Shown here: piece after piece, positions 1 to 64,000 of the stretch
How positions within the stretch are numbered: position 1 is the first letter of the stretch
Layout of the letters: each line of letters starts with the position of its first letter
Sequence record: LT603033.1
Length of the DNA stretch: 64,000 nucleotides
Strand: one strand, 5' to 3'
The notes under the pieces: generated by a model
What the model saw: the letters and a program-made list of their open reading frames with translations, nothing else
What the model was told of the DNA's origin: nothing
Databases searched by the model: none
Made by a program: the position numbers and the translations under genes

Positions 1-966
1 ATAACTACTGGCATTTAAACCAGTTGCATATACACCAGTACTCGTAACTAGTATACTAGATTGTGTTGGGTATCCTGTATGAATTGAATACAAAGTTCCA
101 GTTGGTAATGTCGTACTATTGCTCCCTAATACAGCAAGTGCCGAACTGGTTGTGGTATTGTTACCCCATGCACCATTACTCGCTAAACCACCAACTAGAA
201 ACTGACGTGCACCAGAACTTGGATTCTCAACCAAAGCACTGACTGCACCACTTGAGCATCCAGTGTATTGTAACGTTTTTGTGTATGTTGTACTTGGTTT
301 ATATAAAGTATATTCATTAAATGGTGTCCATGTGGTACTGGTACTTATACCTGACGTACCACCACCAATATATAAATTATTTTGTGTATCAAAAAACATT
401 ACACAGTTATTTGTTGACTGTATTTGTGCAATATCAACATTAGGCGTGACAGCTTTTACAAATGATCCATCTGTTATTTGTTGAGTACTACCAGTACCAT
501 CAGCGAATTGTCTAGCCCCACTCCAACCAGTACTCCATATTGTATTATTATCCATTAATACCGTAAACCACGTAGTACCTCCATACATCTGTTTAATTGA
601 AGTACTTGAACTTTGCGTGTACAAATTTTCAATATATTGGTTATAACTTAAAAACGTAGTAGTACTAGTTGGTAAACCAACATGATCACCATATCCACAA
701 TAAAAATAATTTGAGTCATTGTCTTTTACTAATAAAGTTCCTTGTGTAAGCCAGCAATCGTTAACGTTTTCTCTAATTAATGTCCATGATTTTAATGCAG
801 TGTTGTTTCCTCTACCGAATTTCCCAAAACTATTATTCCCACGTGCATATAGTTGACCATCCGTATACAGAACCACAACATCTAAATCAGTTGGGATTAT
901 TTTCTTAATTTGAAGTGGTACTGGGGCAATATTCCCATAATTCATCATTCTTGCAAAAGGTAACAT
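1..966 (-). CDS. RCC1/BLIP-II-like repeat protein (3' end outside window)
   Basis: ATG at 966 after GGAGG RBS; reads MLPFARMMNYGNIAPVPLQIKKIIPTDLDVVVLYTDGQLYARGNNSFGKFGRG; same N-terminus as the 7 neighbours; missed by the ORF track because the stop is off-window. Confidence 0.85.
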   Translation of the reverse strand, partial: MLPFARMMNYGNIAPVPLQIKKIIPTDLDVVVLYTDGQLYARGNNSFGKFGRGNNTALKSWTLIRENVNDCWLTQGTLLVKDNDSNYFYCGYGDHVGLPTSTTTFLSYNQYIENLYTQSSSTSIKQMYGGTTWFTVLMDNNTIWSTGWSGARQFADGTGSTQQITDGSFVKAVTPNVDIAQIQSTNNCVMFFDTQNNLYIGGGTSGISTSTTWTPFNEYTLYKPSTTYTKTLQYTGCSSGAVSALVENPSSGARQFLVGGLASNGAWGNNTTTSSALAVLGSNSTTLPTGTLYSIHTGYPTQSSILVTSTGVYATGLNASSY

Positions 967-1035
967 AAATTCCTCCTTTATTCATTATACTATATTTAAT
1001 ACAAATAAGAAAGCCAGTACAGTGTACTGGCATTA
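922..1035 (-). repeat. RCC1-array cassette repeat (terminator + promoter + RBS + first ~15 codons)
   Basis: Hairpin GCCAGTAC-AGT-GTACTGGC at 1013-1031 followed by a T-rich tract on minus, then TAAATATAGTATAAT and AAAGGAGG-ATG. Confidence 0.85.
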
Positions 1036-1037
1036 AA

Positions 1038-2186
1038 TCATTGTATAAATGACATATCAACTTCTGTATAACTAAGAATGTTTTGTCCAGCAATTCCCCC
1101 CATTACTACCATAGCATACCCACAATAATATAATTGCTCAGTGTCCGTAAGTATAAGTGAACCAGATGGAGTGCGTACCAAATTACACGAACTATTAAAC
1201 GAAGTATACGAAGGAGTATATGAGTACTGATTAATATTATTACCAACACCTAATTGACCAAATCCATTCGACCCAGATGCGTATAGAACTTCATCACCTT
1301 TAGCTATATGTGATGCCATGTTACTAACACACGTATATAGAGTATAAACTCCTGAACTCAATAATGTCGGAGTTTTGTATTGTATATCGGTAGATGAAGA
1401 AGTACCACCTGTGCCAAATTCGTTCCCGTATTGTGCACCGAACTGTTTACCACAAGCGTACAAATTATTATCCGATTTAATAAAAAATGTACTCTGATAA
1501 CTTACATCAAAATCTATAACATCTGAAGCAATCATCGTCACCCCAGTAATAGAAGTTTGATTACCTGTACCTAACTGATAGTAATAGTTAAAACCACAAC
1601 CCCATAAAGTATTATCTTCTTTTAGGTATATGTTACCAACTGCCTTTTTAACCGAAGTTATAGTATCTACCCTTTTGAATGTGTTAAAAGAATTAATGTT
1701 TGTACCATCACCAAATGATGATAGGTTCGAGTTATTGTTAACTCCACAACAATACAACGTACCATCGTTTGTTATCAAATTCACCTTCATATCATTAAAA
1801 CTACTCATGTATTTTATATCAGAAACATTAATACCACCTGATGTTATCCACGTAGTACAGTCCGTCCACAAAGTTTTTGTATCAGTTACACCAGTGAATG
1901 CCTTCGTGTTACCAGTGATAAAAACTTTTCCAGTACCTTTCTCTTCATACAATTGACAACTACTACTGTTATCTTCCAATAGAACTCGTTTAACATTCTC
2001 TGCACAAAGAATAAATTTACTCGATGCTACACCTGTTCCAGTACCCCAATTCGTCGCAGAAGATGCATACAACTTATTAGTATAAGTATCATGAAGATAC
2101 ATAGAATCACTTGAATATATTTTAAAACGCCTATCCTTACCAGGGGCAATATTCCCATAATTCATCATTCTTGCAAAAGGTAACAT
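1038..2186 (-). CDS. RCC1/BLIP-II-like beta-propeller repeat protein
   Basis: 382 aa; GxNxxGQLGxG repeats (GFNYYYQLGTG, GSNGFGQLGVG); MLPFARM N-terminus. Confidence 0.85.
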   Translation of the reverse strand: MLPFARMMNYGNIAPGKDRRFKIYSSDSMYLHDTYTNKLYASSATNWGTGTGVASSKFILCAENVKRVLLEDNSSSCQLYEEKGTGKVFITGNTKAFTGVTDTKTLWTDCTTWITSGGINVSDIKYMSSFNDMKVNLITNDGTLYCCGVNNNSNLSSFGDGTNINSFNTFKRVDTITSVKKAVGNIYLKEDNTLWGCGFNYYYQLGTGNQTSITGVTMIASDVIDFDVSYQSTFFIKSDNNLYACGKQFGAQYGNEFGTGGTSSSTDIQYKTPTLLSSGVYTLYTCVSNMASHIAKGDEVLYASGSNGFGQLGVGNNINQYSYTPSYTSFNSSCNLVRTPSGSLILTDTEQLYYCGYAMVVMGGIAGQNILSYTEVDMSFIQ

Positions 2187-2255
2187 ATTTCCCTCCTTTA
2201 TTCATTATACTATATTTAATACAAATAAGAAAGCCAGTACAGTGTACTGGCATTA
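2142..2255 (-). repeat. RCC1-array cassette repeat
   Basis: Near-identical to 922-1035; hairpin at 2233-2251. Confidence 0.85.
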
Positions 2256-2257
2256 TA

Positions 2258-3397
2258 TTATTTCCACGGTAGAAGTGAATCAGGAACCCTTGTTGGTACA
2301 GTAGTTGAAGACATTCCAGTAAGATTGGGTACACCACATGTGTATAAATTATTATATTCGTCAACTAACATCGTATAAGAATAGCTCTTACAAAAACTAC
2401 TAAGATTACTATCTTCTAATGCAGTAAGATCCATTTCAGCGAATGATGTTATATACATATCAGTTGTACCAATACCACATTGACCATTTGAATTAAGGCC
2501 ACATGAAAATAACTTATTATTATTATTAATTATACAGGATGGTCCGGTAAGGTTTGTCCCAAGCTCACCCACCAACTCCACTTCTCCTTGGAATGATAAA
2601 TTTGGAATTAATGTACTCATTGGGGCTACTGACCTATTTCCTGTACCTGCTTGTCCATAGTCGTTAATAGATGCAACTTTAACATTACCATCATTAAGAA
2701 ATATATAAGAAGTTTCATTTGTATTGACTGCTTTAATTGCATTACTAATCGAAGTATCTTGTGTAAATGTGAGCAAGTTTTGTGTCGTCGTTCCTGATAC
2801 AAACGTTCTACCTGCATACCAATATGAACCATCATTTAGTACTAATCCAGTACTATATATTGCACAACCAGCACTGATAACATTTTCTATTGTACTATAG
2901 GTGAATCGTGAAACGCTTGAAGTTGATCCATTCCCAAAAACACCACCAGTACCAGCACCACAGTAGAACCACTTTCCATTTTTTAAAAATACACGCATAC
3001 ACGAAGATATCACAACACTATCAATATCATCTGCACTGACACCGAAATCAGTAAAGTTCTGTGTTATATCAACCCAAACGCCGTTAGTGTTTGAAGATAG
3101 TATTGGAATAACAGTACGTCTACCAGTGTACCAAATAGTACCATCTTTCTTTATAGCAATTGTTCCTTGTACCCCACCCCAATATCGTGTAACATTTGAG
3201 TTGACAAGAGTCCATTCAGTTGAAGAGTCCAATGAACCATTACCACTTTGTCCATATGCTGAAGAACCAAACCAATATAGATTGCCATTTGTGTGTAAAT
3301 AAAATTTGGCATCAGCAGAACATTGTAACCTGTTTTTAGGTAGAATCAGTTCAGGTGCGATATTCCCGTACTTAACCATTCTTGCAAAAGGTAACAT
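2258..3397 (-). CDS. RCC1/BLIP-II-like beta-propeller repeat protein
   Basis: Start trimmed to the conserved MLPFARM ATG behind the RBS; repeats GSSAYGQSGNG, GLNSNGQCGIG. Confidence 0.85.
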   Translation of the reverse strand: MLPFARMVKYGNIAPELILPKNRLQCSADAKFYLHTNGNLYWFGSSAYGQSGNGSLDSSTEWTLVNSNVTRYWGGVQGTIAIKKDGTIWYTGRRTVIPILSSNTNGVWVDITQNFTDFGVSADDIDSVVISSCMRVFLKNGKWFYCGAGTGGVFGNGSTSSVSRFTYSTIENVISAGCAIYSTGLVLNDGSYWYAGRTFVSGTTTQNLLTFTQDTSISNAIKAVNTNETSYIFLNDGNVKVASINDYGQAGTGNRSVAPMSTLIPNLSFQGEVELVGELGTNLTGPSCIINNNNKLFSCGLNSNGQCGIGTTDMYITSFAEMDLTALEDSNLSSFCKSYSYTMLVDEYNNLYTCGVPNLTGMSSTTVPTRVPDSLLPWK

Positions 3398-3465
3398 ATT
3401 CCCTCCTTTATTTGTTATACTATATTTAATACAAATAAGAAAGCCAGTACAGTGTACTGGCATTA
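3352..3465 (-). repeat. RCC1-array cassette repeat
   Basis: Same cassette; hairpin at 3443-3461. Confidence 0.85.
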
Positions 3466-3467
3466 TG

Positions 3468-4577
3468 TTATTTTGGTAAATCAATTTTAGTAAAGACTGC
3501 AACATCCTCGATTGCACCTGGAATGGCGTAATACGATCCAGTACTATACACATCTCCATTTTTGGTTAATATCGATGTCAAACCATCACTAAAAAGAACA
3601 TCCCTAATCTCACTAACTTCAACGGGTAATTGTAAATTGGTAGCACTATATATAGCACCAGTTTGAGAATTGTTTAATCCCAAACCACGGTTCGCCCCAA
3701 CACCCTTCTGATATGTACTAGTAATTACCATTTGTGTAGCAGTATTTAAGGCAGGTGAATTCGTCATAAACAATGGAGAACTATTAGGCAAAGTACTTAA
3801 AGGAACTGCACGGAATGTAGTCGTACCTGAACTAAGAAAGTTTGGAGTTTGACCACATACGAAATATGATGTACCATTATAGTAATTTAATGCATTACCA
3901 CCAATGGCTGCATCGATTACACCAGAACTACGCAATCCCCAAGTGTTAATTTGTGTTTGGTTCCCCGTACCATGCTGCCCACTACTATTCCATCCAGAAC
4001 TATATAGCTTATTATCTAATGTAAGATACATACTATCATTCGCATTGGTCATTACTTTACGAACGTTCGTAGCACATTGAGTTAATGTGTAAATTGATGA
4101 GGAACCAATACCCAAAGAACCACGATATCCATTATCTCCTGCACCATAGAGTACTGAATTAGTGCTAAGTACAAATATTAAACCATTTGTACATACAATA
4201 TTAGCAATTTCACTTACTGGTATAGCATTGGTAAACCAATTAGTTCTTTCAACTAATACAGTACTGTAAGAAGTAGTTGTAGAAGATGAGAACCAGTACG
4301 TTTGACCTGATGTCCATATCGTATTATCATTTTTAATAATAACAAGTGTACGATCACCCACGAAAAAATTAGAAACATCTGCACTTACTAATGTCCACGA
4401 AGACACCGTGTTGGTATTACCATTTCCAGATTCACCACCTTGATTTCTACCTATGTAATATAAATCATGTGAATCAGTCAATAAGAATTGGCCTTGGGTA
4501 GAAGCACCAACTTTAATTATTTTTTTAGGACCAGGGACAATATTTCCATACCTAATCATTCTTCCAAAAGGTAACAT
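3468..4577 (-). CDS. RCC1/BLIP-II-like beta-propeller repeat protein
   Basis: Start trimmed to MLPFGRM; repeats GRNQGGESGNG, GWNSSGQHGTG. Confidence 0.85.
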   Translation of the reverse strand: MLPFGRMIRYGNIVPGPKKIIKVGASTQGQFLLTDSHDLYYIGRNQGGESGNGNTNTVSSWTLVSADVSNFFVGDRTLVIIKNDNTIWTSGQTYWFSSSTTTSYSTVLVERTNWFTNAIPVSEIANIVCTNGLIFVLSTNSVLYGAGDNGYRGSLGIGSSSIYTLTQCATNVRKVMTNANDSMYLTLDNKLYSSGWNSSGQHGTGNQTQINTWGLRSSGVIDAAIGGNALNYYNGTSYFVCGQTPNFLSSGTTTFRAVPLSTLPNSSPLFMTNSPALNTATQMVITSTYQKGVGANRGLGLNNSQTGAIYSATNLQLPVEVSEIRDVLFSDGLTSILTKNGDVYSTGSYYAIPGAIEDVAVFTKIDLPK

Positions 4578-4585
4578 ATTCCCTC

Positions 4586-5788
4586 CTATTGTTGCCATAA
4601 CTGCGTTGGCATTAATGTTAGTGTAGTAATACTATAAGTACCATTAGGTAATCTACCACCATTTCCATTCCAGCCACCACATGCATATAATTTATAATCT
4701 TTAGTAATTATTATGGTTCTGCTCCAATCTTTAGATGCCATAAGAACATTGTCATAACCACCACTTATTGCACTAAGATTAAAAATATTCCAAGTTCTAA
4801 CTAATGTATTAGTTCCATTACCTTCTTGACCATATGAGTTAGCACCACTACTTCTAACATATGGTGCGTATTGTGCCATAGGTGCACCAATTGATGCATT
4901 TCCCATATTACTTGGACAAATAAAAGTACTGTACTTACTTACATCAACCGTGACCGATGTGTTCCTAATTGGTGTTAGCTGATTTACCGATGTAGTCGTA
5001 CCATTACCAGCTTGTCCAGTACTGTTAGCCCCGCTATAATATACAGACCCACCAGTAGTAAACCACCAAGTAACATCGTATGTAGTACTAATATGTTCTA
5101 CATTACTAATCACGAATTTGTTCAAATATACAACAGAACTACCACCACATCCACTTTCACCAAAGTTATCCTTACCACAAAACCATGCATCTTTATTTGA
5201 TTTGATATAGTGCGTTCCTTGTAATGAACATGCCATATGTGTAACTTCACCCATATTAGTCATAACTGTGAGTGTAGGGATGGAATTTTTATTACCAGAG
5301 CCACATTCACCATTGGTATTTCTTCCACACGCAATTACTCTACCATCGGTTAATAATATTCTAGTACTTTCACCTATATATACACTCTTGATCATATTAG
5401 CCATAACACCTATTTTATTAAATGCAACAGTAACATCAGTCCATGTTGTCAAATAACCATTAACAGGTGTTGCATCTCCATAATCAGAAAATGCACCCAC
5501 AGACCCAGTGTAGTATATTTTATTATCCAAATCAATCATCAATGAACCTTGAACACCAAGCCAAAAGGCTGCACAGTTCCTTGCAAGTACTGTAAATGAC
5601 GAAACTGCTGCTGAATTCCCAAGACCAAATTGATAAAAGTTATTACTACCATAACCATATAAAGTATTAGTTGGGTTATGGAGATACATACAGTTTGTAT
5701 AATGTTGTTGTAAAACATCTGAGAACTCTACAGGTTCTGGACCTGGTGCAATATTTGCGTACTTAACCATTCTTCCAAAAGGTAACAT
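4586..5788 (-). CDS. RCC1/BLIP-II-like beta-propeller repeat protein
   Basis: 400 aa; repeats GSNNFYQFGLG, GRNTNGECGSG, GANSYGQEGNG. Confidence 0.85.
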   Translation of the reverse strand: MLPFGRMVKYANIAPGPEPVEFSDVLQQHYTNCMYLHNPTNTLYGYGSNNFYQFGLGNSAAVSSFTVLARNCAAFWLGVQGSLMIDLDNKIYYTGSVGAFSDYGDATPVNGYLTTWTDVTVAFNKIGVMANMIKSVYIGESTRILLTDGRVIACGRNTNGECGSGNKNSIPTLTVMTNMGEVTHMACSLQGTHYIKSNKDAWFCGKDNFGESGCGGSSVVYLNKFVISNVEHISTTYDVTWWFTTGGSVYYSGANSTGQAGNGTTTSVNQLTPIRNTSVTVDVSKYSTFICPSNMGNASIGAPMAQYAPYVRSSGANSYGQEGNGTNTLVRTWNIFNLSAISGGYDNVLMASKDWSRTIIITKDYKLYACGGWNGNGGRLPNGTYSITTLTLMPTQLWQQ

Positions 5789-5855
5789 ATTTCCCTCCTT
5801 TATTCATTATACTATATTTAATACAAAAAGAAATGCCAGTATCAAGTACTGGCAT
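5741..5855 (-). repeat. RCC1-array cassette repeat
   Basis: Same cassette; hairpin ATGCCAGTA-TCAAG-TACTGGCAT at 5833-5855. Confidence 0.85.
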
Positions 5856-5859
5856 AATA

Positions 5860-7038
5860 TTATCGGTTAAATTTAAAATCTGTTATGTGTGTCCATGTAT
5901 GATTTAATGGGGTACTCATTGGTGTAAAGCCAGCAGGGTCTGACCACGTTGAACCACATGCGTACATAAATTGATTGCCAGTACAATCCATTATAGCATA
6001 AGAACGTGTTGCTGTACCACATTTGAATCCAACTGCACTACTTGGGGTCGGTAATACTTCAAATGTAGGTGCATTTGAAGTATTACCCCCATTTTTTGTT
6101 CCAGCTATGTACAGAACTCCATTAGTATCAATGATTAAGTTAGTCCAATATGCTTGTTCTCGACCAGCATAAAAATATGTTAAATCACCGGGTACAAATG
6201 GTAACGTACCTTTATATAGTGTAGTATTAACATCCACTGGTGCTCCAGATACACCCCATGAACTCATATAGTTTCTCCCACTTGCGTAGAATGTAGTTCC
6301 TTTACCGTAAAGTATTAATGTTGCATGACTTGTTCGCATTGCATTATATTCAAACTCAGGATCATCAGTAGCGTCCTTAAAAATCTGTGTCCATGTTGTT
6401 ATATAGCCAGTAGTTGTAACACCCATTTGATAATAATAATTATCACCAGTAGCATAGAATTGTTTAGGGCCAGTTTGTACAATTGCATTCCTATTAGTTA
6501 ACCAAAAATCTAATGTATTAGTCATGATCTTGGTGGGTGTGAAATTCGCCACGGTATTTCCTTTTCCGAAATAACCCTTAGCGTTATCTCCATGACCCCA
6601 TAAATCACCATTAGTTGTGCGTAGGAATAATGTACCAGAATTGAATACAACTTTTTCTATAGTACTTATATCAATACCAACAGAAGTGTAATTCGTTGTA
6701 AAATCTTGAAAAGTACCCCAAAAATTAGATGAACCCTTAAACATGACTTGACTACCAGCGTACTTCACTTTATTATCTTTAGTGATAAGTAATGTCCCCC
6801 ACGATGCCGCGAACATTAACTTAACATTTTCCATAACAAAGTATGGCTTACCGTATGCTGACGCGGTAGAGTTCAAACCTAATAGTTGTCTATTATTACT
6901 ACAACCCCATACTTCGCCGTTATCCAAAAGCATCAACATAGTAGGTTTACCAGATAATACAGACAAAAAGAAATCTTTTGGTGTTGGTACACCAGGTGCA
7001 ATATTCCCATAATCAAACATTCTAACAAAAGGTAACAT
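5860..7038 (-). CDS. RCC1/BLIP-II-like beta-propeller repeat protein
   Basis: Start trimmed to MLPFVRM; repeats GDNAKGYFGKG, GDNYYYQMGV. Confidence 0.8.
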   Translation of the reverse strand: MLPFVRMFDYGNIAPGVPTPKDFFLSVLSGKPTMLMLLDNGEVWGCSNNRQLLGLNSTASAYGKPYFVMENVKLMFAASWGTLLITKDNKVKYAGSQVMFKGSSNFWGTFQDFTTNYTSVGIDISTIEKVVFNSGTLFLRTTNGDLWGHGDNAKGYFGKGNTVANFTPTKIMTNTLDFWLTNRNAIVQTGPKQFYATGDNYYYQMGVTTTGYITTWTQIFKDATDDPEFEYNAMRTSHATLILYGKGTTFYASGRNYMSSWGVSGAPVDVNTTLYKGTLPFVPGDLTYFYAGREQAYWTNLIIDTNGVLYIAGTKNGGNTSNAPTFEVLPTPSSAVGFKCGTATRSYAIMDCTGNQFMYACGSTWSDPAGFTPMSTPLNHTWTHITDFKFNR

Positions 7039-7103
7039 AATTCCTCCTTTATTCATTATACTATATTTAATCAAAAAGAAAAGCCAGTATCAAGTACTGG
7101 CAT
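6991..7103 (-). repeat. RCC1-array cassette repeat
   Basis: Same cassette; hairpin at 7083-7101. Confidence 0.85.
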
Positions 7104-7107
7104 CGTA

Positions 7108-8217
7108 TTACTTGGGTAATGGAATTGTGGTCCATCTATTTGCGGCAACGTCACCTGGTACATATGTAGGACTACCACTTACAGCAATAGTTTCATTACC
7201 ATCATATACAACACTGAAGTTTGTGCACGTATACAACGCTGCGGCATCTGGATTGTAATTTTCAAGTGTTAGTGTATTGGTGAACAAATTCAATGCAGTA
7301 GTTGAGCCGTTTTTACCATATGCACCTGTAGTATATATCTTTCCTTCTGTTGTTGAGTACATATTAACATATGACCCAGATGATGATTTAGCAATTTTAT
7401 CTATCTTGCTATCTATTGTTTTAGAGTTAAATTGAAATGGATATACCTGTACGTTAGTATCTAAACCATTTCCCAGTTCCCCATTTAACTGCCACCCTGT
7501 GTGGTACATTCCCGCATTTGTATATGCAAGCGTACTATACGCATTACCACCCATTATTTTAGTGCCAGATAATTTTAAACCAAACGATGTCCACTTACCA
7601 GTTTCATTTCCTATGGAACCATAAGCACTTGTACCACACGCACGAAGCTCGCCATTTGACGTTAGAAGCACTGTATTATTAACGTTACCAAATATATCAA
7701 TAACCTGATTAGTGCCATTATTCAGTACTGAAGTAAAAGTACTCTGTGAGTAAGTACTACCTGAACCAACAGAACCATTTGTGTTCATACCTCTTCCATA
7801 TACAATTTTACCATCAGCACTAACATAGTGCATTGAATCAAAACCAATGGATATCATTTTAATATCAGATATATCTGGAAATGAAGAAGTTACATCTACT
7901 CCACCTAGTGGAATTGTATTATTTCCTAAACCTAATGAGACATTAGTTCCGTGCATTATAAATTTATCTTCTTTAAAATATAAAATATTATATCCACCAG
8001 CCCATGCATTATTAACGCCATTTGTAATCAGTACCCATTTATTTTGTGTAGTAGTTCCAGTAATATTTAACTGTTGATAGTTATTGATTCCACAACCATA
8101 TAGCGATCCATCACCATATAGTACATATAAATTATCATATCCTGCAATAACTTTCTTTATTTTTTTGGGTACAGGTGCTACATTCCCATACTTTAACATT
8201 CTTCCAAAAGGTAACAT
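7108..8217 (-). CDS. RCC1/BLIP-II-like beta-propeller repeat protein
   Basis: 369 aa; repeats GINNYQQLNI, GMNTNGSVGSG, GWQLNGELGNG. Confidence 0.85.
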   Translation of the reverse strand: MLPFGRMLKYGNVAPVPKKIKKVIAGYDNLYVLYGDGSLYGCGINNYQQLNITGTTTQNKWVLITNGVNNAWAGGYNILYFKEDKFIMHGTNVSLGLGNNTIPLGGVDVTSSFPDISDIKMISIGFDSMHYVSADGKIVYGRGMNTNGSVGSGSTYSQSTFTSVLNNGTNQVIDIFGNVNNTVLLTSNGELRACGTSAYGSIGNETGKWTSFGLKLSGTKIMGGNAYSTLAYTNAGMYHTGWQLNGELGNGLDTNVQVYPFQFNSKTIDSKIDKIAKSSSGSYVNMYSTTEGKIYTTGAYGKNGSTTALNLFTNTLTLENYNPDAAALYTCTNFSVVYDGNETIAVSGSPTYVPGDVAANRWTTIPLPK

Positions 8218-8282
8218 TATTTTCTCCTTTATTCATTATACTATATTTAATACAAAAAGAAATGCCAGTATCAAGTACTGGC
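8171..8282 (-). repeat. RCC1-array cassette repeat
   Basis: Same cassette; hairpin at 8264-8282. Confidence 0.85.
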
Positions 8283-8288
8283 CTGTAT

Positions 8289-9425
8289 TTAAATTATTGT
8301 TGGTAATGGTAATGGTATAAATTCATCACTCGATGGCAAACCATATAACGTAGTTGCATTTCCAGAATAATACCATCCCGTTGAATCTTGCACTATAGAT
8401 AGATAGGCTAACGATGCCGCCTTTGTTATATCATTAAACCCGTGTGGTACTTCTTTAAATGTAGATGAATATTCAACACCAGGGTCACCAGAAGATAGTG
8501 TAGTGTTAGTACCAGCATAATATAAAGTATTGCCATCTGTGCTTATAGCAAAAGAAAGAACAGAGTTATTCATATCACTCCACAAATCCCTAAACCTGCC
8601 TCTATATCCGGTTAATTCTGTATACGAATATACGTTTGTGGTATTTGAAGAAGAATTACCTAGTTGATAATTTCTATTTTGACCTGCTATAACATATCTA
8701 GTGCTACCATTAGTATCATAATATAATATACCAGAGTTTAATGTTGACATACCAACTGCACATTCGGATGCAAATTCGGGAGCAGAGTACAAATTATAAG
8801 AAGTTAAATTTGTGCTAGTACCCAATGCTCCAGTATTGCTTATACCACAGCGGTAGTAACCACCAGTAGTACTAGAATATATAGTACCAGGTAGAGAAGT
8901 GTAGAATTTTGAAACATTTGACGCAACTAATACAGCATTAACTTTGCTTGTTGAACCACCAAATGTTTGGTTATTATCATATCCTTTAGCATATAATCTA
9001 TTATCATTTGTAAGTAATCCTACACAATAATAAGTCATTTTCATTTCACGTACTGTGCTTAGATTCACTGCACTAAATTGTGTCGTAACATCTTTCCATG
9101 TAACAACTTTAGAACTTGTCGAACCACCAGATTCAAACCATTCATCACCACAGTAGAAAATTTTATTATCTACAGTTAATACAACGCATACTAAATTACT
9201 AGCACAAGCAAACTTAACATCATCTCTAACTTTAGTCCACTCGGTTACATTCACTATAGTATCAGTTCCTATACCTAATTTGCCATACGCATTATTACCA
9301 CGCACCCATAATTCATTATCCTCGGTTATTAGTAATAATGAATTAGTACCTGCAACAATATCACGAACTTTTAGTTTTTCTGGTGCTACGTTCCCATAAT
9401 TTAACATTCTAACAAAAGGTAACAT
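8289..9425 (-). CDS. RCC1/BLIP-II-like beta-propeller repeat protein
   Basis: Start trimmed to MLPFVRM; repeats GNNAYGKLGIG, GQNRNYQLGN. Confidence 0.85.
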   Translation of the reverse strand: MLPFVRMLNYGNVAPEKLKVRDIVAGTNSLLLITEDNELWVRGNNAYGKLGIGTDTIVNVTEWTKVRDDVKFACASNLVCVVLTVDNKIFYCGDEWFESGGSTSSKVVTWKDVTTQFSAVNLSTVREMKMTYYCVGLLTNDNRLYAKGYDNNQTFGGSTSKVNAVLVASNVSKFYTSLPGTIYSSTTGGYYRCGISNTGALGTSTNLTSYNLYSAPEFASECAVGMSTLNSGILYYDTNGSTRYVIAGQNRNYQLGNSSSNTTNVYSYTELTGYRGRFRDLWSDMNNSVLSFAISTDGNTLYYAGTNTTLSSGDPGVEYSSTFKEVPHGFNDITKAASLAYLSIVQDSTGWYYSGNATTLYGLPSSDEFIPLPLPTII

Positions 9426-9473
9426 AAATCCCTCCTTATTCATTATATCATATTTACCCCATAAAGAAAACCC

Positions 9474-9502
9474 TTGACATCCTTTCAGTACTGGTGTACT
9501 AT
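9474..9502 (+). promoter_or_regulatory. sigma70-type promoter for the family A cluster
   Basis: TTGACA-17 nt-TACTAT, divergent from the RCC1 array. Confidence 0.7.
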
Positions 9503-9527
9503 AGAAGGAATATAAGGAGAACTACAC

Positions 9528-9755
9528 ATGACAAATACTCTTAAGTACTACCTCAATACTCTAAATGAACTAGAGTACGGGGAATTTCTCGCGGATAGTT
9601 CGTGGCTAATTGAGCTAAAAAATTATAATAGTCCAGGATGCACCCTTATGATGAACAATGCAATTGATACCCTCATTGTGAGTATTTTACACAGCAACAT
9701 CTGCGGGGATAGCAATAAACAATTATCAAAAATCTTAGTACTGCTATCTATATGA
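9528..9755 (+). CDS. small hypothetical protein, family A (divergent)
   Basis: AGGAG RBS; KYYLNTL N-terminus, hydrophobic C-terminus. Confidence 0.75.
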   Translation: MTNTLKYYLNTLNELEYGEFLADSSWLIELKNYNSPGCTLMMNNAIDTLIVSILHSNICGDSNKQLSKILVLLSI

Positions 9756-9955
9756 ATATCGAACAGTACTACATCGATGCACTACCAACAAAAGGTCTAC
9801 GTGAAAGCCTACTGCATACACAAACTAATTTCAAACACCTCAAACGTAGCCCTAAACTCCTGAACTCGTACAGGAATAATAACATAAGAAATGCTTTACA
9901 AGGGGTAGAATGTATGCAATACTATTACATCCTTACCCTATTAATCGAGTACTAA
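9752..9955 (+). CDS. small hypothetical protein, family A
   Basis: EQYYIDALP ... YYYILTLLIEY; ATGA overlap. Confidence 0.8.
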   Translation: MNIEQYYIDALPTKGLRESLLHTQTNFKHLKRSPKLLNSYRNNNIRNALQGVECMQYYYILTLLIEY

Positions 9956-9956
9956 T

Positions 9957-10166
9957 ATGAATACTGAACATAAAGAATTCTACACCAAATACCTTAGCAA
10001 CGAAGAACAATTGTTTCTAAGGAGTGTATCACCTGTAAGTACCAATACTCAATTCGGTAGAGATTGCTTTAATAATTGTATACGTAGTACTCTAGAAGCA
10101 ATCGAATGCAATAACAAAAATATTATGTACTCAGGTTTAATAGGACTAATATATTTCTATGAATAA
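9957..10166 (+). CDS. small hypothetical protein, family A
   Basis: HKEFY; close paralog of 13333-13542. Confidence 0.8.
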   Translation: MNTEHKEFYTKYLSNEEQLFLRSVSPVSTNTQFGRDCFNNCIRSTLEAIECNNKNIMYSGLIGLIYFYE

Positions 10167-10353
10167 TCATAAAGATTTCTATTGTAGTAAACTACCCAAA
10201 CAAGAACAGCTATCATTCTCTTTAGCACCACCTATGAGAAAGGATAATCTGTATTATAATTACGATTTCAGGATAGAGACACGTGATGCAATAGAACATA
10301 CGTTCCCTGCAACTAAGTACCGCTCTATCCTGAACCTCATCTTTAAGTTCTAA
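10159..10353 (+). CDS. small hypothetical protein, family A
   Basis: MNNHKDFY ... ILNLIFKF. Confidence 0.8.
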   Translation: MNNHKDFYCSKLPKQEQLSFSLAPPMRKDNLYYNYDFRIETRDAIEHTFPATKYRSILNLIFKF

Positions 10354-10363
10354 AAGGTGCTAT

Positions 10364-10573
10364 ATGAAAACTACAAACATTCATCAGTACTACATAGATA
10401 TTCTCCCTAAAGATGTACAGTTCATACTTAAACAAGAATTCAGTACTTTAAAAAAACTAAAAAGAACCGCACCTTCAGCAATCATCCAGCACCAAAAAAA
10501 TGTCGTGCGTAATATACTACAAGGTACACCAGGGACCGAGTACTTTAATATAGTAAGGCTAATTACATTATAA
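10364..10573 (+). CDS. small hypothetical protein, family A
   Basis: HQYYIDILP; paralog of 9752-9955. Confidence 0.8.
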   Translation: MKTTNIHQYYIDILPKDVQFILKQEFSTLKKLKRTAPSAIIQHQKNVVRNILQGTPGTEYFNIVRLITL

Positions 10574-10758
10574 TGAATCATATAAGCTACTACTACCAAC
10601 AACTATCCGACAGAGACAAGTACAGTCACAACTCTCATGTGTGGTACTACAAACGCGGCAGTATAAGAGACAAACAACATTACTTCTGTGTTTCTATTAA
10701 AGAAGCACTTACAACTAAGTACACGTACCGAGCAGTACTTAAACTTATTGAAATGTAA
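10573..10758 (+). CDS. small hypothetical protein, family A
   Basis: SYYYQQL ... YTYRAVLKLI. Confidence 0.8.
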   Translation: MNHISYYYQQLSDRDKYSHNSHVWYYKRGSIRDKQHYFCVSIKEALTTKYTYRAVLKLIEM

Positions 10759-10765
10759 GGAAGAC

Positions 10766-10954
10766 ATGAACACTTTTGAGTACTACTTCAATAAACTAAG
10801 CTCCATAGAACAACAGATGCATAACTCATATATTAAGCACTATCAATCATCTGTACCTGAAATTAAAAACATATCGATTGAGGTTATCACTGACAGGGTA
10901 CTGTCATCGGAACGTTATATGTATATTGATGTACTGAAACTAATCTCTATATAA
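10766..10954 (+). CDS. small hypothetical protein, family A
   Basis: Start trimmed to MNTFEYYF behind AAGGA; ends VLKLISI. Confidence 0.8.
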   Translation: MNTFEYYFNKLSSIEQQMHNSYIKHYQSSVPEIKNISIEVITDRVLSSERYMYIDVLKLISI

Positions 10955-10962
10955 GGAATAAA

Positions 10963-11145
10963 ATGAACATAGAATTCTATTTAACTAAACTACAACACGC
11001 CGAAAGATTCAACTTCAATAAGTTCAATATTTTCTACAATTGCGGGAACAAAAAAGATAAACACACCTTCCTATATGTCGTCACAAGAGATGCACAAAAC
11101 GAAAAGTACACATACAGAGAAGTAATGAAACTAATCTCTATATAA
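10963..11145 (+). CDS. small hypothetical protein, family A
   Basis: MNIEFYL ... YREVMKLISI. Confidence 0.8.
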   Translation: MNIEFYLTKLQHAERFNFNKFNIFYNCGNKKDKHTFLYVVTRDAQNEKYTYREVMKLISI

Positions 11146-11153
11146 GGAATACT

Positions 11154-11333
11154 ATGCAACAATTCTATATAGAACGTATAACCATAAAAGACCGTTTCAT
11201 GTACGACACATTCGTTGATTACTACAAACTAGGAACAAAAAGTACTAAAAATATTAATCTCAATAGCTGCATTTATGCTGTACTAACACAAGATAATCCC
11301 TACAGGGAAATCCTCGCCCTGGCATCTATATAA
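11154..11333 (+). CDS. small hypothetical protein, family A
   Basis: 59 aa, below the ORF-track cutoff; MQQFYIE ... YREILALASI; AAGGA RBS. Confidence 0.75.
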   Translation: MQQFYIERITIKDRFMYDTFVDYYKLGTKSTKNINLNSCIYAVLTQDNPYREILALASI

Positions 11334-11343
11334 AGGAAACCAA

Positions 11344-12015
11344 ATGAAACTTAATGCACACAGCAAACAATACCTTAAGCACTTTAAGTACCTCAATAGT
11401 ATTCAGGCAGAATCAGTTACATCTGCATATACGTATCACCCGAATGTACTAAAGAAACGAAATAAAAAGGAAAAATCCAGTACAAATGGAGTTAACGTAT
11501 CAAAGAACCTTGAATTGTACATGAAGAAAAATAATATAGCTGTTCATTATATGAATATCTATAATACTGATTTAAAAGTATTGAGTACTAATACGAGCAC
11601 AAAGGTACTAAAGAACGCATCCTTCATCATCAATATGCAGTTGGATAATACCCCGTGCACTTTAATGCTATACTTCGGGAATACATACTTCTTCGGGAAT
11701 TGTAACACCTCCCACGATGTCAATACAGCACAATTCCAAATGGGTGGCATATACTCTACTGATGCAGAAAAAGTACACGAGAATATGCACTTCTGGCAAG
11801 CACAACGTACAGAAGAAACTGATACAGTACTGCAATTCCTCAAAGAACTAGAACACAAAGAACTACAGGAAGAAGAACTATTCATGTACAGTACTGTAAT
11901 CGATAATCCAGTACTCTATAAAAACGCGTACAATCTGACAAAACATGTACAGGAAATTATCAGTACTAATAAGAAAATGCATCACCTCATTACGTATATT
12001 ACAAACTATGTATAA
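11344..12015 (+). CDS. hypothetical protein carrying the family C motif (EEELFMYSTV)
   Basis: 223 aa; motif near the C-terminus as in the 40.9-64 kb proteins. Confidence 0.8.
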   Translation: MKLNAHSKQYLKHFKYLNSIQAESVTSAYTYHPNVLKKRNKKEKSSTNGVNVSKNLELYMKKNNIAVHYMNIYNTDLKVLSTNTSTKVLKNASFIINMQLDNTPCTLMLYFGNTYFFGNCNTSHDVNTAQFQMGGIYSTDAEKVHENMHFWQAQRTEETDTVLQFLKELEHKELQEEELFMYSTVIDNPVLYKNAYNLTKHVQEIISTNKKMHHLITYITNYV

Positions 12016-12190
12016 AGAATACTACCAAGAACATCTCCCAATGCATCTCCAACACCTTGTACCCAAAGAACCAATAGGAATAAAAGATCACGCAAAAATA
12101 ATGTTCCAACAATGTACTAAGTACACGCTCATATACGATGATAATCCATATATGCTGTACTACGTAGTAATGCTAACATTCAGGTACTAA
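12008..12190 (+). CDS. small hypothetical protein, family A
   Basis: Start trimmed to MYKEYY; ends LTFRY. Confidence 0.8.
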   Translation: MYKEYYQEHLPMHLQHLVPKEPIGIKDHAKIMFQQCTKYTLIYDDNPYMLYYVVMLTFRY

Positions 12191-12191
12191 T

Positions 12192-12371
12192 ATGCACAAA
12201 CATAAAGAATTCTACCTCTCGTACCTTAATTCCGATATAGTAACATCCAATACCTTCAGTACTAAAATTATCTATAATGAATTAATAAAAGAATGTATTA
12301 AAGGTGCTATTAACCCTAAAGATACGTATGACTTGTACTATGCAGTACTAACCCTTGTTTTCACGAAATAA
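12192..12371 (+). CDS. small hypothetical protein, family A
   Basis: 59 aa, not in track; MHKHKEFYL ... YYAVLTLVFTK. Confidence 0.75.
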   Translation: MHKHKEFYLSYLNSDIVTSNTFSTKIIYNELIKECIKGAINPKDTYDLYYAVLTLVFTK

Positions 12372-12379
12372 CACATAAT

Positions 12380-12571
12380 ATGAATAACCACAAAGAATAC
12401 TACATAGAGAAACTCCCAATGTATCTCCAACACCTTGTACCAAACGTTGCATTGGGTATAGAAAAAAACTACGAAAAAGACTACTTCATTCAGTGCACTA
12501 AATCCTCGATATATATTGACGACTATAATCGAGTACTGTATCACATCCTTTTACTAATATATAGGTACTAA
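12380..12571 (+). CDS. small hypothetical protein, family A
   Basis: MNNHKEYY ... LLLIYRY. Confidence 0.8.
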   Translation: MNNHKEYYIEKLPMYLQHLVPNVALGIEKNYEKDYFIQCTKSSIYIDDYNRVLYHILLLIYRY

Positions 12572-12572
12572 T

Positions 12573-12755
12573 ATGCACAAAGAATACTACACACAATTTC
12601 TCCCCAGCATTTTTGAACACTACGCCAGATACAAAGTCCCTATGGATAACGATTTGGCAGTACTGGGATTCAATAACTGCATAGAACGAAGTATAGAAAA
12701 TAGTAGTAGTTATGACCAGCTATATAACACTATCCTACTTATATTCAGGTACTAA
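12573..12755 (+). CDS. small hypothetical protein, family A
   Basis: MHKEYY ... LLIFRY. Confidence 0.8.
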   Translation: MHKEYYTQFLPSIFEHYARYKVPMDNDLAVLGFNNCIERSIENSSSYDQLYNTILLIFRY

Positions 12756-12756
12756 C

Positions 12757-12945
12757 ATGCATAAAGAATACTACACAAAATATTTCCCAATGTACCTCAG
12801 AACTAATCTATTAGATAAACCTCGCGGTATCAATGCACAAAATGATAAAGTGTACTTTACTATGTGCACTAAAGCATGTATACTAGATTTTGACAGCTAT
12901 CATCGAGTACTGTATCATACCCTGTACCTAGCTTTCGTATTCTAA
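12757..12945 (+). CDS. small hypothetical protein, family A
   Basis: Start trimmed to MHKEYY. Confidence 0.8.
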   Translation: MHKEYYTKYFPMYLRTNLLDKPRGINAQNDKVYFTMCTKACILDFDSYHRVLYHTLYLAFVF

Positions 12946-12954
12946 GAGAACAAT

Positions 12955-13140
12955 ATGCATAAAGAATTCTACTTAAGCCATCTCGATCTAAACTCCCAAA
13001 TGCTTATACCACTAATCCCAATAGATATCAAGGATAAGAAAAATACCGAACAATTCATTTACCATACACAGTGTGCGATCACCCCAAATTACATTCCATA
13101 TGAATTGTACTACATTATCGCCCTAATATATAGGTACTAA
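12955..13140 (+). CDS. small hypothetical protein, family A
   Basis: MHKEFY ... ALIYRY. Confidence 0.8.
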   Translation: MHKEFYLSHLDLNSQMLIPLIPIDIKDKKNTEQFIYHTQCAITPNYIPYELYYIIALIYRY

Positions 13141-13141
13141 T

Positions 13142-13327
13142 ATGCATAGAGAATACTACACACAATTTGTTAAAGGGAACTACAAACATGCCGTACCCAG
13201 AACCCCTTTAAATTCTCATGACCCAAGTACTATATTCTTGTTCCATGACGCAATACGTACAGTACTCAATACTAAAGATGAAGATGTGCAGTACGTATTC
13301 TTACTATTACTTATATACAGACACTAA
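13142..13327 (+). CDS. small hypothetical protein, family A
   Basis: MHREYY ... LLIYRH. Confidence 0.8.
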   Translation: MHREYYTQFVKGNYKHAVPRTPLNSHDPSTIFLFHDAIRTVLNTKDEDVQYVFLLLLIYRH

Positions 13328-13332
13328 CTAAT

Positions 13333-13542
13333 ATGAATAAAGAACATAAAGAATTCTACTCCAAATACATAAGCCCCTCAGAACAAATGTTTCTAAGGAC
13401 TACTCCACCTTTAAGTACTAATACATTTTTCGGCAGAGTATGCTACAATAATTGTATTCAAATGACTTTAAACGCAAACGAAGATGGTAACAGTACTAAC
13501 CTGTACTCAGGTATCATAGGTATACTATTCCTGTATGAATAA
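13333..13542 (+). CDS. small hypothetical protein, family A
   Basis: MNKEHKEFY; close paralog of 9957-10166. Confidence 0.8.
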   Translation: MNKEHKEFYSKYISPSEQMFLRTTPPLSTNTFFGRVCYNNCIQMTLNANEDGNSTNLYSGIIGILFLYE

Positions 13543-13723
13543 TTACAAAGACTTCTATTTGAATACACTACCTACTGTACTTTCTCTAAGTGCTCAATGT
13601 AAAATCCCCCTGGATAATGCTTACGCCAGATATAGCTATTCCATAACTGTTAATCGATGTATAGAGAATCATTGCAGTACTAACCAGTACTATAACATAA
13701 TCCTACTTATATTCAGGTACTAA
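13535..13723 (+). CDS. small hypothetical protein, family A
   Basis: MNNYKDFY ... LLIFRY. Confidence 0.8.
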   Translation: MNNYKDFYLNTLPTVLSLSAQCKIPLDNAYARYSYSITVNRCIENHCSTNQYYNIILLIFRY

Positions 13724-13724
13724 T

Positions 13725-13907
13725 ATGAATAAAGAACATAAAGAATTCTATATACGAAAACTAACATTCGTCCCCGTAAGAATATATAAAGAATGCGACC
13801 CAAGATTATACCTATGGCACTTCAATGAGTGCATAAAAGATTCTATATACCCTAAGAACTATAAAGAACAATTGTGCTCAGTACTAACACTAGTACTATC
13901 ATATTAA
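13725..13907 (+). CDS. small hypothetical protein, family A
   Basis: MNKEHKEFY. Confidence 0.8.
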   Translation: MNKEHKEFYIRKLTFVPVRIYKECDPRLYLWHFNECIKDSIYPKNYKEQLCSVLTLVLSY

Positions 13908-13922
13908 TTAATAGAGAATACT

Positions 13923-14123
13923 ATGTATAAAAACTTCTATATAAGTAAACTAAAAGAAAATGAACAAGTATGGATTAGATCTATAATTCCACTGGCATTT
14001 AATAGATATGCATTTAACAGATGTACCGAGATTGCTATAGACCCTTATAATATTAAAGAGAATGTACAGTATAATCAGTATAATCAGTACTACTATATCT
14101 TAATGATTATATATAGGAAGTAA
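13923..14123 (+). CDS. small hypothetical protein, family A
   Basis: MYKNFY ... MIIYRK. Confidence 0.8.
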   Translation: MYKNFYISKLKENEQVWIRSIIPLAFNRYAFNRCTEIAIDPYNIKENVQYNQYNQYYYILMIIYRK

Positions 14124-14314
14124 TATAGCTAGGGGAAGCTCCGTAGTGGAAGCATTATACAGGCTTTAACATATGTTGCATATGTTAAAATTCAGCCTGG
14201 ACAAATGCGATCACTAGGATTCTCCCCAGGCTAAACCCCGTAATCATAGGTAGTCATAAGTAATCATATATAAACATTTATATGAGCACCGTAGAATCAC
14301 AGAATGATTATATA

Positions 14315-14509
14315 TGATTCAGTACTGATTAGTATAGACAAGATTGCTCAAGAATGCACGGAAATGTGTGTGAATGATTCAGTACTGATTAGTATAGACA
14401 AGATTGCTCAAGAATGCACGGAAATGTGTGTGAATGATTCAGTACTGATTAGTATAGACAAGATTGCTCAAGAATGCACGGAAATGTGTGTGAATGATTC
14501 AGTACTGAT
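14315..14509. repeat. 60-bp exact tandem repeat, 3.25 copies
   Basis: Unit TGATTCAGTACTGATTAGTATAGACAAGATTGCTCAAGAATGCACGGAAATGTGTGTGAA at 14315, 14375, 14435 and partial at 14495. Confidence 0.95.
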
Positions 14510-14655
14510 ATGCCACTAAGTAGGCAGAGGAAGTCTGCCGTACTTTGTAGTTTCCAAGCTCCTTTTCCATTTTGCAAATTACATCAAATGTAATCAAAAG
14601 TAATCACGCAATGATTAGTACTGAATTATTACTTTCACCTTAATTACAATTACCC

Positions 14656-14675
14656 TTTTACCCTTCGGGGTAAAA
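14656..14675. terminator. bidirectional hairpin with cUUCGg tetraloop
   Basis: TTTTACCC-TTCG-GGGTAAAA. Confidence 0.6.
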
Positions 14676-14883
14676 TTCAATTACCCCTTGAGGCTCCAGC
14701 AAAAAGTTGGTTAGTACTCCATCCTAAATCTCGATCCTAAAAATTTTGGAGTACCTATGAAATAAAAGTTGGATCTTCGAAAGTTGAAATTTACGTTGGG
14801 ACGTTTATGATTTGTGGGATATAATGATGTTTGTAGTCGGGTAGTTCTCAAGAATATCAGTACTGAATAATGAAAGAAAGCTA

Positions 14884-14911
14884 TTGACATTATGATTCAG
14901 TACTGTATAAT
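14884..14911 (+). promoter_or_regulatory. sigma70 promoter with no downstream ORF
   Basis: TTGACA-16 nt-TATAAT. Confidence 0.75.
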
Positions 14912-14917
14912 GTTCTA

Positions 14918-15215
14918 CATAGCTTCAAGGGGTGATGAGTTGCTGCGAACAATTCATTTACTCTACCTCCTGTCGTGAGACAGTACAGAAAAGATAGTTC
15001 CTCCTGTGGTGGTACATCTTTTTGAACCTCATATGAAAATCGTAATAACAGTACTGATATTAACAGAATGGTGTCAGTACTGATTTTAATCTAAAGCATT
15101 ATACCACCAGCTTGTGCTGGTGGATTCCCTCTAACAGTATTCAGTACTACATGATGGTCTTCATCCTCCTAGGGTAACATAGTGAGGGCTATGATGGCAG
15201 TACTGAATACTCCCT
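14918..15215 (+). ncRNA. candidate structured non-coding RNA
   Basis: Follows the 14884 promoter; successive hairpins CTGTC-GTGA-GACAG, CCACCAGC-TTGT-GCTGGTGG and AGTATTCAGTACT...AGTACTGAATACT; no ORF longer than about 20 codons seen. Confidence 0.4.
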
Positions 15216-15308
15216 TTCAAAAGATAGATCTATGGTATAGTACTGACGGATTTTGGGTGTAGTTACCCTGGATGGATTTTGGGCGTAGATATGTCTAGCC
15301 CTCCAGAA

Positions 15309-15434
15309 GTCTGGAAGTAAAGATGGCTATCCATCTAGACGGCTAAACGGCTAGATTTCTGGATGGCTGGATGGCTAGACGTTTGGACGGCTAAACGGCT
15401 AGATGGTTACACGTCTGGAAGTATAGACGGCTAA
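15309..15434. repeat. short direct-repeat cluster (YGGCTA units)
   Basis: About 8 YGGCT(A) units; GACGGCTAAACGGCTAGAT at 15338 and 15386; GTCTGGAAGTA at 15309 and 15413. Confidence 0.85.
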
Positions 15435-15589
15435 ATCAAAATTTTATTTTGTTTTTCCAATAGTTCCCCTACCGCGTGGGGATAGTTTCCCCGCAGTATC
15501 TGGAGTTAGATTTTTCTGAATCTGGAATCATTATCTTATAAACTGGGGGCAATGTCAACGACCTGGACGGATATTTTTAAAAATTTTTT

Positions 15590-15649
15590 CAGTACTGAAT
15601 TTTGGGCGTAACTATGCACCCGGTGGGCTTGAGTCTTTCTCGACTTGAT
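15590..15649 (-). ncRNA. candidate two-hairpin RNA/leader element, family R1
   Basis: Minus-strand TTGCTT-16-TATAAT promoter, AGTC-GAGAAA-GACT hairpin, AGCCCACCGGGTGC at 15616-15629. Confidence 0.5.
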
Positions 15650-15749
15650 GGAACTATTATACAGTACTGGAAAAATAAAGCAATACCCTGGATGAAAAAA
15701 GTTTTAATTAATTTGCTTGCCATCCTGGGCCGGACTATGGTACTATAAT

Positions 15750-15797
15750 TCAGTACTGAGAAAGTGCGTTAACCTGCTAGGGTGCGGGAGTGTATCC
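15750..15797 (+). ncRNA. candidate R1 element (degenerate)
   Basis: AACCTGCTAGGGTGCGGGAGTGTATC at 15771; tail matches the 17766 copy. Confidence 0.4.
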
Positions 15798-16060
15798 TTT
15801 TTTTATATCTTGAATTTTGGACGGATCTTCCCACCCCCTGGGGTATCCGCTTTCTCGCGTCTATGTAGTAATTATACGCTTTTTCAGGATCAAGTCAATA
15901 CCTAAAAACAAAATAATTGAAAATAATTTAACGCGTTTAAACGGCCCGTAAAGCCCTGGAATGATTGGAATGGTGCAAATGTATAGCTTGGGTGTATTAA
16001 TGCGTTAGAATGCGTCTGAGGCCGTTTTACGGGGTGTAGTAGTGATTTGGTGGATTGATT

Positions 16061-16200
16061 CAGTACTGAATAATAGTACTCCTATATAGAAAGATAGTTC
16101 CCCTGGATGGTTGCAGTACTGAATAATAGTACTCCTATATAGAAAGATAGTTCCCCTGGATGGTTGCAGTACTGAATAATAGTTCCCCTATATAGAAAGA
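16061..16200. repeat. 53-bp tandem repeat, about 2.6 copies
   Basis: Unit CAGTACTGAATAATAGTACTCCTATATAGAAAGATAGTTCCCCTGGATGGTTG at 16061 and 16114, partial at 16167. Confidence 0.95.
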
Positions 16201-16231
16201 AAACTATTTTAAAAGTATTTGTAGAAAGTAC

Positions 16232-16259
16232 TTGCAAACTATGTTTAACGGCGTATAAT
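16232..16259 (+). promoter_or_regulatory. first early-type sigma70 promoter
   Basis: AAAGTAC-TTGCAA-16-TATAAT-GTTTTACAT; near-copies recur before 16771, 17453 and at about 17930. Confidence 0.8.
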
Positions 16260-16314
16260 GTTTTACATCGAGAGCGGGAACACTTCCCGCTACATATTAC
16301 GAGAGATTAAAACG

Positions 16315-16677
16315 ATGGCGACTCAAATCACTAAAATTATTGCTAACCTGGTTAACTTTCGCGACGAGATGAAAGATCTTCCGGCAGAAACGGTAAAAAT
16401 TCACATTGCAGCTTATCGGGAACTTATTGCAATGTTACCTCTTAAGCGTGAACAATACGCCGCTACCGTGATGCTTGATGCGATGATCCATAAGATGATC
16501 GCCAGTGATTTAACGATGGTTTATCAGTATATGGGCGAAAATTTCGCGGTGTATAGTAAACCAGTACCAGGAATGGAAAGTACAGAAGTATTACACGGTT
16601 TAAATTTAAAACAAGATGCATGGGATAATATGCCTCGTTTCCTGGTATGGGCTGACAGTGGCAAAATTTACGAATAA
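16315..16677 (+). CDS. hypothetical early protein
   Basis: Start trimmed to MATQITK after promoter, hairpin and GAGAG RBS. Confidence 0.75.
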   Translation: MATQITKIIANLVNFRDEMKDLPAETVKIHIAAYRELIAMLPLKREQYAATVMLDAMIHKMIASDLTMVYQYMGENFAVYSKPVPGMESTEVLHGLNLKQDAWDNMPRFLVWADSGKIYE

Positions 16678-16770
16678 GTTTAATAAAGTACTTGCAAACT
16701 ATGTTTAATGGCGTATAATGTTTTACATCAGGTGGGGAATAGTTCCCCACTATATAAGAGGATTAAAAAA

Positions 16771-17010
16771 ATGGCTAAATCAAAAATGTTCTTAGGTCAC
16801 AAAAACAAAACTCATTGGAATGTAAGCCTTTGGATTAATAACGATGAATCATTATACCGGTTGGCCCTGGACTTTATTGCCGCCAATACTAATCGCAATG
16901 ATGCGGCCCGTCATATGATGTTATTTTTAGAACAGACTGGACAAGATAAAACACCGGACGGATTCAAATATAGCACTACTGCGATCCGTGCGGCAATGGT
17001 TGGAATGTAA
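16771..17010 (+). CDS. conserved phage hypothetical protein (HWNVSLWINNDE motif)
   Basis: GAGGA RBS; motif recognisable from many phage early proteins; function unknown. Confidence 0.75.
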   Translation: MAKSKMFLGHKNKTHWNVSLWINNDESLYRLALDFIAANTNRNDAARHMMLFLEQTGQDKTPDGFKYSTTAIRAAMVGM

Positions 17011-17098
17011 TAGAATAGAATTTATTTAAAGTACTATTGCACGGGGATAGTACTTTATAATAGTGTTTTATTCATACACCAACGATAAGGGCAACAGC

Positions 17099-17365
17099 AT
17101 GAATATTAAGTATTTTGCGACGCGTGAACAAGCTCGGATCGCCGCACGCCAGGACGGGGCAACGTTTAAAGATATGGGCGTACAATCGGAACGTGGTAAA
17201 CGTTGGGCCATTGTAAAGCGTAGTACCGCCAGATCATTACAGTACTGGTTAGCGGCCTTAAAAAGACCCGATAGTGTATCGCGACGAGTGGTAGAAATAA
17301 AGCTCGACCGAAAGGGCAACCGCGTGACCGTGTACCGTACTAAAAAGATTGCAGTACTTGAATAA
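17099..17365 (+). CDS. hypothetical early protein, paralog of 28556-28951
   Basis: Shared ATRE-AR-AR-G-FKDMG, RWA and DRKGNRVTVY. Confidence 0.75.
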   Translation: MNIKYFATREQARIAARQDGATFKDMGVQSERGKRWAIVKRSTARSLQYWLAALKRPDSVSRRVVEIKLDRKGNRVTVYRTKKIAVLE

Positions 17366-17452
17366 AAAGTACTTGCAAACTATGTTTAAAGGCGTATAAT
17401 GTTTTACATCGAGAGCGGGAACTCTTCCCGCCTATAACCTGGAGTAATAAAA

Positions 17453-17683
17453 ATGACTAATATGTATATGACTGAAGTTAAAACCGTAAAAGATACTACC
17501 ACGAATAAAACTACTTACTTACAGCGGATCTGTGGTGTATGGCAACGTATCAGCAAATCAAAGTACTTTAAATTAACATCATATGCAAACCGTTCGGATT
17601 CATTCAGTACTGAAATAAAAGGTAATAAAGTACACCAATACGGCACTTATTATTATTATAGCCTGGACGCGATTGCAGTATAA
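17453..17683 (+). CDS. hypothetical early protein
   Basis: GGAG RBS, own promoter and leader hairpin. Confidence 0.75.
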   Translation: MTNMYMTEVKTVKDTTTNKTTYLQRICGVWQRISKSKYFKLTSYANRSDSFSTEIKGNKVHQYGTYYYYSLDAIAV

Positions 17684-17748
17684 GCAGTTTACAAATCTTT
17701 ACAATTGCCGGTATTGACTTATTTTGTCAGTACTGGCATAATGTATTC

Positions 17749-17795
17749 ATTGGCAGATAAGCCGTAGCCCATAGGGTGCGGGAGTGTATCTATAG
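17749..17795 (+). ncRNA. candidate R1 element
   Basis: TTGACT-17-CATAAT promoter; GGC-AGATAA-GCC hairpin; AGCCCATAGGGTGC at 17766-17779. Confidence 0.5.
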
Positions 17796-17804
17796 AAAAA
17801 GTAG

Positions 17805-17851
17805 TTTATTACAGTTACAATTGTGCACCCGGTGGGTTAGCTGTTGTCATG
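17805..17851 (-). ncRNA. candidate R1 element, convergent with the 17749 copy
   Basis: Minus-strand TTGACA-17-CATAAT; AACCCACCGGGTGC at 17825-17838. Confidence 0.5.
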
Positions 17852-17965
17852 GGGTATATTATGCCAGTACTGGATAGTGCTGTCAATACCTTTTTACTAT
17901 TCAGTACTGAAAACTATTTTTAAAAAGTACTTGCAAACTATGTTTAAAGGCGTATAATGTTTTAC

Positions 17966-18040
17966 ATCAGGACGGGGAACGAAATAAGTAACTCCCCATT
18001 AAGTAGCCCAGGAGTAAGGCACACGAAAAACTCCCCTGAT
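17966..18040 (+). ncRNA. candidate structured RNA, family R2
   Basis: ATCAGG/CCTGAT closing stem, GGGGA/TCCCC and GGAGT/ACTCC hairpins; promoter upstream, next promoter directly downstream. Confidence 0.55.
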
Positions 18041-18108
18041 AAAATAGTTTGAAAATTGTTTTTAAAAGCGTATAATACTTACATCAACTACTGAATGAGG
18101 GTTACAAA

Positions 18109-18720
18109 ATGAAAACTATCACTACTACTACTTTCGTTATGGATTTTTCTGAATTGAACGCAGAACAAAAAACGTCAGCTATCGAACTGGTTCGGGAACG
18201 TGAAAAAAACTCAAACGACAATTATTTTTCTGAAAGTGAAATTGAATACTATAAAGAAACAGTACTACCGGAATATGGCATTAATGACGCTGAAATACAA
18301 TTCAGTGGTTTTTGGTCCCAGGGTGACGGTGCATCAATCAGTACTGACCACGTTGACGCAGTGAAGTTTTTACGCAAGGTAAGAGCATTAACTAAGTATC
18401 GCTCAATCCGTCACCTGCTGAATGAAGATGATTTGGCGATGAGTGTAAAGCGTTCTCACTCTCACTACTCGCATGAGAACACTGTAAGCGGGTACATTGA
18501 ATCGGCTTACACTGATTTAACCGCAAAACAAGAAACGTTAGTTAATGAGCTTGAGGAACTACTCACTGAAACTATTCGTGAATTGTCACGCAAGTTGTAC
18601 CGTGATTTAGAGAATGCATATGAGGATCAATTCACTACTGAAAACATCGTAGCACTGATTGAGGGTAACGAGTATCAATTCAATGTTATTGATGGCGTAG
18701 TAGAATCAATCGAATATTAA
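18109..18720 (+). CDS. acidic phage protein with FSGFWSQGDGAS motif
   Basis: 203 aa; motif recalled from a phage family often auto-annotated as antitoxin; function unverified. Confidence 0.7.
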   Translation: MKTITTTTFVMDFSELNAEQKTSAIELVREREKNSNDNYFSESEIEYYKETVLPEYGINDAEIQFSGFWSQGDGASISTDHVDAVKFLRKVRALTKYRSIRHLLNEDDLAMSVKRSHSHYSHENTVSGYIESAYTDLTAKQETLVNELEELLTETIRELSRKLYRDLENAYEDQFTTENIVALIEGNEYQFNVIDGVVESIEY

Positions 18721-18812
18721 TTCAAAAAGTACTGGACACTAAGCAATAAAGGCGTATAATACTTTATATCGAGAGCGGGAATAGTTCCCGCTACTAATGA
18801 GGAATACTACAA

Positions 18813-18977
18813 ATGAATACTTTTACCTTCGCTCAATTGAACGCCCTGGATGTATTGTCTGATGCTTTGCGGGATGCAACTGAAAGCGGTTTATTTGACA
18901 ATGTTGACATTCACCCTGATGTAATTAATAATTTTTGTGATGCTATCGCAGAAGTACTGGAAGATCTAAAAAAATAA
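18813..18977 (+). CDS. small acidic hypothetical protein (54 aa)
   Basis: GAGGA RBS, own promoter and hairpin; not in track. Confidence 0.65.
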   Translation: MNTFTFAQLNALDVLSDALRDATESGLFDNVDIHPDVINNFCDAIAEVLEDLKK

Positions 18978-18987
18978 TAGAAAGTAC

Positions 18988-19015
18988 TTGCAATTAGTTT
19001 TTAGTACTGTATAAT
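18988..19015 (+). promoter_or_regulatory. early sigma70 promoter
   Basis: TTGCAA-16-TATAAT with AGTACT in the spacer. Confidence 0.8.
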
Positions 19016-19065
19016 AGTTTACATAGAGGGGAGAAATGGTTCTCCCTGGTAATGAGGAAAATAAA

Positions 19066-19287
19066 ATGGCTAATATCACTACTCTTTCTCAACTGGAAGC
19101 ACTGGTTAAATCTATGCGGGAACATGCAGACAATATCGGCGTAAAAGATCCAGCCGTTTGCTTCTGCGACGAAATGAATGATGATACACTGGTAATAGCA
19201 GAAGTACAAGATATTTCTAACTATTCATCGCGTTACACTGGCGGCGTAGCAAATAAAGGTGACTTCTGTTTATACCTTACCAAATAA
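19066..19287 (+). CDS. hypothetical early protein
   Basis: Start trimmed to MANITTL; GAGGA RBS. Confidence 0.75.
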   Translation: MANITTLSQLEALVKSMREHADNIGVKDPAVCFCDEMNDDTLVIAEVQDISNYSSRYTGGVANKGDFCLYLTK

Positions 19288-19334
19288 CAACGCGGGGAGA
19301 TAATAACTCCCCGTTACTTTTTCAGTACTGAATC

Positions 19335-19387
19335 ATTTAATAGACGGATCTCGGCACCCTGTGGGTTAGTGACTGTATCGTCTTTAT
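19335..19387 (-). ncRNA. candidate R1 element (antisense)
   Basis: Minus-strand TTGACA-17-CATAAT; GAC-GATACA-GTC hairpin; AACCCACAGGGTGC at 19354-19367. Confidence 0.5.
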
Positions 19388-19529
19388 GTAGTAATTATGC
19401 CAGTACTGGATGCACTTGTCAACAACTATTTTTCAAATACTTTTTATTAAAATACTTGCTAATAGTTTTTAAACGCGTATAATGTTTTGCATAGGGGAGC
19501 GGTTCCCCTGGTAACTAAGGAATAAGAAA

Positions 19530-19766
19530 ATGCTTGAACAAATCAAATCAACGTCTGCTAATGTAACGGGAACGGTATCACACTTTATTGGTGATGAATC
19601 GCGGGGCGTTCCCTATTGTGCTGTACATGTAAACACTGAGGGTAACTACTGGTTTACGGTTTACGGATCATATTCATTTGGACGGCCAGGGCATCAAAAA
19701 ATTCTGGATAAAGTACAACCAACGGGTAAAAATATCACTGCCGAAATGTTTTATAAAAAATCATAA
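19530..19766 (+). CDS. hypothetical early protein
   Basis: AAGGA RBS, promoter, hairpin. Confidence 0.75.
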   Translation: MLEQIKSTSANVTGTVSHFIGDESRGVPYCAVHVNTEGNYWFTVYGSYSFGRPGHQKILDKVQPTGKNITAEMFYKKS

Positions 19767-19850
19767 AGTACTTGATAATAGTTTTTAGTACTGTACAATA
19801 TTTTACATCGCACGGGGGAGCGGTTCCCCCTGGTAACTAAGGATAATCAA

Positions 19851-20150
19851 ATGAAAATTGCAATCATCGCCCTGGCTTTATCTGTTTCCTCTTTCGCTGT
19901 TAACGCGTCGTTAGATGTACCTAGTGAAAAATTCATTCAGTGTACTGTTGCGATGACAGATGAAAGTACTGGCGAGATTGTTTTAAAGGATTTAGAGATC
20001 CAGTCAGAAGCATTTAAAAGCGGCCCGTTCCATGAAGAAGACGAAAAAGGTAGCACGACAATTTATTACGATGTAAGTACTAAGCGTGGATCGGTCACGG
20101 TTATGGATACTGAGAAAGTAACGCACACCGGAGTAATTAACTGTTTATAA
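19851..20150 (+). CDS. putative exported protein
   Basis: Sec-type signal MKIAIIALALSVSSFAVNA; acidic mature part with 2 Cys. Confidence 0.7.
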   Translation: MKIAIIALALSVSSFAVNASLDVPSEKFIQCTVAMTDESTGEIVLKDLEIQSEAFKSGPFHEEDEKGSTTIYYDVSTKRGSVTVMDTEKVTHTGVINCL

Positions 20151-20167
20151 TATAGTACTGAATCACT

Positions 20168-20195
20168 AGCCCACCTTAAACAGTGGGCTTTTTTG
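20168..20195 (+). terminator. Rho-independent terminator
   Basis: AGCCCAC-CTTAAACA-GTGGGCT-TTTTT; identical copy at about 20894. Confidence 0.8.
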
Positions 20196-20273
20196 TTTTG
20201 TAGTACTGCATACTTTAAAAATAGTTTTAAAAAAGTAGTTGACATTACCACAAAAAGGCGTAGAATGTATTAC

Positions 20274-20335
20274 ATCAAGACGGGGAGCACTAAGTAGACC
20301 GCCAGTAAGTCGAACGAAAAACTGGACACGTCGAT
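20274..20335 (+). ncRNA. candidate R2 structured RNA (short variant)
   Basis: Same TAAGTAG linker and 14-nt AAGNCRNANGAAAA loop, closed by CCAGT/ACTGG; promoter TTGACA-16-TAGAAT at 20239-20266. Confidence 0.45.
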
Positions 20336-20389
20336 AAAACTTTGATACACTAATAAACGTAAACTAAACTTTAATTGAGGATTTATAAA

Positions 20390-20872
20390 ATGGCTAATGT
20401 AAAATCATTCCTGAAAGCACTGATTTCAAACGATACTGTTATTGCTGCTGAATTGCTGGCTGAACTGGATAACGATACAATGAAAGCGGTACGCAACAAT
20501 TTTAACATTGCGTACAGTGAAGCTAAAGAACTGCAAGCCAAAAAGGTAGCAGAACTGGAAGAACAGAAAAAAGCCCGTGAAGCAGAACTACAAGCAACAA
20601 TTGAAAGTATTCAGGCGGCAGTGTCTGGATTGGATCTGGAAGTGGTTGTAGAAATGGCACATAAAGCCCTGGCGGTTAAGTACGGTGAAGATAAGCCGGA
20701 ATCTAAACCTAAAAAATGGATTCAAGAACGTGTTACTGTAGTACTTGATAACGGTGAAGAACATTTGATTCCTGTACGCGGTAACTGCATTGCGGTAGTA
20801 CTGGACGCTATCAAAGAAAGCGGTATGACTCGCGAGGAATGGATCGAAGCTCATCGCAAAGTTGAAGCATAA
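20390..20872 (+). CDS. H-NS-like nucleoid protein
   Basis: Coiled-coil N-half; C-terminus VVLDNGEEHLIPVRGNCIAVVLDAIKESGMTREEWI aligns by eye with E. coli H-NS [36 protein letters not shown]. Confidence 0.6.
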   Translation: MANVKSFLKALISNDTVIAAELLAELDNDTMKAVRNNFNIAYSEAKELQAKKVAELEEQKKAREAELQATIESIQAAVSGLDLEVVVEMAHKALAVKYGEDKPESKPKKWIQERVTVVLDNGEEHLIPVRGNCIAVVLDAIKESGMTREEWIEAHRKVEA

Positions 20873-20893
20873 CAATTAAAGTACTGAATCAAT

Positions 20894-20920
20894 AGCCCAC
20901 CTTAAACAGTGGGCTTTTTT
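20894..20920 (+). terminator. Rho-independent terminator
   Basis: AGCCCAC-CTTAAACA-GTGGGCT-TTTTT. Confidence 0.8.
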
Positions 20921-21156
20921 GTGTCTATAGTATTCCAGTCCACTAGCACCGCCTAGAATCGATTCTAACGCATTAAACTGATTATCTGATACATCGCCCT
21001 AGCTGGTGGCGTTAAGGTCGTTAGAAAGCGATTGAGAGTGTTTAAAGTATTTTGCAAAAAGTAATAAAAAGTACTTGCATGATTAAGAGATTAGCGTATA
21101 ATGTTTTACATCGAAAGGGGAAACGGTTCTCCTTCCAAATCAAAGGAATCAAAACA

Positions 21157-21384
21157 ATGGCTATTATCATTACTCGCGTATCTGGTACTACTGGCAATTC
21201 TTCTACTGTTGCAGTCATTACTAACAAGGCAGGTGCGGAATTGCAAAATGCAATGAATACCTGGGCCGTTAATGAGTTCGGTCAGTGGGCAAGTGTAGCA
21301 TACATTGAAACCTATCAAGTGCCGACCATTAGTTTAACGGATCTTGGTGTGGAACGTATCCTTTGCTTGGATGAATTAAATTAA
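21157..21384 (+). CDS. hypothetical early protein
   Basis: Start trimmed to MAIIITR; AAGGA RBS. Confidence 0.75.
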   Translation: MAIIITRVSGTTGNSSTVAVITNKAGAELQNAMNTWAVNEFGQWASVAYIETYQVPTISLTDLGVERILCLDELN

Positions 21385-21469
21385 AAAAGTACTTGCAAAG
21401 TAAATCGAATAAAGTATAATACATTACATCAAGGGGAGAAATGATTCTCCCCACTACAAGGAAACTAAT

Positions 21470-21613
21470 ATGAAAACTTGTCAATGTGGTAAAAAATCTA
21501 TTACTGGTTTAAAGCGGGGCGTTGCTCTTTGCCAGTACCATTATAATTTACAAGTATGGGGTAAAGAATGGGCCGACCAGGTGGAAGCAATTAAGAAAGC
21601 AAAAAGTAAGTAA
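21470..21613 (+). CDS. small Cys/His (putative Zn-binding) protein, 47 aa
   Basis: CQC...CQYH; own promoter TTGCAA-16-TATAAT at 21393-21420. Confidence 0.6.
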   Translation: MKTCQCGKKSITGLKRGVALCQYHYNLQVWGKEWADQVEAIKKAKSK

Positions 21614-21702
21614 AAATATTATCACAGTACTATTGACATAGTTTGATAGTACTGGCATAATAGATTTTATCAAGACAACATATTAATTTAAGGAATACTA
21701 AA

Positions 21703-22026
21703 ATGGCTAAAACTATCATTAACACCGTTTCCCTGGCTGCAATCCGTGCAATCAATGTTGACGGTAAACGTTGGACTGATTCATATGGCAATACTTATCA
21801 TTCTTGTCATGTAAGCGTCGAACTGGATAACGGTTTGAATGTTCTGGCGGTTGAATCATTTACTTATGGCTATGAAGATGCATATCAACAAACGGCGTTA
21901 GATCTATTAAAGGAATCAGTAGACGGGCTTAATACTGATGAAACCTCCCTTACTCGTTTGTGCAATGATCTTAATATCCCGTTGCATTGTACTGTACAGA
22001 ATGTTAAACGCAAAAAAGATCTTTAA
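21703..22026 (+). CDS. hypothetical early protein, paralog of 28137-28460
   Basis: Shared RWTDSxGNTYHSC and FTYGY motifs, ends VKRKKD. Confidence 0.8.
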   Translation: MAKTIINTVSLAAIRAINVDGKRWTDSYGNTYHSCHVSVELDNGLNVLAVESFTYGYEDAYQQTALDLLKESVDGLNTDETSLTRLCNDLNIPLHCTVQNVKRKKDL

Positions 22027-22106
22027 TTAGCTTTACTTTATGCAGATACTTTGATATAGTGTCTGCATAGGGGAAAGAAATTAAATTAACTTAAGAGGAT
22101 CGTATA

Positions 22107-22376
22107 ATGAAAAATATCAGTACTTTAATCGATGCAGGTACACATGTTCGGCGGTCTATGGTTGCAACCAGTACTACAAAACAAGTAGCAAGCGGTTATC
22201 TTGTATTTGTGCACGATGGTAAACTCCTGGAACGTTCAATCAATTTTGATGTTAAAAACAATTGCCGTTTTATTATCTTTAAGCGTGAACAATATAAAAT
22301 TGATTTGCCAGCGAAGCCCATTAGCGGGGCGTACAACGTGCAATCATTGTTTGAGCGTCAACCATACACCTATTGA
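22107..22376 (+). CDS. hypothetical early protein
   Basis: GAGGA RBS. Confidence 0.7.
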   Translation: MKNISTLIDAGTHVRRSMVATSTTKQVASGYLVFVHDGKLLERSINFDVKNNCRFIIFKREQYKIDLPAKPISGAYNVQSLFERQPYTY

Positions 22377-22427
22377 TCAAATCATCGTTAGTGGTCGATT
22401 TAGGCCGCTTATATTGGGGATTATACC

Positions 22428-22700
22428 ATGAACGTTAATCAAGTACTAAATGAAGTTGAAAGCATCATTAAACCAATGAAACGTATTGATGCAATGCTAA
22501 CACCGGAAGAATGCCGCCTTTATGAGCGTTACAGCGTCGAACAAGTCCAGGCGATGGCTATGGCTACCCCTGCCGTTAAACAGCCTGAGAATGCGTTACA
22601 GGACGTTACAGGGGATTATATCATTAATCCAGTACTAGGGAAGATTACACCAATCACCGAAGAAGAAAAAGACTACTTAAGCCAGTACTTAAAAGGTTAA
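22428..22700 (+). CDS. hypothetical protein
   Basis: GGGGA RBS. Confidence 0.65.
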   Translation: MNVNQVLNEVESIIKPMKRIDAMLTPEECRLYERYSVEQVQAMAMATPAVKQPENALQDVTGDYIINPVLGKITPITEEEKDYLSQYLKG

Positions 22701-22705
22701 TTAAT

Positions 22706-22915
22706 ATGCTTACTGTACAGGATAAGATCGACATCTTAAAGGTTAATATGTATGTGATTGATGCAGATCCTGAAAAAGTATTTGCATACGATGATTCTAA
22801 TCGTAGTCCTTTTTATTGTAGTCATGTAGTTGGATACGTGCCGTTAGCGTATGTTATCGAAAGAGTGGTTGATTCAGCATACAAACATTTTTTAGAAAAT
22901 AATACTTGCAATTAG
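22706..22915 (+). CDS. hypothetical protein
   Basis: Follows the previous gene closely. Confidence 0.65.
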   Translation: MLTVQDKIDILKVNMYVIDADPEKVFAYDDSNRSPFYCSHVVGYVPLAYVIERVVDSAYKHFLENNTCN

Positions 22916-22984
22916 TTTTTAGTACTGTATAATAGTTTACATGAAGTGGAGAAATAGTTCTCCCCACTAATTAAGGAATATGAA

Positions 22985-23131
22985 ATGAAAGCATCAAAAA
23001 AGAGTACTAATAAGAAAGCACGTTCAACTTTAGATGGGGTATTCCCTTTGCGTTTTGTGGATGAAGTGGTTTCCTACCCGCTGGGGCTTACTCCTGAGAT
23101 GGTAGAAAGTTTACGTAAATCTAAAAAATAA
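22985..23131 (+). CDS. small basic hypothetical protein (48 aa)
   Basis: Own promoter, hairpin and AAGGA RBS. Confidence 0.55.
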   Translation: MKASKKSTNKKARSTLDGVFPLRFVDEVVSYPLGLTPEMVESLRKSKK

Positions 23132-23212
23132 TACTTGCAATTAGTTTTTAGTACTGTATAATAGTTTACATGAAGGGGAGAAATGATTCTCCCCAAGAAC
23201 AGGAGAAATAAA

Positions 23213-23365
23213 ATGAAACAATATAATGCTCGGTTTGATGTTACTATCGGTAACGGTAAAGGTCAATTTTCTTTCAGTACTCGACGCAGTTATACAGAAA
23301 ACTTCCTGCGTAATTGTGCACTGACCGCCGCTCAAATTAAACATTATTTTCAGGCTAAAAAATGA
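23213..23365 (+). CDS. small hypothetical protein
   Basis: Start trimmed to MKQYNARF; AGGAG RBS. Confidence 0.65.
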   Translation: MKQYNARFDVTIGNGKGQFSFSTRRSYTENFLRNCALTAAQIKHYFQAKK

Positions 23366-23451
23366 AATCATTAGCTTATTACAGTTCGGCCCTGGTCGTT
23401 GCATTGATCGCGGCGTTGTTAGTAACCTATCTATTCTTTATGGTGATTTAA
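23362..23451 (+). CDS. small membrane peptide (29 aa)
   Basis: ATGA overlap; SSALVVALIAALLVTYLFFMVI. Confidence 0.45.
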   Translation: MKSLAYYSSALVVALIAALLVTYLFFMVI

Positions 23452-23589
23452 ATGAATCCTAACGGTATAATTTACAGTACTCCTAAAACGAAAGCAGACA
23501 AGGTAAACGCTAAAAAAGCGAAAGTAAAGGAGTACATCAAGCAAGGCATGACGCGAAAGGCGGCGATTCTAAAAGCTAAAAATAAATGA
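23452..23589 (+). CDS. small Lys-rich protein (45 aa)
   Basis: Adjacent to the upstream stop; KTKADKVNAKKAKVKEYIKQG. Confidence 0.5.
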   Translation: MNPNGIIYSTPKTKADKVNAKKAKVKEYIKQGMTRKAAILKAKNK

Positions 23590-23591
23590 AA

Positions 23592-23627
23592 AAAGTGGTT
23601 GACTTCGGTCAGCCATTTTGCTATTAT
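23592..23627 (+). promoter_or_regulatory. composite terminator hairpin / promoter
   Basis: AAAAGTGGTTGAC-TTCG-GTCAGCCATTTT hairpin contains -35 TTGACT, then 17 nt to TATTAT. Confidence 0.7.
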
Positions 23628-23633
23628 ATATTC

Positions 23634-23682
23634 ATTGAGAGATAGCTCACTAGCCCACAGGGTGCAGGAGTGTATCTATTGT
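23634..23682 (+). ncRNA. candidate R1 element
   Basis: TGAG-AGATAG-CTCA hairpin; AGCCCACAGGGTGC at 23652-23665. Confidence 0.5.
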
Positions 23683-23800
23683 ATAATGTTTGAGTACTGA
23701 AAACTATTTTTAAAAAAGTACTTGAAAACTATCTCAATTGGCGTATAATGTTTTACATCGCAAGGGGAAACGGTTTCCCCTGGTAATAAGGAAACGAATC

Positions 23801-24142
23801 ATGACTATCTCAATTGCTCAATCTAACTTTGAAAATGAAATCATCGCCCAGGTACTGCGTTTAAATGATGGTCGGGCCGAAATTAATTACGGTTTCAATT
23901 CAGGCGGTTGTGAAAACTATCAGTACTTTGTAACGGCTGATGGCGGTGTCCTGGGCATCAATACAGTTATTGTAAACATCCAAAAAATTAATTTCAATGA
24001 TCCAGACGATAGCCAGTTTTACATCACTGGCGTAGACGTGAACTATGAGGATGACTCACTAACTGATGATTACACTGGTGAGCGGTTAGAAAGTGCTTAT
24101 GGTGAAGATGATTATCAGTCAGTACCGGAAGATTTCGAATAA
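23801..24142 (+). CDS. acidic hypothetical early protein
   Basis: Start trimmed to MTISIAQ; D/E-rich C-terminus. Confidence 0.75.
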   Translation: MTISIAQSNFENEIIAQVLRLNDGRAEINYGFNSGGCENYQYFVTADGGVLGINTVIVNIQKINFNDPDDSQFYITGVDVNYEDDSLTDDYTGERLESAYGEDDYQSVPEDFE

Positions 24143-24234
24143 TATAAAAAATAGTTTGACAATAGATTATAGTACTGTATAATAGTTTACATCAAGGGGA
24201 GAATAGTTCTCCCCACTAACAGAGAAAAAACAAA

Positions 24235-24447
24235 ATGGCTAATATCCGCACTGTACTGAAAAATGCAAAACAAGTTTTATTTTCTGATCATGATACTTTC
24301 AACAAGGATATTACTGGCGTTCGGAATATCAAAGATGTAAAAAGTGTTATGGGTATCTATTGCAATATGAAACGTGTTGGAACGTTCGGCGACAAAGTAC
24401 TATACCAGGCAGGGGATTACAATTTTACACTGACTATCATTAACTAA
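24235..24447 (+). CDS. hypothetical early protein
   Basis: Promoter TTGACA-16-TATAAT at 24156-24183, hairpin. Confidence 0.75.
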   Translation: MANIRTVLKNAKQVLFSDHDTFNKDITGVRNIKDVKSVMGIYCNMKRVGTFGDKVLYQAGDYNFTLTIIN

Positions 24448-24530
24448 AAATATTATCACAGTACTATTGACATAGTTTGATAGTACTGACATAATAAGTT
24501 TTATCAACTACACTACTAAGGAATTAAAAA

Positions 24531-24710
24531 ATGGCTATCATCGCAAAAACTGAAATCATCGGCCTGGATTCTATCATCATGACGTTTGAAGATCAAAAAG
24601 GTATGTATGTGGTTTCCTATGGTGATTATGTTCGGGAGTATGAAACGGTAGACGAAGCCTTTGAAAGTTACATTCGCCAGGTGAATAAAGCATACGACGA
24701 CTACCGCTAA
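24531..24710 (+). CDS. small acidic hypothetical protein (59 aa)
   Basis: AAGGA RBS, own promoter; not in track. Confidence 0.65.
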   Translation: MAIIAKTEIIGLDSIIMTFEDQKGMYVVSYGDYVREYETVDEAFESYIRQVNKAYDDYR

Positions 24711-24809
24711 AATATATTACCAGTACTATTAAAGATATTGACAACGTTTGATAGTACTGTATAATAAGTTTTATCAACAGTAGTTAACTTAACCTAAGAG
24801 AGAAACAAA

Positions 24810-24953
24810 ATGATCGCACTGGATTCATTCATCGACGCAGTACTGGCAAAAACTGGCGAGGATCTGACCGCAGAACAATACGCAATGATCGAGCAATGCC
24901 AGCAAGACGGTAAATCGGTGAAAGATACTGTTAAGATTATCCGCAAGATGTAA
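24810..24953 (+). CDS. small hypothetical protein (47 aa)
   Basis: GAGAG RBS, own promoter, terminator at about 24960-24988. Confidence 0.6.
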   Translation: MIALDSFIDAVLAKTGEDLTAEQYAMIEQCQQDGKSVKDTVKIIRKM

Positions 24954-25058
24954 GATTATAGCCCACTGGTTAACGCTGGTGGGCTTTAATTCATTACCCT
25001 ATACAATGCCAGTACTAAACCGTTTATCTCCTTAGAATGCGTTACAGGACGTTTGACA

Positions 25059-25256
25059 ATGATTAGCATGAAATCAGTACAAAAACAAATAGAAACATTA
25101 TCAAAAATTAAACGTAAACAGTACTCGTTAGAATATACAATCAATGGTAACTATCATCTAATGAAAGAGAATAATTTCATTGTCATTGATGAATCATTGC
25201 AAATCATTAGTATAGTACTGAAAGCATTAATCAATGACAGAAAAAAATTAAAATAA
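25059..25256 (+). CDS. hypothetical protein
   Basis: ORF with AGGA upstream. Confidence 0.55.
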   Translation: MISMKSVQKQIETLSKIKRKQYSLEYTINGNYHLMKENNFIVIDESLQIISIVLKALINDRKKLK

Positions 25257-25295
25257 TATATTGACAATATCCTCCAGTACTGGCATAATACTTAC

Positions 25296-25345
25296 ATCAA
25301 GACGAGAACGTCACTAACCCATAGGGTGCACAAATGTAACTGTAT
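25296..25345 (+). ncRNA. candidate R1 element
   Basis: TTGACA-17-CATAAT at 25261-25289; GACG-AGAA-CGTC hairpin; AACCCATAGGGTGC at 25316-25329. Confidence 0.5.
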
Positions 25346-25587
25346 AATATTGATCAAAAAATGATCTGATCAATACTTGATCAATTTGCGTAAAGTAGTA
25401 TAATTCTATGCAGTTGGTTAGACGAAAGGTTATGATTAGTAGTGCAAGTGTATAAAAATTTTCATGGTGTATCGTTTCGCACATATGGGGATGAATATGT
25501 GGTATCATGTGGATTGGAAAAAGTAAGAACAAGTAATATTATTGTCGCATTACAGTACTATAGTATTTTTATAATGAGGTTAAAATA

Positions 25588-25845
25588 ATGGCTGTAGGAT
25601 TCGCGAAAGATGGGGCCGAACAAGACGAGATTAACGCAGTGATTCAGGCCGCCGTTAACCACGCTAGAAAGCAAATTAACGCACAAATAGAATCACTGAT
25701 ACATTGCCTCGACTGCGGCGATATAATCCCTGAGAAACGACGCCAGGCCGTTAAGGGGTGTAAGTACTGCATAACTTGCCAGGAGGATCATGATAGTACT
25801 TTTAAACGTCCCCCGCGTAATTGTTGGCATAGATCTATGAGATAA
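25588..25845 (+). CDS. DksA/TraR-family C4 zinc-finger protein (YbiI-like)
   Basis: MAVGFAKDGAEQDEI...CLDCGDIIPEKRRQAVKGCKYCITCQ: canonical TraR/YbiI pattern. Confidence 0.9.
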   Translation: MAVGFAKDGAEQDEINAVIQAAVNHARKQINAQIESLIHCLDCGDIIPEKRRQAVKGCKYCITCQEDHDSTFKRPPRNCWHRSMR

Positions 25846-25920
25846 AAAGTATTGACAGTACTATCCAGTAGTGTTATAGTACTTACATCAAGGGGAAACA
25901 TCTTCCCCTACTAAGAGGAA

Positions 25921-26115
25921 ATGAAAATGGAAAACTTATCAAGTATTTTAGTACAAGATGATTTCGGTAATCCTGGAAGTGCTATCATTGTTCGGGGTAA
26001 TAAAGCAACATTTGTTATTGCTGGTGGACCTGTACAGCGTAGCATTAAAAATAATGCTGTTACCATTAATAATGTACGCTATCGCTTAGATAAAGAATTG
26101 ATTCATAAACTGTAA
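25921..26115 (+). CDS. hypothetical early protein
   Basis: Promoter at 25852-25880, hairpin, GAGGA RBS. Confidence 0.7.
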   Translation: MKMENLSSILVQDDFGNPGSAIIVRGNKATFVIAGGPVQRSIKNNAVTINNVRYRLDKELIHKL

Positions 26116-26142
26116 TATTAATTTAATAGAGGATAACAATAA

Positions 26143-26466
26143 ATGTACATTCATACTACTATCACAAAGGAAGTCCGTTGCCAGTTCGAAAGTATTCCGG
26201 GCGTATGTTTCATCACTGGTACGTTTTCCCCTGGTGATCGTGATAATCCAGTACTGTTACAATTACGCCATCCATCATGGGATAAAGCATTTGATCTACC
26301 GTTGAATGAATTCGCAACTACTGCTGAAAAGTACATTAAAAATATTCGCGAGAATGATCGACTATTCATTAATGCTTTTAGTGATTCCGCGTTAAGCGAG
26401 ATCCACGGCGTATTGGTTGCAATCATGGAATCAATGGAGAAAACTAAATTCAAACAAGGTGAATAA
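26143..26466 (+). CDS. hypothetical protein
   Basis: GAGGA RBS. Confidence 0.75.
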   Translation: MYIHTTITKEVRCQFESIPGVCFITGTFSPGDRDNPVLLQLRHPSWDKAFDLPLNEFATTAEKYIKNIRENDRLFINAFSDSALSEIHGVLVAIMESMEKTKFKQGE

Positions 26467-26549
26467 AAACTATTGACAAGATAATCTAGTACTGTATAAT
26501 AAGTTACATGAAGGGGAGAAATGATTCTCCCCACTAAGAGGAAAGAAAA

Positions 26550-26762
26550 ATGCAAGGTCAACTAATCGTTCGTAAATGGTCTGATACTAACGAAAAACCG
26601 TGGGATGTACAATACATCGGACCGGATGGGGTATCACGTTATCAGCCAGGCGTAACGCATAGTACTGAGCAATATGCCGCCGCTCACCGCGAACGCCTGT
26701 TAGAATCCATGAAACAGGGATTCTGTGAAAAATTCATTCAAGATCATTGGCTGAAAGATTAA
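26550..26762 (+). CDS. hypothetical early protein
   Basis: Promoter TTGACA-16-TATAAT at 26473-26500. Confidence 0.75.
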   Translation: MQGQLIVRKWSDTNEKPWDVQYIGPDGVSRYQPGVTHSTEQYAAAHRERLLESMKQGFCEKFIQDHWLKD

Positions 26763-26779
26763 TAGAAGGAGTACAGCTT

Positions 26780-26872
26780 ATGCAAATGAATCCGATGATT
26801 ATTGTTTTAGCTGTACTTATGATCATTCATGCAATAGTAGAAGTATTAACGCAATCAGGAGTAATAAAATGA
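26780..26872 (+). CDS. small membrane peptide (30 aa)
   Basis: AAGGAG RBS; hydrophobic core. Confidence 0.45.
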   Translation: MQMNPMIIVLAVLMIIHAIVEVLTQSGVIK

Positions 26873-27042
26873 TTCAAGTAGAATTATCAGTACTAAAAGA
26901 TCTGTTTTATCGGATTGGTACTACTGGCGAATATCCGAAGGGTGATAATGCAAAACTTTACGTATCACTCGACTTATGGCAACGCGAACAATTAGCAACG
27001 GCCTGGCGTAAAGGCAAAGCAGATAGCGAGGTGAAAGCATGA
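26869..27042 (+). CDS. small hypothetical protein (57 aa)
   Basis: AGGAG RBS, ATGA overlap. Confidence 0.6.
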   Translation: MIQVELSVLKDLFYRIGTTGEYPKGDNAKLYVSLDLWQREQLATAWRKGKADSEVKA

Positions 27043-27188
27043 AAGAATTCTTATTTGAAGTAGTGTTTCAAGGTGTCGGTAATAACCAACTGATTCGCTC
27101 AAGTGGTTACAATGTTAACCAGGCATGGAATAACATTAAACAAATGTACCCGAACGCTATCACATATCGCAACCCGAAAGAAGTTTAA
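27039..27188 (+). CDS. small hypothetical protein (49 aa)
   Basis: GAGG RBS, ATGA overlap. Confidence 0.55.
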   Translation: MKEFLFEVVFQGVGNNQLIRSSGYNVNQAWNNIKQMYPNAITYRNPKEV

Positions 27189-27240
27189 AAATAATTGAAA
27201 AAGGGATTGACTCCGGTCAGTCCCTTTGCTATTATATACG

Positions 27241-27285
27241 CATAGAAACAAATCAGCCCACCGGGTGCATAAATGTATCTATTAT
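27241..27285 (+). ncRNA. candidate R1 element
   Basis: Composite hairpin/promoter AAAGGGATTGAC-TCCG-GTCAGTCCCTTT; AGCCCACCGGGTGC at 27255-27268. Confidence 0.5.
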
Positions 27286-27360
27286 ATGCTGGTGGCTAGT
27301 ACTGAAAACTATTTTTAAAAAGTACTTGCATTGTACTTAGAATCAAGTATAATGTTTTAC

Positions 27361-27433
27361 ATCAGGACGGGGAACGAAACAAGTAACCCCGTTAAGTAGT
27401 CCAGGAGTAAGACATAAGAAAACCTCCCCTGAT
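27361..27433 (+). ncRNA. candidate R2 structured RNA
   Basis: ATCAGG/CCTGAT, ACGGGG/CCCCGT and GGAG/CTCC stems; paralog of 17966-18040. Confidence 0.55.
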
Positions 27434-27502
27434 AAAATAGTTTGACAATAGAAAGTAAACGAGTATAATACTTACATCAACCACTGATAAGGAAACATAA
27501 AA

Positions 27503-27778
27503 ATGCGGATTCTACTGACAGCTAACGAAATCGAACAAGTACTGACTACTAACCTGGAAGACTGGAAACGTGAAGCAGATATCCAGGCGGTTCAACGGCT
27601 TAACGATGAGTTAACGCCGGATGACTTAAGCAAGATTGTAGATCCTCAATTCTACGAAGATATCCACGACACCGCGTTAAGCGTCGAGGATGTACTAGAT
27701 AAGCACTACATTGATATTGATTTGCAGGTTTACGGTCGTAAAAACTTTATCACTATTCACGACATTTACAATAATTAA
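27503..27778 (+). CDS. acidic hypothetical early protein
   Basis: AAGGA RBS; D/E-rich. Confidence 0.75.
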   Translation: MRILLTANEIEQVLTTNLEDWKREADIQAVQRLNDELTPDDLSKIVDPQFYEDIHDTALSVEDVLDKHYIDIDLQVYGRKNFITIHDIYNN

Positions 27779-27865
27779 GTATTGACAAAGTATCTTAGTA
27801 CTGTATAATAGTTTACATCAAGCGAGGGGAATGGTTCCCCTCCTAACTAAAAGAGAGAAATAAAA

Positions 27866-28048
27866 ATGGCTAAGTGCACTATCTGCAAGAAAGAAATAGT
27901 ATTAGTTCCAAGTGCCCGTGAACGTGCCGCTCGGTTCGGTGGCAAAGCGTCAGACTATACAAAAATGTTTACTACCCATACAGCTTGCCAGGTAGCAAAA
28001 CGTTCACAAGAAAGCGTAGAATTAATGCGTAAACTTTCCAAAAAATAA
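27866..28048 (+). CDS. small Cys/His (putative Zn-binding) protein
   Basis: CTIC...HTAC; promoter at 27782-27809. Confidence 0.7.
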   Translation: MAKCTICKKEIVLVPSARERAARFGGKASDYTKMFTTHTACQVAKRSQESVELMRKLSKK

Positions 28049-28136
28049 GTATTGACAAAGTATCTTAGTACTGTATAATAGTTTACATCAAGTGAGGGGA
28101 AACGGTTCCCCTCCTAACAAAGAGAGAGAAATAAAA

Positions 28137-28460
28137 ATGGCTATGATCCTTGCCCAGAAAGTGGAACTGAAAATTGTAACCTCCTTTGACATTAATGTTA
28201 ATCGGTGGACTGATTCACACGGCAATACTTACCACTCTTGCTACGTGTCTGCGTTAATTGGCGACCGCTGGGAAGACCTGGGACACGAAACCTTTACATA
28301 CGGTTACGGTACACAAGGCGAATACACGGGCTTGGAGATCATTAAAGAAACCGTTATAGGTTTCAACCCGAAAGAAAAAGTTATTCACCGCATCGAGGAA
28401 GAGATCAACAAAGAAATAACAGTTCGCTACCACGATGTAAAACGTAAGAAAGACATGTAA
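28137..28460 (+). CDS. hypothetical early protein, paralog of 21703-22026
   Basis: RWTDSHGNTYHSC, FTYGYG. Confidence 0.8.
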   Translation: MAMILAQKVELKIVTSFDINVNRWTDSHGNTYHSCYVSALIGDRWEDLGHETFTYGYGTQGEYTGLEIIKETVIGFNPKEKVIHRIEEEINKEITVRYHDVKRKKDM

Positions 28461-28555
28461 TAGAATCCATTTAAAGTACTATTTGACATTGCCCAGATAG
28501 TACTTTATAATAGACTCTAACTTGTAGTACTAACTCAACTAATAGGATGTATACC

Positions 28556-28951
28556 ATGATTACTAAATTCTACGCTACCCGTGAAGCTGCCCGTATTGTT
28601 GCACGCGAGGAAGGAGCAGCATTTAAAGACATGGGCAAAGATGCACCGAAAGGTCAACGCTGGGCCGTACAGTTCAAAGAAATCTCTGATATCGTGAATT
28701 CACCGGAGCCAGTACTAACAGCAGCAGAACTAAAACGAGCGGATTTACTGGCGGCAGTACTTAACGCACAAGATGAATTTATCGCTGATTCTGATATCAA
28801 AGTACAGACAAACCATACCGCTTGGACTCACGCGGATCACCTGGCAAACCTTAAGCGTCCAAGTGAACTGGTTCGCAACCAGAAAGAGATCCGACACGAC
28901 CGTAAGGGTAATCGTGTAACAGTATACAGTAAACGCCGCCAGGTTATCTAA
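28556..28951 (+). CDS. hypothetical early protein, paralog of 17099-17365
   Basis: KFYATREAAR...FKDMG...DRKGNRVTVY; terminator GGCGGGA-TCAGT-TCCCGCC-T6 follows. Confidence 0.8.
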   Translation: MITKFYATREAARIVAREEGAAFKDMGKDAPKGQRWAVQFKEISDIVNSPEPVLTAAELKRADLLAAVLNAQDEFIADSDIKVQTNHTAWTHADHLANLKRPSELVRNQKEIRHDRKGNRVTVYSKRRQVI

Positions 28952-29013
28952 TAACTTGCAGTACTAACAACACGGCGGGATCAGTTCCCGCCTTTTTTAT
29001 AGGATAAACTAAA

Positions 29014-29268
29014 ATGATTAAGGTACAACTATCTAAAGATAATATCTTGCGGGTACACTATAAAGCACCACAGAGAATCATCACAAAGGCCGTACAGCTT
29101 GCTAATGAGTTTATTAATGGTAACCTATTACCAAGGAAGTTAAGCAACGGAAAACTGCGTGTAATCGATGTAGATACTAACAACAGAATAGTAATTGAGA
29201 ACACAGGAAAGATAAACCTATATGAACACCAACAATATAATAAGAAAATAAAACTAATATCACGTTGA
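29014..29268 (+). CDS. basic protein resembling RelE/ParE-fold phage proteins
   Basis: PRKL...VIDV...RIV...LYEHQQYNK pattern; recalled resemblance only. Confidence 0.5.
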   Translation: MIKVQLSKDNILRVHYKAPQRIITKAVQLANEFINGNLLPRKLSNGKLRVIDVDTNNRIVIENTGKINLYEHQQYNKKIKLISR

Positions 29269-29321
29269 CAGTACTCAATTGTTTTAGTATTATGTACACA
29301 TACCAACACGGGAGAAACAAA

Positions 29322-29540
29322 ATGAAATTATCTAAAATCGAAAAGAAAACTATTGATGAAGCAGTTAAGCACGGTTATACCTTTCGTAATGATTCACATT
29401 TTACCAATTTTCAACAAGGCCAAAGGACTATTAAAAAACTAATTGACAAAGGTTTATTAGTTAAAGTAGATAACGGTAACGGCATTGAGTATCAGCCAAC
29501 CCAAGACACATTATCTTTAAAGAAATATGCAATTATCTAA
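29322..29540 (+). CDS. hypothetical protein (possible winged helix)
   Basis: GGAG RBS; TIKKLIDKGLL. Confidence 0.7.
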   Translation: MKLSKIEKKTIDEAVKHGYTFRNDSHFTNFQQGQRTIKKLIDKGLLVKVDNGNGIEYQPTQDTLSLKKYAII

Positions 29541-29597
29541 TTGACAGTACTCAAATGTTTTAGTACTATATGTACATACCAACACGGGGAAAACAAA

Positions 29598-29840
29598 ATG
29601 ATTACTTTAGAAAAACGTATCAAAGAAACTACATCGCTGGTGGAACTGTTAACAGTACTGAAATGCCGTACTACTCGGTTTAGTACACCGGACTTTATTA
29701 ATATGGTTGATGTTAACGGTCGTTATCGCATTGCAGTAGAACAAGGAACAGCGAAAGTATTCAGTACTAAAAACACTAAGGAAGTGATTCACGCTGTAAG
29801 TGTTAAAAAAGTAGTTGCCATTGATAGTAAAGTACTGTAA
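29598..29840 (+). CDS. hypothetical early protein
   Basis: Upstream region duplicates that of 29322. Confidence 0.7.
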   Translation: MITLEKRIKETTSLVELLTVLKCRTTRFSTPDFINMVDVNGRYRIAVEQGTAKVFSTKNTKEVIHAVSVKKVVAIDSKVL

Positions 29841-29871
29841 GATAGTTTCATTAACTCAAGGAGAACATGCA

Positions 29872-30456
29872 ATGCGTAATTATACTAAATTCATCCGTAC
29901 ACTGTCAGAAATGGAAACCAACAAAGAGATCCTTTCAGCTTGTCGGTTAGCTGGTCTGGAGATCATCGGTGCGGGTTCTTCCCGTATTGTATTCGCTTTA
30001 AATGATCGGTTAGTGATCAAGGTCGCGAATTGTGATGCGGGTGTAGAACAAAATGAAACTGAATGTAAGGTATGGAATTTTTTAGATTATGACCGCCCTC
30101 AATTGAAACAGTACTTTGCAAAGGTGCATATGCATTTATGCGATCCTGATAATATGTTTATCGTTATGGATCGGTTGAGTACTGCAAGTAAAGGCAGTGT
30201 GAAGCACGTTAACGCGTGCAACGAATTAAAGTACAATATTAAACGTAATGCCATTGAACGCCAGCACCGCTTTGCTGATGCACTACAACACGTCGATGAT
30301 ACATTATCAACACTAACGATAAGAGATATCAGAAAACAGAATATCGGCCAGGATCGTAATGGCCTTATTAAAGTACTTGATTACGGTTTAACCCGCAATA
30401 TCTGGAATCAGTACTATAAAAAGCGTGATGTAAAAGCCGTAACTATAACACGATAA
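29872..30456 (+). CDS. protein kinase-like protein (Ser/Thr type)
   Basis: Ordered motifs: IGAGSSRIVF (Gly loop), VIK, QNETE (alphaC Glu), RDIRKQN (catalytic D...N), DYG; AAGGAG RBS. Confidence 0.8.
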   Translation: MRNYTKFIRTLSEMETNKEILSACRLAGLEIIGAGSSRIVFALNDRLVIKVANCDAGVEQNETECKVWNFLDYDRPQLKQYFAKVHMHLCDPDNMFIVMDRLSTASKGSVKHVNACNELKYNIKRNAIERQHRFADALQHVDDTLSTLTIRDIRKQNIGQDRNGLIKVLDYGLTRNIWNQYYKKRDVKAVTITR

Positions 30457-30508
30457 AAAAGATTAAAAAAGGGATTGACTCCGGTCAGTCCCTTTGCTAA
30501 TATATATT

Positions 30509-30557
30509 CATTGAGAGATAACTCACTGACCCACAGGGTGCATAAGTGTATCTATTA
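30509..30557 (+). ncRNA. candidate R1 element
   Basis: Composite hairpin/promoter at about 30468; TGAG-AGATAA-CTCA; GACCCACAGGGTGC at 30528-30541. Confidence 0.5.
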
Positions 30558-30687
30558 TATAAGTATTCAGTACTGAAAACTATTTTAAAGTATTTGATAA
30601 AAAGTACTTGCATTGTACTTAGAATCAAGTATAATGTTTTATATCGAGAGGGGGAAATGGTTCTCCCTGGCAATAAGGAATAAAATC

Positions 30688-30909
30688 ATGACTACAATGA
30701 CTTGCATTTACGCTTCCAATCTTCTGAATGATGCGGCCTTTAATGTTGATTCAGAATATCAATGTTATCGGGATGAAAATAAAAAAGTTTTTGTAGTTGA
30801 TAATAATGGTTTCCATATTGAATTACAATCCGGTTTCACTGGTGTTGATGGTAAATCAGTATGGGGCGTACAGGATGATAAAGGCACATATCATTTTAAA
30901 CGTAATTAA
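30688..30909 (+). CDS. hypothetical early protein
   Basis: Promoter TTGCAT-16-TATAAT at 30608-30635; start trimmed. Confidence 0.75.
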   Translation: MTTMTCIYASNLLNDAAFNVDSEYQCYRDENKKVFVVDNNGFHIELQSGFTGVDGKSVWGVQDDKGTYHFKRN

Positions 30910-30993
30910 GTATTGACAAAGTATCTTAGTACTGTATAATAGTTTACATCAAGGGGAGAATAGTTCTCCCCGATACTAAAAGGAAACAAAATT

Positions 30994-31266
30994 ATGTCCA
31001 GCTACTCCGCTACTATGATCATTAAAGATATGAACGGTAATCCTACTTCTGCTGGTGGATCATTTGGAAACATTAACTTAGATGGTCGGTTATCAATTGA
31101 ATCAGCCATCAATGCAGCGAAAGAAGTTTTTAAGAATGAATGTACTGTTAGTAAGCTGGATTATATGGGATTCGCTATCGAGAAAACTACTCGTTTTGTG
31201 AACTACAAAAATCCACTGATGATTGATACTAACCTGAAAGCTAACGAAGTGGGGTACTTATTATGA
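30994..31266 (+). CDS. hypothetical early protein
   Basis: Own promoter, hairpin, AGGA RBS. Confidence 0.75.
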   Translation: MSSYSATMIIKDMNGNPTSAGGSFGNINLDGRLSIESAINAAKEVFKNECTVSKLDYMGFAIEKTTRFVNYKNPLMIDTNLKANEVGYLL

Positions 31267-31454
31267 CAGTTGAAGAAGTTAAAAAAGTACTGGCAGTACT
31301 ACGCTATCATAACCATTGCAAGGTTAAGAATGATCCTGATTATGTTGATTCATCCCTGGAGGAAGACACATTAAACGCAATAAGCCATATGCAAACATTA
31401 GCAAAGCGTATGACCGAAAAGAATAGACCGGACTATATCGGAAATAAAATTTAA
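31263..31454 (+). CDS. hypothetical protein
   Basis: ATGA overlap. Confidence 0.7.
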   Translation: MTVEEVKKVLAVLRYHNHCKVKNDPDYVDSSLEEDTLNAISHMQTLAKRMTEKNRPDYIGNKI

Positions 31455-31540
31455 AAAGTACTTGCATTGTAGTTAGATTAACGTATAATGTTTTACATAG
31501 AGCGGGGGAATAGTTCTCCCGCCAGTCCGGGAGATACACC

Positions 31541-31807
31541 ATGAACACTATCGAAATCACTATCAATGCACACGTATACGACAACGTAGTACTGCAAACT
31601 ACTATGACCGCTAATGATACCAGTACTTTGCGGAATACCGTTGTAAGTGCTGTATGTGCTGCAATCGGTGATGTAGCCCTGGAAAATGCAGAACACATCA
31701 ACAACGGTTTCACTATGTGCAAACGTGATAACGCAAAACATATCATCTTAGAAGGTTACGGCGGTGTAGAATATAATCTTTATATGAAAAAAGTACTTGC
31801 AAAGTAA
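31541..31807 (+). CDS. hypothetical early protein
   Basis: Promoter at 31462-31489, GGAG RBS. Confidence 0.75.
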   Translation: MNTIEITINAHVYDNVVLQTTMTANDTSTLRNTVVSAVCAAIGDVALENAEHINNGFTMCKRDNAKHIILEGYGGVEYNLYMKKVLAK

Positions 31808-31872
31808 CTAAAACAAAGTATAATGTTTTGCATAGGGGGAGATATCCTCCCCCACTAATAAGGAGTACTAAA

Positions 31873-32097
31873 ATGGCTAACTTTGATGAACTGATGCGGG
31901 AAGTAGCTAACCTGGCAGAAGAGAAGAAATCATTCGATTCTATCTATAACACCGCTTACAGTGATTCAGTACTGGCATGTACTCAGGATCAAAAAGATGA
32001 ACTAATCGCCACATATCATGAAGCATGGAAGTACTACCGCCAATGGGAGAAAGAAGAAAGCGAGTCTACCATCAACGGCATCAATAATCTAATCTAA
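31873..32097 (+). CDS. hypothetical early protein
   Basis: Promoter at 31797-31824, AAGGAG RBS. Confidence 0.75.
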   Translation: MANFDELMREVANLAEEKKSFDSIYNTAYSDSVLACTQDQKDELIATYHEAWKYYRQWEKEESESTINGINNLI

Positions 32098-32172
32098 AGT
32101 TTTATTTCAGTACTATTGACATAGCTTGATAGTACTGATATGATAACTTTACTAACTACAAGGGGAAACATC

Positions 32173-32430
32173 ATGGAACAATTCACACAATATCGGGTAA
32201 ATCCTCAAGCTATGGCCTACGTAGAAGACCATAAAACGTTACCAGTACTGCAACCAGTTAAAGGCCATATCTATCGTGCGATGGCGTGGAGTACTGCCCA
32301 GGATGGCTATAAAACCGTTGCCGTTGGTATGTACTGCGGTAATGGTGAATGGTTTGATCCAAATAATCCGGTAGCAATTGACAGTACTGAAAAAATGAAA
32401 TGGGCCGACTACATCGAAGATATTTCATAA
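32173..32430 (+). CDS. hypothetical early protein
   Basis: Start trimmed to MEQFTQY. Confidence 0.75.
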   Translation: MEQFTQYRVNPQAMAYVEDHKTLPVLQPVKGHIYRAMAWSTAQDGYKTVAVGMYCGNGEWFDPNNPVAIDSTEKMKWADYIEDIS

Positions 32431-32520
32431 AAACTATTTGACAGTACTAACCAGTAATGTATAATGTTTTACATAGAGCGGGGGAATAGTTCTCCCGCCA
32501 ATAGTTTGGAGTAAAACATT

Positions 32521-32721
32521 ATGTCTATCGCTCTCGCCCTGGTTGAAGTACTGAAAGAAGCTAAAGCCAACCTTATCGATGTACAGATTAAGGAATTGCA
32601 AAATGGTTTAATCGGCTGTACTTGTACCGCTGGTGGAGCGGCAGACTATCGAGAACACGAATCACTAGAATCGTTGGTCCGGTATCTTACAATCATCGTA
32701 GAAGATTGGAGAATCATCTAA
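32521..32721 (+). CDS. hypothetical early protein
   Basis: Promoter at 32438-32465, GGAG RBS. Confidence 0.75.
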   Translation: MSIALALVEVLKEAKANLIDVQIKELQNGLIGCTCTAGGAADYREHESLESLVRYLTIIVEDWRII

Positions 32722-32776
32722 CAAAAAAGAATAAAAAAGGGATTGACTCCGGTCAGTCCCTTTGCTATTATATACG

Positions 32777-32820
32777 CATAGACAAAAACTAGCCCACAGG
32801 GTGCATAGGTGTATCTAAAA
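32777..32820 (+). ncRNA. candidate R1 element
   Basis: Composite hairpin/promoter at about 32738; AGCCCACAGGGTGC at 32791-32804. Confidence 0.5.
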
Positions 32821-32964
32821 TATATAGTTAATAACGGTGAGTAACTATCTGCTGGTGGAGTGAAAACTATTAATAAAAAGTATTGACAAAGTATATCAGT
32901 ACTGCAATAATGTATCTCGTAGGGCGGCAATGGTGCGACGGTCCACAAAGTTAGGAGATTCAAA

Positions 32965-33297
32965 ATGAGTACTTCAATCGCTATCGTTAAAGCTTTCATC
33001 CGTACCAATGTTTCATCTGTATTCATCGACGGTCTGGATCGGGAAGTAGAATACTCAATCATTATCGCACAGACTGCAAACGGTGCTCGGTATATCCTTA
33101 ATGATAGTGAAGCAAATCACTACTACTTCACTAAAGCTACTGGCTTTAAACGCATCGATGCTGACGTAGTATACGCTAAGATGAATAAGCTGGTAGACAA
33201 GATTAACGCGAAAGGTACTATCGATTTACAGTACTGGACCGAAACCGATCCAGAATATGGATCTCACCGCTACCTGAATCCAGGTATTAAAATGTAA
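32965..33297 (+). CDS. hypothetical early protein
   Basis: AGGAG RBS; YWTETDPEYGS motif. Confidence 0.75.
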   Translation: MSTSIAIVKAFIRTNVSSVFIDGLDREVEYSIIIAQTANGARYILNDSEANHYYFTKATGFKRIDADVVYAKMNKLVDKINAKGTIDLQYWTETDPEYGSHRYLNPGIKM

Positions 33298-33386
33298 AAA
33301 GTACTTGCATAGTACTTAGAATCAAGTATAATGTTTTACATAGAGAGGGGGAAATGGTTCTCCCTCCTAAATTAAGGAGTTTTATC

Positions 33387-33788
33387 ATGACCTTCTCAAT
33401 CAATTCCTTCGCTGACGTTTTAGTACTGGCTCGGACTTTTGGTAAAGATGCACTGGAGTACGCTGTAAGTAATGGTACTATCCAACCGGAACAGTGCCGC
33501 ATCATTGGAAACTGCAAACGTTGGGCGGTATCCAATACTATTGCACTGGAAAACTTCCACGATGGCAACAATGAATATTCTGTTGATGTAGTATTCGAAG
33601 CCGTTGATCTCGGCGGTATCTATAATACTAACCTGAATGATGTGCGTATCGTTCGCACGGGGTTCGGTGCTTATGATGTATCTATTCGTGAAGCTATGAA
33701 CACCGGATACATTAGCAAGGACTTACTTGCTCACATCATGCAGCTGTGTACGGAACGTAACGAAGCACGCACTATCTTAGGACTGTAA
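33387..33788 (+). CDS. hypothetical early protein
   Basis: Promoter at 33305-33332, AAGGAG RBS. Confidence 0.75.
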   Translation: MTFSINSFADVLVLARTFGKDALEYAVSNGTIQPEQCRIIGNCKRWAVSNTIALENFHDGNNEYSVDVVFEAVDLGGIYNTNLNDVRIVRTGFGAYDVSIREAMNTGYISKDLLAHIMQLCTERNEARTILGL

Positions 33789-33856
33789 GCGTTACACATC
33801 ACCAAACATCATAGGCCGCCTTGTAGCGGCCTTAACTATATCAGGAGGGCATACAT

Positions 33857-34066
33857 ATGTTCTATACAGTATACAGCGTTCTAGGTACTATTGCAGGCGT
33901 ACATGATAACGTCAATGATGCTATGCGTACAGTACTGCAACAGGTTCCACTAAAGCCTAAGACCATTAAGCAGATGACAGCACGACTAACCAGGGCGACC
34001 GATGGCGTGGAAGTATGGCAGGACTACGGGGATACACAGATAATCGTTAGCGTAACGAAGGATTAA
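33857..34066 (+). CDS. hypothetical protein
   Basis: AGGAGG RBS. Confidence 0.7.
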   Translation: MFYTVYSVLGTIAGVHDNVNDAMRTVLQQVPLKPKTIKQMTARLTRATDGVEVWQDYGDTQIIVSVTKD

Positions 34067-34257
34067 TGCGTAAAGGGATCTAGTACTGATTCAGAAAAAA
34101 GTCAAGGCGTTTTTAAAATTATGCGTTAAAAAAATGCATAGGTAATCCCTTGACTTTTTTGAAATAAAAGGGATTGGACTATGGCAAAATGCGTAGGGGG
34201 CTAAAGGGCGGGTAACCTTAGCGACTTCGATAAAGGGGTATTACGAATAAAATGTTA

Positions 34258-34285
34258 TTGACTTTTTATATGAATCGTATAAAAT
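34258..34285 (+). promoter_or_regulatory. sigma70 promoter for the family B operon
   Basis: TTGACT-16-TAAAAT. Confidence 0.6.
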
Positions 34286-34315
34286 ATGATTGATATTAAT
34301 TTTAAGGGAGTCCCT

Positions 34316-34513
34316 ATGCGTATTTTAACTAAAGAACAGCACCACGAAAGACTTATCAATAACATGGCTATGATAATGTATAAGTCCCATGACCGTGGTA
34401 TTGCCTATAAGCGTGAATTAATTATGGCACTATTCATTGGAACTAACTTTCAGGAAAGGTATGTCAACGATTGGATTTGGTATTTAATTGAAGATATAAC
34501 GAGTAAACTATGA
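34316..34513 (+). CDS. family B protein
   Basis: GTNFQE. Confidence 0.8.
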   Translation: MRILTKEQHHERLINNMAMIMYKSHDRGIAYKRELIMALFIGTNFQERYVNDWIWYLIEDITSKL

Positions 34514-34710
34514 AAATGCGTATTTTAAATAAAGAAGAATATCAATCACTGTTACGTAAAAACTACGTAAAGATTTACAACACAGACACACATGTAGAAC
34601 GAATGGAGTTATACCTTTTGATTACATTGGGAACAAACTATCAGGGTAGATGGGTGTGGCAATATATGGATACATTGAAAAATAAAATATTGTCCACGAG
34701 GAAACAATGA
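34510..34710 (+). CDS. family B protein
   Basis: GTNYQG. Confidence 0.8.
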   Translation: MKMRILNKEEYQSLLRKNYVKIYNTDTHVERMELYLLITLGTNYQGRWVWQYMDTLKNKILSTRKQ

Positions 34711-34916
34711 AAACTATAACACGAACCCAATCATACGGTCTTATCTTGAAATACATGGACTTAATGGTGGATATCAGCAAAGACCTGCCTAAAACTGAAA
34801 TTGAAGTTGCAAGAGCAGAGATCCGCATGTTGGCTGTACTGAACACAAACCATCAGGAAGATTATGTTGAAGAATGGATTCGATTTTTAATAGAAGATAT
34901 TAAGAGTAAAATATGA
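34707..34916 (+). CDS. family B protein
   Basis: NTNHQE. Confidence 0.8.
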   Translation: MKTITRTQSYGLILKYMDLMVDISKDLPKTEIEVARAEIRMLAVLNTNHQEDYVEEWIRFLIEDIKSKI

Positions 34917-35128
34917 TTATTATAGAAAACTCATATCAATATACTGAACGCATCGCTGCCAGACAACTTGAAATCCTCATAATATACGAAGAGACGTCTG
35001 ATTTAAACTTAGCCGAGGTATTGGAAAATGAAATACTTTTGGGTGCATTCTTGGGAACAGACTATCAGGAGTATTATGAGGAAAAGTATTTGTCATCTCT
35101 TGAGAAATACATCAGGAGCAAATTATGA
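34913..35128 (+). CDS. family B protein
   Basis: GTDYQE. Confidence 0.8.
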   Translation: MIIIENSYQYTERIAARQLEILIIYEETSDLNLAEVLENEILLGAFLGTDYQEYYEEKYLSSLEKYIRSKL

Positions 35129-35337
35129 TTATATTAACACCTGAAGAATATAAGAAACGTTTTAATTCTGTCCAGACTGAAATATTACTTATATACCTTT
35201 CAAATGCAGACCTTAACTTATCAAGGGCAATGGAGAAGGATTTACTTATGGGTGCATTTTTGGATACAGACTTTCAGGAGTATTATGTAGGGAAATACTT
35301 AATTGAACTTCAGAACTACATTAAGAGTAAACTATGA
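35125..35337 (+). CDS. family B protein
   Basis: DTDFQE. Confidence 0.8.
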   Translation: MIILTPEEYKKRFNSVQTEILLIYLSNADLNLSRAMEKDLLMGAFLDTDFQEYYVGKYLIELQNYIKSKL

Positions 35338-35561
35338 AACATTTAAGTAATATTGAGAAGATGAGAATTATCATTGATGCATTAAACAAATACGATACCC
35401 TTTTACAAATAAAAGGTTTAACTCGATTGGAACACAAGATAAACACCACCGATGTACGCATGTTGGCTGTACTGGGGACGAACTTCCAGGAAGAGTATGT
35501 TATTGCACACATAGTTGCACTCAAGAATTACATTATGGACAAATGTAATGAACATCATTAA
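35334..35561 (+). CDS. family B protein
   Basis: GTNFQE. Confidence 0.8.
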   Translation: MKHLSNIEKMRIIIDALNKYDTLLQIKGLTRLEHKINTTDVRMLAVLGTNFQEEYVIAHIVALKNYIMDKCNEHH

Positions 35562-35772
35562 TAACTTTGAATACGAGGCCCGTGCTAAGAGTGCCAGAAA
35601 AAAAGAGAACACCATTTACTTCACTATGATGTACTTACAATGGACTGAAATTGAAGAAAAGGTTGCTGAAGTATGGATGTTGGAATTCATGGGGACGCAG
35701 TATCAGAATAGGTTTGCGGGTGAGTATATCGATGTTCTTATGAAACAAATAGAAAGAAAGGAAAAGAACTAA
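35548..35772 (+). CDS. family B protein
   Basis: GTQYQN. Confidence 0.8.
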   Translation: MNIINNFEYEARAKSARKKENTIYFTMMYLQWTEIEEKVAEVWMLEFMGTQYQNRFAGEYIDVLMKQIERKEKN

Positions 35773-35930
35773 TGGTTTTCATTAACATATCTGACCAACT
35801 CGATACTAAACTAGAAGTCGAGCAGAGTGAGGGATGGATGCTGTACTTTCTTGGAACTTCTCATCAAAATTTTTATATCCATGAACACATAGTTGCACTC
35901 ACAAATCTAATAAGGGATAAATGTAAATGA
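35772..35930 (+). CDS. family B protein (short, 52 aa)
   Basis: GTSHQN; TAATG overlap; not in track. Confidence 0.7.
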   Translation: MVFINISDQLDTKLEVEQSEGWMLYFLGTSHQNFYIHEHIVALTNLIRDKCK

Positions 35931-36184
35931 AACACTTGACGGACGATGAATATTCACTTAGAATTCGAAAGCTCACCCCAGAAGCAAGAGTAATCTACGA
36001 TGACGATGCACTTTCATGGAACGAGATGAAAGTTAAAGTTCATGAGCTATGGTTGCTGTACTTTGTGGGAACCCAATATCAAGAGAAATATTGTACCGAT
36101 TATCTTGAACAACTAATGGATTTTATACAGATAAAACTAAATGAACGAATTGTGGAAAAATATGAAAACTTTATCAAGCACTGA
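35927..36184 (+). CDS. family B protein
   Basis: GTQYQE. Confidence 0.8.
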   Translation: MKHLTDDEYSLRIRKLTPEARVIYDDDALSWNEMKVKVHELWLLYFVGTQYQEKYCTDYLEQLMDFIQIKLNERIVEKYENFIKH

Positions 36185-36413
36185 GTATCAGACTGCCCTC
36201 TTCTCTCTTCTAAACACCCTTCGCACTAACAATAAACTTTATAATTCCCGTGAAGCTGATATCGTCAACGCTGATGTATATCTTAATAAATTCATAGGGA
36301 CTAACTATCAAGAACTGTTCACTCTACGATATATCTCTGCATTGAGAAACGAAATATCAGATAAAACCCGCCAAGCCAGAAGAGAATGGAATAAACAATG
36401 CGACAAAGACTAA
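36162..36413 (+). CDS. family B protein
   Basis: GTNYQE. Confidence 0.8.
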   Translation: MKTLSSTEYQTALFSLLNTLRTNNKLYNSREADIVNADVYLNKFIGTNYQELFTLRYISALRNEISDKTRQARREWNKQCDKD

Positions 36414-36646
36414 ATCACAAAATGTATTGTAAACTATTGCAGACACTGGCACAGAAACACTATGACACGGTATCTGAAATATTACCCTATGATATCATGC
36501 GTTTACTTCACTGTGAAGCCGAGATGCTTGTACTGATGACAGGCACTGATAAAACAGCAATCGCCAGATCGATAGAGCAATATATTGATGCACACTACCA
36601 ACACATGAGAACCGAAATCTGGAGGAAAGAGAATGATAATTCTTAA
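36398..36646 (+). CDS. family B protein (divergent)
   Basis: GTDKTA. Confidence 0.75.
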   Translation: MRQRLNHKMYCKLLQTLAQKHYDTVSEILPYDIMRLLHCEAEMLVLMTGTDKTAIARSIEQYIDAHYQHMRTEIWRKENDNS

Positions 36647-36848
36647 TGAGTATCAGTATCATTGGAGGTTACAAACTATCAAATCAAAAGTGTATAGTAT
36701 TGTGTTAAACAAATCTATTGCACAAGAGGACAAATGTGTTATAATAGCTGAAATGAAGTTGGGTGTATTCGTAGGGACAAACTATCAAAACATCTACACT
36801 GACGTATTATTAAGTTCCTTACGTAACAAGGTGGTATCCAAAATATGA
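36633..36848 (+). CDS. family B protein
   Basis: GTNYQN. Confidence 0.8.
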   Translation: MIILNEYQYHWRLQTIKSKVYSIVLNKSIAQEDKCVIIAEMKLGVFVGTNYQNIYTDVLLSSLRNKVVSKI

Positions 36849-37063
36849 GAAATTTACAAGGCTTTGAATACATCAGACTCCTGAAAACATGTGGAAGCAG
36901 AAGGAGAATGATATCAAGCGATAAGAGCATCCAAGCTAACCTTAAGCACGCACTAGTAACTGAACTCTATGTAGGTGCACTCTTAGGCACAAACTATCAA
37001 CAAATGTATGTAGATCTATGGATTGACGCTCTACAGAAAGAGGTTAAAAGTAAATGCAAATGA
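36845..37063 (+). CDS. family B protein
   Basis: GTNYQQ. Confidence 0.8.
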   Translation: MRNLQGFEYIRLLKTCGSRRRMISSDKSIQANLKHALVTELYVGALLGTNYQQMYVDLWIDALQKEVKSKCK

Positions 37064-37272
37064 TTAATTTAAGTAAAGACGAATTTTATGTTATACTGGC
37101 GAAAACTTATCCAGCACGTAAGGCCGTTTATGATAGTCACATTATTGAACCCTCAAAGAAGTTGATTTTAGTAAATGAGATAAAGATGCTTTCAGTCTTA
37201 GGAACAAACTATCAAGAGAATGCTGTACTGATGTTAATTGATGCCCTCCAGCGAGAGGTTAAACGTAAATGA
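37054..37272 (+). CDS. family B protein
   Basis: GTNYQE. Confidence 0.8.
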   Translation: MQMINLSKDEFYVILAKTYPARKAVYDSHIIEPSKKLILVNEIKMLSVLGTNYQENAVLMLIDALQREVKRK

Positions 37273-37499
37273 AAATGATTCATTTAACTTACCATGAATA
37301 TCAAAAACGTTTAAATGCATCCAGAGATATAAGGATTCAAATATTCAATAACAAAAGATTGAAGCCTGATATCAGAAAAATCAAAATTATAGAAGCAGAG
37401 TTATGCAACTTTCTAGGGACCAACTATCAGGCAGGTAAGGTAAAAAACTATCTTAGAGAACTAATGAATAGTATTGAAAATAAATGTAAGGGTAATTAA
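37269..37499 (+). CDS. family B protein
   Basis: GTNYQA. Confidence 0.8.
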   Translation: MKMIHLTYHEYQKRLNASRDIRIQIFNNKRLKPDIRKIKIIEAELCNFLGTNYQAGKVKNYLRELMNSIENKCKGN

Positions 37500-37500
37500 C

Positions 37501-37740
37501 ATGAAAATGATTAAATTATCTCAAGCAAAATATAAAGAACGCCTGGTAAAAATTGCACCTGGACTTAATGAAATCCATCACGGAGAAGTCATTAAACACG
37601 GAAATAAGATGATTATGAAACTTGAGTTAAAGGTGGGTGCATTCATAGGAACAAACTATCAGGAGTATTATGTAGATGAATACATAATCGCACTTAAGAG
37701 ATATATTGGAAGAAAACTATATCTACAAACTAAAGAATAG
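37501..37740 (+). CDS. family B protein
   Basis: GTNYQE. Confidence 0.8.
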   Translation: MKMIKLSQAKYKERLVKIAPGLNEIHHGEVIKHGNKMIMKLELKVGAFIGTNYQEYYVDEYIIALKRYIGRKLYLQTKE

Positions 37741-37769
37741 TATTGAAAATAAATGTGAGGTTGATGAAC

Positions 37770-38033
37770 ATGCAAATGATCAATTTAAGTAAAGATGAAT
37801 ATACCGAGCGTATGACAAAAATTACGCACAAACGTAATACAATCTATCACAACCCAGAAATTCAACACAGTAAGAAAATGATTATGATGCGTGAGTTAAA
37901 GATGGGTGTATTCTTAGGAACAAACTATCAAGATACAGAAGTAAATCGCTTAATCGCGGAGTTACTACTGGAAATCAGAGGTAAGCTGTACTTTCATCAA
38001 ATGACCCAACCACTGAGGTGTACTAAGAAATGA
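37770..38033 (+). CDS. family B protein
   Basis: GTNYQD. Confidence 0.8.
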   Translation: MQMINLSKDEYTERMTKITHKRNTIYHNPEIQHSKKMIMMRELKMGVFLGTNYQDTEVNRLIAELLLEIRGKLYFHQMTQPLRCTKK

Positions 38034-38245
38034 TCAACATCACATTGCAAGAAAGATTCATCCGAATCAACTATGCAATTACCAAATTAGATGCTACTAT
38101 AGGATTCCAAAGTCTACCATACAAAACCAGATTGTTATTAGAGTGTGAAGCTAAGTTGGGTGTACTGTTAGGGACGCAACACCAACAACGATATGTGGAA
38201 ATCTGGATTGACCTTTTAACCCAAAATATATATGAGAGAATGTAA
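38030..38245 (+). CDS. family B protein
   Basis: GTQHQQ. Confidence 0.8.
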   Translation: MINITLQERFIRINYAITKLDATIGFQSLPYKTRLLLECEAKLGVLLGTQHQQRYVEIWIDLLTQNIYERM

Positions 38246-38476
38246 ATGCAAAATGAAATGATATACTTAACGAATGAAGAATTTCAAGAGAAGATGTTAA
38301 AAACCAAAAACATTACTCTTAAGTTCGGTCCAAATCAATCAATATCTGAAGTATCTGCAAATGTATTGTTTCAGAAGCTACCATACGTTCTTGGAACTGA
38401 TAAACAAGAATTTATGGTTCAAAATATGATTGAACATCTTATGATGAGTATTAAGGAAAAAGTAAATGCAAAATGA
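38246..38476 (+). CDS. family B protein
   Basis: GTDKQE. Confidence 0.8.
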   Translation: MQNEMIYLTNEEFQEKMLKTKNITLKFGPNQSISEVSANVLFQKLPYVLGTDKQEFMVQNMIEHLMMSIKEKVNAK

Positions 38477-38720
38477 AATGATATACTTAACCTATAATGA
38501 ATACGTCGAGAGATTAGTTCGTGCCAAGAGATATACCAATAAACGTCCAATTGACCTAAACCAAACCCCAGCAGAAAGGAGTGCAGAAGTATTATTCCAA
38601 TCACTACCATACCTTCTTGGAACTGATAGACAAGAGGAATATGTTGCACGTATGATTAGATATCTTAAAATCACTATTAAGGAAAAAGTAAATGCAAATG
38701 AAATACTTAACAGACGATGA
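38466..38720 (+). CDS. family B protein
   Basis: GTDRQE. Confidence 0.8.
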   Translation: MQNEMIYLTYNEYVERLVRAKRYTNKRPIDLNQTPAERSAEVLFQSLPYLLGTDRQEEYVARMIRYLKITIKEKVNANEILNRR

Positions 38721-38943
38721 GTTAAAAGAACGACTAATTAAATCAAGAAAACATACAAATCAACTTCCAAACGACACAAACAAGTCTCCAGCGGAAAGGA
38801 GTGCAGAAGTTTTATACATTCAACTCATGTACTTTCTTGGCACTGACAGACAAGAGTATTACATTGAAAGTATGCTTCGATATCTTAAATTCTCTATAAA
38901 GGAAAAGATACATGATCAAGTATTTAAAAATCCTAACAGTTAA
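38692..38943 (+). CDS. family B protein
   Basis: GTDRQE. Confidence 0.8.
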   Translation: MQMKYLTDDELKERLIKSRKHTNQLPNDTNKSPAERSAEVLYIQLMYFLGTDRQEYYIESMLRYLKFSIKEKIHDQVFKNPNS

Positions 38944-39154
38944 TGAATATCATAAGATTGTAATGAAAACTAATAGTGATTACGCTAAAAAATCAAACCC
39001 AAAGTACATACTGGAACACACATTTGAAGAACGTCAATTAGCTTTAGTTGAAGCAAAACTTCTTGCACTCCTAGGAACAAACTATCAGGAAGAATACATC
39101 AGAAAACTAATATACCTTTTAACTAAACATATAAGAAAAAGAAAAAATGCATGA
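38912..39154 (+). CDS. family B protein
   Basis: GTNYQE. Confidence 0.8.
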   Translation: MIKYLKILTVNEYHKIVMKTNSDYAKKSNPKYILEHTFEERQLALVEAKLLALLGTNYQEEYIRKLIYLLTKHIRKRKNA

Positions 39155-39381
39155 AACACTTGACAGATGATGAACATGGACTTATAGTAATGGATGTAAT
39201 CAACATCGAATACAAAAAGTTGATACGCTACCGTTGTTATGAAGATAAGCAACTCGTTCTAGCAGAACAGAAGTTGTTTCGACTCTTAAACACAAACTTC
39301 CAAGCACAATACGAAGAATCGTATATGTACCTTTTGGCGAGGAAAGCAAAAAGAGATTATGAAAATTTTAAGCAAAGGTGA
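39151..39381 (+). CDS. family B protein
   Basis: NTNFQA. Confidence 0.8.
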   Translation: MKHLTDDEHGLIVMDVINIEYKKLIRYRCYEDKQLVLAEQKLFRLLNTNFQAQYEESYMYLLARKAKRDYENFKQR

Positions 39382-39580
39382 TTCAGTAATATTACTTATA
39401 GAGAGTTCAAGTAAATTCTTAAACATAACACTGTCTGATATAGATGAAGATGACAAAGAAGTACTGAGAGCAGATTTAAGAGTACTGTTACATATCGGAA
39501 CAAACCTACAAGAAGAATATGTAGAGTGCTACATTAATGAACTTAAAGAATCAGTACTGAGAAAATGCAAATGCAAATGA
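39359..39580 (+). CDS. family B protein
   Basis: GTNLQE. Confidence 0.8.
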   Translation: MKILSKGDSVILLIESSSKFLNITLSDIDEDDKEVLRADLRVLLHIGTNLQEEYVECYINELKESVLRKCKCK

Positions 39581-39804
39581 AAATCATTTCACCCACAGAA
39601 TACAACCAACTATTAAGTAGTTTAATTCTAAAGCTGTTTATAACAAAAAGCATGAAATTACCAGATGATGAAATAAGTATTCTAGTAAGTGAAATCTATG
39701 TTCAAGCTACACTAGGGACTAACTATCAAGAATGCAATATTAATGATTACATCAATGAACTAAAAAGGTTTATCCAATGCAAATGCGAATCATTACCGAA
39801 GTAG
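39565..39804 (+). CDS. family B protein
   Basis: GTNYQE. Confidence 0.8.
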   Translation: MQMQMKIISPTEYNQLLSSLILKLFITKSMKLPDDEISILVSEIYVQATLGTNYQECNINDYINELKRFIQCKCESLPK

Positions 39805-40019
39805 AATACCTAACAATCATAAATGGACTGTTTTCGAAGTTATTTGCCATTAACACATCAAAACTTCCAGATTCTGATAAAATTATTAAGTTAAATGAAA
39901 TCTACGTTCAAGCTACTCTAGGAACAAACTATCAAGAAGCCAATGTGTATAATTACATTAATACACTCAAAAGGGTAATACAATTAAAATGCACAGACAG
40001 CACACACACAAACCCCTAG
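39777..40019 (+). CDS. family B protein
   Basis: GTNYQE. Confidence 0.8.
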   Translation: MQMRIITEVEYLTIINGLFSKLFAINTSKLPDSDKIIKLNEIYVQATLGTNYQEANVYNYINTLKRVIQLKCTDSTHTNP

Positions 40020-40219
40020 GAACAGCAGAATACATTGAACTAATGGCTGCAAACTTCTCATCCTTTAAGAAACTGATGCAAGAATCAAAGAATGATTTAG
40101 AATATCACATCAAAAGTTCAGATTTAAGATTGCTACTCACTCTAGGAACAGATTCCCAAGAGCGATTTGTCAATGAGCATATTAGAGCACTTTTAAATGG
40201 CATCAGGAATAAACTATGA
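39989..40219 (+). CDS. family B protein
   Basis: GTDSQE. Confidence 0.8.
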   Translation: MHRQHTHKPLGTAEYIELMAANFSSFKKLMQESKNDLEYHIKSSDLRLLLTLGTDSQERFVNEHIRALLNGIRNKL

Positions 40220-40431
40220 AGGAAATATCAAATCAAGAGTACTTGGCACTATTCAGGAAGAATAATCACAAATATATGGCACTTGATTCAAGAACTGATA
40301 TAAGTGAACTTGAAAAAAATCTTTTGCGTTCAGAGATGATAGTACTGACACTCTTAGGAACACAGCATCAAGAGAGAACTGTTAATTCACACATAGGGAT
40401 TCTTATGCAGATAGTTCAGGAAAAGATATGA
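40216..40431 (+). CDS. family B protein
   Basis: GTQHQE. Confidence 0.8.
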   Translation: MKEISNQEYLALFRKNNHKYMALDSRTDISELEKNLLRSEMIVLTLLGTQHQERTVNSHIGILMQIVQEKI

Positions 40432-40649
40432 GAATCATAACACAACAAGATATTCTTAAGTTCACAAGGGTTCATGCATCTGAATTTGATGCTATATTAT
40501 CAAAAAGTTACAACAACCCTTATACACAAGATGTACATTACAGTGAATTATGGATGTATATACTTTTAGGTACAAATAAGCAAGAGCAAGCCGTACAGAA
40601 GTATTTGACAGCTTTACGTGATGCTACTGCTAATGGAGTATGTGTTTAA
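40428..40649 (+). CDS. family B protein
   Basis: GTNKQE. Confidence 0.8.
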   Translation: MRIITQQDILKFTRVHASEFDAILSKSYNNPYTQDVHYSELWMYILLGTNKQEQAVQKYLTALRDATANGVCV

Positions 40650-40650
40650 T

Positions 40651-40893
40651 ATGAAAGTACTGACAGAACTAGAAATGTATCATAGATTTAATAAGTACTA
40701 TCATTTACTTAAGCCTATACAGAGGATTAAATGTCCATTTGAAGAGAAACAGGTTTTAATCTATGAGCACAAGTTCTTTGTATCATTAGGTACAGATCAA
40801 CAAGAGTACTATTTGACGTTGTACTTGATTACATTAATAGATTTAATTCACTATAAAACCAAACAAGCTAATAAAGAGAAATATGAAAACTAA
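40651..40893 (+). CDS. family B protein
   Basis: GTDQQE. Confidence 0.8.
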   Translation: MKVLTELEMYHRFNKYYHLLKPIQRIKCPFEEKQVLIYEHKFFVSLGTDQQEYYLTLYLITLIDLIHYKTKQANKEKYEN

Positions 40894-41227
40894 TATACAA
40901 CTCAAGGTATATAAATCATTTGAACATACATATATCAAAAGTAGTCTATGTAGAGATGTAATGGATTACAAGGGTAAGCCATTCACAATTACCTATGATT
41001 CTTATGTTAGTGATTTATATATATCATTTGTTAATTACGAAAATAAAATATACAAGCACGTTGATATTAAAGATTTAAGTACTTTATCACCAGAGGAATA
41101 CTTTCAGGAATCATTAGTATGGGATTTAGAGTTTCCTATGCCATTAGTACATAAGATGATAGTACTAATGAAAGAATCTAAACAGGAGCCTAATGGTGAT
41201 TATGAAGAACACACAGTTGAGTACTGA
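40883..41227 (+). CDS. family C protein
   Basis: LSPEEYFQESLVWD. Confidence 0.8.
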   Translation: MKTNIQLKVYKSFEHTYIKSSLCRDVMDYKGKPFTITYDSYVSDLYISFVNYENKIYKHVDIKDLSTLSPEEYFQESLVWDLEFPMPLVHKMIVLMKESKQEPNGDYEEHTVEY

Positions 41228-41588
41228 TAATATTAAGAGTTATACAAGCTCAAGTACTGTGACAATCGAAGTGAATTCTATTAATGCTGGTAATGCAGTA
41301 GATAAGTTCTTTATTGCTCAAGGGTACAGGAAAGATATTCATCAATATTGTTCAGTATATGGGGAGTACAATAGTACTGAAGATATAATTTATTGGTCAA
41401 CACATCAAGATTATCTAACTAAAATTGGCGTTCCAGATGTTAGTACTTTATCTGAAGAAGAATACTTTCAGTACAGCTTAGTACATGATGTACCTATACC
41501 TTTAGGGTTAATCAAGGGTATACAGGAAGAGGTTCATAAGCTTAAATCCATGAGTAAAGGTACTTTCATTAGAACAGTGCAATACTAG
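41193..41588 (+). CDS. family C protein
   Basis: LSEEEYFQYSLVHD. Confidence 0.8.
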   Translation: MVIMKNTQLSTDNIKSYTSSSTVTIEVNSINAGNAVDKFFIAQGYRKDIHQYCSVYGEYNSTEDIIYWSTHQDYLTKIGVPDVSTLSEEEYFQYSLVHDVPIPLGLIKGIQEEVHKLKSMSKGTFIRTVQY

Positions 41589-41589
41589 C

Positions 41590-41618
41590 TTGACAGTACT
41601 TTTCATTACTGATATAGT
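41590..41618 (+). promoter_or_regulatory. sigma70 promoter, extended -10
   Basis: TTGACA-17-TGaTATAGT. Confidence 0.7.
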
Positions 41619-41649
41619 ACCTGTACGTTAATCATTAGGGTAGAAAATT

Positions 41650-41895
41650 ATGTTAAATTTTTTAAATTTCCTTATCGTCTTGTGTATTGTTCTTGGGATT
41701 GCACCATTTGTATTATATTTCATGGATTCAGATGAAATGCAGAAGATGAATTGCACAAGGACAGGACAGAGTAGAGTAGAGACGATTCTTATGCCTGTTA
41801 CGGTTATTGTTAACAACATGCCCATTACGAACATGGTCCCTACCCTAACGACAACGTACCAGTACTCTTGTGCTGACGGAGAGAGGTGGAGATGA
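41650..41895 (+). CDS. membrane-anchored hypothetical protein
   Basis: N-terminal hydrophobic helix; Cys pair in the soluble part. Confidence 0.7.
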   Translation: MLNFLNFLIVLCIVLGIAPFVLYFMDSDEMQKMNCTRTGQSRVETILMPVTVIVNNMPITNMVPTLTTTYQYSCADGERWR

Positions 41896-42203
41896 AATTT
41901 AATATAGCAAAAACATCTAATATATGTATATTTGGTTATGCCGAAGAGTTGGGTGATATTGACATTCTTTTGTACAAAAAGGATGGTGTTATGCATTTCA
42001 AGTACCAGGATGAAGAGGCAGACAATTATCTTTTACCTAATTTAGTACAAATGCAGGAAGATGAATTATTCCAGTACAGCTTAGTATACGACATTGATAT
42101 TTGCACGATGCCAGTACTAATTAGTATTCAAAAAGTGATGCTCGATATGTATGATAAGCTAATACAAGGTATGTCAGGGAGGATCATTGAAATTGACATA
42201 TAA
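41886..42203 (+). CDS. family C protein
   Basis: MQEDELFQYSLVYD. Confidence 0.8.
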   Translation: MEMKFNIAKTSNICIFGYAEELGDIDILLYKKDGVMHFKYQDEEADNYLLPNLVQMQEDELFQYSLVYDIDICTMPVLISIQKVMLDMYDKLIQGMSGRIIEIDI

Positions 42204-42399
42204 GAATATACCTAATGCATATGAAATGAAGTACAGGGAGTTTATTAAAAATGTACACACCGATCCTTTTAATATCAAAATATCAGATTTTGATGTATTA
42301 TTTTATCTAGGGACAATAGCACAGGATCAATGCGTTGATAAGCTCATATGGTCCTTGAAAATGGAGATACAATGCAGACCCAAATATATAAAAAGGTAG
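42187..42399 (+). CDS. family B protein (dispersed)
   Basis: FYLGTIAQD. Confidence 0.75.
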   Translation: MKLTYKNIPNAYEMKYREFIKNVHTDPFNIKISDFDVLFYLGTIAQDQCVDKLIWSLKMEIQCRPKYIKR

Positions 42400-42635
42400 A
42401 TTCTTTATTGTACGCTTCAAAGTACAGGGATTTTTGTTTACGAGGGGGAGAGGAAGATTTCTCTCTGAGATTATCTGAATTTAATATGTTATTTTATCTT
42501 GGTACAAAAGATCAAGAAGATACAGTACAGAAATTTATCAAGCACCTTGAACAAAAAATTCATATGCAAATTTTTATGCTTAAGGTACATAATGAGATAA
42601 ACAAATATGAACCCAACAATAGTACAGGATCTTAA
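42348..42635 (+). CDS. family B protein (dispersed; start uncertain)
   Basis: FYLGTKDQE. Confidence 0.7.
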   Translation: MVLENGDTMQTQIYKKVDSLLYASKYRDFCLRGGEEDFSLRLSEFNMLFYLGTKDQEDTVQKFIKHLEQKIHMQIFMLKVHNEINKYEPNNSTGS

Positions 42636-42993
42636 AAAAGTAATATTTCTTTTGAATACCAGAAGTGAATTGTATACAGAGTTAAAAGAGATTAATGCAT
42701 TTTATCAGAATTTTGTAATCCAAGAGATCAGTGATTTAATTACAGATGCATTATTTGAATTATCGGAGAAATACAAAGGTTCAGAGTTCAGTGTTAAGAA
42801 TGTTATTCGTCCAAGTGCAAGGAAAATTATATTATCACATTTTACATTTGACAATAAAGATTTATTCAGTCATAATCCAAGTACAGCTTTATATTTTATT
42901 CCTGATTCAGACAAAAATCATCCTATTCATTACGGATGGATTTTGTCATATATAGTACAAGGAAAGGAGTATCCTATTAAATGGAAAGATTAG
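42607..42993 (+). CDS. hypothetical protein
   Basis: 128-aa ORF in the operon. Confidence 0.7.
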   Translation: MNPTIVQDLKKVIFLLNTRSELYTELKEINAFYQNFVIQEISDLITDALFELSEKYKGSEFSVKNVIRPSARKIILSHFTFDNKDLFSHNPSTALYFIPDSDKNHPIHYGWILSYIVQGKEYPIKWKD

Positions 42994-43142
42994 GGCGATT
43001 AGATTATTACACAATTAATACAAATTATTTGTTGCGTAATATAAAATCCGATTACAAAATATGGATAAAGAACAGAGATAGCATGTGTTATGAATTTTAT
43101 TTAGATTATGCTATCAAACGATTTTTAAGAGAAGAACATTAA
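42981..43142 (+). CDS. small hypothetical protein (53 aa)
   Basis: AAGGAG RBS; fills the operon gap. Confidence 0.55.
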   Translation: MERLGRLDYYTINTNYLLRNIKSDYKIWIKNRDSMCYEFYLDYAIKRFLREEH

Positions 43143-43345
43143 TGCAAAAGATTAATACGATAACATTAAATGCATTACAGGATTCATTATTAGATAGTAT
43201 TAAGATGTATTACAATATACATTTGAAGGGTGGTATTGATAATTACGATTATTATTTGAGTTTAATTACATTTGAGCACCTTTCAGTACAGGACAGGATT
43301 TTACATCCTACAAATCCTAGGTATCCATCGATAGGTAAATTATGA
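43142..43345 (+). CDS. hypothetical protein
   Basis: TAATG coupling. Confidence 0.65.
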   Translation: MQKINTITLNALQDSLLDSIKMYYNIHLKGGIDNYDYYLSLITFEHLSVQDRILHPTNPRYPSIGKL

Positions 43346-43890
43346 ATGAGATAGAGTTATTAGCACACAAGATAAGTACAATAATGCTTATCCTCAATAA
43401 CAACCATCCTATATCGCATATAGATGGAATCCTGAGTCAGAGGACAGGTGGTAGTTTATATTTGTCCATAAACGCAGATATCGCAAGGAAATACATTGAT
43501 ATTGATGTTGAAATCGAATATGATACAACGGGGATTGTTGATGTAGGTGCATTAATCAGTTCAAATCCAGTATCAGCATCCCCATTGACCAAAGATGTTA
43601 GTACAGGATTCGAAGGATATTTGTGGTACAATACCAATGATGATTATTTTATATATCAGCATTCCAATACAAATTATGATGAAGACAAATTTCAGTTCAT
43701 AGACCCTTATGATGAAGCTGAAGTATTTCAAAAATCATTAATCACAAAACCGCATGAGATGATGTATCTAATGTTATTCAGTACAATGCATTTGAATCCA
43801 TTAATTAAAGGTTTAAAATTTTATATTCAATTAAATTTAGTCCATGTAGTTTATGATTTATTAATGCAAGGATATAGTTATGAAGTATAA
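43342..43890 (+). CDS. family C protein
   Basis: DEAEVFQKSL; duplicate of 43962-44468. Confidence 0.8.
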   Translation: MNEIELLAHKISTIMLILNNNHPISHIDGILSQRTGGSLYLSINADIARKYIDIDVEIEYDTTGIVDVGALISSNPVSASPLTKDVSTGFEGYLWYNTNDDYFIYQHSNTNYDEDKFQFIDPYDEAEVFQKSLITKPHEMMYLMLFSTMHLNPLIKGLKFYIQLNLVHVVYDLLMQGYSYEV

Positions 43891-43938
43891 AATGATGTAT
43901 ACCCCAAGATATGATTTATGTTGAATTAGAAGATGATG
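43880..43938 (+). pseudogene. frameshifted 5' fragment of the 44458 gene (duplication scar)
   Basis: ATGAAGTATAAAATGATGTATACCCC(A)AGATATGATTTATGTTGAATTAGAAGATGATG matches 44458 onward with one extra A. Confidence 0.75.
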
Positions 43939-43961
43939 CATCCATCAATAGGTAATAATAT

Positions 43962-44468
43962 ATGAATGAGATAGAATTATTAGCACACAAGATTAGTACA
44001 GTAATGCTTATGCTCAAGAATAATCATTCTATGCATAAGTACATTTATATAGGTGATTTACGCATAGAAGATAGATATGATAAATTATCGTTTTTGTTTA
44101 AAGATGAAAGTAATGCAAAAGTTTGTTTTGCAGCATTTGCCCAAGGCAATCCAGAACAAGCATCTCCTGTTATATACGAAAATAGTGAAGGGTATTTGTG
44201 GGTCAACACAAACGATTATTTCTTTTATGATTTGAAACAAAATGATGAAGTAGAAGCACGAATTGATTTAATTGATATTAGTTCAGATTGTAGTTCTGAA
44301 TTATTTCAGAAATCGTTATTATACAGTCCTCGTCAAATACATTATCTAAAGTTATTCAGTTCATTGTACGCGAATCCTTTAATTAAGGGTTTTAAATTTT
44401 ATATCAAAATTCCGTACCTTTCAAACGTTTATGATATTTTGATGCAAGGATATAGTTATGAAGTATAA
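43962..44468 (+). CDS. family C protein
   Basis: SSELFQKSLLYS. Confidence 0.8.
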   Translation: MNEIELLAHKISTVMLMLKNNHSMHKYIYIGDLRIEDRYDKLSFLFKDESNAKVCFAAFAQGNPEQASPVIYENSEGYLWVNTNDYFFYDLKQNDEVEARIDLIDISSDCSSELFQKSLLYSPRQIHYLKLFSSLYANPLIKGFKFYIKIPYLSNVYDILMQGYSYEV

Positions 44469-44769
44469 AATGATGTATACCCCAGATATGATTTATGTTG
44501 AATTAGAAGATGATGACGATGGGTGGAATTTGATTTATTCAAGAAGTTCAGGTTGGTACATGGCACATTTAAATGATTCGATAGTTACAGATTATTTTGT
44601 AGATTTCAATACATTATCCGATGAAGAATTGTTCCAACAGCAATTAGTGATTGACACGGGTGGTTATGATGTCTTATTATTAAAAAAGATACAGAAAGCT
44701 GTTATTGATTTTAAGCCCATGATATGGCAAAGGAAATATTATGACCTCGAAGTACCGTACCAGCAATGA
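44458..44769 (+). CDS. family C protein
   Basis: LSDEELFQQQLVID. Confidence 0.8.
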   Translation: MKYKMMYTPDMIYVELEDDDDGWNLIYSRSSGWYMAHLNDSIVTDYFVDFNTLSDEELFQQQLVIDTGGYDVLLLKKIQKAVIDFKPMIWQRKYYDLEVPYQQ

Positions 44770-45307
44770 AATTCAGTACACCTACGCTAATGCAATCCTT
44801 ATGGGACAAAAGTTAGCTTGTATTGTTGCAGCCTTATATAATGCACAGAAATATCACAAGCGTCATTTCCACAAATGTATTGGTATTATTCCATCGAAGT
44901 ACAATACATATATTGCGTGCACGAGTCATTTTGATAAACGATTCAATACACCTGATACCCCAAATTCCCGTAGTGTTATTGGTCTTTTGGATTTCGCACC
45001 TGGTGCTGTTATTGGAAAGAATGATTTAGAGTACGCATGGTATAATAAAAATGCCCCGTTAGTAATGGTAAAATATGATACAGAAACGAACAAAACAATA
45101 GAGTACAATACATATAAATCAGAGGAAGAATTTTTCCAAGGTTCATTGCTTGTGCCAGTGCGTTTGTTGTTTTATAATGTCCTTATTAGTACAGTACACA
45201 ATAGTCCATTACACAAGAATCACAAAATTAATTTCAATTTTTGTGCTTATGCAATTGATGGTGTGTATGAGTGTTTAATGGAGGTATTGAGTTATGAAGC
45301 TGAATAA
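44741..45307 (+). CDS. family C protein
   Basis: SEEEFFQGSLL. Confidence 0.8.
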   Translation: MTSKYRTSNEIQYTYANAILMGQKLACIVAALYNAQKYHKRHFHKCIGIIPSKYNTYIACTSHFDKRFNTPDTPNSRSVIGLLDFAPGAVIGKNDLEYAWYNKNAPLVMVKYDTETNKTIEYNTYKSEEEFFQGSLLVPVRLLFYNVLISTVHNSPLHKNHKINFNFCAYAIDGVYECLMEVLSYEAE

Positions 45308-45635
45308 TACATTTGATATTAATAAGTTAAGAGAATGGTTTTATAGTATTGAAATTGAAGCCATCCCGTATCATAGATATGAACAATATAATTTAACCAG
45401 TATTGATATCAGTGAGTTGTACGCGTATTATCAAAGTGCATTAGAGATGCATAAGTTATTTTTGAGTACAGATTTTGTTCTAAATTACAATTTTGAGGAA
45501 TTTAATAATTATAATTTAGTACAGAAATATGTAGTAGCAAAGTATATGTACCTTCAAGGAATTACAAGTAATTTGGAATTCAATACAGTCCTTGCTTTAG
45601 TTGAGGTAATTTTATGCAGTACATGTATGATTTAG
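45294..45635 (+). CDS. hypothetical protein
   Basis: GGAGG RBS; no family C motif seen. Confidence 0.7.
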   Translation: MKLNNTFDINKLREWFYSIEIEAIPYHRYEQYNLTSIDISELYAYYQSALEMHKLFLSTDFVLNYNFEEFNNYNLVQKYVVAKYMYLQGITSNLEFNTVLALVEVILCSTCMI

Positions 45636-46120
45636 AGTTTAGTTTAGATGCTGCATTTAAATATGTTCACAAGATAGAAACAATATACAGTACATTATGT
45701 GCAATACAATCAGTATCATCTGAGTTTGATGTTGGTGAAAAATATCAGGTATGGAATAATACATTTCTAAACAAAGAACGTTGCTCTACGGGGTTTAATA
45801 TTTTAACATTTAATCCCAGCAATTGTTACCCAGAGAAGCATGAACGTTATCCGAATGACGACATGTGGTTTGATTACACAAAAGATGGTGATATGTCATC
45901 CCTTGTAGTTCCTGATGATTTTAATGCCGAAGATTTAACGGAAGAGTGGTGGTTTCAACAGAATTTAGTACACGATGATATTGATTTATTTTTTTATGTA
46001 GTATTTAAAATGCTTTACCACAACAATATATTAAAAGATAGTGTGTTTTTTTCATGTCTATATATTGATGATTTGTACAATGAAATCCAAATCAACATTC
46101 CCAGCACGCCTGTATCGTAA
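45614..46120 (+). CDS. family C protein
   Basis: LTEEWWFQQNLVHD. Confidence 0.8.
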   Translation: MQYMYDLEFSLDAAFKYVHKIETIYSTLCAIQSVSSEFDVGEKYQVWNNTFLNKERCSTGFNILTFNPSNCYPEKHERYPNDDMWFDYTKDGDMSSLVVPDDFNAEDLTEEWWFQQNLVHDDIDLFFYVVFKMLYHNNILKDSVFFSCLYIDDLYNEIQINIPSTPVS

Positions 46121-46135
46121 GATATGGGCTTTTTT
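46108..46135 (+). terminator. Rho-independent terminator
   Basis: GCCTGTATC-GTAA-GATATGGGC-TTTTTT; followed by promoter TTGACA-17-TATCAT at 46146-46174. Confidence 0.75.
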
Positions 46136-46202
46136 CGTTTTGGTATTGACAAAGAAGTGCAAAGCTGTTATCATGTGTAATCATTTTAAAGGAGAACATA
46201 TA

Positions 46203-46715
46203 GTGAGTTTCATAATCCCAAGTACATACGAAGATGCATCAAGTGCAGTTCATAAGATTCATTATATTTTTAATTTAATTATTAGATCTGCAAAAAATAA
46301 AATGTATGCACCTCTTGTGGAATACGATAAAAATGAGGAAATTTTTGTTAGCACAGACCAAATTATTTTTCCATATTTCAATGAAGATAGATTGTGGTTC
46401 ATGCATTTAGCTGCATTACAAAAATATAAAATGTCAATTCGTAATAATTTGGATATACCGTTATATCATCCTGATATTGGAGAGGATGAATATTTTCAGT
46501 ACAGTACAGTACACCGCCATGAAGATATCTTTGTTGCTATGCTTATTGCTAAATTGAATACCGTTGATTTGGAGCAGTACAAATACAATAATAAATCATG
46601 TAAGATCATAATCCCTGCATTCATAGCTCTTTATGATTATGTGGTGCATAACAAAAAAGATGATACATATGCTTTCAATGAAGAGTATTTGAATTTTTTT
46701 AAGGAGAACATATGA
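46203..46715 (+). CDS. family C protein
   Basis: GTG start behind GGAG; GEDEYFQYSTVH. Confidence 0.75.
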   Translation: MSFIIPSTYEDASSAVHKIHYIFNLIIRSAKNKMYAPLVEYDKNEEIFVSTDQIIFPYFNEDRLWFMHLAALQKYKMSIRNNLDIPLYHPDIGEDEYFQYSTVHRHEDIFVAMLIAKLNTVDLEQYKYNNKSCKIIIPAFIALYDYVVHNKKDDTYAFNEEYLNFFKENI

Positions 46716-47239
46716 GCAGTGACGTGCAGAAATCAATGACATTCAATGAAATTGGTGCATTTAAAGATAAGATCATTGATTGTCTTGAATACATGATTTG
46801 TAGTAATATCGAAAGTATCGAGATATTTAACAAGACAAATCGCTCTTACCATATGATGTACATTGCAAACAATAATGGTATCATTCCATTTATTTCGGAT
46901 AGTACAATATGGTACGCATGTGATACGAAAAAAACCACAATAGGTTTACATTTATTTGAGACACATTATGATCTAATTATTCCTGAACATTGTATGCAAG
47001 AAGAAGAATATTTTCAAATGCAATGTATACATTCACCATTAGTGTTGTTTAGTTTATATATTATACCTTATATCACCAAATGTGTTCATGAGAATAAAGC
47101 TCCGTGGAATCATGAATTTGTATCGTTGAAGTTATTGTATAATGTATTAGTAGAATATTATGATTACAGGCACAATGGTACAATCAGTGATGTATGGGAT
47201 TTTGAATCGCTAAGGGTGAAAACATACACAGGTGAATGA
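46712..47239 (+). CDS. family C protein
   Basis: MQEEEYFQMQCIH. Confidence 0.8.
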   Translation: MSSDVQKSMTFNEIGAFKDKIIDCLEYMICSNIESIEIFNKTNRSYHMMYIANNNGIIPFISDSTIWYACDTKKTTIGLHLFETHYDLIIPEHCMQEEEYFQMQCIHSPLVLFSLYIIPYITKCVHENKAPWNHEFVSLKLLYNVLVEYYDYRHNGTISDVWDFESLRVKTYTGE

Positions 47240-47855
47240 TATGACCAGAATTAAAATGTATGATTTGATGCAGTACAGTAAAATTGCCATTCCGGTGCTT
47301 AATAAAGTGCTGGATGCATTCATTGCCAAATACCCTGAGAATTCAGTGTTATGTATTCCATTTAGTGTTCCAGATAAAGATGATATATTTCAAGTGAATG
47401 TCAGTACACGTGGTATTACATTGCAGCAGAAATACATGGATACGGAATATTATGGAATAAAGTTGGATTCAGTACAGGGTTCTAAATCAGCCTATGATTT
47501 TTTTGTTCCTAATAACATCGAGTCATGGGAAACAAACATTTCAAAGAAAGATGAAAATGATGTTCCTATTAGTGGTGTGTTCAACAATAAAGTTTTTTAT
47601 TATTACGAAACCGACAAATTCCCTGAAGAGTTATATTACAATTCAGAAATGAATGAAGATGTAGATGCATTCATGTTTCAATTATCTTTAGTACATGATA
47701 TCATTGATGTTCAAGAGTTAAGAGCAGAAATCAATTTAGCTAAAGAGTTATCGGACATGCTGCCACCGTTTAGTATGCTTTTTTGTGAAGGTGGTTATTT
47801 TTCAAAAGAAGTGTTTGAACATTTCGTAGATGTTGTAAAAGGGTTGGATATATAG
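47232..47855 (+). CDS. family C protein
   Basis: DAFMFQLSLVHD. Confidence 0.8.
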   Translation: MNDMTRIKMYDLMQYSKIAIPVLNKVLDAFIAKYPENSVLCIPFSVPDKDDIFQVNVSTRGITLQQKYMDTEYYGIKLDSVQGSKSAYDFFVPNNIESWETNISKKDENDVPISGVFNNKVFYYYETDKFPEELYYNSEMNEDVDAFMFQLSLVHDIIDVQELRAEINLAKELSDMLPPFSMLFCEGGYFSKEVFEHFVDVVKGLDI

Positions 47856-47856
47856 T

Positions 47857-48051
47857 ATGCTTACAGTTGATGTTAAACAAAAATACCGTAAGTTTGATTG
47901 GTTCACCGATAGTTTCCAGCTTGAATTATTACATATGAATATCAGTGAAACATTATGTGCAGAAACACAAGATGAATTTGATGATAGAGTGATGAACATA
48001 GTAATGCTTTCTTGCTTTAAACATTTTGGTTATTTTTTCGGACAGAATTGA
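47857..48051 (+). CDS. small hypothetical protein
   Basis: ORF in the operon. Confidence 0.65.
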   Translation: MLTVDVKQKYRKFDWFTDSFQLELLHMNISETLCAETQDEFDDRVMNIVMLSCFKHFGYFFGQN

Positions 48052-48059
48052 GGTAAAAA

Positions 48060-48575
48060 ATGCATCAACACAAGCATCATTCATATGATTTTGCAATTAA
48101 CATTATGAAGTTCATTCGAGCGTTGGAGGATGGGAAGCTTAGTCATAAGTACAGGAAAGAGGGTAACAATTGGTTCAGAAATGATTCCGAGTTCAGTTGT
48201 CATAAAATCGTGTATAGTAATCAGTACAGTGCCAATTACCTACAAGATGTAGTGATGTGTTTTGAATACGTGTTGCAGTTCAGGGGTTCAATCCAAGATG
48301 AGTTGATGGAGAACATGTACATCAGATACCTTCCAATGCTCAAAGATGAAAATGTATTATTAAATTCAATATACCAACGAGTTCGTGAAATTGAGTGCAG
48401 GGATATATTAGATACAGAAGAATCGTATTTCCAGCAATCCCTGATTTATTCACCTGATTTATTACAGGTACATAATTTGTTTAATACATTACGTCAGAAC
48501 ATCAGTACAGACATATTTTTGTCATTATCGGATTATGATACATTTGTCAAAGATTTAGAGGAAATAGGATTATGA
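48060..48575 (+). CDS. family C protein
   Basis: TEESYFQQSLIY. Confidence 0.8.
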   Translation: MHQHKHHSYDFAINIMKFIRALEDGKLSHKYRKEGNNWFRNDSEFSCHKIVYSNQYSANYLQDVVMCFEYVLQFRGSIQDELMENMYIRYLPMLKDENVLLNSIYQRVREIECRDILDTEESYFQQSLIYSPDLLQVHNLFNTLRQNISTDIFLSLSDYDTFVKDLEEIGL

Positions 48576-48916
48576 GTAGATTTTCAGTTTATATAGTAAA
48601 CGTCAGTAAAGATGGTAGTTTAATTGAATTTGATGTAGTTGATAACAATGATAATTCATATGGTATTAAGGTACAGGACAATGTAGTGCAGTTCAGTACA
48701 AGGACAAATTTTGAGAATCCAGTCCAAGTTCCGAATTTCATAGAAGATGAAGCTGCACGATTCCAATACGAAACGGCCTTTGATAATATGCATATGCATA
48801 TTATTATGCAACAAAGTTTAGTTCAATTGCTTCAGGTATTCAGACAAAATATATATGTACATGAAGTGTCGATTAATGGCATTCAAAGTTCCGTATTGTT
48901 CGGTACAAATATGTAA
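48572..48916 (+). CDS. family C protein
   Basis: EDEAARFQYETAFD. Confidence 0.75.
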   Translation: MSRFSVYIVNVSKDGSLIEFDVVDNNDNSYGIKVQDNVVQFSTRTNFENPVQVPNFIEDEAARFQYETAFDNMHMHIIMQQSLVQLLQVFRQNIYVHEVSINGIQSSVLFGTNM

Positions 48917-48926
48917 GGAAAGTACA

Positions 48927-49478
48927 ATGAGTTCAATGAGTTTATTAGATACATTAGAAAAAGACAGAAGTGCAATTAAGCGTTTAAAAGAGCAAGTACA
49001 AAAGATTGTATACAACGTTGATAAGTTTGAAGTCCCAGGAAGATTTGGTGATATTTCCCATACGGAGATCAAATCCCTTAAGTCAGATTTGTTGATTAAA
49101 AATAAAAATGGGTTGATTTTAGTTTTGAGTTCAGATATGATGGGGGCAACACATAGTTATAATGCAGTATCGGTGCGTTCAGAGTGTGAAGGTATATATC
49201 TATCACAGGGTTTCAATAGCGAGACACAGGTTTGTTTTTGTGATGCAGTACATGACCCTATGAAGTTCACGAGAAGTGAAGCCCAAGCGTTATTAGAGCT
49301 ATCAGACGAGAGTTTGTTTCAGTACAGTACAATGTATGACAATGATAAGCTTCGTTGTATGTACGCTGTAAAGCATTATACACAGGAGTTCTCTGGATTT
49401 GCATACCTTTTAGTTAGAACCAATACCAGATATATTGATATGTTAGAAGATTACATCGATAAAGTTGTTAATGTATGA
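48927..49478 (+). CDS. family C protein
   Basis: Start trimmed; LSDESLFQYSTMYD. Confidence 0.8.
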   Translation: MSSMSLLDTLEKDRSAIKRLKEQVQKIVYNVDKFEVPGRFGDISHTEIKSLKSDLLIKNKNGLILVLSSDMMGATHSYNAVSVRSECEGIYLSQGFNSETQVCFCDAVHDPMKFTRSEAQALLELSDESLFQYSTMYDNDKLRCMYAVKHYTQEFSGFAYLLVRTNTRYIDMLEDYIDKVVNV

Positions 49479-49493
49479 TTATGTGATGGGATA

Positions 49494-49670
49494 ATGCTGA
49501 TGAAAGAGTTATTTGAAGATCAGTTCAATACATATGTGGATAATATTCTTTATTCCAGCCGTGCTAGTCAACGAGGAAATCGTGCTTACAATATAGATTA
49601 CCTATTAGTGGTGCTGAGTTCACAGTACACCAATGCGGTACAAAGGGTTTATTATGAAAAGTGCAAGTAA
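49494..49670 (+). CDS. small hypothetical protein (58 aa)
   Basis: Fills the operon gap; not in track. Confidence 0.55.
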   Translation: MLMKELFEDQFNTYVDNILYSSRASQRGNRAYNIDYLLVVLSSQYTNAVQRVYYEKCK

Positions 49671-49863
49671 TAGTGATATTGCAAAGGAGAAGTTGGAGTG
49701 CAGTTTAGATTACGGTTTAAATGATTTTCTTACATGCACAATGTACAGGAATGATGATTATGAGCAATCCGTAATTTCGTTGCACAGATATTTCGAAATA
49801 ATTTACGCAAGATATCTTAGAAGGTTAGAGGGAATAGGGGATTGGAATTATGATTACGTTTGA
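49654..49863 (+). CDS. small hypothetical protein
   Basis: Start trimmed to MKSASNS. Confidence 0.6.
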   Translation: MKSASNSDIAKEKLECSLDYGLNDFLTCTMYRNDDYEQSVISLHRYFEIIYARYLRRLEGIGDWNYDYV

Positions 49864-50074
49864 AGAGCCGGAAGTGGTATATTGCTATAGTGTGAAAGGT
49901 TTTGAATACATGATGGATTCTATTTTGAAGGATACATATTTGGTTCAGATTGCAGTTGCAGATAATACAGATAATGCATTACAGCGAGTATTGAATATAT
50001 ACGAGAAGACGAGTCGAAGGCTTTGTGCAATGAAAAGGATTGAAGAAATCAAGCTTTCTAGGCTGAATAAATAG
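49850..50074 (+). CDS. small hypothetical protein
   Basis: Overlaps the previous stop. Confidence 0.65.
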   Translation: MITFEEPEVVYCYSVKGFEYMMDSILKDTYLVQIAVADNTDNALQRVLNIYEKTSRRLCAMKRIEEIKLSRLNK

Positions 50075-50105
50075 AGACGTTTCATTTTGACAGGCCGCAG
50101 GGGGT

Positions 50106-50160
50106 NNNNNNNNNNNNNNNNNNNNNNNNNNNNNNNNNNNNNNNNNNNNNNNNNNNNNNN
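50106..50160. other. assembly gap (55 N)
   Basis: Run of N flanked by GC-rich tracts. Confidence 0.99.
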
Positions 50161-50276
50161 TATTGTGTTTTTCAGAGTACAGTTCATGTTTCCTGAAACA
50201 AAAAATACCCCGCCCCCGCAACGTGCTCCTTATATTGGAGTTTACCTTATTAATTACAGTAGAGATTACAATTGAA

Positions 50277-50660
50277 ATGAAGATGCAAATAAAATATAAT
50301 GAATTTTGTGCAAGGACATGGATGTACACTGGTGAGTTAGTTACGCACTGTAACTTATACAAGGGTGATTTAAACTACGCCAGGGACAAGATTTTAAAGT
50401 ACTGGAATGCTGACTTTTATTTGATGGATTTTAGTACTGGGTTTCATGGGATATCTATCGAGATGCCGGACTATACAGTACTTGATGATGCTGCACTGTT
50501 TCAGGAGGCATTAGTATTTGATAAGAAGTACATCTGTACATTAGAAGAGATGATTGAATTACAGCGTAGAATTAAATGTATTCACAGGGAATGTATAGAT
50601 ATCTGGTGCAGTACTGGTGAGGCCGATTTATGGAAATTTTTTAATCTAGGAGAAGAGTGA
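50277..50660 (+). CDS. family C protein
   Basis: Start trimmed; LDDAALFQEALVFD. Confidence 0.75.
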   Translation: MKMQIKYNEFCARTWMYTGELVTHCNLYKGDLNYARDKILKYWNADFYLMDFSTGFHGISIEMPDYTVLDDAALFQEALVFDKKYICTLEEMIELQRRIKCIHRECIDIWCSTGEADLWKFFNLGEE

Positions 50661-50821
50661 TGGAATTTGATTTTTTAATATCAGTACATTCTTTTAAGCA
50701 CAGTTATCAGTACTTTTGTAATTTAAACAAAGGTGATTTGATTATGGATACAGATACAGAGGCTGTATACAGTTCTAATATTCTGTACAAATTCAGTACT
50801 AATCTGAAGGAGATTTTATGA
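50660..50821 (+). pseudogene. truncated copy of the 51186 gene 5' end (53-aa ORF)
   Basis: First 27 codons nearly identical to 51186 onward, then unrelated sequence; lacks the family C motif. Confidence 0.65.
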
Positions 50822-51186
50822 AAAAAGAAATTAGAATTCAATTCGGTATGAGGAAAAAAGAGGTCATCTGTACACTGAATCATGCGGACGTGGAAATGGG
50901 TGGTGCATTACAAAAATTCTCACATTTTGTTCTTGTACTATATGAAAATGGGTCTTTTAAAATCTTCACATATGATGATTCAAAAAATTACCGTAATGAT
51001 TTTGTAAATCTTACAGTACTGTCAGAAGAGGAATTCTTTCAGGAAAGTACTGTCTGGAATTTACCAGGAGCACCAATTGAATACGTCCGTGCTACACAGG
51101 TAGAGATGATCAAAACAATGCAGAACTATCCAGAAGATTATATGACTAAGTTTCCTGAATCTTTTAATGTAGAGGTTGAGTACTGA
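50818..51186 (+). CDS. family C protein
   Basis: LSEEEFFQESTVWN. Confidence 0.8.
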   Translation: MKKEIRIQFGMRKKEVICTLNHADVEMGGALQKFSHFVLVLYENGSFKIFTYDDSKNYRNDFVNLTVLSEEEFFQESTVWNLPGAPIEYVRATQVEMIKTMQNYPEDYMTKFPESFNVEVEY

Positions 51187-51542
51187 TGGAATTTGATTTT
51201 TTAATATCAGTACATACTTTCAAGCACAGTTATCAGTACTTTTGTAATTTAAACAAAGGTGATTTAATGCACAGTGCGAATGAGTATATTCATTACACTC
51301 AGGGTAAATTTACATTCATTGATTACAGTTCATTACAGTATCCACACCAAGATATGCCGGACTATACATTAATGGATACCGCAGAACTATTCCAAGAATC
51401 ATTAGTATTTGATAAGAAGTACTTGTGTACATTTGAAGAAGTTATTGCAATACAAAATGAAATGAAAGAGTATGCTGCTTTGCATAAACCCAATGCAAGT
51501 ATTAATCAAGAATACAAATTCAATTTAGGAATTCAAGAATGA
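51186..51542 (+). CDS. family C protein
   Basis: MDTAELFQESLVFD. Confidence 0.8.
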   Translation: MEFDFLISVHTFKHSYQYFCNLNKGDLMHSANEYIHYTQGKFTFIDYSSLQYPHQDMPDYTLMDTAELFQESLVFDKKYLCTFEEVIAIQNEMKEYAALHKPNASINQEYKFNLGIQE

Positions 51543-51898
51543 CATATGATTATTCTATGTACTATTATAAGTTACCTAAAGGATGGGACTTGTGCTGTAA
51601 TCTTATTAAGGGCGACTCGGAACATGAGTTGAGTTTATATATGCATTACAAAGATTCTTGTTTTAAATTTATTCATGTATTACATGATGGCTATGACTAT
51701 GAATCTGAGAGTCTTATAGATTATACAGTACTGGACGATGGTGAACTATTTCAGGAAGCATTAGTGTTTGATAAGAATAAGTACTCCTGTACATTTGAAG
51801 AAATGGTTTCTTTGCAAAATGAAATGAAGAGATTTGAAAAAGAAAACGTATTTAATCCATCCCCATCAAGAACGAATAATTATTATTTCAATATATGA
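51539..51898 (+). CDS. family C protein
   Basis: LDDGELFQEALVFD. Confidence 0.8.
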   Translation: MTYDYSMYYYKLPKGWDLCCNLIKGDSEHELSLYMHYKDSCFKFIHVLHDGYDYESESLIDYTVLDDGELFQEALVFDKNKYSCTFEEMVSLQNEMKRFEKENVFNPSPSRTNNYYFNI

Positions 51899-51907
51899 GA
51901 TTATAAA

Positions 51908-52402
51908 ATGACATTACAGAGTTCATTGGAAAAAGCAAAGAAGATTCATGAGTACATGAATATGGCAAAAGAAGGTTCAGTTTACGGTGTTTTCAAAGAC
52001 ACAAGTACTCAATATTATGTGCCGGATAACCTCCTTTATAATGACTGCTCAGATACAGAAACGTGCGTACTGGATACAGAAACATGCATACTAGATACCG
52101 ACCCTAATGATTATGAATGTTTCATTGATATGCATAATGAGTACATGGTCTATATTAATGATGCAGATATTACCATATACAGTACTGACAGCGATTCCGA
52201 TGACATTATAATTCCGAGTGAAGTACTAGAAGGTCAGTGGGATAGTGAAGAGTATTACTTCCAACAAAGTACTGTTTACGATGATGAAGTACTTGATGTT
52301 ATTATAATTATGTGGTACTTTAAAAGTATTGGTTCTGGGAACTTCTATTTCGATTACAAATACGTAAAGAAAACAGTAGATAACGGTATTAACAGGGGTT
52401 GA
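51908..52402 (+). CDS. family C protein (acidic subfamily)
   Basis: GQWDSEEYYFQQSTVYD. Confidence 0.8.
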   Translation: MTLQSSLEKAKKIHEYMNMAKEGSVYGVFKDTSTQYYVPDNLLYNDCSDTETCVLDTETCILDTDPNDYECFIDMHNEYMVYINDADITIYSTDSDSDDIIIPSEVLEGQWDSEEYYFQQSTVYDDEVLDVIIIMWYFKSIGSGNFYFDYKYVKKTVDNGINRG

Positions 52403-52403
52403 A

Positions 52404-52874
52404 ATGAGTTTAGAAAGAGCATTAGAGATTGCGAAGTTAATTGATTTATGCAGCAAAGAAATTGTAGCAAATTGTCTCAATGGATATCTATTCAAGGAAG
52501 GTAAATCTTATTGTCGAATGAGATACGATGACAGTAGTGAGTACATTCACATGTACGATGAAAACTTAGATTCTTCTGAAACAACACTCAATGGGTGTGA
52601 TGTTAATTTGGAAGATAATTACATGTACTTCTGTCGTGATGCTGATATTTTAATACAAGATTCTGACATTCTAACTGGTGGTGAAGAGAAACATCTTCCG
52701 TATTCAGTACTGGATAATAACTGGGGTAGTGAAGATTACTATTTCCAGCAGAGTACTATATATAATGAAGATATACTTGACAAACTTGTTATTTCTTGGT
52801 ACTTTCATAACACGGATTATAGTAGCTTCTACATAGACTTGGATCTACTAAGAGTACTTAAAGAGGATATATGA
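52404..52874 (+). CDS. family C protein (acidic subfamily)
   Basis: WGSEDYYFQQSTIYN. Confidence 0.8.
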   Translation: MSLERALEIAKLIDLCSKEIVANCLNGYLFKEGKSYCRMRYDDSSEYIHMYDENLDSSETTLNGCDVNLEDNYMYFCRDADILIQDSDILTGGEEKHLPYSVLDNNWGSEDYYFQQSTIYNEDILDKLVISWYFHNTDYSSFYIDLDLLRVLKEDI

Positions 52875-53311
52875 GTTTAGAAAAAGCACTAGAACTAGCC
52901 AACAAAATACATCAGTACCATGATAAAATAAAAAGTGGGTTCTATGCTGATAAAGTACATGCATATGGGAATGAATATTACCTCACTGGAGTAAAGAGAT
53001 ACTCTAATGATATTTTACTTATGGGTCATGATAAAGACAATAATATACAGTACTCTTCATGTAGTCAATATACTAGTTTTATGGTATATATTCCTGGTAC
53101 TAAGATTACTTTTGACACATCAAATACACCTGTTGACTTCGGAGTACTTGATGGCCCGTGGGGTACTGAAGAGTATTACTTCCAACAGAGTCTCATTTTT
53201 AACCAAGAAATGCTTGATTCCTTGGTTGTGTTGTGGTACTTTAAGGAATTGAATTTTGAACCATTCTTTCTTGACTGGGGATCATGTGAGTATTTAATTT
53301 CAGGGGAATAA
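52871..53311 (+). CDS. family C protein (acidic subfamily)
   Basis: WGTEEYYFQQSLIFN. Confidence 0.8.
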   Translation: MSLEKALELANKIHQYHDKIKSGFYADKVHAYGNEYYLTGVKRYSNDILLMGHDKDNNIQYSSCSQYTSFMVYIPGTKITFDTSNTPVDFGVLDGPWGTEEYYFQQSLIFNQEMLDSLVVLWYFKELNFEPFFLDWGSCEYLISGE

Positions 53312-53313
53312 TA

Positions 53314-53802
53314 ATGTCATTACAAAGTGCGTTGAAAGAAGCAAAGAAGATTCATGAGTACATGATTATGGTACAGGAAGGTTCAGTACCAGGTGTATAC
53401 AAAACATCAGATACGGAATTCTTCGTTAAGGATAGAGATGATTATGACGATTCAGAGGTATGTGCAGAAACATTAGTACTGCACACTGATACTGGTGACA
53501 GTGATAACTGTGAATATCATATGTACAACCAGTACATTAGTTATTGCCGTAATGAAGATATTACCATCTACAACACAGATAGTGATGCTGATGACACTAT
53601 CATTCCTTATTCAGTACTGGAAGGTCAGTGGGATAGTGAAGAATATTACTTCCAGAATAGTACTATCTACAATGAAGAAGAACTGGATGTTATTGTGATT
53701 ATGTGGTATTTCAAAAGTATTGACTCCAGTAGTTTCTATTTTGATTATGAATATGTAGAGAATACAGTAGGAGAAGGTAATGTCATTACAAAGTGCTCTT
53801 GA
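53314..53802 (+). CDS. family C protein (acidic subfamily)
   Basis: GQWDSEEYYFQNSTIYN. Confidence 0.8.
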   Translation: MSLQSALKEAKKIHEYMIMVQEGSVPGVYKTSDTEFFVKDRDDYDDSEVCAETLVLHTDTGDSDNCEYHMYNQYISYCRNEDITIYNTDSDADDTIIPYSVLEGQWDSEEYYFQNSTIYNEEELDVIVIMWYFKSIDSSSFYFDYEYVENTVGEGNVITKCS

Positions 53803-54232
53803 AAAAGCAAAAGAACTACATGGATACTTTGAAGATATAAAGGCCGGAAAGTTCAAAGAAGTGTACAAAGCCGAGAACGGTAACTACTACAAAGATGAAA
53901 TGTATAATAACTCCGTTGGTGTAAGGGTTATTCTTGGGTTGAATTCCAATAGTCCTATATCGTTTTCTGAATACAATAGAGATGCAGAATTTATTAGTTA
54001 TGTTGAAAATGGTAGCATTCGTTTTATTAATAGACAAAAACCATTAATTTTGAATTATGAAGTACTGGATGGTCAGTGGGATAGTGAAGAGTATTACTTC
54101 CAAAACAGTACTGTATATGATGATGAAGTACTTGAAGCATTAGTTATTATGTGGTACTTCAAGAGTATTAGCTTCCCTCGATTTTATTTGGATTTCGAAG
54201 ATCTTCGTAAAGATCCAGAAGGTATAGAATGA
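53780..54232 (+). CDS. family C protein (acidic subfamily)
   Basis: GQWDSEEYYFQNSTVYD. Confidence 0.8.
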   Translation: MSLQSALEKAKELHGYFEDIKAGKFKEVYKAENGNYYKDEMYNNSVGVRVILGLNSNSPISFSEYNRDAEFISYVENGSIRFINRQKPLILNYEVLDGQWDSEEYYFQNSTVYDDEVLEALVIMWYFKSISFPRFYLDFEDLRKDPEGIE

Positions 54233-54543
54233 AAAACTTATTCAGTGTTCAGTACGTTCCTGGTGAAATTGGTTTATTGTATCTATTTGACCATGATAAT
54301 TCATTATTACTAGTAGTGAAGAAATGCCAAGCTAGTTCGTTTGTTGAATACATTCACGATAGTGAATACATTCCTGATTTCCTAGAGTGTGATTATCACG
54401 ATGAACATGAATCATTTATTTTTCAGGAATCACTAGTATGGGATAAATCGATCAACTTCTTTACGTTAATTGAATTACAAAAGCAGGTGAAGTATTATTG
54501 GGATTACTTAATTACACAGGATTACATTGAGATTGAAACATAA
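54229..54543 (+). CDS. family C protein
   Basis: HESFIFQESLVWD. Confidence 0.8.
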   Translation: MKNLFSVQYVPGEIGLLYLFDHDNSLLLVVKKCQASSFVEYIHDSEYIPDFLECDYHDEHESFIFQESLVWDKSINFFTLIELQKQVKYYWDYLITQDYIEIET

Positions 54544-54851
54544 TGACAAAAAATGAATTTGATTCACTTTGTACGGTTTATAATTCATTGACAGAAATAC
54601 CTGACTTTATTAATTACGTTTCAGCTTTAAATCAAATTATGAATAGTTTTGAACAATCGTTTGAAGAGAAATATGCAGGTAGAAAAGTTCTATGTCATAT
54701 GTCAATGTACTTGGGAGATGGTGAGCCTTACACTACCAGTACTACATGTGAAATAAAAAAATATAATATATTATTGGGCACGATAGAATTCACAGTATCC
54801 AATGGTGGTAGTTATATGTACTTTAGAGATGGAGTGGTTGAATTATTATGA
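54543..54851 (+). CDS. hypothetical protein
   Basis: TAATG coupling; no family motif. Confidence 0.7.
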   Translation: MTKNEFDSLCTVYNSLTEIPDFINYVSALNQIMNSFEQSFEEKYAGRKVLCHMSMYLGDGEPYTTSTTCEIKKYNILLGTIEFTVSNGGSYMYFRDGVVELL

Positions 54852-55297
54852 GTTACGAAAGTGCAATCAAGAAAGCAAATGATATTCTAAAAGTTGTTCA
54901 GTTCTTCAAAGAAAATCCTGAATACTTAGCTGATGAAAACCATGATCACGATGAGAGATTGAGACGAAAAATTGTCGCTTTATTTGACACTAATGCGGAT
55001 AATTATAGTCTAATTGAGTTAGCATACGATTATATTTCATTGAACCGAAACGGACATTTAGTTAATATAGAAAGACATGCGAGTGAAGAATCTTTTAAAA
55101 TTTCAGACATTTTATCCCTGAGTACTGAAGAAGGGTACTTCCAGGGTAGTACTGTTTATGAACAAGGAACACTTGACAATCTATGCACATTCAGTGTAAT
55201 ATATCAGAAATCAGTACTGGATGTATTTTATCTTGACACTGCTGAACTGGATACACTAATCAATTTTGTTACTACTGAAGAGGCCACATTTGAGTGA
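54848..55297 (+). CDS. family C protein
   Basis: STEEGYFQGSTVYE. Confidence 0.8.
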   Translation: MSYESAIKKANDILKVVQFFKENPEYLADENHDHDERLRRKIVALFDTNADNYSLIELAYDYISLNRNGHLVNIERHASEESFKISDILSLSTEEGYFQGSTVYEQGTLDNLCTFSVIYQKSVLDVFYLDTAELDTLINFVTTEEATFE

Positions 55298-55830
55298 TGA
55301 AAGTTAACATCAATGACTTTGATGCATTACAAGATTTATCAAAAAAGATTCGTATCATCGTACCAGTACTCAAAAAATGTAGTACTGGTTTAATTGATCC
55401 TAGTACTGTTGTTAATGAGAAGTACAATTTTCATCGTGTATTACAGGGTACAGGTGCATTTCAGAAGTGTGATGTACGTGAGAAACACGTAATTGATACA
55501 TCATTGTTTTCTATTGGTGCACCTGTGTCGAATAATTCTATTTTCCTGGATAACGCAGGAAATATTCAACAATTAACATTTAAGAAAAGGAAAAAGAACA
55601 ATAACATTGGTGTATACGCGATGAAGTGGGGTCAACCTGATTTGAAGCGTGAAATTCACATCCCTAAGTACAATTACAATGCATTTGACGAACAGTGTTT
55701 TCAACTATCGTGTACTGACCCTGACTATGCAATCATTCAGTTCTATATGGAATTGCAGATAGCATTTAACAGTAATTTATATATTAACTTGTTGGCGATG
55801 AACATCGATGAAGTATTCAAAAACATTTAA
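55294..55830 (+). CDS. family C protein
   Basis: FDEQCFQLSC. Confidence 0.75.
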   Translation: MMKVNINDFDALQDLSKKIRIIVPVLKKCSTGLIDPSTVVNEKYNFHRVLQGTGAFQKCDVREKHVIDTSLFSIGAPVSNNSIFLDNAGNIQQLTFKKRKKNNNIGVYAMKWGQPDLKREIHIPKYNYNAFDEQCFQLSCTDPDYAIIQFYMELQIAFNSNLYINLLAMNIDEVFKNI

Positions 55831-56026
55831 TCGAATTGAATACATGAGAACTGTGAGTGCAGTGTGGGACATATGGTTCACTACTAAACCAAAAATGGAT
55901 TACCATGACTTTAAGCTCTTGTTCTTCGTTGGCTCTAACAAACAGGATGTTGCAATGAAGGGTTATATTCAGCACTTACAGGAACTAATCCAGAAGAGAA
56001 TATATGAAAATAATAGACCAAAATGA
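55808..56026 (+). CDS. family B protein (dispersed)
   Basis: FFVGSNKQD. Confidence 0.75.
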   Translation: MKYSKTFNRIEYMRTVSAVWDIWFTTKPKMDYHDFKLLFFVGSNKQDVAMKGYIQHLQELIQKRIYENNRPK

Positions 56027-56195
56027 CATTGCTAAACTATTCAATATATATTCTACTAGAATGATGCAAACAGACTCATATAGTACTGAATTCAAAGAGT
56101 TGAAAGTCCTGATGTACTTGGGAACCCAATATCAGGAACAAGTTATTTTGGAATATATTAATTCGCTGAAGAAGGATATCCGTTATGTACGATGA
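56004..56195 (+). CDS. family B protein (dispersed)
   Basis: YLGTQYQE. Confidence 0.8.
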   Translation: MKIIDQNDIAKLFNIYSTRMMQTDSYSTEFKELKVLMYLGTQYQEQVILEYINSLKKDIRYVR

Positions 56196-56745
56196 TTTAG
56201 ATATTGCGTTTGAACGTATGGTAATTTTAATGCAATGTGCAGAAATGCATGAAACAATCCGTCGCACCAAAGGGATTGAATATACAAGTAAACTATTCTC
56301 ATACGAAAGTCGTCGAGGGATGGATCATTTTTACTGCACTGATTGTTCAAAGTTTTCAGTACTGAAATATTATCATCCTACTGTTTCCAATAATAGTTTA
56401 ATATCCACATATGACGGTGATCTGTTTAGTGTAATGTATGACACATTACATCCATCAATTTCAATCTATAAAGATTGCGATAGTAGTTTATCGTATATAA
56501 TTGAAGATTACTTATCTCCTAATACTGAAGAGAATATTTTTCAGAACAGTGTGTTGCATGATGAATTAAGTATAAAATGCATCTATATGTTCAATAAGTT
56601 AAAAGAGTACGCCGATAATAATTACTTAATTGATAAGTTAGCAGTATTGTCTGTTTCCGTTTTTAATACAAATGACATTGATATGAAATACTATAATGAG
56701 ATTTGTAAAGTACATCATATGTATAAGGAATTACTATGTTATTAA
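56185..56745 (+). CDS. family C protein
   Basis: NTEENIFQNSVLHD. Confidence 0.8.
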   Translation: MYDDLDIAFERMVILMQCAEMHETIRRTKGIEYTSKLFSYESRRGMDHFYCTDCSKFSVLKYYHPTVSNNSLISTYDGDLFSVMYDTLHPSISIYKDCDSSLSYIIEDYLSPNTEENIFQNSVLHDELSIKCIYMFNKLKEYADNNYLIDKLAVLSVSVFNTNDIDMKYYNEICKVHHMYKELLCY

Positions 56746-57338
56746 ATGCAAATAAATGTTGTAGTGCAGATGTGCATTTGTTTTTTAAGAAATTAGCAAA
56801 TGATATTATATATATGCAGGAAATGATTTATCACAAACGAGCGGATTTAGAAAAAGCATTAGTACAGTTCTCATTTATGCTTGATGGTGATATATTTCTA
56901 GAGAGTGATGCATTGCGAATAGTATTAGACAAAAATGCTAAAAGATTTTTATTTCATATAGATAATAAATTATGTTCCTCCGTATGTCGTACTTTTTATA
57001 ATCGTGATTCGGACTTATATCAATTCCTTTATTCTAAAGGTGCAGTAGAAGCATCATATGGTGATGGTTATGCCCTAGGAAAGAGTATTCCATTTATGAA
57101 ATCATTTAAAATAGAACACATCAGTACTGATGAAGATGCAATGTTCACAAATGATATAACTATGGGACGTGAAGATGCAATGCGATATATTACAAATTCT
57201 ATGCATACATTCTTTCAACGAACAGAATTTGATAATGTATATATATCAAATGTAAATATTTTCAATGACCTGTGTCAGTACTTGAGAAGTGTTTGTGATT
57301 TTGATGAAAGCTATTGTAAGCTTTATACTGAGGTATAA
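56736..57338 (+). CDS. family C protein (degenerate motif)
   Basis: STDEDAMFTNDI. Confidence 0.7.
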   Translation: MLLNANKCCSADVHLFFKKLANDIIYMQEMIYHKRADLEKALVQFSFMLDGDIFLESDALRIVLDKNAKRFLFHIDNKLCSSVCRTFYNRDSDLYQFLYSKGAVEASYGDGYALGKSIPFMKSFKIEHISTDEDAMFTNDITMGREDAMRYITNSMHTFFQRTEFDNVYISNVNIFNDLCQYLRSVCDFDESYCKLYTEV

Positions 57339-57343
57339 AACAA

Positions 57344-57706
57344 ATGAACACATTAAGTATTACATACTATACAACTAAAAAATTAGTTACTTGTTTAATA
57401 TCATTGAAGACAAACCATGATGATATGTTTGATATGGCTGCATATGAATTAGAATTATCAGAAGATGGCTTCAAGAGCTATGAAGTATATAGCTATGTTC
57501 GTGAAGATGTAATTGACACTACACTAATGCAAGAGGATGAGTTATTCCAAGAAAGTTTAGTATGGGATAATAAGTACGATTGTAACTTTGATTTCTTATG
57601 TTTAATCCAGAAAGAAATGAAAAGAATCTTTGATAATTATCCAGTGAAGAGATTGAGTACTGGACCGGAGCAGTACAGGAGAATTTTATTCCGTTATGAA
57701 GACTGA
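57344..57706 (+). CDS. family C protein
   Basis: MQEDELFQESLVWD. Confidence 0.8.
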   Translation: MNTLSITYYTTKKLVTCLISLKTNHDDMFDMAAYELELSEDGFKSYEVYSYVREDVIDTTLMQEDELFQESLVWDNKYDCNFDFLCLIQKEMKRIFDNYPVKRLSTGPEQYRRILFRYED

Positions 57707-58031
57707 ATTAGTGAAAGTAATGTACGCTACTCATATTAAACTACTACTTGTGAAATTTGATTATAATAAAAAACATAATGATTTCTATACTTTAATTCGT
57801 GATGAAAATACATTCTCCTTGCGATGCAACAATATACCGTTGAAGATAAATGATTTTACTTCACTTGACGAGGGTGAATTATTTCAAGAATCATTAGTTT
57901 TTAATAGTAATATAAAAATTGATATAGAAGTTATTAAAAAATACCAGATTTTATTGAACAAAATTATGAATTGTTATCCATGTGAAATAGGAGGTCATAT
58001 GCAGTTCAAATCAAAAATGTATGAATTATGA
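57696..58031 (+). CDS. family C protein
   Basis: LDEGELFQESLVFN. Confidence 0.8.
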   Translation: MKTELVKVMYATHIKLLLVKFDYNKKHNDFYTLIRDENTFSLRCNNIPLKINDFTSLDEGELFQESLVFNSNIKIDIEVIKKYQILLNKIMNCYPCEIGGHMQFKSKMYEL

Positions 58032-58575
58032 GGTTTATATGTTAGATGAAAAAATGAACAATGGAACACAATATAATCATCTTAAGTTGGATACATTCGA
58101 ATCAGCTATCAGTACAGCACAAGATATAATTGATATTATCAAGTTCATTAAAGAAGATAAGTTCAAATGTTTGAAAATACTAAATCGTTCAATGTACCGT
58201 GATAACAATATTCATGTATCAGTACGTAGACCGAAAGATAAAGAAAGTGGGAGAGATTTCTATAACAACAGTGAGCAGTTCGAATGTGAATATGATCCAG
58301 AATTCAGAGGCGGTTTCATGTGTTACAGTATAAAGGATACCTCACACATTGAGATACGTTCATCGAAAGGTGGCATACGTACATTAGAGTTCATTGATAT
58401 AGTTTTAAATCAGGAATACTACTTTCAACTATCATTATTGTTTCCTGCATACGATTTAGGAGTTCTATTCATGTATAAGTACTTTCATGAGCACTGGAAT
58501 GAAGACTTCTATCTGGACTTAGAAGATTACCAATTAGTTTGGAAAGAAATGGTAGAACTTCGCAATCCCTCTTGA
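58021..58575 (+). CDS. family C protein
   Basis: NQEYYFQLSLLFP. Confidence 0.8.
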   Translation: MNYEVYMLDEKMNNGTQYNHLKLDTFESAISTAQDIIDIIKFIKEDKFKCLKILNRSMYRDNNIHVSVRRPKDKESGRDFYNNSEQFECEYDPEFRGGFMCYSIKDTSHIEIRSSKGGIRTLEFIDIVLNQEYYFQLSLLFPAYDLGVLFMYKYFHEHWNEDFYLDLEDYQLVWKEMVELRNPS

Positions 58576-58601
58576 CACCCACCGATTCTTTGTGATATAA
58601 T
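58572..58601 (+). promoter_or_regulatory. sigma70 promoter, extended -10
   Basis: TTGACA-18-TGaTATAAT. Confidence 0.7.
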
Positions 58602-58634
58602 CCCTTTATATTAATTGTAAAGGGTTATAACACA

Positions 58635-59111
58635 ATGTCCAACGAACTCACATTCACCAATGCACAAAAAATAGCAAAAGACATTATCAGGGTTTATAAA
58701 TTCCTTGCGAATGTTACTGAAGATTTTTCCGTGGGGGAACATAAAGTTATTAAACGAAATGGATACCTTTCATTTATGGATGGGTTACTCTATAGTTCAG
58801 ATGAATCAACTTGTAGCATTAGAGTTCTTGATGAAGTACCAAGTGGTGATTTTATTTCATACCATTTTCCAAGTTCAGATAATTTCAAATACTACAATCA
58901 TCTTCTTATAAATGAAGCATTTAATACGATTGTAATTAACACTGAAGAAGAGTTCTTCCAGTACAGTACTGTGTATCCAGAGAGGATTGTTTTCAGTTCA
59001 GTGATTTACACTGCCCTTAAAAATGAACTAAATTCCGATAGTGATCATTTCTACTTGGACCTGAACAATGTCGATTGTATTATTGAGTACATGGAGAAAA
59101 ATGGTTTATGA
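58635..59111 (+). CDS. family C protein
   Basis: NTEEEFFQYSTVYP. Confidence 0.8.
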   Translation: MSNELTFTNAQKIAKDIIRVYKFLANVTEDFSVGEHKVIKRNGYLSFMDGLLYSSDESTCSIRVLDEVPSGDFISYHFPSSDNFKYYNHLLINEAFNTIVINTEEEFFQYSTVYPERIVFSSVIYTALKNELNSDSDHFYLDLNNVDCIIEYMEKNGL

Positions 59112-59602
59112 TTACTACAGAATATGATTACTATGGTGTTTTAGAATTTACAGAAAATATCTATCGCATTGCAAAGGAGTTCAGAAGTCCTAAGCCTTTT
59201 GGTGGTATGTTTCAATACGATGAGTTCAGTTCATCTAAAGGAAGACTTGCATTTACTAATGTTAGAGGTAATCAAATCTACGCGGAGTACTTTGATGATA
59301 ATGACTTTCATTACAAAACCGAATACATTTCATATTGCCCTGGGTCTGATTTGAAGATTAATATTGATACCTTTAGAGATTCAGTGCTTGTCCCTTATAG
59401 TGAGTTAGTTTTCATGACAGAAGAAATGTACTTTCAAGAGTCTTGTATTCATGATGTAAAAGTACTTAATGCTATGTTATTTTATGGTGCACTACTTCAT
59501 CATTACAAATACAATCAACGATTCTTTTTAGATTTAGTAGTATACTATAAATGTGTGGATTATTTGAATGCAAAATACGACAACAATTCAGTACATGACT
59601 GA
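59108..59602 (+). CDS. family C protein
   Basis: MTEEMYFQESCIHD. Confidence 0.8.
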   Translation: MITTEYDYYGVLEFTENIYRIAKEFRSPKPFGGMFQYDEFSSSKGRLAFTNVRGNQIYAEYFDDNDFHYKTEYISYCPGSDLKINIDTFRDSVLVPYSELVFMTEEMYFQESCIHDVKVLNAMLFYGALLHHYKYNQRFFLDLVVYYKCVDYLNAKYDNNSVHD

Positions 59603-59930
59603 TGGTTCTGAATACTTTGTTTCAAGATATGTAATCACACACAACCATTATGTAACCTATATTCCAGAGTACAATCAATTTTATATTCAGATTTATCAAA
59701 ATAATGGAAAGATAAATGATATATATTCAGAAATAAAAATCCCTGATTATAGTACTTTATCAGAAGAGGAATTGTTTCAGGAGAACACTATAAGTACTGA
59801 AGATGTGTACGAAATAATGGAATACCAGAAGGTACTTAAACATTTTCATGAAACAAATGATATACAAATAGATATTGTTAAACCGTGGTGTTACAATACA
59901 TATGAGGTAAATTATGTTAGAAATGATTAA
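59595..59930 (+). CDS. family C protein
   Basis: LSEEELFQENTI. Confidence 0.8.
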   Translation: MTDGSEYFVSRYVITHNHYVTYIPEYNQFYIQIYQNNGKINDIYSEIKIPDYSTLSEEELFQENTISTEDVYEIMEYQKVLKHFHETNDIQIDIVKPWCYNTYEVNYVRND

Positions 59931-60327
59931 AATTATGCAACGCTGTCTTGTTGATCAACACGGGGTATATGGATATCGTTTAAGTGCTCCTATTGACAAA
60001 AATAAAACAACCTATGTAAGCTATAATGCTGTACAAGGATTTGATATATTCATTAGTACTAATTATCAAATCAAACAAGCTAAAGATGTGTCTATAATGA
60101 CCCCTGATGAGTTATTTCAGTACAGCTTAGTCTTTCCTACATGTATCGATTTACAACGTCTAGGAGCGATACAGAAGGTTTTACGCGAACATAAAGTACA
60201 ACCCAATAAAGTCACACACATTCCAGAAACAATCTTCAAAACCATAGAAGTAGAAACTCCTGATTATATGTTAAGTGATGATGAGTACTACGAGAAACAC
60301 TTCCCTGGTAAAGTTTGGAGAGACTAA
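59914..60327 (+). CDS. family C protein
   Basis: MTPDELFQYSLVFP. Confidence 0.8.
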   Translation: MLEMIKIMQRCLVDQHGVYGYRLSAPIDKNKTTYVSYNAVQGFDIFISTNYQIKQAKDVSIMTPDELFQYSLVFPTCIDLQRLGAIQKVLREHKVQPNKVTHIPETIFKTIEVETPDYMLSDDEYYEKHFPGKVWRD

Positions 60328-60818
60328 TGAACCGAAAGTACAGAGAAACTATGAAGTTCGCTAGGGAGTGTTTAGAAGTGTTTGAGTTCATCAATGCTCA
60401 TAAAGATTTACTCCATAGATACATTGCAATCAGTGAGACAGATGACCATAGGTACATATGTTCTCGAATTCAAGATAAGATATATAAGATTGTGTTCTCG
60501 GAAACATACACAGATACATCTAATTCACTATATGATTTTGCACGTACTGATTACGTTTCATACAAATCTTGGTCTGATAGTATTAAAATTGTGCACAAGC
60601 AAAATACATTTTATTCTTTTCTTACGGACATTTCCGAAGAAAGTTACTTTCAAAACAGTTTAATTTATACAGAAAAAGAACTCAAAATGTTATATATTAT
60701 GTCGTACTTTAAAAAGTACTGCAAATTTAATACATTATCTTTTGAGATTTCTGCAATGAAAGTATTCATTAAAAATGTAAAAGAACTAAAGAGGGCTTTT
60801 AATGTACATAGAAAATGA
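60327..60818 (+). CDS. family C protein
   Basis: ISEESYFQNSLIY. Confidence 0.8.
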   Translation: MNRKYRETMKFARECLEVFEFINAHKDLLHRYIAISETDDHRYICSRIQDKIYKIVFSETYTDTSNSLYDFARTDYVSYKSWSDSIKIVHKQNTFYSFLTDISEESYFQNSLIYTEKELKMLYIMSYFKKYCKFNTLSFEISAMKVFIKNVKELKRAFNVHRK

Positions 60819-61344
60819 GAATGTAAAATGCATTACTGAAATTTGTATAAAATTAATGAAAATTTTCATTAACCCAAAATACAAAAAACGTTCATTACAT
60901 CATAATATTGATGAGCATTGTACCATTAATATACTAGGTAGTATTCTTGATGTAAAATATGATGGTAGAATGTTATTTGGCATAAGAGAAGAGAAAATAG
61001 ATGATGCATTCTTTTCCTGTAAAGATAAATTTGAACCTTCTGATTATAAAGTAATTATTCGTGATGATAGCATCTACATTAGTAGTGATTATTCAAATTA
61101 CTTCGATAAAATATACAATGAAAACGTTGACTACCATTATGAAATGATAGATTTACCAGTAACAGACATTGATATGGAGAGAATCAAATTTTCATTATCA
61201 GATAATGAGTACTTAGGTATACAAACATATTATTCACTACAAGGAAAGATTCCACCTGCTATGTATATAAGGATTGAGATTGGTAATGTATTCAATGATA
61301 AGGTTATATCTATTGCTGATAAAATATTGAGGGTTGAATTATGA
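60802..61344 (+). CDS. family C protein (degenerate motif)
   Basis: DMERIKFSLSD at the equivalent position. Confidence 0.7.
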   Translation: MYIENENVKCITEICIKLMKIFINPKYKKRSLHHNIDEHCTINILGSILDVKYDGRMLFGIREEKIDDAFFSCKDKFEPSDYKVIIRDDSIYISSDYSNYFDKIYNENVDYHYEMIDLPVTDIDMERIKFSLSDNEYLGIQTYYSLQGKIPPAMYIRIEIGNVFNDKVISIADKILRVEL

Positions 61345-61904
61345 ATATCAATGATTACCAATTTCATAGGCTTGAATTTCGTCATTGTGTTGCATTTGCA
61401 AAAACATTGATGTGCATCATTGACACTCTTTCATCCAAACAATTTCGTAAGGATAATGATTTATTTCTGAAAAAAGGTCGTGTAACATCAACCGATATCG
61501 GTATTGAACTATTTGTTGATATCAGTGTTGATACCGGAGACAGTACAAGGGTTGGTTGTATAGGTCATATTGGTACACATTGCTTCACATGGAATCCAAA
61601 TACAAGTCAAGTACGAGTTGATTATAGAAATTCACGTTGGGTTGATCTTAGTACTGAATCAGATTTAGAATCAGCTATGTTCCAGCTAAGTTTAATTCAC
61701 AATCCTAATGAACTTCTTTACATTATTACTTTCAGTTATCTGTTACAAAACTACGATAATCCATCAGGATTTTTCATAGAATCAGATATAGATGAAATTA
61801 TGGAAGAGATTCCCAGTTTAAAGAATATTCTCGAAGAAAAAGATTTCTATGAAGACTTCAGAGATTTATACGACATGCACTTGGAGTTATTTAAGAATGG
61901 ATAA
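61341..61904 (+). CDS. family C protein
   Basis: DLESAMFQLSLIHN. Confidence 0.8.
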   Translation: MNINDYQFHRLEFRHCVAFAKTLMCIIDTLSSKQFRKDNDLFLKKGRVTSTDIGIELFVDISVDTGDSTRVGCIGHIGTHCFTWNPNTSQVRVDYRNSRWVDLSTESDLESAMFQLSLIHNPNELLYIITFSYLLQNYDNPSGFFIESDIDEIMEEIPSLKNILEEKDFYEDFRDLYDMHLELFKNG

Positions 61905-62415
61905 AGATGATATTCTAATTAGACTAATTAATAGTTTAATAAAGTTCTCAAATAATGATGTCGATACATACAAAGTGGGGGATATTGAATTTAAATCATT
62001 TGGTATGTACGGTGAGGATAAAACATATTATGCGTCAATGAAATTTCAAGATTTTCACGAGATGTTAATATCGTTATCATATGAAGATGTTGATCCAAGA
62101 TGGAGTTCCAGTATTTCACTATCGAGAATGGTAATTCGTAGTAAGCATCGTTATATTTCGTCAAAGAATACTCCTAACTTGATTAATATTGTGTTGAATG
62201 AAAATACAAATCCCCTATCTAAACATGATATCGTACCGTTAACCGATGAAGTTCTTTTTCAATTGAGTACCATTTGTGATGAAGATGTGATATCATGTAT
62301 GAAAATTTATGAGAAGGTTGGGAGTGATATTCCCATGAACTATTACCTAACTATAGATGGAACGTACCTTCGAGATGAGGTTCTAGCGTACATTGACAGT
62401 GTTTTACCAAAATAA
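61897..62415 (+). CDS. family C protein
   Basis: LTDEVLFQLSTICD. Confidence 0.8.
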   Translation: MDKDDILIRLINSLIKFSNNDVDTYKVGDIEFKSFGMYGEDKTYYASMKFQDFHEMLISLSYEDVDPRWSSSISLSRMVIRSKHRYISSKNTPNLINIVLNENTNPLSKHDIVPLTDEVLFQLSTICDEDVISCMKIYEKVGSDIPMNYYLTIDGTYLRDEVLAYIDSVLPK

Positions 62416-62436
62416 AGACCCGTATGGGTCTTTTTG
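62415..62436 (+). terminator. Rho-independent terminator
   Basis: AAGACCC-GTAT-GGGTCTT-TTT; followed by promoter TTTACA-17-TATACT at 62447-62475. Confidence 0.8.
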
Positions 62437-62502
62437 TGTTTATGGCTTTACAAGAGCATTCAGGTGTGTTATACTTGATTTTAAATAGAGTTGGAGGAAT
62501 CT

Positions 62503-63069
62503 ATGAGTACTGAATTAATTAAAGAAGTCACATTACTTCTGAAGCATTGTTTTAAGTTCATTCCTGATACTGGCTCACGCCAGTACATTAAAGTTAATGA
62601 GAAATATAACATCAATATCCTTGTATCTGAAACTGCGAGCAGTTATGCTAACATTGAGTTGGATTCTGAAGAAAAATATACAGTATTACAAATCATAGCA
62701 GATGTACAACGTAAACAAGATTATCGTTCTTCATTTTACAACGATTATCTGTGTGTTTGCTCAAACTTCAGTGAGAATAAAATTGTGTATAAGAATTTAT
62801 ACACACATGAAGTGATTGATACATATAATTATAAAATTTCATCTGATGAATACAATGTTCTAATGTTCAACGCAAACCTTTTGTATGATGCCAGTACTGT
62901 ACGCTGTTTAGAGTTAGCATATAAAATTCCAAAGATCATGGAAAGAAAAGATTTGATTCACTTTAAAACTATTTTAAAATACAGTACAAAAGAATTAGAG
63001 GATTTAGTACAGGCTCTTAAGAATTTCATTAATGAACATGTACCTGTTAAATTCGAGGATGCACAATGA
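62503..63069 (+). CDS. family C protein (degenerate motif)
   Basis: GGAGG RBS; NVLMFNANLLYD. Confidence 0.75.
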   Translation: MSTELIKEVTLLLKHCFKFIPDTGSRQYIKVNEKYNINILVSETASSYANIELDSEEKYTVLQIIADVQRKQDYRSSFYNDYLCVCSNFSENKIVYKNLYTHEVIDTYNYKISSDEYNVLMFNANLLYDASTVRCLELAYKIPKIMERKDLIHFKTILKYSTKELEDLVQALKNFINEHVPVKFEDAQ

Positions 63070-63650
63070 ACCATATCAGAACTAAAATTTTGAGACTCAT
63101 GCATGACATTGCAGAACTTTCAGAGATTCATGACATTACGGAAATTGTTGAATTTGATAATTATCGACTGAAAATTGAAAACAAATCCAAACATCGTTTT
63201 GGTTCAGTTCAGTTGGATGTATATAAAACTTATGAATTTTCTAAAAAAATTAAAAGTTCATGGGATACGATTACTATGTACATTCGCACATCCAGAAATC
63301 GTGAACGTATTGGTTCTATTTCTTCTAATATGGTATTTGCGAATGCATTACATGAAAAAATGAATAAAATTGTAGAATCTGATTTCAGTGAAGATGATGG
63401 TTTTATTGGGTTGGATGTTCCACCAGAATTAGACCAAAGTGAAGATATTCGAGATGCATTCATTTTCCAGAAATCATTGTTGGACAATTACAAAGAATTC
63501 GAGTACTTAATGCTTTGTTACGATACTGCAAAAATTCTTGATTGTGGTGAACTAGTTATGTACAATGATTTTATCAATTGCAAGACTGATGTTCTGAATA
63601 CACTACTTCAAAATATAGAATCTGTTAAGGAAAAATATGAACGCTTATAG
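63066..63650 (+). CDS. family C protein
   Basis: RDAFIFQKSLLD. Confidence 0.8.
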   Translation: MNHIRTKILRLMHDIAELSEIHDITEIVEFDNYRLKIENKSKHRFGSVQLDVYKTYEFSKKIKSSWDTITMYIRTSRNRERIGSISSNMVFANALHEKMNKIVESDFSEDDGFIGLDVPPELDQSEDIRDAFIFQKSLLDNYKEFEYLMLCYDTAKILDCGELVMYNDFINCKTDVLNTLLQNIESVKEKYERL

Positions 63651-64000
63651 TTATATGACAGAACGCCATCAGTTATTATATGATATCAGTAAAAAAATGC
63701 TATCAATTGTTGGTAGTGCGAAAGAAATTGAAAAACAATATCTCATCCGTGATGTATCAATTTCATCTAAATGTTGGTCAAATGAATATTACGACCACGG
63801 TATTCTTACTATTTCTGGGGCCAGAAATATTTGTATTGTAAAAAATAAAAGTAAAAGTAATGAAGAGTGTGAGATTAGAACCGATATACAAATTAAGGAT
63901 GATGGAAGTTTTTCACATCACCCATTCCATATTAGTACTATTGGTGTTTTATATAATATTAAAGTACTATTCGGTGATGAAGAGTATGTGTTAAAAGCTA
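63637..64000 (+). CDS. hypothetical protein (3' end outside window)
   Basis: AAGGA RBS; open to the window end (MNAYSYMTERHQ...FGDEEYVLKA). Confidence 0.75.
   Translation, partial: MNAYSYMTERHQLLYDISKKMLSIVGSAKEIEKQYLIRDVSISSKCWSNEYYDHGILTISGARNICIVKNKSKSNEECEIRTDIQIKDDGSFSHHPFHISTIGVLYNIKVLFGDEEYVLKA

What the first reader, a model, noticed from the sequence alone, without database searches (positions are those of the whole stretch)
17966..27433. R2: three copies of a ~60-75-nt structured RNA with covarying stems and a fixed 14-nt loop
Seen: copies at 17966-18040, 27361-27433 and 20274-20335, each starting at the predicted start of a strong promoter; the first two end just before the next promoter. 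They share a TAAGTAG linker and a loop AAGNCRNANGAAAA of exactly 14 nt, closed by GGAGT/ACTCC, GGAG/CTCC or the fully swapped CCAGT/ACTGG. The two long copies have an ATCAGG/CCTGAT closing stem and a first hairpin GGGGA/TCCCC versus ACGGGG/CCCCGT. Compensatory change of this kind indicates selection on RNA structure. They also carry CAGGACG and CAGGAG, similar to CsrB repeats CAGGA(U/A/C)G. Inference: an undescribed phage ncRNA, possibly a CsrA sponge, a protein decoy or an antitoxin mimic.
Basis: partly seen in the sequence, partly recalled or inferred. Interest (0 to 1): 0.8.

Follow-up and report, generated by a model that had tools for sequence, protein, structure and literature searches.

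The report
Conserved pseudoknot RNA in phage early leaders
The three repeats are real copies of a tightly conserved, knotted RNA fold made at the very start of infection, which this jumbo phage shares with phage T7 and hundreds of its relatives, and whose function is unknown and apparently undescribed.

Summary
The window, an Asteriusvirus-type jumbo coliphage, has exactly three copies, each just downstream of a sigma-70-type early promoter. The "fixed 14-nt loop" is half of an H-type pseudoknot. The G-N-C that overlaps the end of UAAGUAG pairs with the G-N'-C inside the loop. N and N' are Watson-Crick in 37 of 37 distinct sequences, using all four pair types. The hairpin stem covaries at three to four of its five pairs.

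The element is homologous to T7 nt ~536-594, in the A1 transcript and ending in the -35 of promoter A2. It occurs in at least 500 phage records, almost all T7-like phages of Enterobacterales. It is also in LIMEzero-like podophages, Munch-like and Erwinia jumbo phages, and some 140-146-kb myoviruses. It is absent from bacterial genomes, Rfam, HK022, T5, T4, rV5 and phi92.

It nearly always sits between tandem promoters, or just before an rrn-type boxA. No terminator follows any copy examined. So it reads as a leader domain, not a stand-alone small RNA gene. The CsrA-sponge idea fails, because the GGA motifs are not conserved.

My best guess is a cis-acting, put/nut-like element acting on the host elongation complex (about 0.4). 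No RNA data could test this.

The parts
17931..17958 (+). Upstream promoter of copy 1 (-35 TTGCAA, 16-nt spacer, -10 TATAAT), preceded by an A/T-rich UP-like tract
17966..18040 (+). Copy 1, long form, whole element from the predicted transcription start to the end of the closing helix
17966..17971 (+). Copy 1 outer helix, 5' strand AUCAGG; pairs with 18035-18040 (CCUGAU)
17974..17997 (+). Copy 1 hairpin 1 (GGGGA / UCCCC); present in long forms only
18000..18006 (+). Copy 1 junction UAAGUAG; six of seven positions invariant in 37 distinct family members, the first U in 36
18006..18008 (+). Copy 1 pseudoknot stem S1, 5' strand G-C-C; pairs with 18018-18020 (G-G-C)
18011..18014 (+). Copy 1 stem P2, 5' strand GGAG; pairs with 18031-18034 (CUCC)
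18018..18020 (+).
18021..18030 (+). Copy 1 loop L3 (ACACGAAAAA), the A-rich strand that would cross S1
18049..18076 (+). Downstream promoter of copy 1 (TTGAAA, 16-nt spacer, TATAAT)
18109..18720 (+). Gene after copy 1: acidic 203-aa protein, phrog_5162, function unknown
20168..20189 (+). Terminator hairpin upstream of the copy 2 cassette; identical to 20894-20915
20239..20266 (+). Promoter of copy 2 (TTGACA, 16-nt spacer, TAGAAT)
20274..20335 (+). Copy 2, short form without hairpin 1. UAAGUAG 20291-20297; S1 20297-20299 with 20309-20311 (G-A-C / G-U-C); P2 20302-20305 with 20322-20325 (CCAG / CUGG); outer helix GACG 20279-20282 with CGUC 20329-20332, and AUC 20274-20276 with GAU 20333-20335
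20390..20872 (+). Gene after copy 2: 160 aa, phrog_27871, no Pfam domain and no name. Its homologues follow the same element in Munch and Hallingskeid
20894..20915 (+). Terminator hairpin that closes the copy 2 cassette
27326..27353 (+). Upstream promoter of copy 3 (TTGCAT, 16-nt spacer, TATAAT)
27361..27433 (+). Copy 3, long form. Outer helix 27361-27366 with 27428-27433; hairpin 1 ACGGGG 27367-27372 with CCCCGU 27387-27392; UAAGUAG 27393-27399; S1 27399-27401 with 27411-27413 (G-U-C / G-A-C); P2 27404-27407 with 27424-27427
27442..27469 (+). Downstream promoter of copy 3 (TTGACA, 16-nt spacer, TATAAT; 12 of 12 consensus matches)
27503..27778 (+). Gene after copy 3: very acidic 91-aa protein, phrog_14947, function unknown
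16692..16750 (+). Related promoter whose leader starts the same way (ACAUCAGG) but carries only a 5' hairpin (GGUGGGGAA/UUCCCCACU) and no pseudoknot. Shows the element is a separable module

Best explanation
What it is (confidence about 0.9). Each copy is a 60-75-nt structured domain at the 5' end of an early transcript made by host sigma-70 RNA polymerase.

Its core is an H-type pseudoknot:
- Stem S1 has 3 bp, G-N-C with G-N'-C.
- Stem P2 has 4-5 bp.
- L1 is 1 nt, L2 is (N)UAA, and L3 is an A-rich 10-nt strand, NNNN-G-AAA-R-N.
- The invariant junction UAAGUAG precedes the core.
- An outer helix ties the segment just after P2 back to an upstream segment.

It is a homologue of the T7 A1-leader segment nt ~536-594. 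It travels between phages as a promoter-plus-leader module.

How it most likely works (inferred, confidence about 0.4; the confidence figure of this field refers to this mechanism). It acts in cis, on the polymerase that has just made it, or on factors riding with that polymerase. It folds as it leaves the RNA exit channel. This could happen while the complex is slowed at the strong promoter or boxA that follows. It then binds RNA polymerase or an elongation factor such as NusA, S4 or the Nus complex. That would make early transcription more processive: less pausing and backtracking, less Rho-dependent and intrinsic termination. This is how HK022 put RNA and nut/boxA-boxB leaders work.

Shown here: the fold, its conservation, its position and its spread. 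Not shown: any binding or any effect on transcription.
For: Fold:
- The N11-N24 pair is Watson-Crick in 37 of 37 distinct sequences (AU 25, UA 6, CG 5, GC 1). It has the highest mutual information in the alignment.
- The four inner P2 pairs are always paired; three of them show double-sided changes. In the structure counts 0 of 500 shuffles reach the observed pairing or covariation score, and slid controls pair at 16-41% against 97%.
- In T7-likes the outer helix is a second pseudoknot with six different complementary sequence pairs at one fixed position.
- G-U pairs mark the transcribed strand.

Position:
- Where a promoter is detectable upstream, its -10 ends 24-61 nt before UAAGUAG.
- In 38 of 40 contexts a sigma-70-type promoter begins 2-42 nt after P2. 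One has none; copy 2 has only a weak overlapping match.
- No intrinsic terminator follows the element in any copy examined.
- In LIMEzero and related contigs the order is single promoter, element, rrn-type boxA (16-22 nt later in L050 and L072), gene. This is a plainly cis context.
- Many T7-likes have boxA 116-394 nt downstream in the same leader.

Constraint: in 45 distinct T7-like sequences the core scores 0.96 majority frequency, against 0.61-0.67 for the flanking promoters.

The partner is probably a host component:
- The element is shared by otherwise unrelated phages, almost all recorded on Enterobacterales hosts.
- It is absent from bacteria: 1 hit in 185,579 genomes, on a 2.7-kb T3-like contig, and none in E. 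coli K-12.

Precedent: put is a ~65-nt nascent leader RNA that binds RNA polymerase. It suppresses pausing and termination, and putL uses a sigma-dependent pause to fold (PMC8632103; PMC9378689).
Against: - There is no functional evidence of any kind. The RNA runs available are stored as contigs and show no transcript ends.
- The window's copies have no boxA downstream.
- In copies 1 and 3 the gene has its own consensus promoter. A cis effect on that gene looks redundant.
- Only 3 of several dozen early promoters in the window carry the element.
- Among myoviruses the distribution is patchy: outra and muut have it but phi92 does not; LTH01 and A7_1 have it but rV5 does not. This fits an accessory function such as counter-defence at least as well.
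- There is no sequence or structural similarity to put; the model finds nothing in HK022.
- From memory only: decades of in vitro work on T7 early transcription have not reported A1-specific resistance to termination.
Confidence: 0.4

Rival explanations
1. A trans-acting decoy or natural aptamer. The structured 5' domain is cut from the longer transcript in the A/U-rich stretch after the outer helix. It accumulates in the first minutes and sequesters a conserved host protein or defence component, before any phage protein exists.
For: - About 18 invariant positions in a 43-column core, with a nested pseudoknot fold, look aptamer-like.
- The 5' end is base-paired and the 3' side is closed by a helix, which should make a stable fragment.
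- The next ~30 nt are A/U-rich and unstructured.
- The element comes with its own strong promoter, upstream of genes that already have one.
- Spread among myoviruses is patchy and looks horizontal.
- From established T7 knowledge (memory): the A1 leader is severed from the 0.3 mRNA by RNase III.
Against: - No terminator follows the element in any lineage examined.
- In LIMEzero-like phages it lies inside an ordinary 5' UTR before boxA.
- Most phages have one copy only.
- No RNA end data are available.
- No known decoy family matches.
Confidence: 0.25
2. A passive 5' stability and insulation domain. A compact fold that includes the 5' end protects the transcript from 5'-end-dependent decay. It also keeps the untranslated leader from loading Rho or forming R-loops next to the following promoter.
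For: - The 5'-terminal nucleotides are paired in the jumbo-phage forms.
- The related promoter at 16692 carries a simple 5' hairpin in the same place.
- The single-stranded parts are A/G-rich and C-poor, the opposite of a Rho loading site.
Against: - A passive role does not explain invariant single-stranded nucleotides and a conserved pseudoknot across phage families. A plain hairpin does this job elsewhere in the same window.
- In T7 the element starts at about +39, after another 5' stem. The leader is also removed from the mRNA by RNase III (memory).
Confidence: 0.15
3. A ligand-sensing aptamer (riboswitch-like) or a small self-cleaving ribozyme in the early leader.
For: Nested pseudoknots with many invariant unpaired nucleotides are typical of both classes. 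The A-rich L3 could form a minor-groove triplex with S1.
Against: - There is no expression platform: no terminator, and no Shine-Dalgarno sequence within reach in most lineages.
- No Rfam riboswitch or ribozyme model matches, even at E up to 10.
- From memory: T7 A1 run-off transcripts have been resolved on gels for decades with no reported self-cleavage.
Confidence: 0.07
4. A DNA-level feature: an UP-element or spacer of tandem promoters, or a repeat that serves recombination between promoter cassettes. On this view any RNA structure is incidental.
For: - In T7 the A-tract lies at about -41 to -45 of A2, and the outer-helix 3' strand is the A2 -35 hexamer.
- Tandem promoters lie ~118-128 bp apart in the window and in T7.
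- The copy 2 cassette is flanked by identical terminators.
Against: - Compensatory changes in three helices, and G-U pairs on one strand only, show selection on RNA.
- The distance to the next -35 varies from 2 to 42 nt, and that promoter is missing in some lineages.
- The outer-helix partner changes together with the upstream loop even where it is not a -35 hexamer.
Confidence: 0.05
5. A CsrA sponge of the CsrB type.
For: CAGGACG and CAGGAG occur in copies 1 and 3.
Against: - These GGA motifs are inside stems.
- They become CAAGACG and CGCCAGT in copy 2.
- No invariant position of the family forms a GGA, and the T7-like members have CCUG/CAGG stems instead.
- No CsrB, CsrC or Rsm model matches.
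Confidence: 0.02

Closest known systems
Phage T7 early leader between promoters A1 and A2 (T7 nt ~536-594), and the same segment of T3, K1F, KP32-like and other Studiervirinae
   Same: True homologue. The covariance model scores it at 62.8 bits. It has the same UAAGUAG junction, S1, P2 and A-rich L3, the same place in a host-polymerase early transcript, and a strong promoter right behind it. Even the first transcribed bases resemble each other (AUCGAGAGGGAC... in T7, AUCAGGACGGGGAAC... in the window).
   Different: In T7-likes the outer helix is a pseudoknot between the loop of an extra hairpin (CCGG-GGUCAA-CCGG) and the 5 nt after P2. In the window the RNA 5' end itself closes the domain. T7 has one copy and the window has three. 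The T7 record annotates nothing here, and my searches found no function ascribed to it.
HK022 put RNA (putL, putR)
   Same: A ~65-nt structured nascent RNA early in transcripts from strong early phage promoters. It needs no phage protein and acts on host RNA polymerase. putL is coupled to a sigma-dependent pause element. The element here is always followed by a real promoter or a boxA.
   Different: put is a double hairpin without a pseudoknot. There is no sequence match: the model finds nothing in HK022. Binding to polymerase and antitermination are untested here.
rrn leader boxB-boxA and lambda nut sites
   Same: A hairpin next to boxA in an untranslated leader. In E. coli rrnB, boxB is a 5-bp stem with a 14-nt A-rich loop, 1 nt before boxA, and the tandem promoters P1 and P2 lie ~120 bp apart. 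In LIMEzero-like phages the element lies just upstream of a perfect or near-perfect boxA.
   Different: No homology: the best hit in the E. coli chromosome scores 17 bits. The window's copies have no boxA. The lambda boxB loop is 5 nt. The resemblance is one of architecture only.
CsrB/RsmZ sponges
   Different: No conserved GGA in loops, no repeated binding units, no terminator, no model match.
Type III antitoxin RNAs (ToxI and relatives)
   Same: Small RNA pseudoknots used in phage-host conflict. Phages can carry mimics (from memory).
   Different: Those are tandem 34-45-nt repeats next to a toxin gene, processed by the toxin. Here the copies are single, 2-7 kb apart, with no tandem array and no Rfam match.
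Promoter-early stem-loop (PeSL) cassettes of T4-type phages (from memory, not checked in the library)
   Same: Repeated early promoter plus stem-loop units flanking small early genes in a plastic region. The copy 2 cassette is bounded by identical terminator hairpins. The module sits in front of different genes in different phages.
   Different: PeSLs are defined by promoter and terminator repeats, not by a conserved transcribed pseudoknot.

Membership tests
T7 A1-leader pseudoknot family (defined here) | Junction UAAGUAG followed by N-C | tested here: met
   All three copies. Invariant or nearly so in 37 distinct members.
T7 A1-leader pseudoknot family (defined here) | S1: G-N-C pairs with G-N'-C, with N and N' complementary | tested here: met
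   Copy 1 C-G, copy 2 A-U, copy 3 U-A. 37 of 37 in the family.
T7 A1-leader pseudoknot family (defined here) | P2 stem of 4-5 bp enclosing (N)UAA-GNC-NNNN-GAAAR-N | tested here: met
T7 A1-leader pseudoknot family (defined here) | Outer helix between an upstream segment and the nucleotides just after P2 | tested here: inconclusive
   Strong in T7-likes: six covarying variants, 0 of 500 shuffles. In the window a complementary pair exists in each copy. A length-only test was barely above control windows (mean 5.5 against 4.4 bp).
T7 A1-leader pseudoknot family (defined here) | Lies within ~100 nt downstream of a sigma-70 early promoter, on the transcribed strand | tested here: met
CsrB/Rsm-type CsrA sponge | Several GGA motifs exposed in loops or single strands, and conserved | tested here: not met
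   GGA lies in stems in copies 1 and 3, is absent in copy 2, and is not among the invariant columns.
CsrB/Rsm-type CsrA sponge | Match to an Rfam CsrB, CsrC or Rsm model | tested here: not met
   No hit at the gathering threshold or at E up to 10.
HK022 put RNA | Sequence and structure similarity to putL or putR (double hairpin) | tested here: not met
   The model finds nothing in HK022. The fold here is a pseudoknot, whereas put is a double hairpin.
HK022 put RNA | Binds the RNA polymerase beta' zinc-binding domain and suppresses pausing and termination in cis | not testable with these tools
   Needs transcription assays.
nut / rrn antitermination leader | boxA (GCUCUUUAACAA-like) next to the hairpin | tested here: not met
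   None near the window's copies; the 7 two-mismatch matches in the window equal chance. Present in LIMEzero-like and many T7-like leaders.
Type III antitoxin RNA (ToxI-like) | Tandem array of 34-45-nt repeats adjacent to a toxin gene | tested here: not met
   Single copies 2.3 and 7.1 kb apart. No tandem repeat at these sites.
Stand-alone small RNA gene | Own promoter and own terminator that define a discrete transcript | tested here: not met
   Promoter yes; no terminator after any copy. RNA ends are not observable in the stored runs.
Any Rfam 15 family | Covariance-model match | tested here: not met
   Window at the gathering threshold; window 17900-20400 and T7 480-940 at E up to 10.

The most novel reading that the evidence does not exclude
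A new class of phage RNA unrelated to put or nut. It would be a compact double-pseudoknot domain, made in the first seconds of infection. It would either reprogram host RNA polymerase directly, without any protein, or act as a natural aptamer that neutralises a conserved Enterobacterales factor or defence. It would have been exchanged as a promoter-plus-RNA cassette between T7-like podophages and large myoviruses.
Probability: 0.3. Interest if true: 0.85.

Novelty: new variant of a known kind. Interest (0 to 1): 0.7.

Why it matters
The T7 A1 transcript is among the most used RNAs in transcription biochemistry. Yet its most conserved segment seems to have no name, no Rfam family and no assigned function. 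That segment is more conserved than the A1 and A2 promoters themselves.

The same fold appears in jumbo phages, in 140-146-kb myoviruses and in LIMEzero-like phages, always at the start of host-polymerase early transcripts. This points to a general, portable solution to a problem every such phage faces in the first minute of infection. That problem could be processive early transcription, possibly tied to DNA entry, or an RNA-only countermeasure against the host.

The question is directly testable in T7 and E. coli, with single and compensatory point mutations at the N11-N24 pair.

Tried and rejected
- **Whole genome.** None is held for this window.
- **RNA evidence.** The runs that hold the window region are DNA runs or wastewater metatranscriptomes, all stored as contigs. 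T7 RNA-seq runs are also stored as contigs. Laying four of them on T7 380-1000 gave one contig per run across the whole stretch. They show no starts, ends or joints, so nothing can be said about a discrete RNA.
- **Host mimicry.** No blastn match of copy 2 in 5,426 E. coli genomes. The strict pattern hit 1 of 185,579 bacterial genomes, on a small T3-like contig. The best hit in E. coli K-12 scores 17 bits.
- **First loose pattern scan of viral contigs.** Most hits were chance matches without a stem. I filtered them by pairing and then used a stricter pattern.
- **The inner C-G pair closing a tetraloop.** I assumed it at first. I replaced it with the S1 pseudoknot once column 11 was seen to covary with column 24.
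- **Length-only test of the outer helix.** It barely beats control windows. Its support rests on covariation in T7-likes.
- **RNAalifold on the long forms.** It mis-paired the core because of alignment noise.
- **Downstream proteins.** PHROG families of unknown function, no NCBIfam, PDB or Pfam match. I did not pursue them further.
- **Literature.** Eight searches, two of them for the sequence itself. They found only papers that print T7 template sequences, and nothing on the motif.
- **Resemblance to the pistol ribozyme, the 16S 3' region and ToxI.** These came from memory and I did not pursue them. No Rfam model matches.

Full report
**Where the window comes from.** Window 17800-20500 is 100% identical to Escherichia phage vB_Eco_slurp01 and 84-98% identical to other ~350-kb Asteriusvirus phages such as PBECO4 and 121Q. 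In records that start at the physical genome end, copy 1 lies ~3.4 kb and copy 2 ~5.9 kb from the left end, inside the long direct terminal repeat. Published work on these Rak2-like phages describes ~22-kb terminal repeats and RpoD-like promoters with UP-like elements in the presumed early region (PMC5259590). Window 12-30 kb is packed with + strand consensus sigma-70 promoters in front of small genes. The window has no tRNA and no Rfam family.

**The observation.** The shared pattern occurs three times, against 0.16 expected. A covariance model built later finds exactly these three in the whole window with filters off: 53.1-53.6 bits, with the next hit at 8.6 bits. Each begins 7-8 nt after a -10 hexamer. 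Copies 1 and 3 are followed 8 nt later by a second promoter. Copy 2 is followed only by a degenerate one. A fourth promoter, at 16692, starts its transcript the same way (ACAUCAGG) but carries a plain hairpin in place of the element. Single-sequence folding gives z-scores of -2.2, -2.3 and -0.6. That is weak on its own, so the case rests on comparison with relatives.

**Relatives.** A blastn search with copy 1 finds it in 45 phage records. These are Asteriusvirus with two places per genome, or four where the terminal repeat is written twice, and 137-147-kb myoviruses:
- outra, muut and EmilieFrey are at 88-91% identity; outra and muut are Justusliebigvirus.
- A7_1 is Vequintavirinae; A73, W70 and A5-4 are similar-sized coliphages whose taxonomy I did not look up.

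Copy 2 finds further records: Erwinia jumbo phage Hallingskeid; vB_EcoM-LTH01 (Vequintavirinae); Salmonella and Klebsiella jumbo phages (Munch, 7t3, SE_PL, PHA46, fENko-Kae01); and, unexpectedly, T7-like Yersinia phages at nt 553-587. Reading T7 itself shows the same core at nt 551-587, inside the A1 transcript (start at 498) and running into the -35 of promoter A2. A search with the T3-type core finds 500 phage records, 497 of them covering at least 80% of the query. Nearly all are Studiervirinae recorded on Escherichia, Klebsiella, Salmonella, Yersinia, Enterobacter, Shigella, Citrobacter and Serratia, mostly within 1 kb of the left end in records that start at the physical end.

A strict pattern gave these counts:

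| Collection | Stretches hit | What they are |
|---|---|---|
| IMG/VR viral contigs | 38 | all T7-like, LIMEzero-like or jumbo phage |
| Metagenome contigs | 28 | phage-like contexts |
| 185,579 bacterial and archaeal genomes | 1 | a 2.7-kb T3-like contig |

The model scores one copy each in T7, outra, Munch, Hallingskeid and LTH01, and one in Pantoea phage LIMEzero (Waewaevirus) at 858-899. It finds none in HK022, T5, rV5, phi92 or T4, and none in E. coli K-12.

**Structure.** In 37 distinct cores (alignment A5), 18 of 43 columns are invariant.
- Stem P2 (columns 14-18 with 36-40): the four inner pairs are always paired. Three of them change on both sides (CG/GC/UA, UA/AU, CG/GC). The outermost pair is G-U, G-C or A-U in most sequences and mismatched in some.
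- New finding: the nucleotide after UAAGUAG (column 11) and the nucleotide after the loop's UAAG (column 24) are Watson-Crick in 37 of 37 sequences, with all four pair types: AU 25, UA 6, CG 5, GC 1. The U-A and C-G types each occur in separate phage lineages. This pair has the highest mutual information in the alignment, 1.34 bits.
- With the invariant G10-C25 and C12-G23 it forms a 3-bp stem, S1. The core is therefore a classical H-type pseudoknot. L1 is 1 nt, L2 is (N)UAA, and L3 is NNNN-G-AAA-R-N.
- For the whole structure, 97.3% of cells are paired against 16-41% in slid controls, and 0 of 500 shuffles reach the covariation score.
- In T7-likes a hairpin just upstream (CCGG-GGUCAA-CCGG in T7) pairs through its loop with the 5-6 nt after P2. 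Six different complementary pairs occupy this fixed position: GUCAA/UUGAC, GAUUAG/CUAAUC, GUCGGU/ACCGAC, GUCAUC/GAUGAC, GUGAA/UUCAC and GCUAA/UUAGC. All five core pairs show double-sided changes, and 0 of 500 shuffles match.
- In the jumbo and 140-146-kb forms, the same 3' segment pairs with the RNA 5' end or with GACGG: AUCAGG/CCUGAU, GACG/CGUC plus AUC/GAU, AUCAA/UUGAU, GACGG/CCGUC, CGGC/GCCG or GUCG. That helix is plausible but less well supported.
- Hairpin 1 of the long forms is kept, with little true covariation.
- G-U pairs on the + strand mark the transcribed strand.

**Constraint and context.**
- In 45 distinct T7-like sequences the core has a majority-base frequency of 0.96, and the outer-helix 3' strand 0.97. 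The A1 promoter scores 0.67, the A2 spacer and -10 score 0.61, and the A2 leader 0.52.
- Of 40 distinct contexts, 38 have a sigma-70-type promoter beginning 2-42 nt after P2. One has none, and copy 2 has only a weak overlapping match. Where an upstream promoter is detectable, its -10 ends 24-61 nt before UAAGUAG.
- The two transcription starts lie ~118 bp apart in the window and 128 bp apart in T7. This is roughly the room for two polymerases side by side (inference).
- No copy is followed by a terminator.
- In LIMEzero and the related contigs L050 and L072, a single promoter is followed by the element, then an rrn-type boxA (16-22 nt later in L050 and L072), then a gene.
- Many T7-likes have a perfect boxA 116-394 nt downstream. 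The window has none.
- I checked the E. coli rrnB leader. Its boxB is a 5-bp stem with a 14-nt A-rich loop, 1 nt before boxA, and P1 and P2 lie ~120 bp apart. This is an analogy of layout only.

**A mobile module.**
- Copy 1 is closest to the outra and muut version (C-G pair, same loop). Copy 3 is closest to A7_1. Copy 2 is closest to the short forms of LTH01, Hallingskeid, Munch and EJP2.
- The gene behind it differs between phages. In outra it is the homologue of the window's gene at 16771, which in the window has only the plain-hairpin leader.
- The short form is syntenic with one protein family (phrog_27871/20181) in the window, Munch and Hallingskeid.
- The copy 2 cassette is bounded by identical terminator hairpins.
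- The three downstream proteins are acidic, early and uncharacterised.

**Function.** Nothing here measures function.
- The CsrA idea fails on conservation.
- A stand-alone small RNA gene is not supported, because there is no terminator and in one lineage the element lies in a 5' UTR.
- I favour a cis-acting leader that acts on the host elongation complex, at about 0.4. The reasons are its fixed place at the head of host-polymerase early transcripts, the obligatory strong promoter or boxA behind it, its restriction to phages almost all recorded on one host order, and the precedent of put RNA. Put is a nascent ~65-nt leader RNA that binds polymerase and suppresses pausing and termination, and putL uses a sigma-dependent pause to fold (PMC8632103, PMC9378689).
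- Against this: the window's copies lack boxA, the adjacent genes have their own promoters, only 3 of many promoters carry it, and the distribution in myoviruses is patchy.
- A processed trans-acting decoy (0.25) and a passive stabiliser (0.15) remain live. A riboswitch or ribozyme is a long shot (0.07).
- The RNA-seq runs available are stored as contigs and could not show transcript ends.

**Novelty.** There is no Rfam family. The T7 record annotates nothing here, and most records in the hit tables show nothing or a 'hypothetical protein' under the match. Only the refactored T7.1 record labels a 'conserved -45 base of A2'. Eight literature searches found no description. The library lacks most older subscription papers, so an early mention in the T7 literature cannot be excluded.

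Noticed in passing
window 14300-19400 mainly; also 7722, 9485, 29653-32900, 39551, 52180-57130: The palindrome TCAGTACTGA (searched as CAGTACTGA) gives 51 strand hits against 0.58 expected. They cluster near the inferred left genome end and just upstream of early promoters, for example 17901-17910, about 20 nt upstream of the -35 of copy 1's promoter. It could be the site of a dimeric regulator of early transcription.
   Followed up: partly
window 14314-14509, 15334-15433, 16061-16200: A perfect 60-bp tandem repeat (3.3 copies) and two further tandem arrays (53 bp x 2.6; 24/32/48 bp). By comparison with records that start at the physical end, the left genome terminus should lie near 14.55-14.6 kb, right after the 60-bp array.
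   Followed up: partly
window 14514-14540: CACUAAGUAG followed by a different hairpin (GGCAGAGGAAGUCUGCC), next to the 60-bp repeats. It matches only the junction part of the model (8.6 bits). It may be a relic or chance.
   Followed up: no
window 20168-20189 and 20894-20915: Identical 22-nt terminator hairpins flank the copy 2 promoter-element-gene cassette. This suggests the cassette moves or is exchanged by recombination between repeats.
   Followed up: partly
window 16725-16750; L120 ~2625-2650; L123 ~2155-2175: A second recurrent leader type: promoters of the TATAAT-ACTTACATCA kind followed by a short GC hairpin (GGUGGGGAA-UAG-UUCCCCACU, GCGGGAACACUUCCCGC, GGCGGGAAUAGUUCCCGAC) just before the ribosome-binding site. 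Probably a 5' stabiliser.
   Followed up: no
window 900-5900: Five copies of a ~1.2-kb unit (spacings 1220, 1211, 1180 and 1211 nt). They share a 68-120-nt block at 69-81% identity to the reference copy. This looks like a tandem array of paralogous genes with a conserved control region.
   Followed up: no
L183 (Pantoea phage LIMEzero) 900-906: A second UAAGUAG directly follows the outer helix of the LIMEzero element, between it and the boxA-like CGCUCUUUAUACAA.
   Followed up: no
L002 (T7) 793-805, and many T7-like loci: A perfect rrn-type boxA (CGCUCUUUAACAAU) is conserved in the early leader of many, but not all, T7-like phages. It was not found within 450 nt in the KP32-like group.
   Followed up: partly

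What the first reader, a model, noticed from the sequence alone, without database searches (positions are those of the whole stretch)
20390..20872. H-NS-like protein with a rewritten DNA-binding loop
Seen: coiled-coil N-half, K/P linker, and a C-terminal domain that aligns with H-NS on both sides of the recognition loop. The AT-hook-like TWTGQGR is replaced by LIPVRGN. Known: H-NS silences AT-rich foreign DNA, and phages counter it with T7 gp5.5, T4 Arn and MotB, or truncated H-NS homologues. Inference: a dominant-negative anti-silencer for this AT-rich genome, or a re-specified nucleoid protein. Speculatively it could be the AGTACT reader.
Basis: partly seen in the sequence, partly recalled or inferred. 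Interest (0 to 1): 0.7.

Follow-up and report, generated by a model that had tools for sequence, protein, structure and literature searches.

The report
Jumbo-phage H-NS-like nucleoid protein
An early gene of a 348-kb E. coli jumbo phage encodes a very diverged relative of the bacterial DNA-coating silencer H-NS whose DNA-contact loop reads R-G-N instead of Q-G-R; it probably lets the phage compete with or disturb host silencing of its AT-rich DNA, but no function has been tested.

Summary
The ORF at 20390-20872 (+) is real: 160 aa, with a Shine-Dalgarno sequence, a near-consensus sigma-70 promoter and its own terminator. The window is Escherichia phage vB_Eco_slurp01 (121Q/PBECO4 group). The H-NS resemblance holds. 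Profile-profile comparison with H-NS/StpA gives 90% probability and is collinear over 89 columns. A model of the C-terminal domain finds H-NS, MvaT and Ler domains first in three structure libraries. Annotators of Klebsiella phage Muenster recorded an HHpred hit to StpA for the orthologue. No curated family HMM detects the protein.

The loop is modified rather than rewritten. G131-N132 are the only invariant residues in 20 homologues. They align with G113-R114 of H-NS, and Asn is what MvaT places in the minor groove. Unlike H-NS, the linker plus C-terminal domain is acidic (net -3 against +5).

The family occurs only in RaK2-like enterobacterial jumbo phages, always a few kb from the left genome end. 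Best reading: an immediate-early, self-assembling H-NS-type protein that acts on AT-rich DNA. The dominant-negative model could not be tested.

The AGTACT idea is not excluded. The palindrome is 5-20-fold over-represented in every sampled genome that carries the gene and depleted in three relatives that lack it. That amounts to a single phylogenetic contrast.

The parts
20239..20266 (+). sigma-70-type promoter-like site, TTGACA-16 nt-TAGAAT (11 of 12), 123 nt upstream of the ATG
   Evidence: Equivalent near-consensus sites lie 50-60 nt upstream of the orthologues in phages Muenster, Munch and GAP32. Function is inferred, not shown.
20377..20381 (+). Shine-Dalgarno GAGGA, 8 nt before the start codon
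   Evidence: read directly from the sequence
20390..20872 (+). CDS of the 160-aa H-NS-like protein (P0001), stop codon included
   Evidence: phrog_27871, E 2e-91, unknown function. Full-length orthologues in 51 phage records.
20390..20680 (+). N-terminal helical domain, aa 1-97: two short helices, a 50-residue helix, a turn and a fourth helix (the H-NS alpha1-alpha4 pattern)
   Evidence: Only the end of the long helix and the turn align with H-NS site 2. H-NS topology from PMC6936261.
20627..20641 (+). G80-L-D-L-E84 turn between the long helix and helix 4. It is the best conserved element of the N-terminal domain and aligns with H-NS G69-I-D-P
20681..20728 (+). linker, aa 98-113, K/P-rich but net charge 0 (counted from the translation), low model confidence
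20729..20869 (+). C-terminal H-NS/MvaT-type domain, aa 114-160: beta hairpin, loop, two helices
20777..20785 (+). codons of R130-G131-N132, the presumed minor-groove loop. G131 and N132 are invariant in the family
   Evidence: MvaT G99-N100 from PMC4466236.
20894..20921 (+). intrinsic-terminator-like hairpin plus T run, 22 nt after the stop codon
20152..20207 (+). upstream copy of a ~55-bp direct repeat (AGTACTG, identical hairpin, T run, TAGTAC) that ends the preceding gene
20878..20934 (+). downstream copy of the same ~55-bp terminator module. With the upstream copy it brackets the promoter-gene unit

Best explanation
The gene encodes a phage-borne, full-length H-NS-type nucleoid-associated protein. 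It has an H-NS-like N-terminal oligomerisation domain, a flexible linker, and a C-terminal domain with the H-NS/MvaT fold. The loop between strand 2 and helix 1 carries R-G-N where H-NS has Q-G-R. The gene is an independent sigma-70-driven transcription unit a few kb from the left genome end, inside the terminal repeat where that is mapped, so host RNA polymerase should make it immediately after DNA entry. Inferred mechanism: the protein self-assembles through its own N-domain and places the Gly-Asn loop tip in the minor groove of AT-rich DNA. The 34.5% G+C phage genome is the obvious substrate. There it would occupy or disturb the sites host H-NS would otherwise coat, as the anti-silencer Ler does, and/or organise the phage's early region. 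Shown: gene structure, family distribution, remote homology, predicted fold, conservation pattern. Inferred: DNA binding, oligomerisation, timing, biological role. My sub-probabilities: evolutionary and structural relative of H-NS/MvaT about 0.85; binds DNA through the GN loop about 0.6; main role is interference with host H-NS on phage DNA about 0.4.
For: Homology: hhalign of 20 family members against 12 H-NS/StpA sequences gives 90.1% probability, E 1.6e-6, 89 collinear columns (P0001 61-154 vs H-NS 48-136). Both domains score above swapped-domain controls. The Muenster orthologue is annotated 'HHpred hit to NP_417155.1 97.2%', and NP_417155.1 is StpA. Fold: the C-domain-only model (pLDDT 79) has Salmonella H-NS C-domain 2L93 as first Foldseek hit among 350,542 PDB chains, with Ler at rank 10 and 1HNR at rank 19. 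Its first VIA-align hit among 48,161 chains is the MvaT-DNA complex 2MXF (Z 3.3, 44 of 47 residues), and only 6 chains reach Z>=2. The second-look alignment lists MvaT 2MXE (Z 3.2), Ler (Z 2.3) and one unrelated chain (Z 2.0) as the only ones with Z>=2. The three best ESM Atlas shape matches are all H-NS clusters, best TM 0.61 over 50 residues at rmsd 1.8 A. Language-model features also point to H-NS clusters (score 0.76, a lead only). Loop: G131 and N132 are the only invariant residues apart from Met1; R114, G122, G145, R148 and I152 are >=90% conserved. In MvaT, Gly99-Asn100 enter the minor groove and Asn100 takes the place of H-NS Arg114 (PMC4466236). Expression unit. Sigma-70-like promoters mark the early small-ORF and terminal-repeat region in the related phage CBB (PMC5259590). 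Position in terminal repeats. Against a pure host-H-NS poison: the phage proteins are 21-40% identical between genera, while the H-NS of Salmonella, Klebsiella, Yersinia and Erwinia is 85-93% identical to that of E. coli.
Against: No curated sequence model detects the protein. NCBIfam gives only noise, no Pfam domain is on record for any homologue, and HMM searches of PDB sequences find no significant H-NS hit. All structural scores are individually weak, as expected for a ~47-residue domain, and rest on predicted models built from only 20 sequences. Linker plus C-domain is acidic (net -3, pI 5.3), against +5/+6 (pI ~10) in H-NS/StpA, and the family ranges from -4 to +4. Basic linker residues matter for H-NS DNA binding (PMC6936261), so strong non-specific DNA binding is doubtful. 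The first ~55 residues show no detectable similarity to H-NS site 1, and the full-length model found no H-NS N-domain in the PDB. There are no expression or binding data; metatranscriptome contigs were uninformative.
Confidence: 0.6

Rival explanations
1. Dominant-negative poison of host H-NS/StpA. The phage protein co-polymerises with host H-NS, most plausibly through the site-2-like helix-turn-helix. Because its linker and C-domain are acidic, it breaks or weakens silencing filaments on the incoming AT-rich genome.
For: The only N-domain segment that aligns with H-NS is the site-2 region (GLDLE against GIDP), and this turn is the best conserved N-domain element in the family. Linker plus C-domain has net charge -3 against +5 in H-NS. 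An immediate-early promoter fits a counter-silencing role.
Against: [quoted passage not shown] There is no detectable similarity to H-NS site 1.
Confidence: 0.2
2. Xenogeneic-silencer reinforcement or host shut-off. The protein behaves as an extra H-NS that keeps AT-rich host islands, including defence loci, repressed during infection, as was proposed for the H-NS of phage EPV1.
For: It has a full-length H-NS-type architecture and an early expression unit. There is a precedent hypothesis for a phage-encoded H-NS (review PMC7074111).
Against: The acidic linker and C-domain make it a poor general silencer. The phage genome is far more AT-rich than the host's and would titrate the protein. No data bear on this directly.
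Confidence: 0.1
3. Sequence-directed reader of the AGTACT / CAGTACTG palindrome that marks this phage clade's DNA. It would bind phage DNA selectively, for example to tell self from host DNA or to time the shut-off of the motif-dense early region.
For: AGTACT occurs 266 times in the window against 19.5 expected. It extends to CAGTACTG with AT-rich flanks, occurs in all three codon phases, and is 2.8-fold denser between genes. It is enriched 5.5-20-fold in every sampled genome or contig that carries the gene (slurp01/121Q, RaK2, K64-1, Muenster, GAP32, CBB, Munch, metagenomic contigs). It is depleted (0-0.3-fold) in PA5oct, Atu_ph07 and XacN1, where the family profile finds no homologue. Density is about three times higher in the left-terminal 20 kb, where the gene lies, than in the mid-genome. 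The weak net charge would fit a protein that relies on specific contacts. MvaT-type GN loops tolerate G:C pairs and favour TpA steps (PMC4466236).
Against: All carriers probably form one clade, so this is a single evolutionary contrast shared with hundreds of other clade-specific genes. H-NS-fold domains read minor-groove shape with low sequence specificity. The residue before GN varies (R, K, N, S, T, H) among phages that share the same motif. There are no binding data.
Confidence: 0.08
4. Chance resemblance: a coiled-coil phage protein with an unrelated small alpha/beta domain and no kinship or functional analogy to H-NS.
For: No family HMM hit. Every structural score is below conventional significance (Foldseek E 0.6; Z 3.3). 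A weak PHROG hit to head scaffolding proteins (E 0.003) shows how coiled coils attract spurious matches.
Against: Four independent methods rank H-NS-family domains first out of libraries of tens of thousands to hundreds of thousands of entries. The match is collinear across two domains in the right order, and swapped-domain controls fail. An independent HHpred result exists for the orthologue.
Confidence: 0.07

Closest known systems
H-NS / StpA of Enterobacteriaceae (Pfam PF22470 + PF00816)
   Same: Same order of parts. N-domain: two short helices, a long helix, a turn and a fourth helix. Then a flexible linker and a C-domain with a beta hairpin, loop and two helices. The loop has the same length, so the alignment runs without a gap from the NGE turn to the end of the alignment (N121-G-E = N103-G-E, G131 = G113).
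   Different: 27% identity at best, and only over the C-terminal half. Not found by the family HMMs. Q-G-R is R-G-N. The linker is net 0 by residue count instead of strongly basic, and linker plus C-domain is -3 against +5. Site 1 is unrecognisable in sequence. It is encoded by a lytic jumbo phage.
MvaT / TurB of Pseudomonas (C-domain structures 2MXE, 2MXF)
   Same: Best structural match of the C-domain model (Z 3.2-3.3, 44-45 of 47 residues). A Gly-Asn dipeptide sits at the loop tip; in MvaT this enters the minor groove and Asn100 stands in for H-NS Arg114. The model has a beta bridge after helix 2, as MvaT has a strand beta3.
   Different: [quoted passage not shown] MvaT lacks alpha1/alpha2 and uses a plain coiled coil at site 1, whereas the phage model has the two short helices. 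The MvaT lysine network and Arg80 arm have no clear counterparts in slurp01.
Ler of the LEE pathogenicity island (2LEV)
   Same: An H-NS-type C-domain on a diverged N-terminal coiled coil. It is a structural hit for the phage C-domain (Z 2.3; Foldseek rank 10). Ler works as an anti-silencer that competes with H-NS on AT-rich DNA (from my own knowledge of the literature), which is the mode I favour here.
   Different: From memory, not checked here, Ler keeps an Arg at the position of H-NS R114. It is chromosomal and island-encoded and regulates specific operons.
Mobile-element H-NS homologues: phage EPV1 H-NS, plasmid Sfh, H-NS(R27), Acr2, Hfp (review PMC7074111)
   Same: Full-length silencer homologues carried by mobile DNA and thought to manage the encounter between AT-rich incoming DNA and the host silencer.
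   Different: Those are recognisable H-NS proteins by sequence, and Sfh and H-NS(R27) have conserved charge distribution. tblastn with E. coli H-NS finds no phage genome in 50,697 'phages' records; the single hit is a bacterial contig, so the slurp01 family is far more diverged. None of them has the GN loop as far as I know.
Phage anti-H-NS proteins T7 gp5.5, T4 Arn and MotB, LUZ24 Mip
   Different: They are unrelated in fold to H-NS (a binder of the oligomerisation region, a DNA mimic, a DNA binder). No similarity to them was tested or seen here.

Membership tests
H-NS family (Pfam PF00816 Histone_HNS, PF22470 Histone_HNS_N) | Scores with the curated sequence models of the family | tested here: not met
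   NCBIfam gives only two noise hits at E 0.08-0.14. None of the 22 homologues has a Pfam domain on record, while nearly all of the 120 listed H-NS proteins carry both PF00816 and PF22470 and the rest PF22470 alone. phmmer and hmmsearch against PDB sequences find no significant H-NS hit; the best is 3NR7 at E 0.78.
H-NS family (Pfam PF00816 Histone_HNS, PF22470 Histone_HNS_N) | Remote homology at profile-profile level, collinear over the oligomerisation and DNA-binding regions | tested here: met
   hhalign gives 90.1% probability, E 1.6e-6, 89 columns. C-domain alone E 3.5e-5; N-domain alone E 0.0024; swapped controls E 0.2-0.3. HHpred 97.2% to StpA is recorded for the Muenster orthologue.
H-NS family (Pfam PF00816 Histone_HNS, PF22470 Histone_HNS_N) | C-terminal domain fold: beta hairpin, recognition loop, two short helices | tested here: met
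   Model secondary structure. First hits are 2L93 H-NS (Foldseek), 2MXF/2MXE MvaT and 2LEV Ler (VIA-align) and H-NS clusters of the ESM Atlas (TM 0.61). All of this rests on predicted models.
H-NS family (Pfam PF00816 Histone_HNS, PF22470 Histone_HNS_N) | N-terminal domain with alpha1-alpha2-long alpha3-turn-alpha4, giving two dimerisation sites | tested here: inconclusive
   The predicted helices 7-12, 16-23, 28-77 and 83-97 fit the pattern described for H-NS 1-83, and the site-2 turn aligns. Site 1 has no sequence match, and the monomer model finds only generic long-helix proteins in the PDB.
H-NS family (Pfam PF00816 Histone_HNS, PF22470 Histone_HNS_N) | Basic flexible linker that recruits the protein to DNA | tested here: not met
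   The linker is flexible (pLDDT about 60) but has net charge 0 by residue count from the translation. Linker plus C-domain is -3 (pI 5.3), against +5 and +6 (pI ~10) for H-NS and StpA.
H-NS family (Pfam PF00816 Histone_HNS, PF22470 Histone_HNS_N) | AT-hook-like Q/R-G-R motif in the loop | tested here: not met
   The aligned residues are R130-G131-N132. Gly is invariant, the last Arg is replaced by an invariant Asn, and the first position varies (R, K, N, S, T, H) in the family.
H-NS family (Pfam PF00816 Histone_HNS, PF22470 Histone_HNS_N) | Binds AT-rich DNA, oligomerises along it and silences transcription | not testable with these tools
   Needs EMSA, ChIP and reporter assays.
MvaT family | Gly-Asn at the tip of loop 2 that enters the minor groove | tested here: met
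   G131-N132 are invariant in 20 sequences. The role of G99-N100 in MvaT is from PMC4466236. Only sequence and position are shown here, not binding.
MvaT family | Loop 2 two residues shorter than in H-NS; Arg80 arm and lysine network complete the 'AT-pincer' | tested here: not met
   The alignment with H-NS has no gap through the loop. R114 (>=90% conserved) starts strand 1 rather than preceding it. slurp01 has few lysines in and after the loop.
MvaT family | N-domain without alpha1/alpha2 (plain coiled-coil site 1) | tested here: not met
   The model has two short helices before the long helix. MvaT/TurB topology is from PMC6936261.
Truncated H-NS antagonists (H-NST type) | N-terminal oligomerisation part only, no DNA-binding domain | tested here: not met
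   A complete, conserved C-domain is present in all 20 aligned homologues.

The most novel reading that the evidence does not exclude
In this reading an H-NS-fold domain with a Gly-Asn loop and little net charge has been re-specified from shape readout of AT-rich DNA to recognition of a phage-specific mark, giving the phage a private chromatin protein that distinguishes its own DNA from the host's.
Probability: 0.08. Interest if true: 0.85.

Novelty: new variant of a known kind. Interest (0 to 1): 0.55.

Why it matters
H-NS-type silencers are the main host barrier to expression of AT-rich incoming DNA. The known phage answers are inhibitors unrelated to H-NS.

This is a conserved family of full-length H-NS-like proteins in lytic enterobacterial jumbo phages. 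It is made from a host-type promoter near the genome end. Its recognition loop combines H-NS loop length with the Asn of MvaT, and it lacks the basic charge thought necessary for H-NS binding.

If it binds DNA, it widens the known sequence solutions for minor-groove readout by this fold. If it does not, it is a natural decoy. Either result bears on how 350-kb AT-rich genomes escape silencing.

The co-occurrence with an extreme, unexplained palindrome bias offers a directly testable link between a DNA mark and a candidate reader. In the slurp01 record (and in all but two of the records listed) the protein is annotated as hypothetical, and I found no paper that discusses it.

Tried and rejected
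1. Complex prediction with P0001 1-100 and E. coli H-NS 1-85 gave no answer: score 0.00, controls not run. It is not evidence either way.

2. Fold searches with the full-length model were dominated by the 50-residue helix and returned only generic coiled-coil or long-helix proteins (Foldseek, VIA-align). They became informative only after folding the C-domain alone.

3. Sequence and HMM searches of PDB chains with the protein, with the 5- and 20-sequence alignments and with the C-domain alignment found no significant H-NS hit. The best hit of the 20-sequence profile was the defence protein Ec2ApeA (E 0.021, residues 249-337). I treat it as noise because Gly131 of the invariant Gly-Asn pair is not matched, and I did not follow it up.

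4. The PHROG hit to head scaffolding protein (E 0.003) is coiled-coil noise.

5. The search for related loci with the 20-sequence alignment failed for lack of a conserved stretch. With 7 sequences it returned only 121Q and RaK2.

6. Wastewater metatranscriptome runs hold fragments of this early region. They are short contigs from mixed relatives that cover the neighbours as well, so they show neither transcription nor transcript ends.

7. Literature searches for AGTACT or CAGTACTG in phages, and for H-NS together with any RaK2-group phage name, found nothing relevant. The jumbo-phage survey PMC7824862 does not mention H-NS.

8. The main text of the phAPEC6 virion proteome paper does not mention the orthologue gp528; I did not check its supplement.

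9. Contigs carrying distant homologues were mostly too short to inform. The three long ones show the same layout of small, unannotated, same-strand ORFs.
Full report
**What is there**

The window is Escherichia phage vB_Eco_slurp01. Window 19800-21400 matches LT603033.1 81800-83400 at 100% identity. This is a 348-kb jumbo myovirus of the 121Q/PBECO4 group (Asteriusvirus). The flagged interval is an ORF from ATG 20390 to TAA 20872 encoding 160 aa.

- GAGGA lies 8 nt before the start codon.
- A promoter-like site TTGACA-16-TAGAAT (11 of 12) lies at 20239-20266, and a hairpin plus T run at 20894-20921.
- The protein belongs to phrog_27871, of unknown function (E 2e-91).
- tblastn finds full-length copies in 51 phage records (Escherichia, Klebsiella, Salmonella), nearly all annotated as hypothetical.

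**Is it H-NS-like?**

Direct searches say nothing. NCBIfam gives only noise. No Pfam domain is on record for any homologue. phmmer and hmmsearch against PDB sequences find no significant H-NS hit.

I collected a family of 20 sequences, 23-88% identical to the query, with an exhaustive profile search of 1.8 billion representatives. I compared this family with 12 H-NS/StpA sequences:

- hhalign gives 90.1% probability, E 1.6e-6, over 89 collinear columns, P0001 61-154 against H-NS 48-136.
- Split by domain, C-domain vs C-domain scores E 3.5e-5 and N-domain vs N-domain scores E 0.0024 (site-2 region only).
- The two swapped-domain controls score E 0.2-0.3.

Independently, the GenBank record of Klebsiella phage Muenster annotates its orthologue as 'putative DNA-binding protein, HHpred hit to NP_417155.1 97.2%'. 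NP_417155.1 is StpA. RefSeq calls the K64-1 orthologue 'DNA-binding protein'.

**Structure**

The AlphaFold2 model built on the family alignment (pLDDT 83.7) shows:

- helices 7-12, 16-23, 28-77 and 83-97;
- a low-confidence linker;
- strands 114-118 and 124-128;
- a loop at 129-134;
- helices 135-144 and 148-155.

This matches the published H-NS layout: alpha1-alpha2 and part of alpha3 form site 1, alpha3-turn-alpha4 forms site 2, followed by a linker and the C-domain (PMC6936261).

Searches with the whole model were swamped by the long helix. A model of residues 100-160 alone (pLDDT 79) gave these results:

| Search | Library | Result |
|---|---|---|
| Foldseek | 350,542 PDB chains | First hit 2L93, H-NS C-domain (E 0.6, TM 0.41/0.47); Ler 2LEV at rank 10; 1HNR at rank 19 |
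| VIA-align, wide | 48,161 chains | First hit 2MXF, MvaT C-domain with DNA (Z 3.3, rmsd 2.9 A, 44 of 47 residues); Ler fourth; only six chains at Z>=2 |
| VIA-align, second look | 926 chains | Three chains at Z>=2: MvaT 2MXE (Z 3.2), Ler (Z 2.3) and one unrelated TCP domain (Z 2.0) |
| ESM Atlas, by shape | cluster representatives | Rows 1-3 are all H-NS clusters; best TM 0.61, 50 residues, rmsd 1.8 A |
| ESM Atlas, by features | named clusters | Nearest named clusters are H-NS (score 0.76, a lead only) |

Each score is weak, as it must be for a 47-residue domain. The same family coming first in every library is not plausibly chance. I put kinship with the H-NS/MvaT domain at about 0.85.

**The loop**

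Across the 20 sequences the only invariant residues besides Met1 are G131 and N132. R114, G122, G145, R148 and I152 are at least 90% conserved.

The alignment with H-NS is ungapped from N121-G-E (= N103-G-E) to the end of the alignment. This gives R130 = Q112, G131 = G113 and N132 = R114. The H-NS 'Q/R-G-R' therefore reads 'R-G-N' here. The first position varies in the family (R, K, N, S, T, H).

In MvaT, loop 2 (KGGNH) inserts Gly99-Asn100 into the minor groove. Asn100 adopts the conformation of the last Arg of Q/RGR, and N100A weakens binding and abolishes repression (PMC4466236). The phage loop therefore combines H-NS loop length with the MvaT residue. 'Rewritten' overstates this: the two residues that do the work in MvaT are the ones under the strongest constraint here. 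This is my main reason to think the domain still contacts DNA.

**What does not fit H-NS**

- The linker (98-113) has net charge 0 by residue count from the translation. Linker plus C-domain is -3 (pI 5.3), against +5 and +6 (pI ~10) for H-NS and StpA. The family ranges from -4 to +4.
- Basic linker residues help recruit H-NS to DNA, so strong non-specific binding is doubtful.
- The first ~55 residues have no detectable similarity to H-NS site 1.
- The most conserved N-domain element is the G-L-D-L-E turn, which aligns with G-I-D-P of H-NS site 2.

**Distribution and context**

The family is found in:

- Asteriusvirus (E. coli);
- Alcyoneusvirus (RaK2, K64-1, Muenster);
- Mimasvirus (GAP32, CBB);
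- Salmonella phages such as Munch;
- a Yersinia phage protein in BFVD;
- metagenomic contigs with the same layout of small, unannotated, same-strand ORFs.

The family profile finds nothing in PA5oct or Atu_ph07, and only noise (E 0.86) in XacN1.

The gene lies 2-7 kb from the left end of the genome: 5709 in Muenster (inside the mapped terminal repeat), 3783 in Munch, 4751 in GAP32, and 1959 plus a second copy at 357882 in CBB's 22.5-kb repeat. In several E. coli phage records it appears twice for the same reason.

Near-consensus sigma-70 promoters and private terminators flank the orthologues in Muenster, Munch and GAP32. In the related phage CBB, such promoters mark the presumed early host-takeover region and the terminal repeat (PMC5259590).

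Synteny extends upstream. The ORF at 18109-18720 is 43% identical to the gene that sits in the same relative position in Muenster.

**Mechanism**

I favour an immediate-early, self-assembling H-NS-type protein that contacts the minor groove with the Gly-Asn loop and acts mainly on the 34.5% G+C phage DNA. There it would compete with or disturb host H-NS, as Ler does.

Against the pure dominant-negative model:

- The C-domain and its loop are conserved.
- The N-domains are only 21-40% identical between phage genera, although the H-NS of related enterobacteria is 85-93% identical to that of E. coli.

The model is not excluded, because the site-2 turn is conserved and H-NS-like and the C-terminal half is acidic. 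The only heteromer prediction gave no verdict.

**The AGTACT idea**

- AGTACT occurs 266 times in the window against 19.5 expected.
- It extends to CAGTACTG with AT-rich flanks, occurs in all codon phases, and is 2.8 times denser between genes.
- It is enriched 5.5-20-fold in every sampled genome or contig that carries the gene, and about three times more in the left-terminal 20 kb than in the mid-genome.
- It is depleted (0-0.3-fold) in PA5oct, Atu_ph07 and XacN1, which lack the gene.

The association is perfect but probably reflects one clade, so it is a single contrast shared with many other clade-specific genes.

**Novelty**

Phage- and plasmid-borne H-NS homologues are known (EPV1, Sfh and others; PMC7074111), but those are ordinary H-NS proteins by sequence. 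tblastn with E. coli H-NS finds no phage genome in the 50,697-record 'phages' collection; its single hit is a bacterial contig.

No paper in the searchable library connects H-NS with this phage group. The only prior recognition is the annotation note in Muenster and K64-1.

Because three defining H-NS features fail (family HMM, basic linker, Q/RGR), I file this as a new variant of the H-NS-like kind rather than as a member of the family.

Noticed in passing
whole window (e.g. 20154, 20202, 20740, 20797, 20880); also L001, L002, L005-L013, L022-L024, L033-L034, L039-L040: The palindrome AGTACT occurs 266 times against ~20 expected. The extended consensus is CAGTACTG (54 copies) with AT-rich flanks. 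It occurs in all three codon phases, at 8.9 per kb between genes and 3.2 per kb inside them. The bias is shared by RaK2, K64-1, Muenster, GAP32, CBB, Munch and metagenomic relatives, and is strongest in their left-terminal early regions. It is absent (depleted) in PA5oct, Atu_ph07 and XacN1. I found no explanation in the literature I could search.
   Followed up: partly
window 20152-20207 and 20878-20934: A ~55-bp direct repeat brackets the promoter-gene unit. Each copy has AGTACTG, an identical 22-nt terminator hairpin (AGCCCACCTTAAACAGTGGGCT), a T run, and then TAGTAC (first copy) or TAGTAT (second copy). These are the only two copies of the hairpin in the window. This could be a reused terminator module or the trace of a cassette.
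   Followed up: partly
window 34088-39459 and 44001-48000: These stretches are almost free of AGTACT (none between 34088 and 39459; none in the 44-48 kb bin) inside an otherwise saturated window. They coincide with lower G+C (0.31-0.33).
   Followed up: no
window ~12000-16000: The GC skew changes sign here (negative up to ~16 kb, positive after). In related contigs the H-NS-like gene lies a few kb into a rightward array of small ORFs that diverges from leftward RCC1/WD40-repeat genes (L011, L013). The same divergent layout probably holds here.
   Followed up: no
window 18109-18720 (+): This 203-aa ORF (phrog_5162, unknown function) is 43% identical to Muenster CPT_Muenster_006, which is annotated 'YeeU-like antitoxin'. 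It sits at the same distance upstream of the H-NS-like gene, so synteny is conserved between Asteriusvirus and Alcyoneusvirus.
   Followed up: partly
window 18000-23500: Four wastewater metatranscriptome runs of one study hold short contigs (150-430 nt, 85-100% identical) scattered over the whole early region, from several related phages. This shows such phages in wastewater RNA libraries, but not that the gene is transcribed.
   Followed up: partly
L006/L007/L008/L011 and L025 3104-3364: In Munch and several metagenomic relatives a small DksA/TraR-type zinc-finger gene follows one or a few genes downstream of the H-NS-like gene. In the window, the 47-aa ORF at 21470-21613 has a C-x-C ... C-x2-H pattern and may be a counterpart. 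I did not test this.
   Followed up: no

Follow-up and report, generated by a model that had tools for sequence, protein, structure and literature searches.

The kinase of phage T7, gp0.7, is a proven protein kinase although its build is as truncated as that of the protein described here; its promiscuity has been linked to a DPV motif, and an inhibitory autophosphorylation site lies after this motif (PMC13645617). The enzyme has recently been shown to disarm many bacterial defences through mass phosphorylation, and depletion of Ser, Thr and Tyr in early proteins is a published signature of phages that carry a hyperpromiscuous T7 kinase. T7-kinase homologues with a DP motif have already been listed for the jumbo phages G17 (Asteriusvirus) and Munch (PMC13645617). 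The paper on Sharanji distinguishes a T7-kinase homologue, WNN14432.1, from a second protein, WNN14351.1, which it names in one sentence as "another protein kinase" and to which it assigns no function (PMC11895373). The latter is the orthologue of the protein considered here, and that sentence is the sole mention of its family (phrog_4301) found in a literature search, which returned no functional study.

The gene lies in a stretch of 64,000 nucleotides (hereafter the window) of LT603033.1, the 348-kb genome of Escherichia phage vB_Eco_slurp01 (Asteriusvirus PBECO4). Positions are those of the window, obtained by subtracting 62000 from the position in the record. The segment 29000-31500 matches the slurp01 genome at 100% identity and the remaining Asteriusvirus genomes listed at 93-97.5%. 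An open reading frame on the + strand begins with the ATG at 29872 and its stop codon ends at 30456 (194 aa plus stop), which is also the extent of the annotated CDS PSLUR01_00204, a "hypothetical protein" in the record. A ribosome-binding site read from the sequence, AAGGAG (29858-29863, + strand), stands 8 nt 5' of the ATG. The likeliest reading, to which we assign a probability of roughly 0.55, is that of an active minimal protein kinase, expressed at the start of infection and acting on host proteins. The parts of it with direct support are the fold, the intact catalytic residues, the purifying selection, the family and the position among early-type promoters.

That the protein is kinase-like is already known from database records and one paper. 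Several relatives bear names such as "putative protein kinase", "protein kinase domain-containing protein", "PknA" or "PRP4", and the record of Klebsiella phage Muenster cites an HHpred match of 99.9% to 6J5T_M. As far as we have found, the family, its separation from the T7 kinase, the invariant residues, the tandem fusions, the position in terminal repeats and the small neighbouring gene have not been described together before.

Catalytic motifs and predicted fold

The original prediction had read GAGSSR, VIK, a glutamate, DIRKQN and DYG in this order within 194 aa. This reading is exact; it agrees with the annotated CDS, and the core residues are conserved in the family. The glycine loop GAGSSR (residues 33-38; 29968-29985) carries R38 at the place of the third glycine of GxGxxG. 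In VIK (residues 48-50; 30013-30021), K50 is the ATP-phosphate-binding lysine and aligns with the VAIK lysine of MST1. The helix-C motif QNETE (30049-30063) holds E64 (30061-30063), the partner of this lysine, along with Q60 and N61, a family-specific signature. The catalytic loop DIRKQN (residues 152-157; 30325-30342) provides D152 as the catalytic base, and DYG (residues 170-172; 30379-30387; all on the + strand) is equivalent to DFG, with its metal-binding Asp. Beyond DYG the polypeptide continues for 22 residues and has no second domain. The abbreviated C-lobe devoid of a regulatory domain, likewise part of the original prediction, is thus borne out, and a short C-terminus is found family-wide.

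Single-sequence matches are marginal. The PDB yields an E value of 0.013 for the part between catalytic loop and DFG, while NCBIfam yields 12.7 bits with the PknB model, whose cut-off is 450. A family profile was therefore required, and the alignment of 49 members served as such. Against the PDB this profile retrieves 1094 distinct sequences at E<=1; the 60 matches listed are all protein kinases or aminoglycoside phosphotransferases, MKK4 being the best (E 1e-6). Its alignment with MST1 spans profile positions 7-183 and places the glycine loop, Lys, helix-C Glu, catalytic loop and DFG in register. The AlphaFold2 model computed from the same 49-member alignment (pLDDT 95.3, pTM 0.91) starts with a pair of N-terminal helices. 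Three strands, the long helix C and the hinge strand come next, then helices D and E; from the catalytic loop, two short strands lead to DYG and to a single last helix (175-182). Among the matches listed for three PDB fold searches, all are kinase-like folds or SAICAR synthetase, a structural relative. They include CDKL1 (Z 9.3), ULK4 (Z 8.7), APH(2'') (Z 8.0-8.5), PRPK/Bud32 (Z 8.1), RIO (Z about 7) and the Ark1 RNA kinases (Z 6.7-7.1). The glycine loop, the Lys-Glu pair, the catalytic Asp, the DFG Asp and the bilobal fold that characterize the protein-kinase-like superfamily are all present in the sequence and the predicted structure, which confirm the kinase-fold gene as genuine, beyond chance. 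A more specific candidate, the PD-T4-6 kinase proposed by PADLOC, was rejected; its weak matches (E 2e-4) fall in the C-lobe stretch from the catalytic loop to DFG and reflect general kinase similarity.

Like the Hanks-type Ser/Thr kinases (MKK4, MST1, PknB, YabT), among which are the best sequence matches (E 1e-6), the slurp01 kinase has subdomains I-VII in order, with the glycine loop, VAIK Lys, helix-C Glu, hinge, DxxxxN and DFG. Unlike them, it has neither the His nor the Arg of HRD, and it carries an invariant Arg for the third loop glycine and an invariant Gln-Asn pair in helix C. Subdomains VIII-XI of the Hanks/PF00069 domain (activation segment with APE, helix F, helices G-I) are absent from both the protein and its model. 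No His-Arg precedes the catalytic Asp in the sequences of the family displayed, where the activation segment is also missing. A reduced C-lobe lacking an activation segment is shared with Bud32/PRPK, RIO and Ark1, whose sizes are 170-260 aa, but no specific sequence relationship to these was found and their Z scores are no better than those of ordinary kinases. The bacterial effector kinases OspG/NleH and HopBF1 are small kinase-like proteins of about 200 aa with a comparable reduction; OspG and HopBF1 do not appear among the matches listed, the best 50 per fold search.

Conservation was scored on 162 full-length domains in 141 proteins. R38, K50, E64 and D170 are present in every one (162/162 each), G172 in 161, Q60 and N61 in 159 each and D152 in 158; G57 and G159 share with the last four a conservation of at least 97%. 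D-[YF]-G is found in 145 of the 162 domains. In contrast to these positions, mean identity within the family is 23%. The position of the catalytic-loop Asn (N157) is variable; 56 domains have N there, and H, S or Q is found in 46, 35 and 20 domains, respectively. In five Asteriusviruses, dS of the kinase gene reaches 0.06-0.21 and dN/dS is 0.01-0.21; the amino acid changes all lie past DYG, at R175 and residues 188-192, except C90S in Turkey3. The invariant residues and the low dN/dS point to an active phosphotransferase, as far as sequence can predict one. Downstream of the DFG glycine, the 126 single-domain proteins have a median of 23 residues (at most 40 in 80% and at least 100 in 2.4%). 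An annotation or truncation artefact was rejected as the origin of the short C-terminus since this feature is family-wide and the stop codon is kept in the five Asteriusviruses. Four residues past D170, position 174 is Thr or Ser in 116 of the 162 domains; by loose analogy with the autophosphorylation site of the T7 kinase, one may speculate that it serves self-regulation.

These figures bear on whether the protein might instead be a pseudokinase, an ATP-binding scaffold or an enzyme of other chemistry (e.g. AMPylation) that acts by binding a host factor. Such a function would fit the extreme loss of helix F and of the remaining C-lobe core, as well as the frequent substitution of the metal-binding Asn in relatives; ULK4 and IRAK3 (Z 7.0), both of them pseudokinases, also rank among the top structural matches. 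However, pseudokinases normally miss at least one of the catalytic Lys, Glu, Asp and DFG-Asp, whereas here no domain has lost the Lys, the Glu or the DFG-Asp and all but four retain the catalytic Asp despite the low overall identity, with the whole core under purifying selection. We regard this alternative as very unlikely.

The substrate class is not fixed by the fold because APH, RIO and Ark1 reach Z scores similar to those of protein kinases; indeed, no kinase subfamily is clearly ahead of the others. The same ATP site could thus serve a small-molecule or nucleic-acid kinase that has no protein substrate and phosphorylates a metabolite, a nucleotide signal, a cell-envelope sugar or RNA. Aminoglycoside or choline kinases and the archaeal tRNA 2'-kinase Ark1 are models for such an enzyme. 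The APH(2'') match extends over model residues 1-189, the Ark1 enzymes are of similar size (173-216 aa), and the elements with which eukaryotic-like kinases hold a peptide (activation segment, P+1 loop, helices F and G) are all missing. A charged small ligand could find its pocket among the invariant residues R38, Q60 and N61. In addition, phage CBB has two adjacent paralogues, CBB_444 (194 aa) and CBB_445 (168 aa), which lie among tRNA genes. Conversely, the sequence profiles put MKK4, MST1, PAK and PKC first and APH lower (E 3.7e-5), the sequences displayed have no His at the second position ahead of the catalytic Asp, and the protein lacks the C-terminal substrate subdomain typical of APH and choline kinases. 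The aminoglycoside 2''-phosphotransferases do share the bilobal ATP-binding fold over nearly the whole model, but they possess about 100 extra residues that make up a helical antibiotic-binding subdomain, as well as a conserved His before the catalytic Asp, and their profile match is weaker. Neither the HxDxxxxN motif nor the C-terminal helical substrate-binding subdomain of PF01636 is found in the slurp01 protein, and the fold match is confined to the shared core. Finally, the T7 kinase is just as truncated and is yet a protein kinase (PMC13645617). On balance a non-protein substrate is rather doubtful, and protein phosphorylation remains the preferred activity.

The phrog_4301 family and the T7 kinase

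The slurp01 kinase matches phrog_4301, a family of "unknown function", with an E value of 8e-42; the 49 aligned members all match this PHROG too. A word-indexed search retrieved 13 close relatives, none of which has a Pfam domain on record, and an exhaustive search retrieved 285 cluster representatives at E<=1e-3; many additional small kinase-like phage proteins are found in BFVD and the ESM Atlas. The gene is present in 62 sequenced-phage records, mostly of Rak2-like jumbo phages. These comprise Asteriusvirus, Alcyoneusvirus (RaK2, K64-1, Muenster), the group of Munch, 7t3 and SE_PL, the Erwinia phages Hallingskeid and Kaldavass, Xanthomonas phage XbC2, and EJP2, GAP32, fHe-Yen9-03, fHe-Yen9-04 and CBB.

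In a set of 161 proteins, consisting of the window protein and its retrieved relatives, the domain occurs as two tandem copies in 11, three in 6 and four in 2. The multi-copy proteins are metagenomic phage relatives in which a complete kinase domain is repeated within one polypeptide, and their catalytic loop reads GDxxxxHWG. One of the three-copy proteins is encoded on a contig of 149 kb that holds numerous small ORFs.

The original prediction saw in this protein a jumbo-phage counterpart of T7 gp0.7. The true T7-kinase homologue of slurp01 is another gene (record 44018-44689; 224 aa; PF27024, phrog_15752), which has a TDP motif and is located 18 kb before the start of the window. Perfect sigma-70 promoters abound in its surroundings too, a second such stretch (record 6.5-47 kb). 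The corresponding Sharanji protein, WNN14432.1, matches phrog_15752 ("protein kinase; inhibitor of host transcription...", E 1e-97) as well as the kinases of T3, JSS1, Berlin and hundreds of T7-like phages, and 24/24 of its relatives carry PF27024.1. The phrog_4301 protein of slurp01, in turn, has no match to the T7-kinase PHROGs (phrog_15752, 2828 and 18305); a single protein among the 49 of the family has a match to phrog_15752 (E 7e-4). With the phrog_4301 HMMER profile, T7 kinases score at most 14.8 bits, versus 32 bits for eukaryotic-like kinases, and the comparison of the two families by HMMER yields at most 19 bits. The two kinases of slurp01 are barely alignable pairwise. T7-kinase homologues at E<=1e-15 are confined to 30 phage records, and at E 1e-15 none was found in RaK2, K64-1, Muenster, CBB, GAP32 or XbC2, all of which have the phrog_4301 kinase.

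A distant relationship is suggested by hhalign, which aligns the two families with 94.8% probability (E 5e-8, 143 columns) in a region that includes a (K/R)xAGLxxxGxG stretch common to both, ahead of the glycine loop. Because ordinary kinases score similarly or more strongly, this value may mean superfamily membership and nothing closer. The model also superimposes with a TM score of 0.65 on an Atlas viral cluster, 11% of whose members carry PF27024, compared with 0.52-0.53 for ordinary kinases and APH.

Like T7 gp0.7, the slurp01 kinase is phage-encoded among early promoters of the host-RNA-polymerase type, and both proteins begin with helices, which are followed by an N-lobe and by a C-lobe extending only some 20 residues past the DFG position, with no activation loop. 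They differ in that the slurp01 kinase has a helix-C Glu, a GxGSSR loop and DYG instead of DPV/DP, and has no shut-off or DNA-binding C-terminal domain. A further difference is that it co-occurs with a true T7-kinase homologue in one genome. Neither the PF27024 family match nor the DPV/DP motif is found in the protein, which is a DYG kinase of phrog_4301. The prediction of a gp0.7 counterpart must therefore be abandoned, the family being a distinct one with the same truncated build, in a genome whose PF27024 homologue is another gene and with HMMER scores of at most 15 bits. This corrects an easy mis-assignment; in such genomes the equivalent of T7 gp0.7 is a different gene.

The protein could still duplicate the function of gp0.7 as the original prediction implied, i.e. 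be hyperpromiscuous and disarm nucleic-acid-binding defence systems. The common build and early-type setting, the profile-profile alignment with its shared stretch and the TM score to the viral cluster are in keeping with this. Against it, a T7-kinase homologue marked by PF27024 and a DP motif is already encoded in the genome, while the protein itself has no Pfam match, falls in a different PHROG and lacks a DNA-binding C-terminal domain. It also retains the canonical DYG, promiscuity being tied to DPV (PMC13645617). Moreover, the neighbouring proteins show no depletion of Ser, Thr and Tyr; the content in the terminal-repeat stretch (see below) is 0.176 versus 0.185 in the rest of the genome (p 0.19), and 0.53 is the p value in a size-matched comparison, this being a weak test on 602 genes from rough gene calls. 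A functional duplicate of gp0.7 is, in our view, unlikely.

It is possible, though clearly short of probable, that phrog_4301 constitutes a separate and widespread class of ultra-minimal kinases (about 165-195 aa) which has dispensed with the helix F-I core. R38 and the Gln-Asn pair would replace the missing elements that hold the substrate or its phosphate. In Rak2-like jumbo phages, such a kinase would be a first-expressed effector encoded in the terminal repeats with a dedicated small partner, and its targets would be unlike those of the T7 kinase and might even be non-protein, e.g. a nucleotide signal or RNA.

Early setting, small neighbour and proposed action

In the closely related phage vB_Ec-M-J (OQ718158.1), the direct terminal repeat of about 21.5 kb is annotated at 1-21525. 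By blastn it corresponds, at 90-97% identity, to a stretch of the window that starts at 14519 and ends near 34220, the right boundary being approximate; this stretch consists of small + strand genes and includes the kinase gene. The window contains ten perfect TTGACA-N16/17-TATAAT sites, where 0.2 would be expected. All of them are on the + strand, between 14884 and 32465, and hence inside the 19.7 kb equivalent to the terminal repeat. Genome-wide there are 26 such sites, again all on the + strand. Orthologues of the kinase occupy similar places. That of vB_Ec-M-J is within the annotated terminal repeat, 16.7 kb from the genome end, that of Muenster is within a 20-kb repeat, and a match in fENko-Kae01 also falls under annotated terminal repeats. 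Repeats of about 21 kb have been confirmed with restriction digests in fEgEco12 (PMC13070987), and small-ORF regions rich in RpoD promoters have been proposed as the early region of CBB (PMC5259590). CBB_444 and CBB_445 fall inside that region. The term "early" in the original prediction is thus supported by the dense consensus sigma-70 promoters and by the equivalence to a terminal repeat, which place the kinase gene in a predicted early region.

The local order is promoter, 80-aa gene, kinase gene and hairpin. The nearest promoter 5' of this two-gene unit is sigma-70-like (TTGACA, 17 nt, TACTAT; 29541-29569, + strand; 10/12 matches) and is a copy of a repeated promoter module, another copy of which is at 29265-29293. 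Right after the stop codon of the kinase gene comes a terminator-like hairpin (30468-30495, + strand; -21.2 kcal/mol, z -6.6 versus shuffles), which overlaps the next promoter-like site. In a comparison with 28000-32500, contigs from RNA libraries (wastewater and others) cover the gene, but DNA carry-over is possible and such contigs are evidence of neither transcription nor strand nor timing. One of these contigs corresponds to 29387-30491 and ends in the terminator hairpin, such contigs carrying no transcript-end information.

The 80-aa gene directly 5' of the kinase gene (29598-29840, + strand) is a conserved neighbour. Salmonella phage Munch and Erwinia phage Hallingskeid have homologues in the same position (37.5% and 35% identity, respectively), and the three proteins share invariant FST and STxN motifs. 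The 80-aa protein has no match in PHROG or the PDB. In a fold search its best Z is 4.7, none of the matches attaining Z 5 (model pLDDT 75, from a shallow alignment). It is possibly a partner or a substrate of the kinase.

From the fold, the residues and the setting we infer enzymatic activity, a protein substrate, a time of expression and a biological role, which may be combined as follows. The sigma-70 promoters in the terminal-repeat DNA would let host RNA polymerase transcribe the kinase gene as soon as infection begins, and the 80-aa upstream gene would probably be cotranscribed. Mg-ATP would be held by the glycine loop, the K50-E64 pair, N157 and D170, and its gamma-phosphate transferred via D152. 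Since the activation loop, the HRD arginine and helices F-I are missing, the enzyme would need no activating phosphorylation and would have no dedicated peptide-docking platform; general kinase knowledge would then suggest that it is constitutively competent. R38, Q60 and N61, around the mouth of the active site, probably help to hold the phosphate or the acceptor. The targets are likely host proteins, possibly phage proteins, and their modification would serve host takeover or counter-defence, a role that is a reasonable inference. The kinase would act alongside the separate T7-kinase homologue of slurp01.

Asteriusvirus, Munch-like and some other jumbo phages thus have a T7-kinase homologue plus a second minimal kinase, the latter in terminal repeats. 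The targets of the slurp01 kinase, if known, would tell whether large phages in general rely on early phosphorylation for takeover or counter-defence, and also down to what size a kinase domain can still work.

Several other features of the window may be recorded. Repeated intergenic modules with promoter and hairpin elements, 80-90% identical, are found at 30432-30694, 27186-27374, 23577-23807 and 32723-32828. The promoter copies at 29265 and 29541 create spurious TTG-start ORFs with near-identical N-termini. At 29014-29268 (+ strand) is a gene for an 84-aa protein of phrog_1525 that is 65% identical to Muenster gp041, for which the depositors give the annotation of a putative ribonuclease toxin resembling YafQ. 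At 50106-50160 the window is masked (55 N). Positions 1-9443 hold eight - strand ORFs of 322-433 aa, which separate the two + strand promoter-rich regions; two ORFs of this block were scanned, and both belong to the RCC1-like phrog_4219 ('regulator of chromosome condensation') by their matches.
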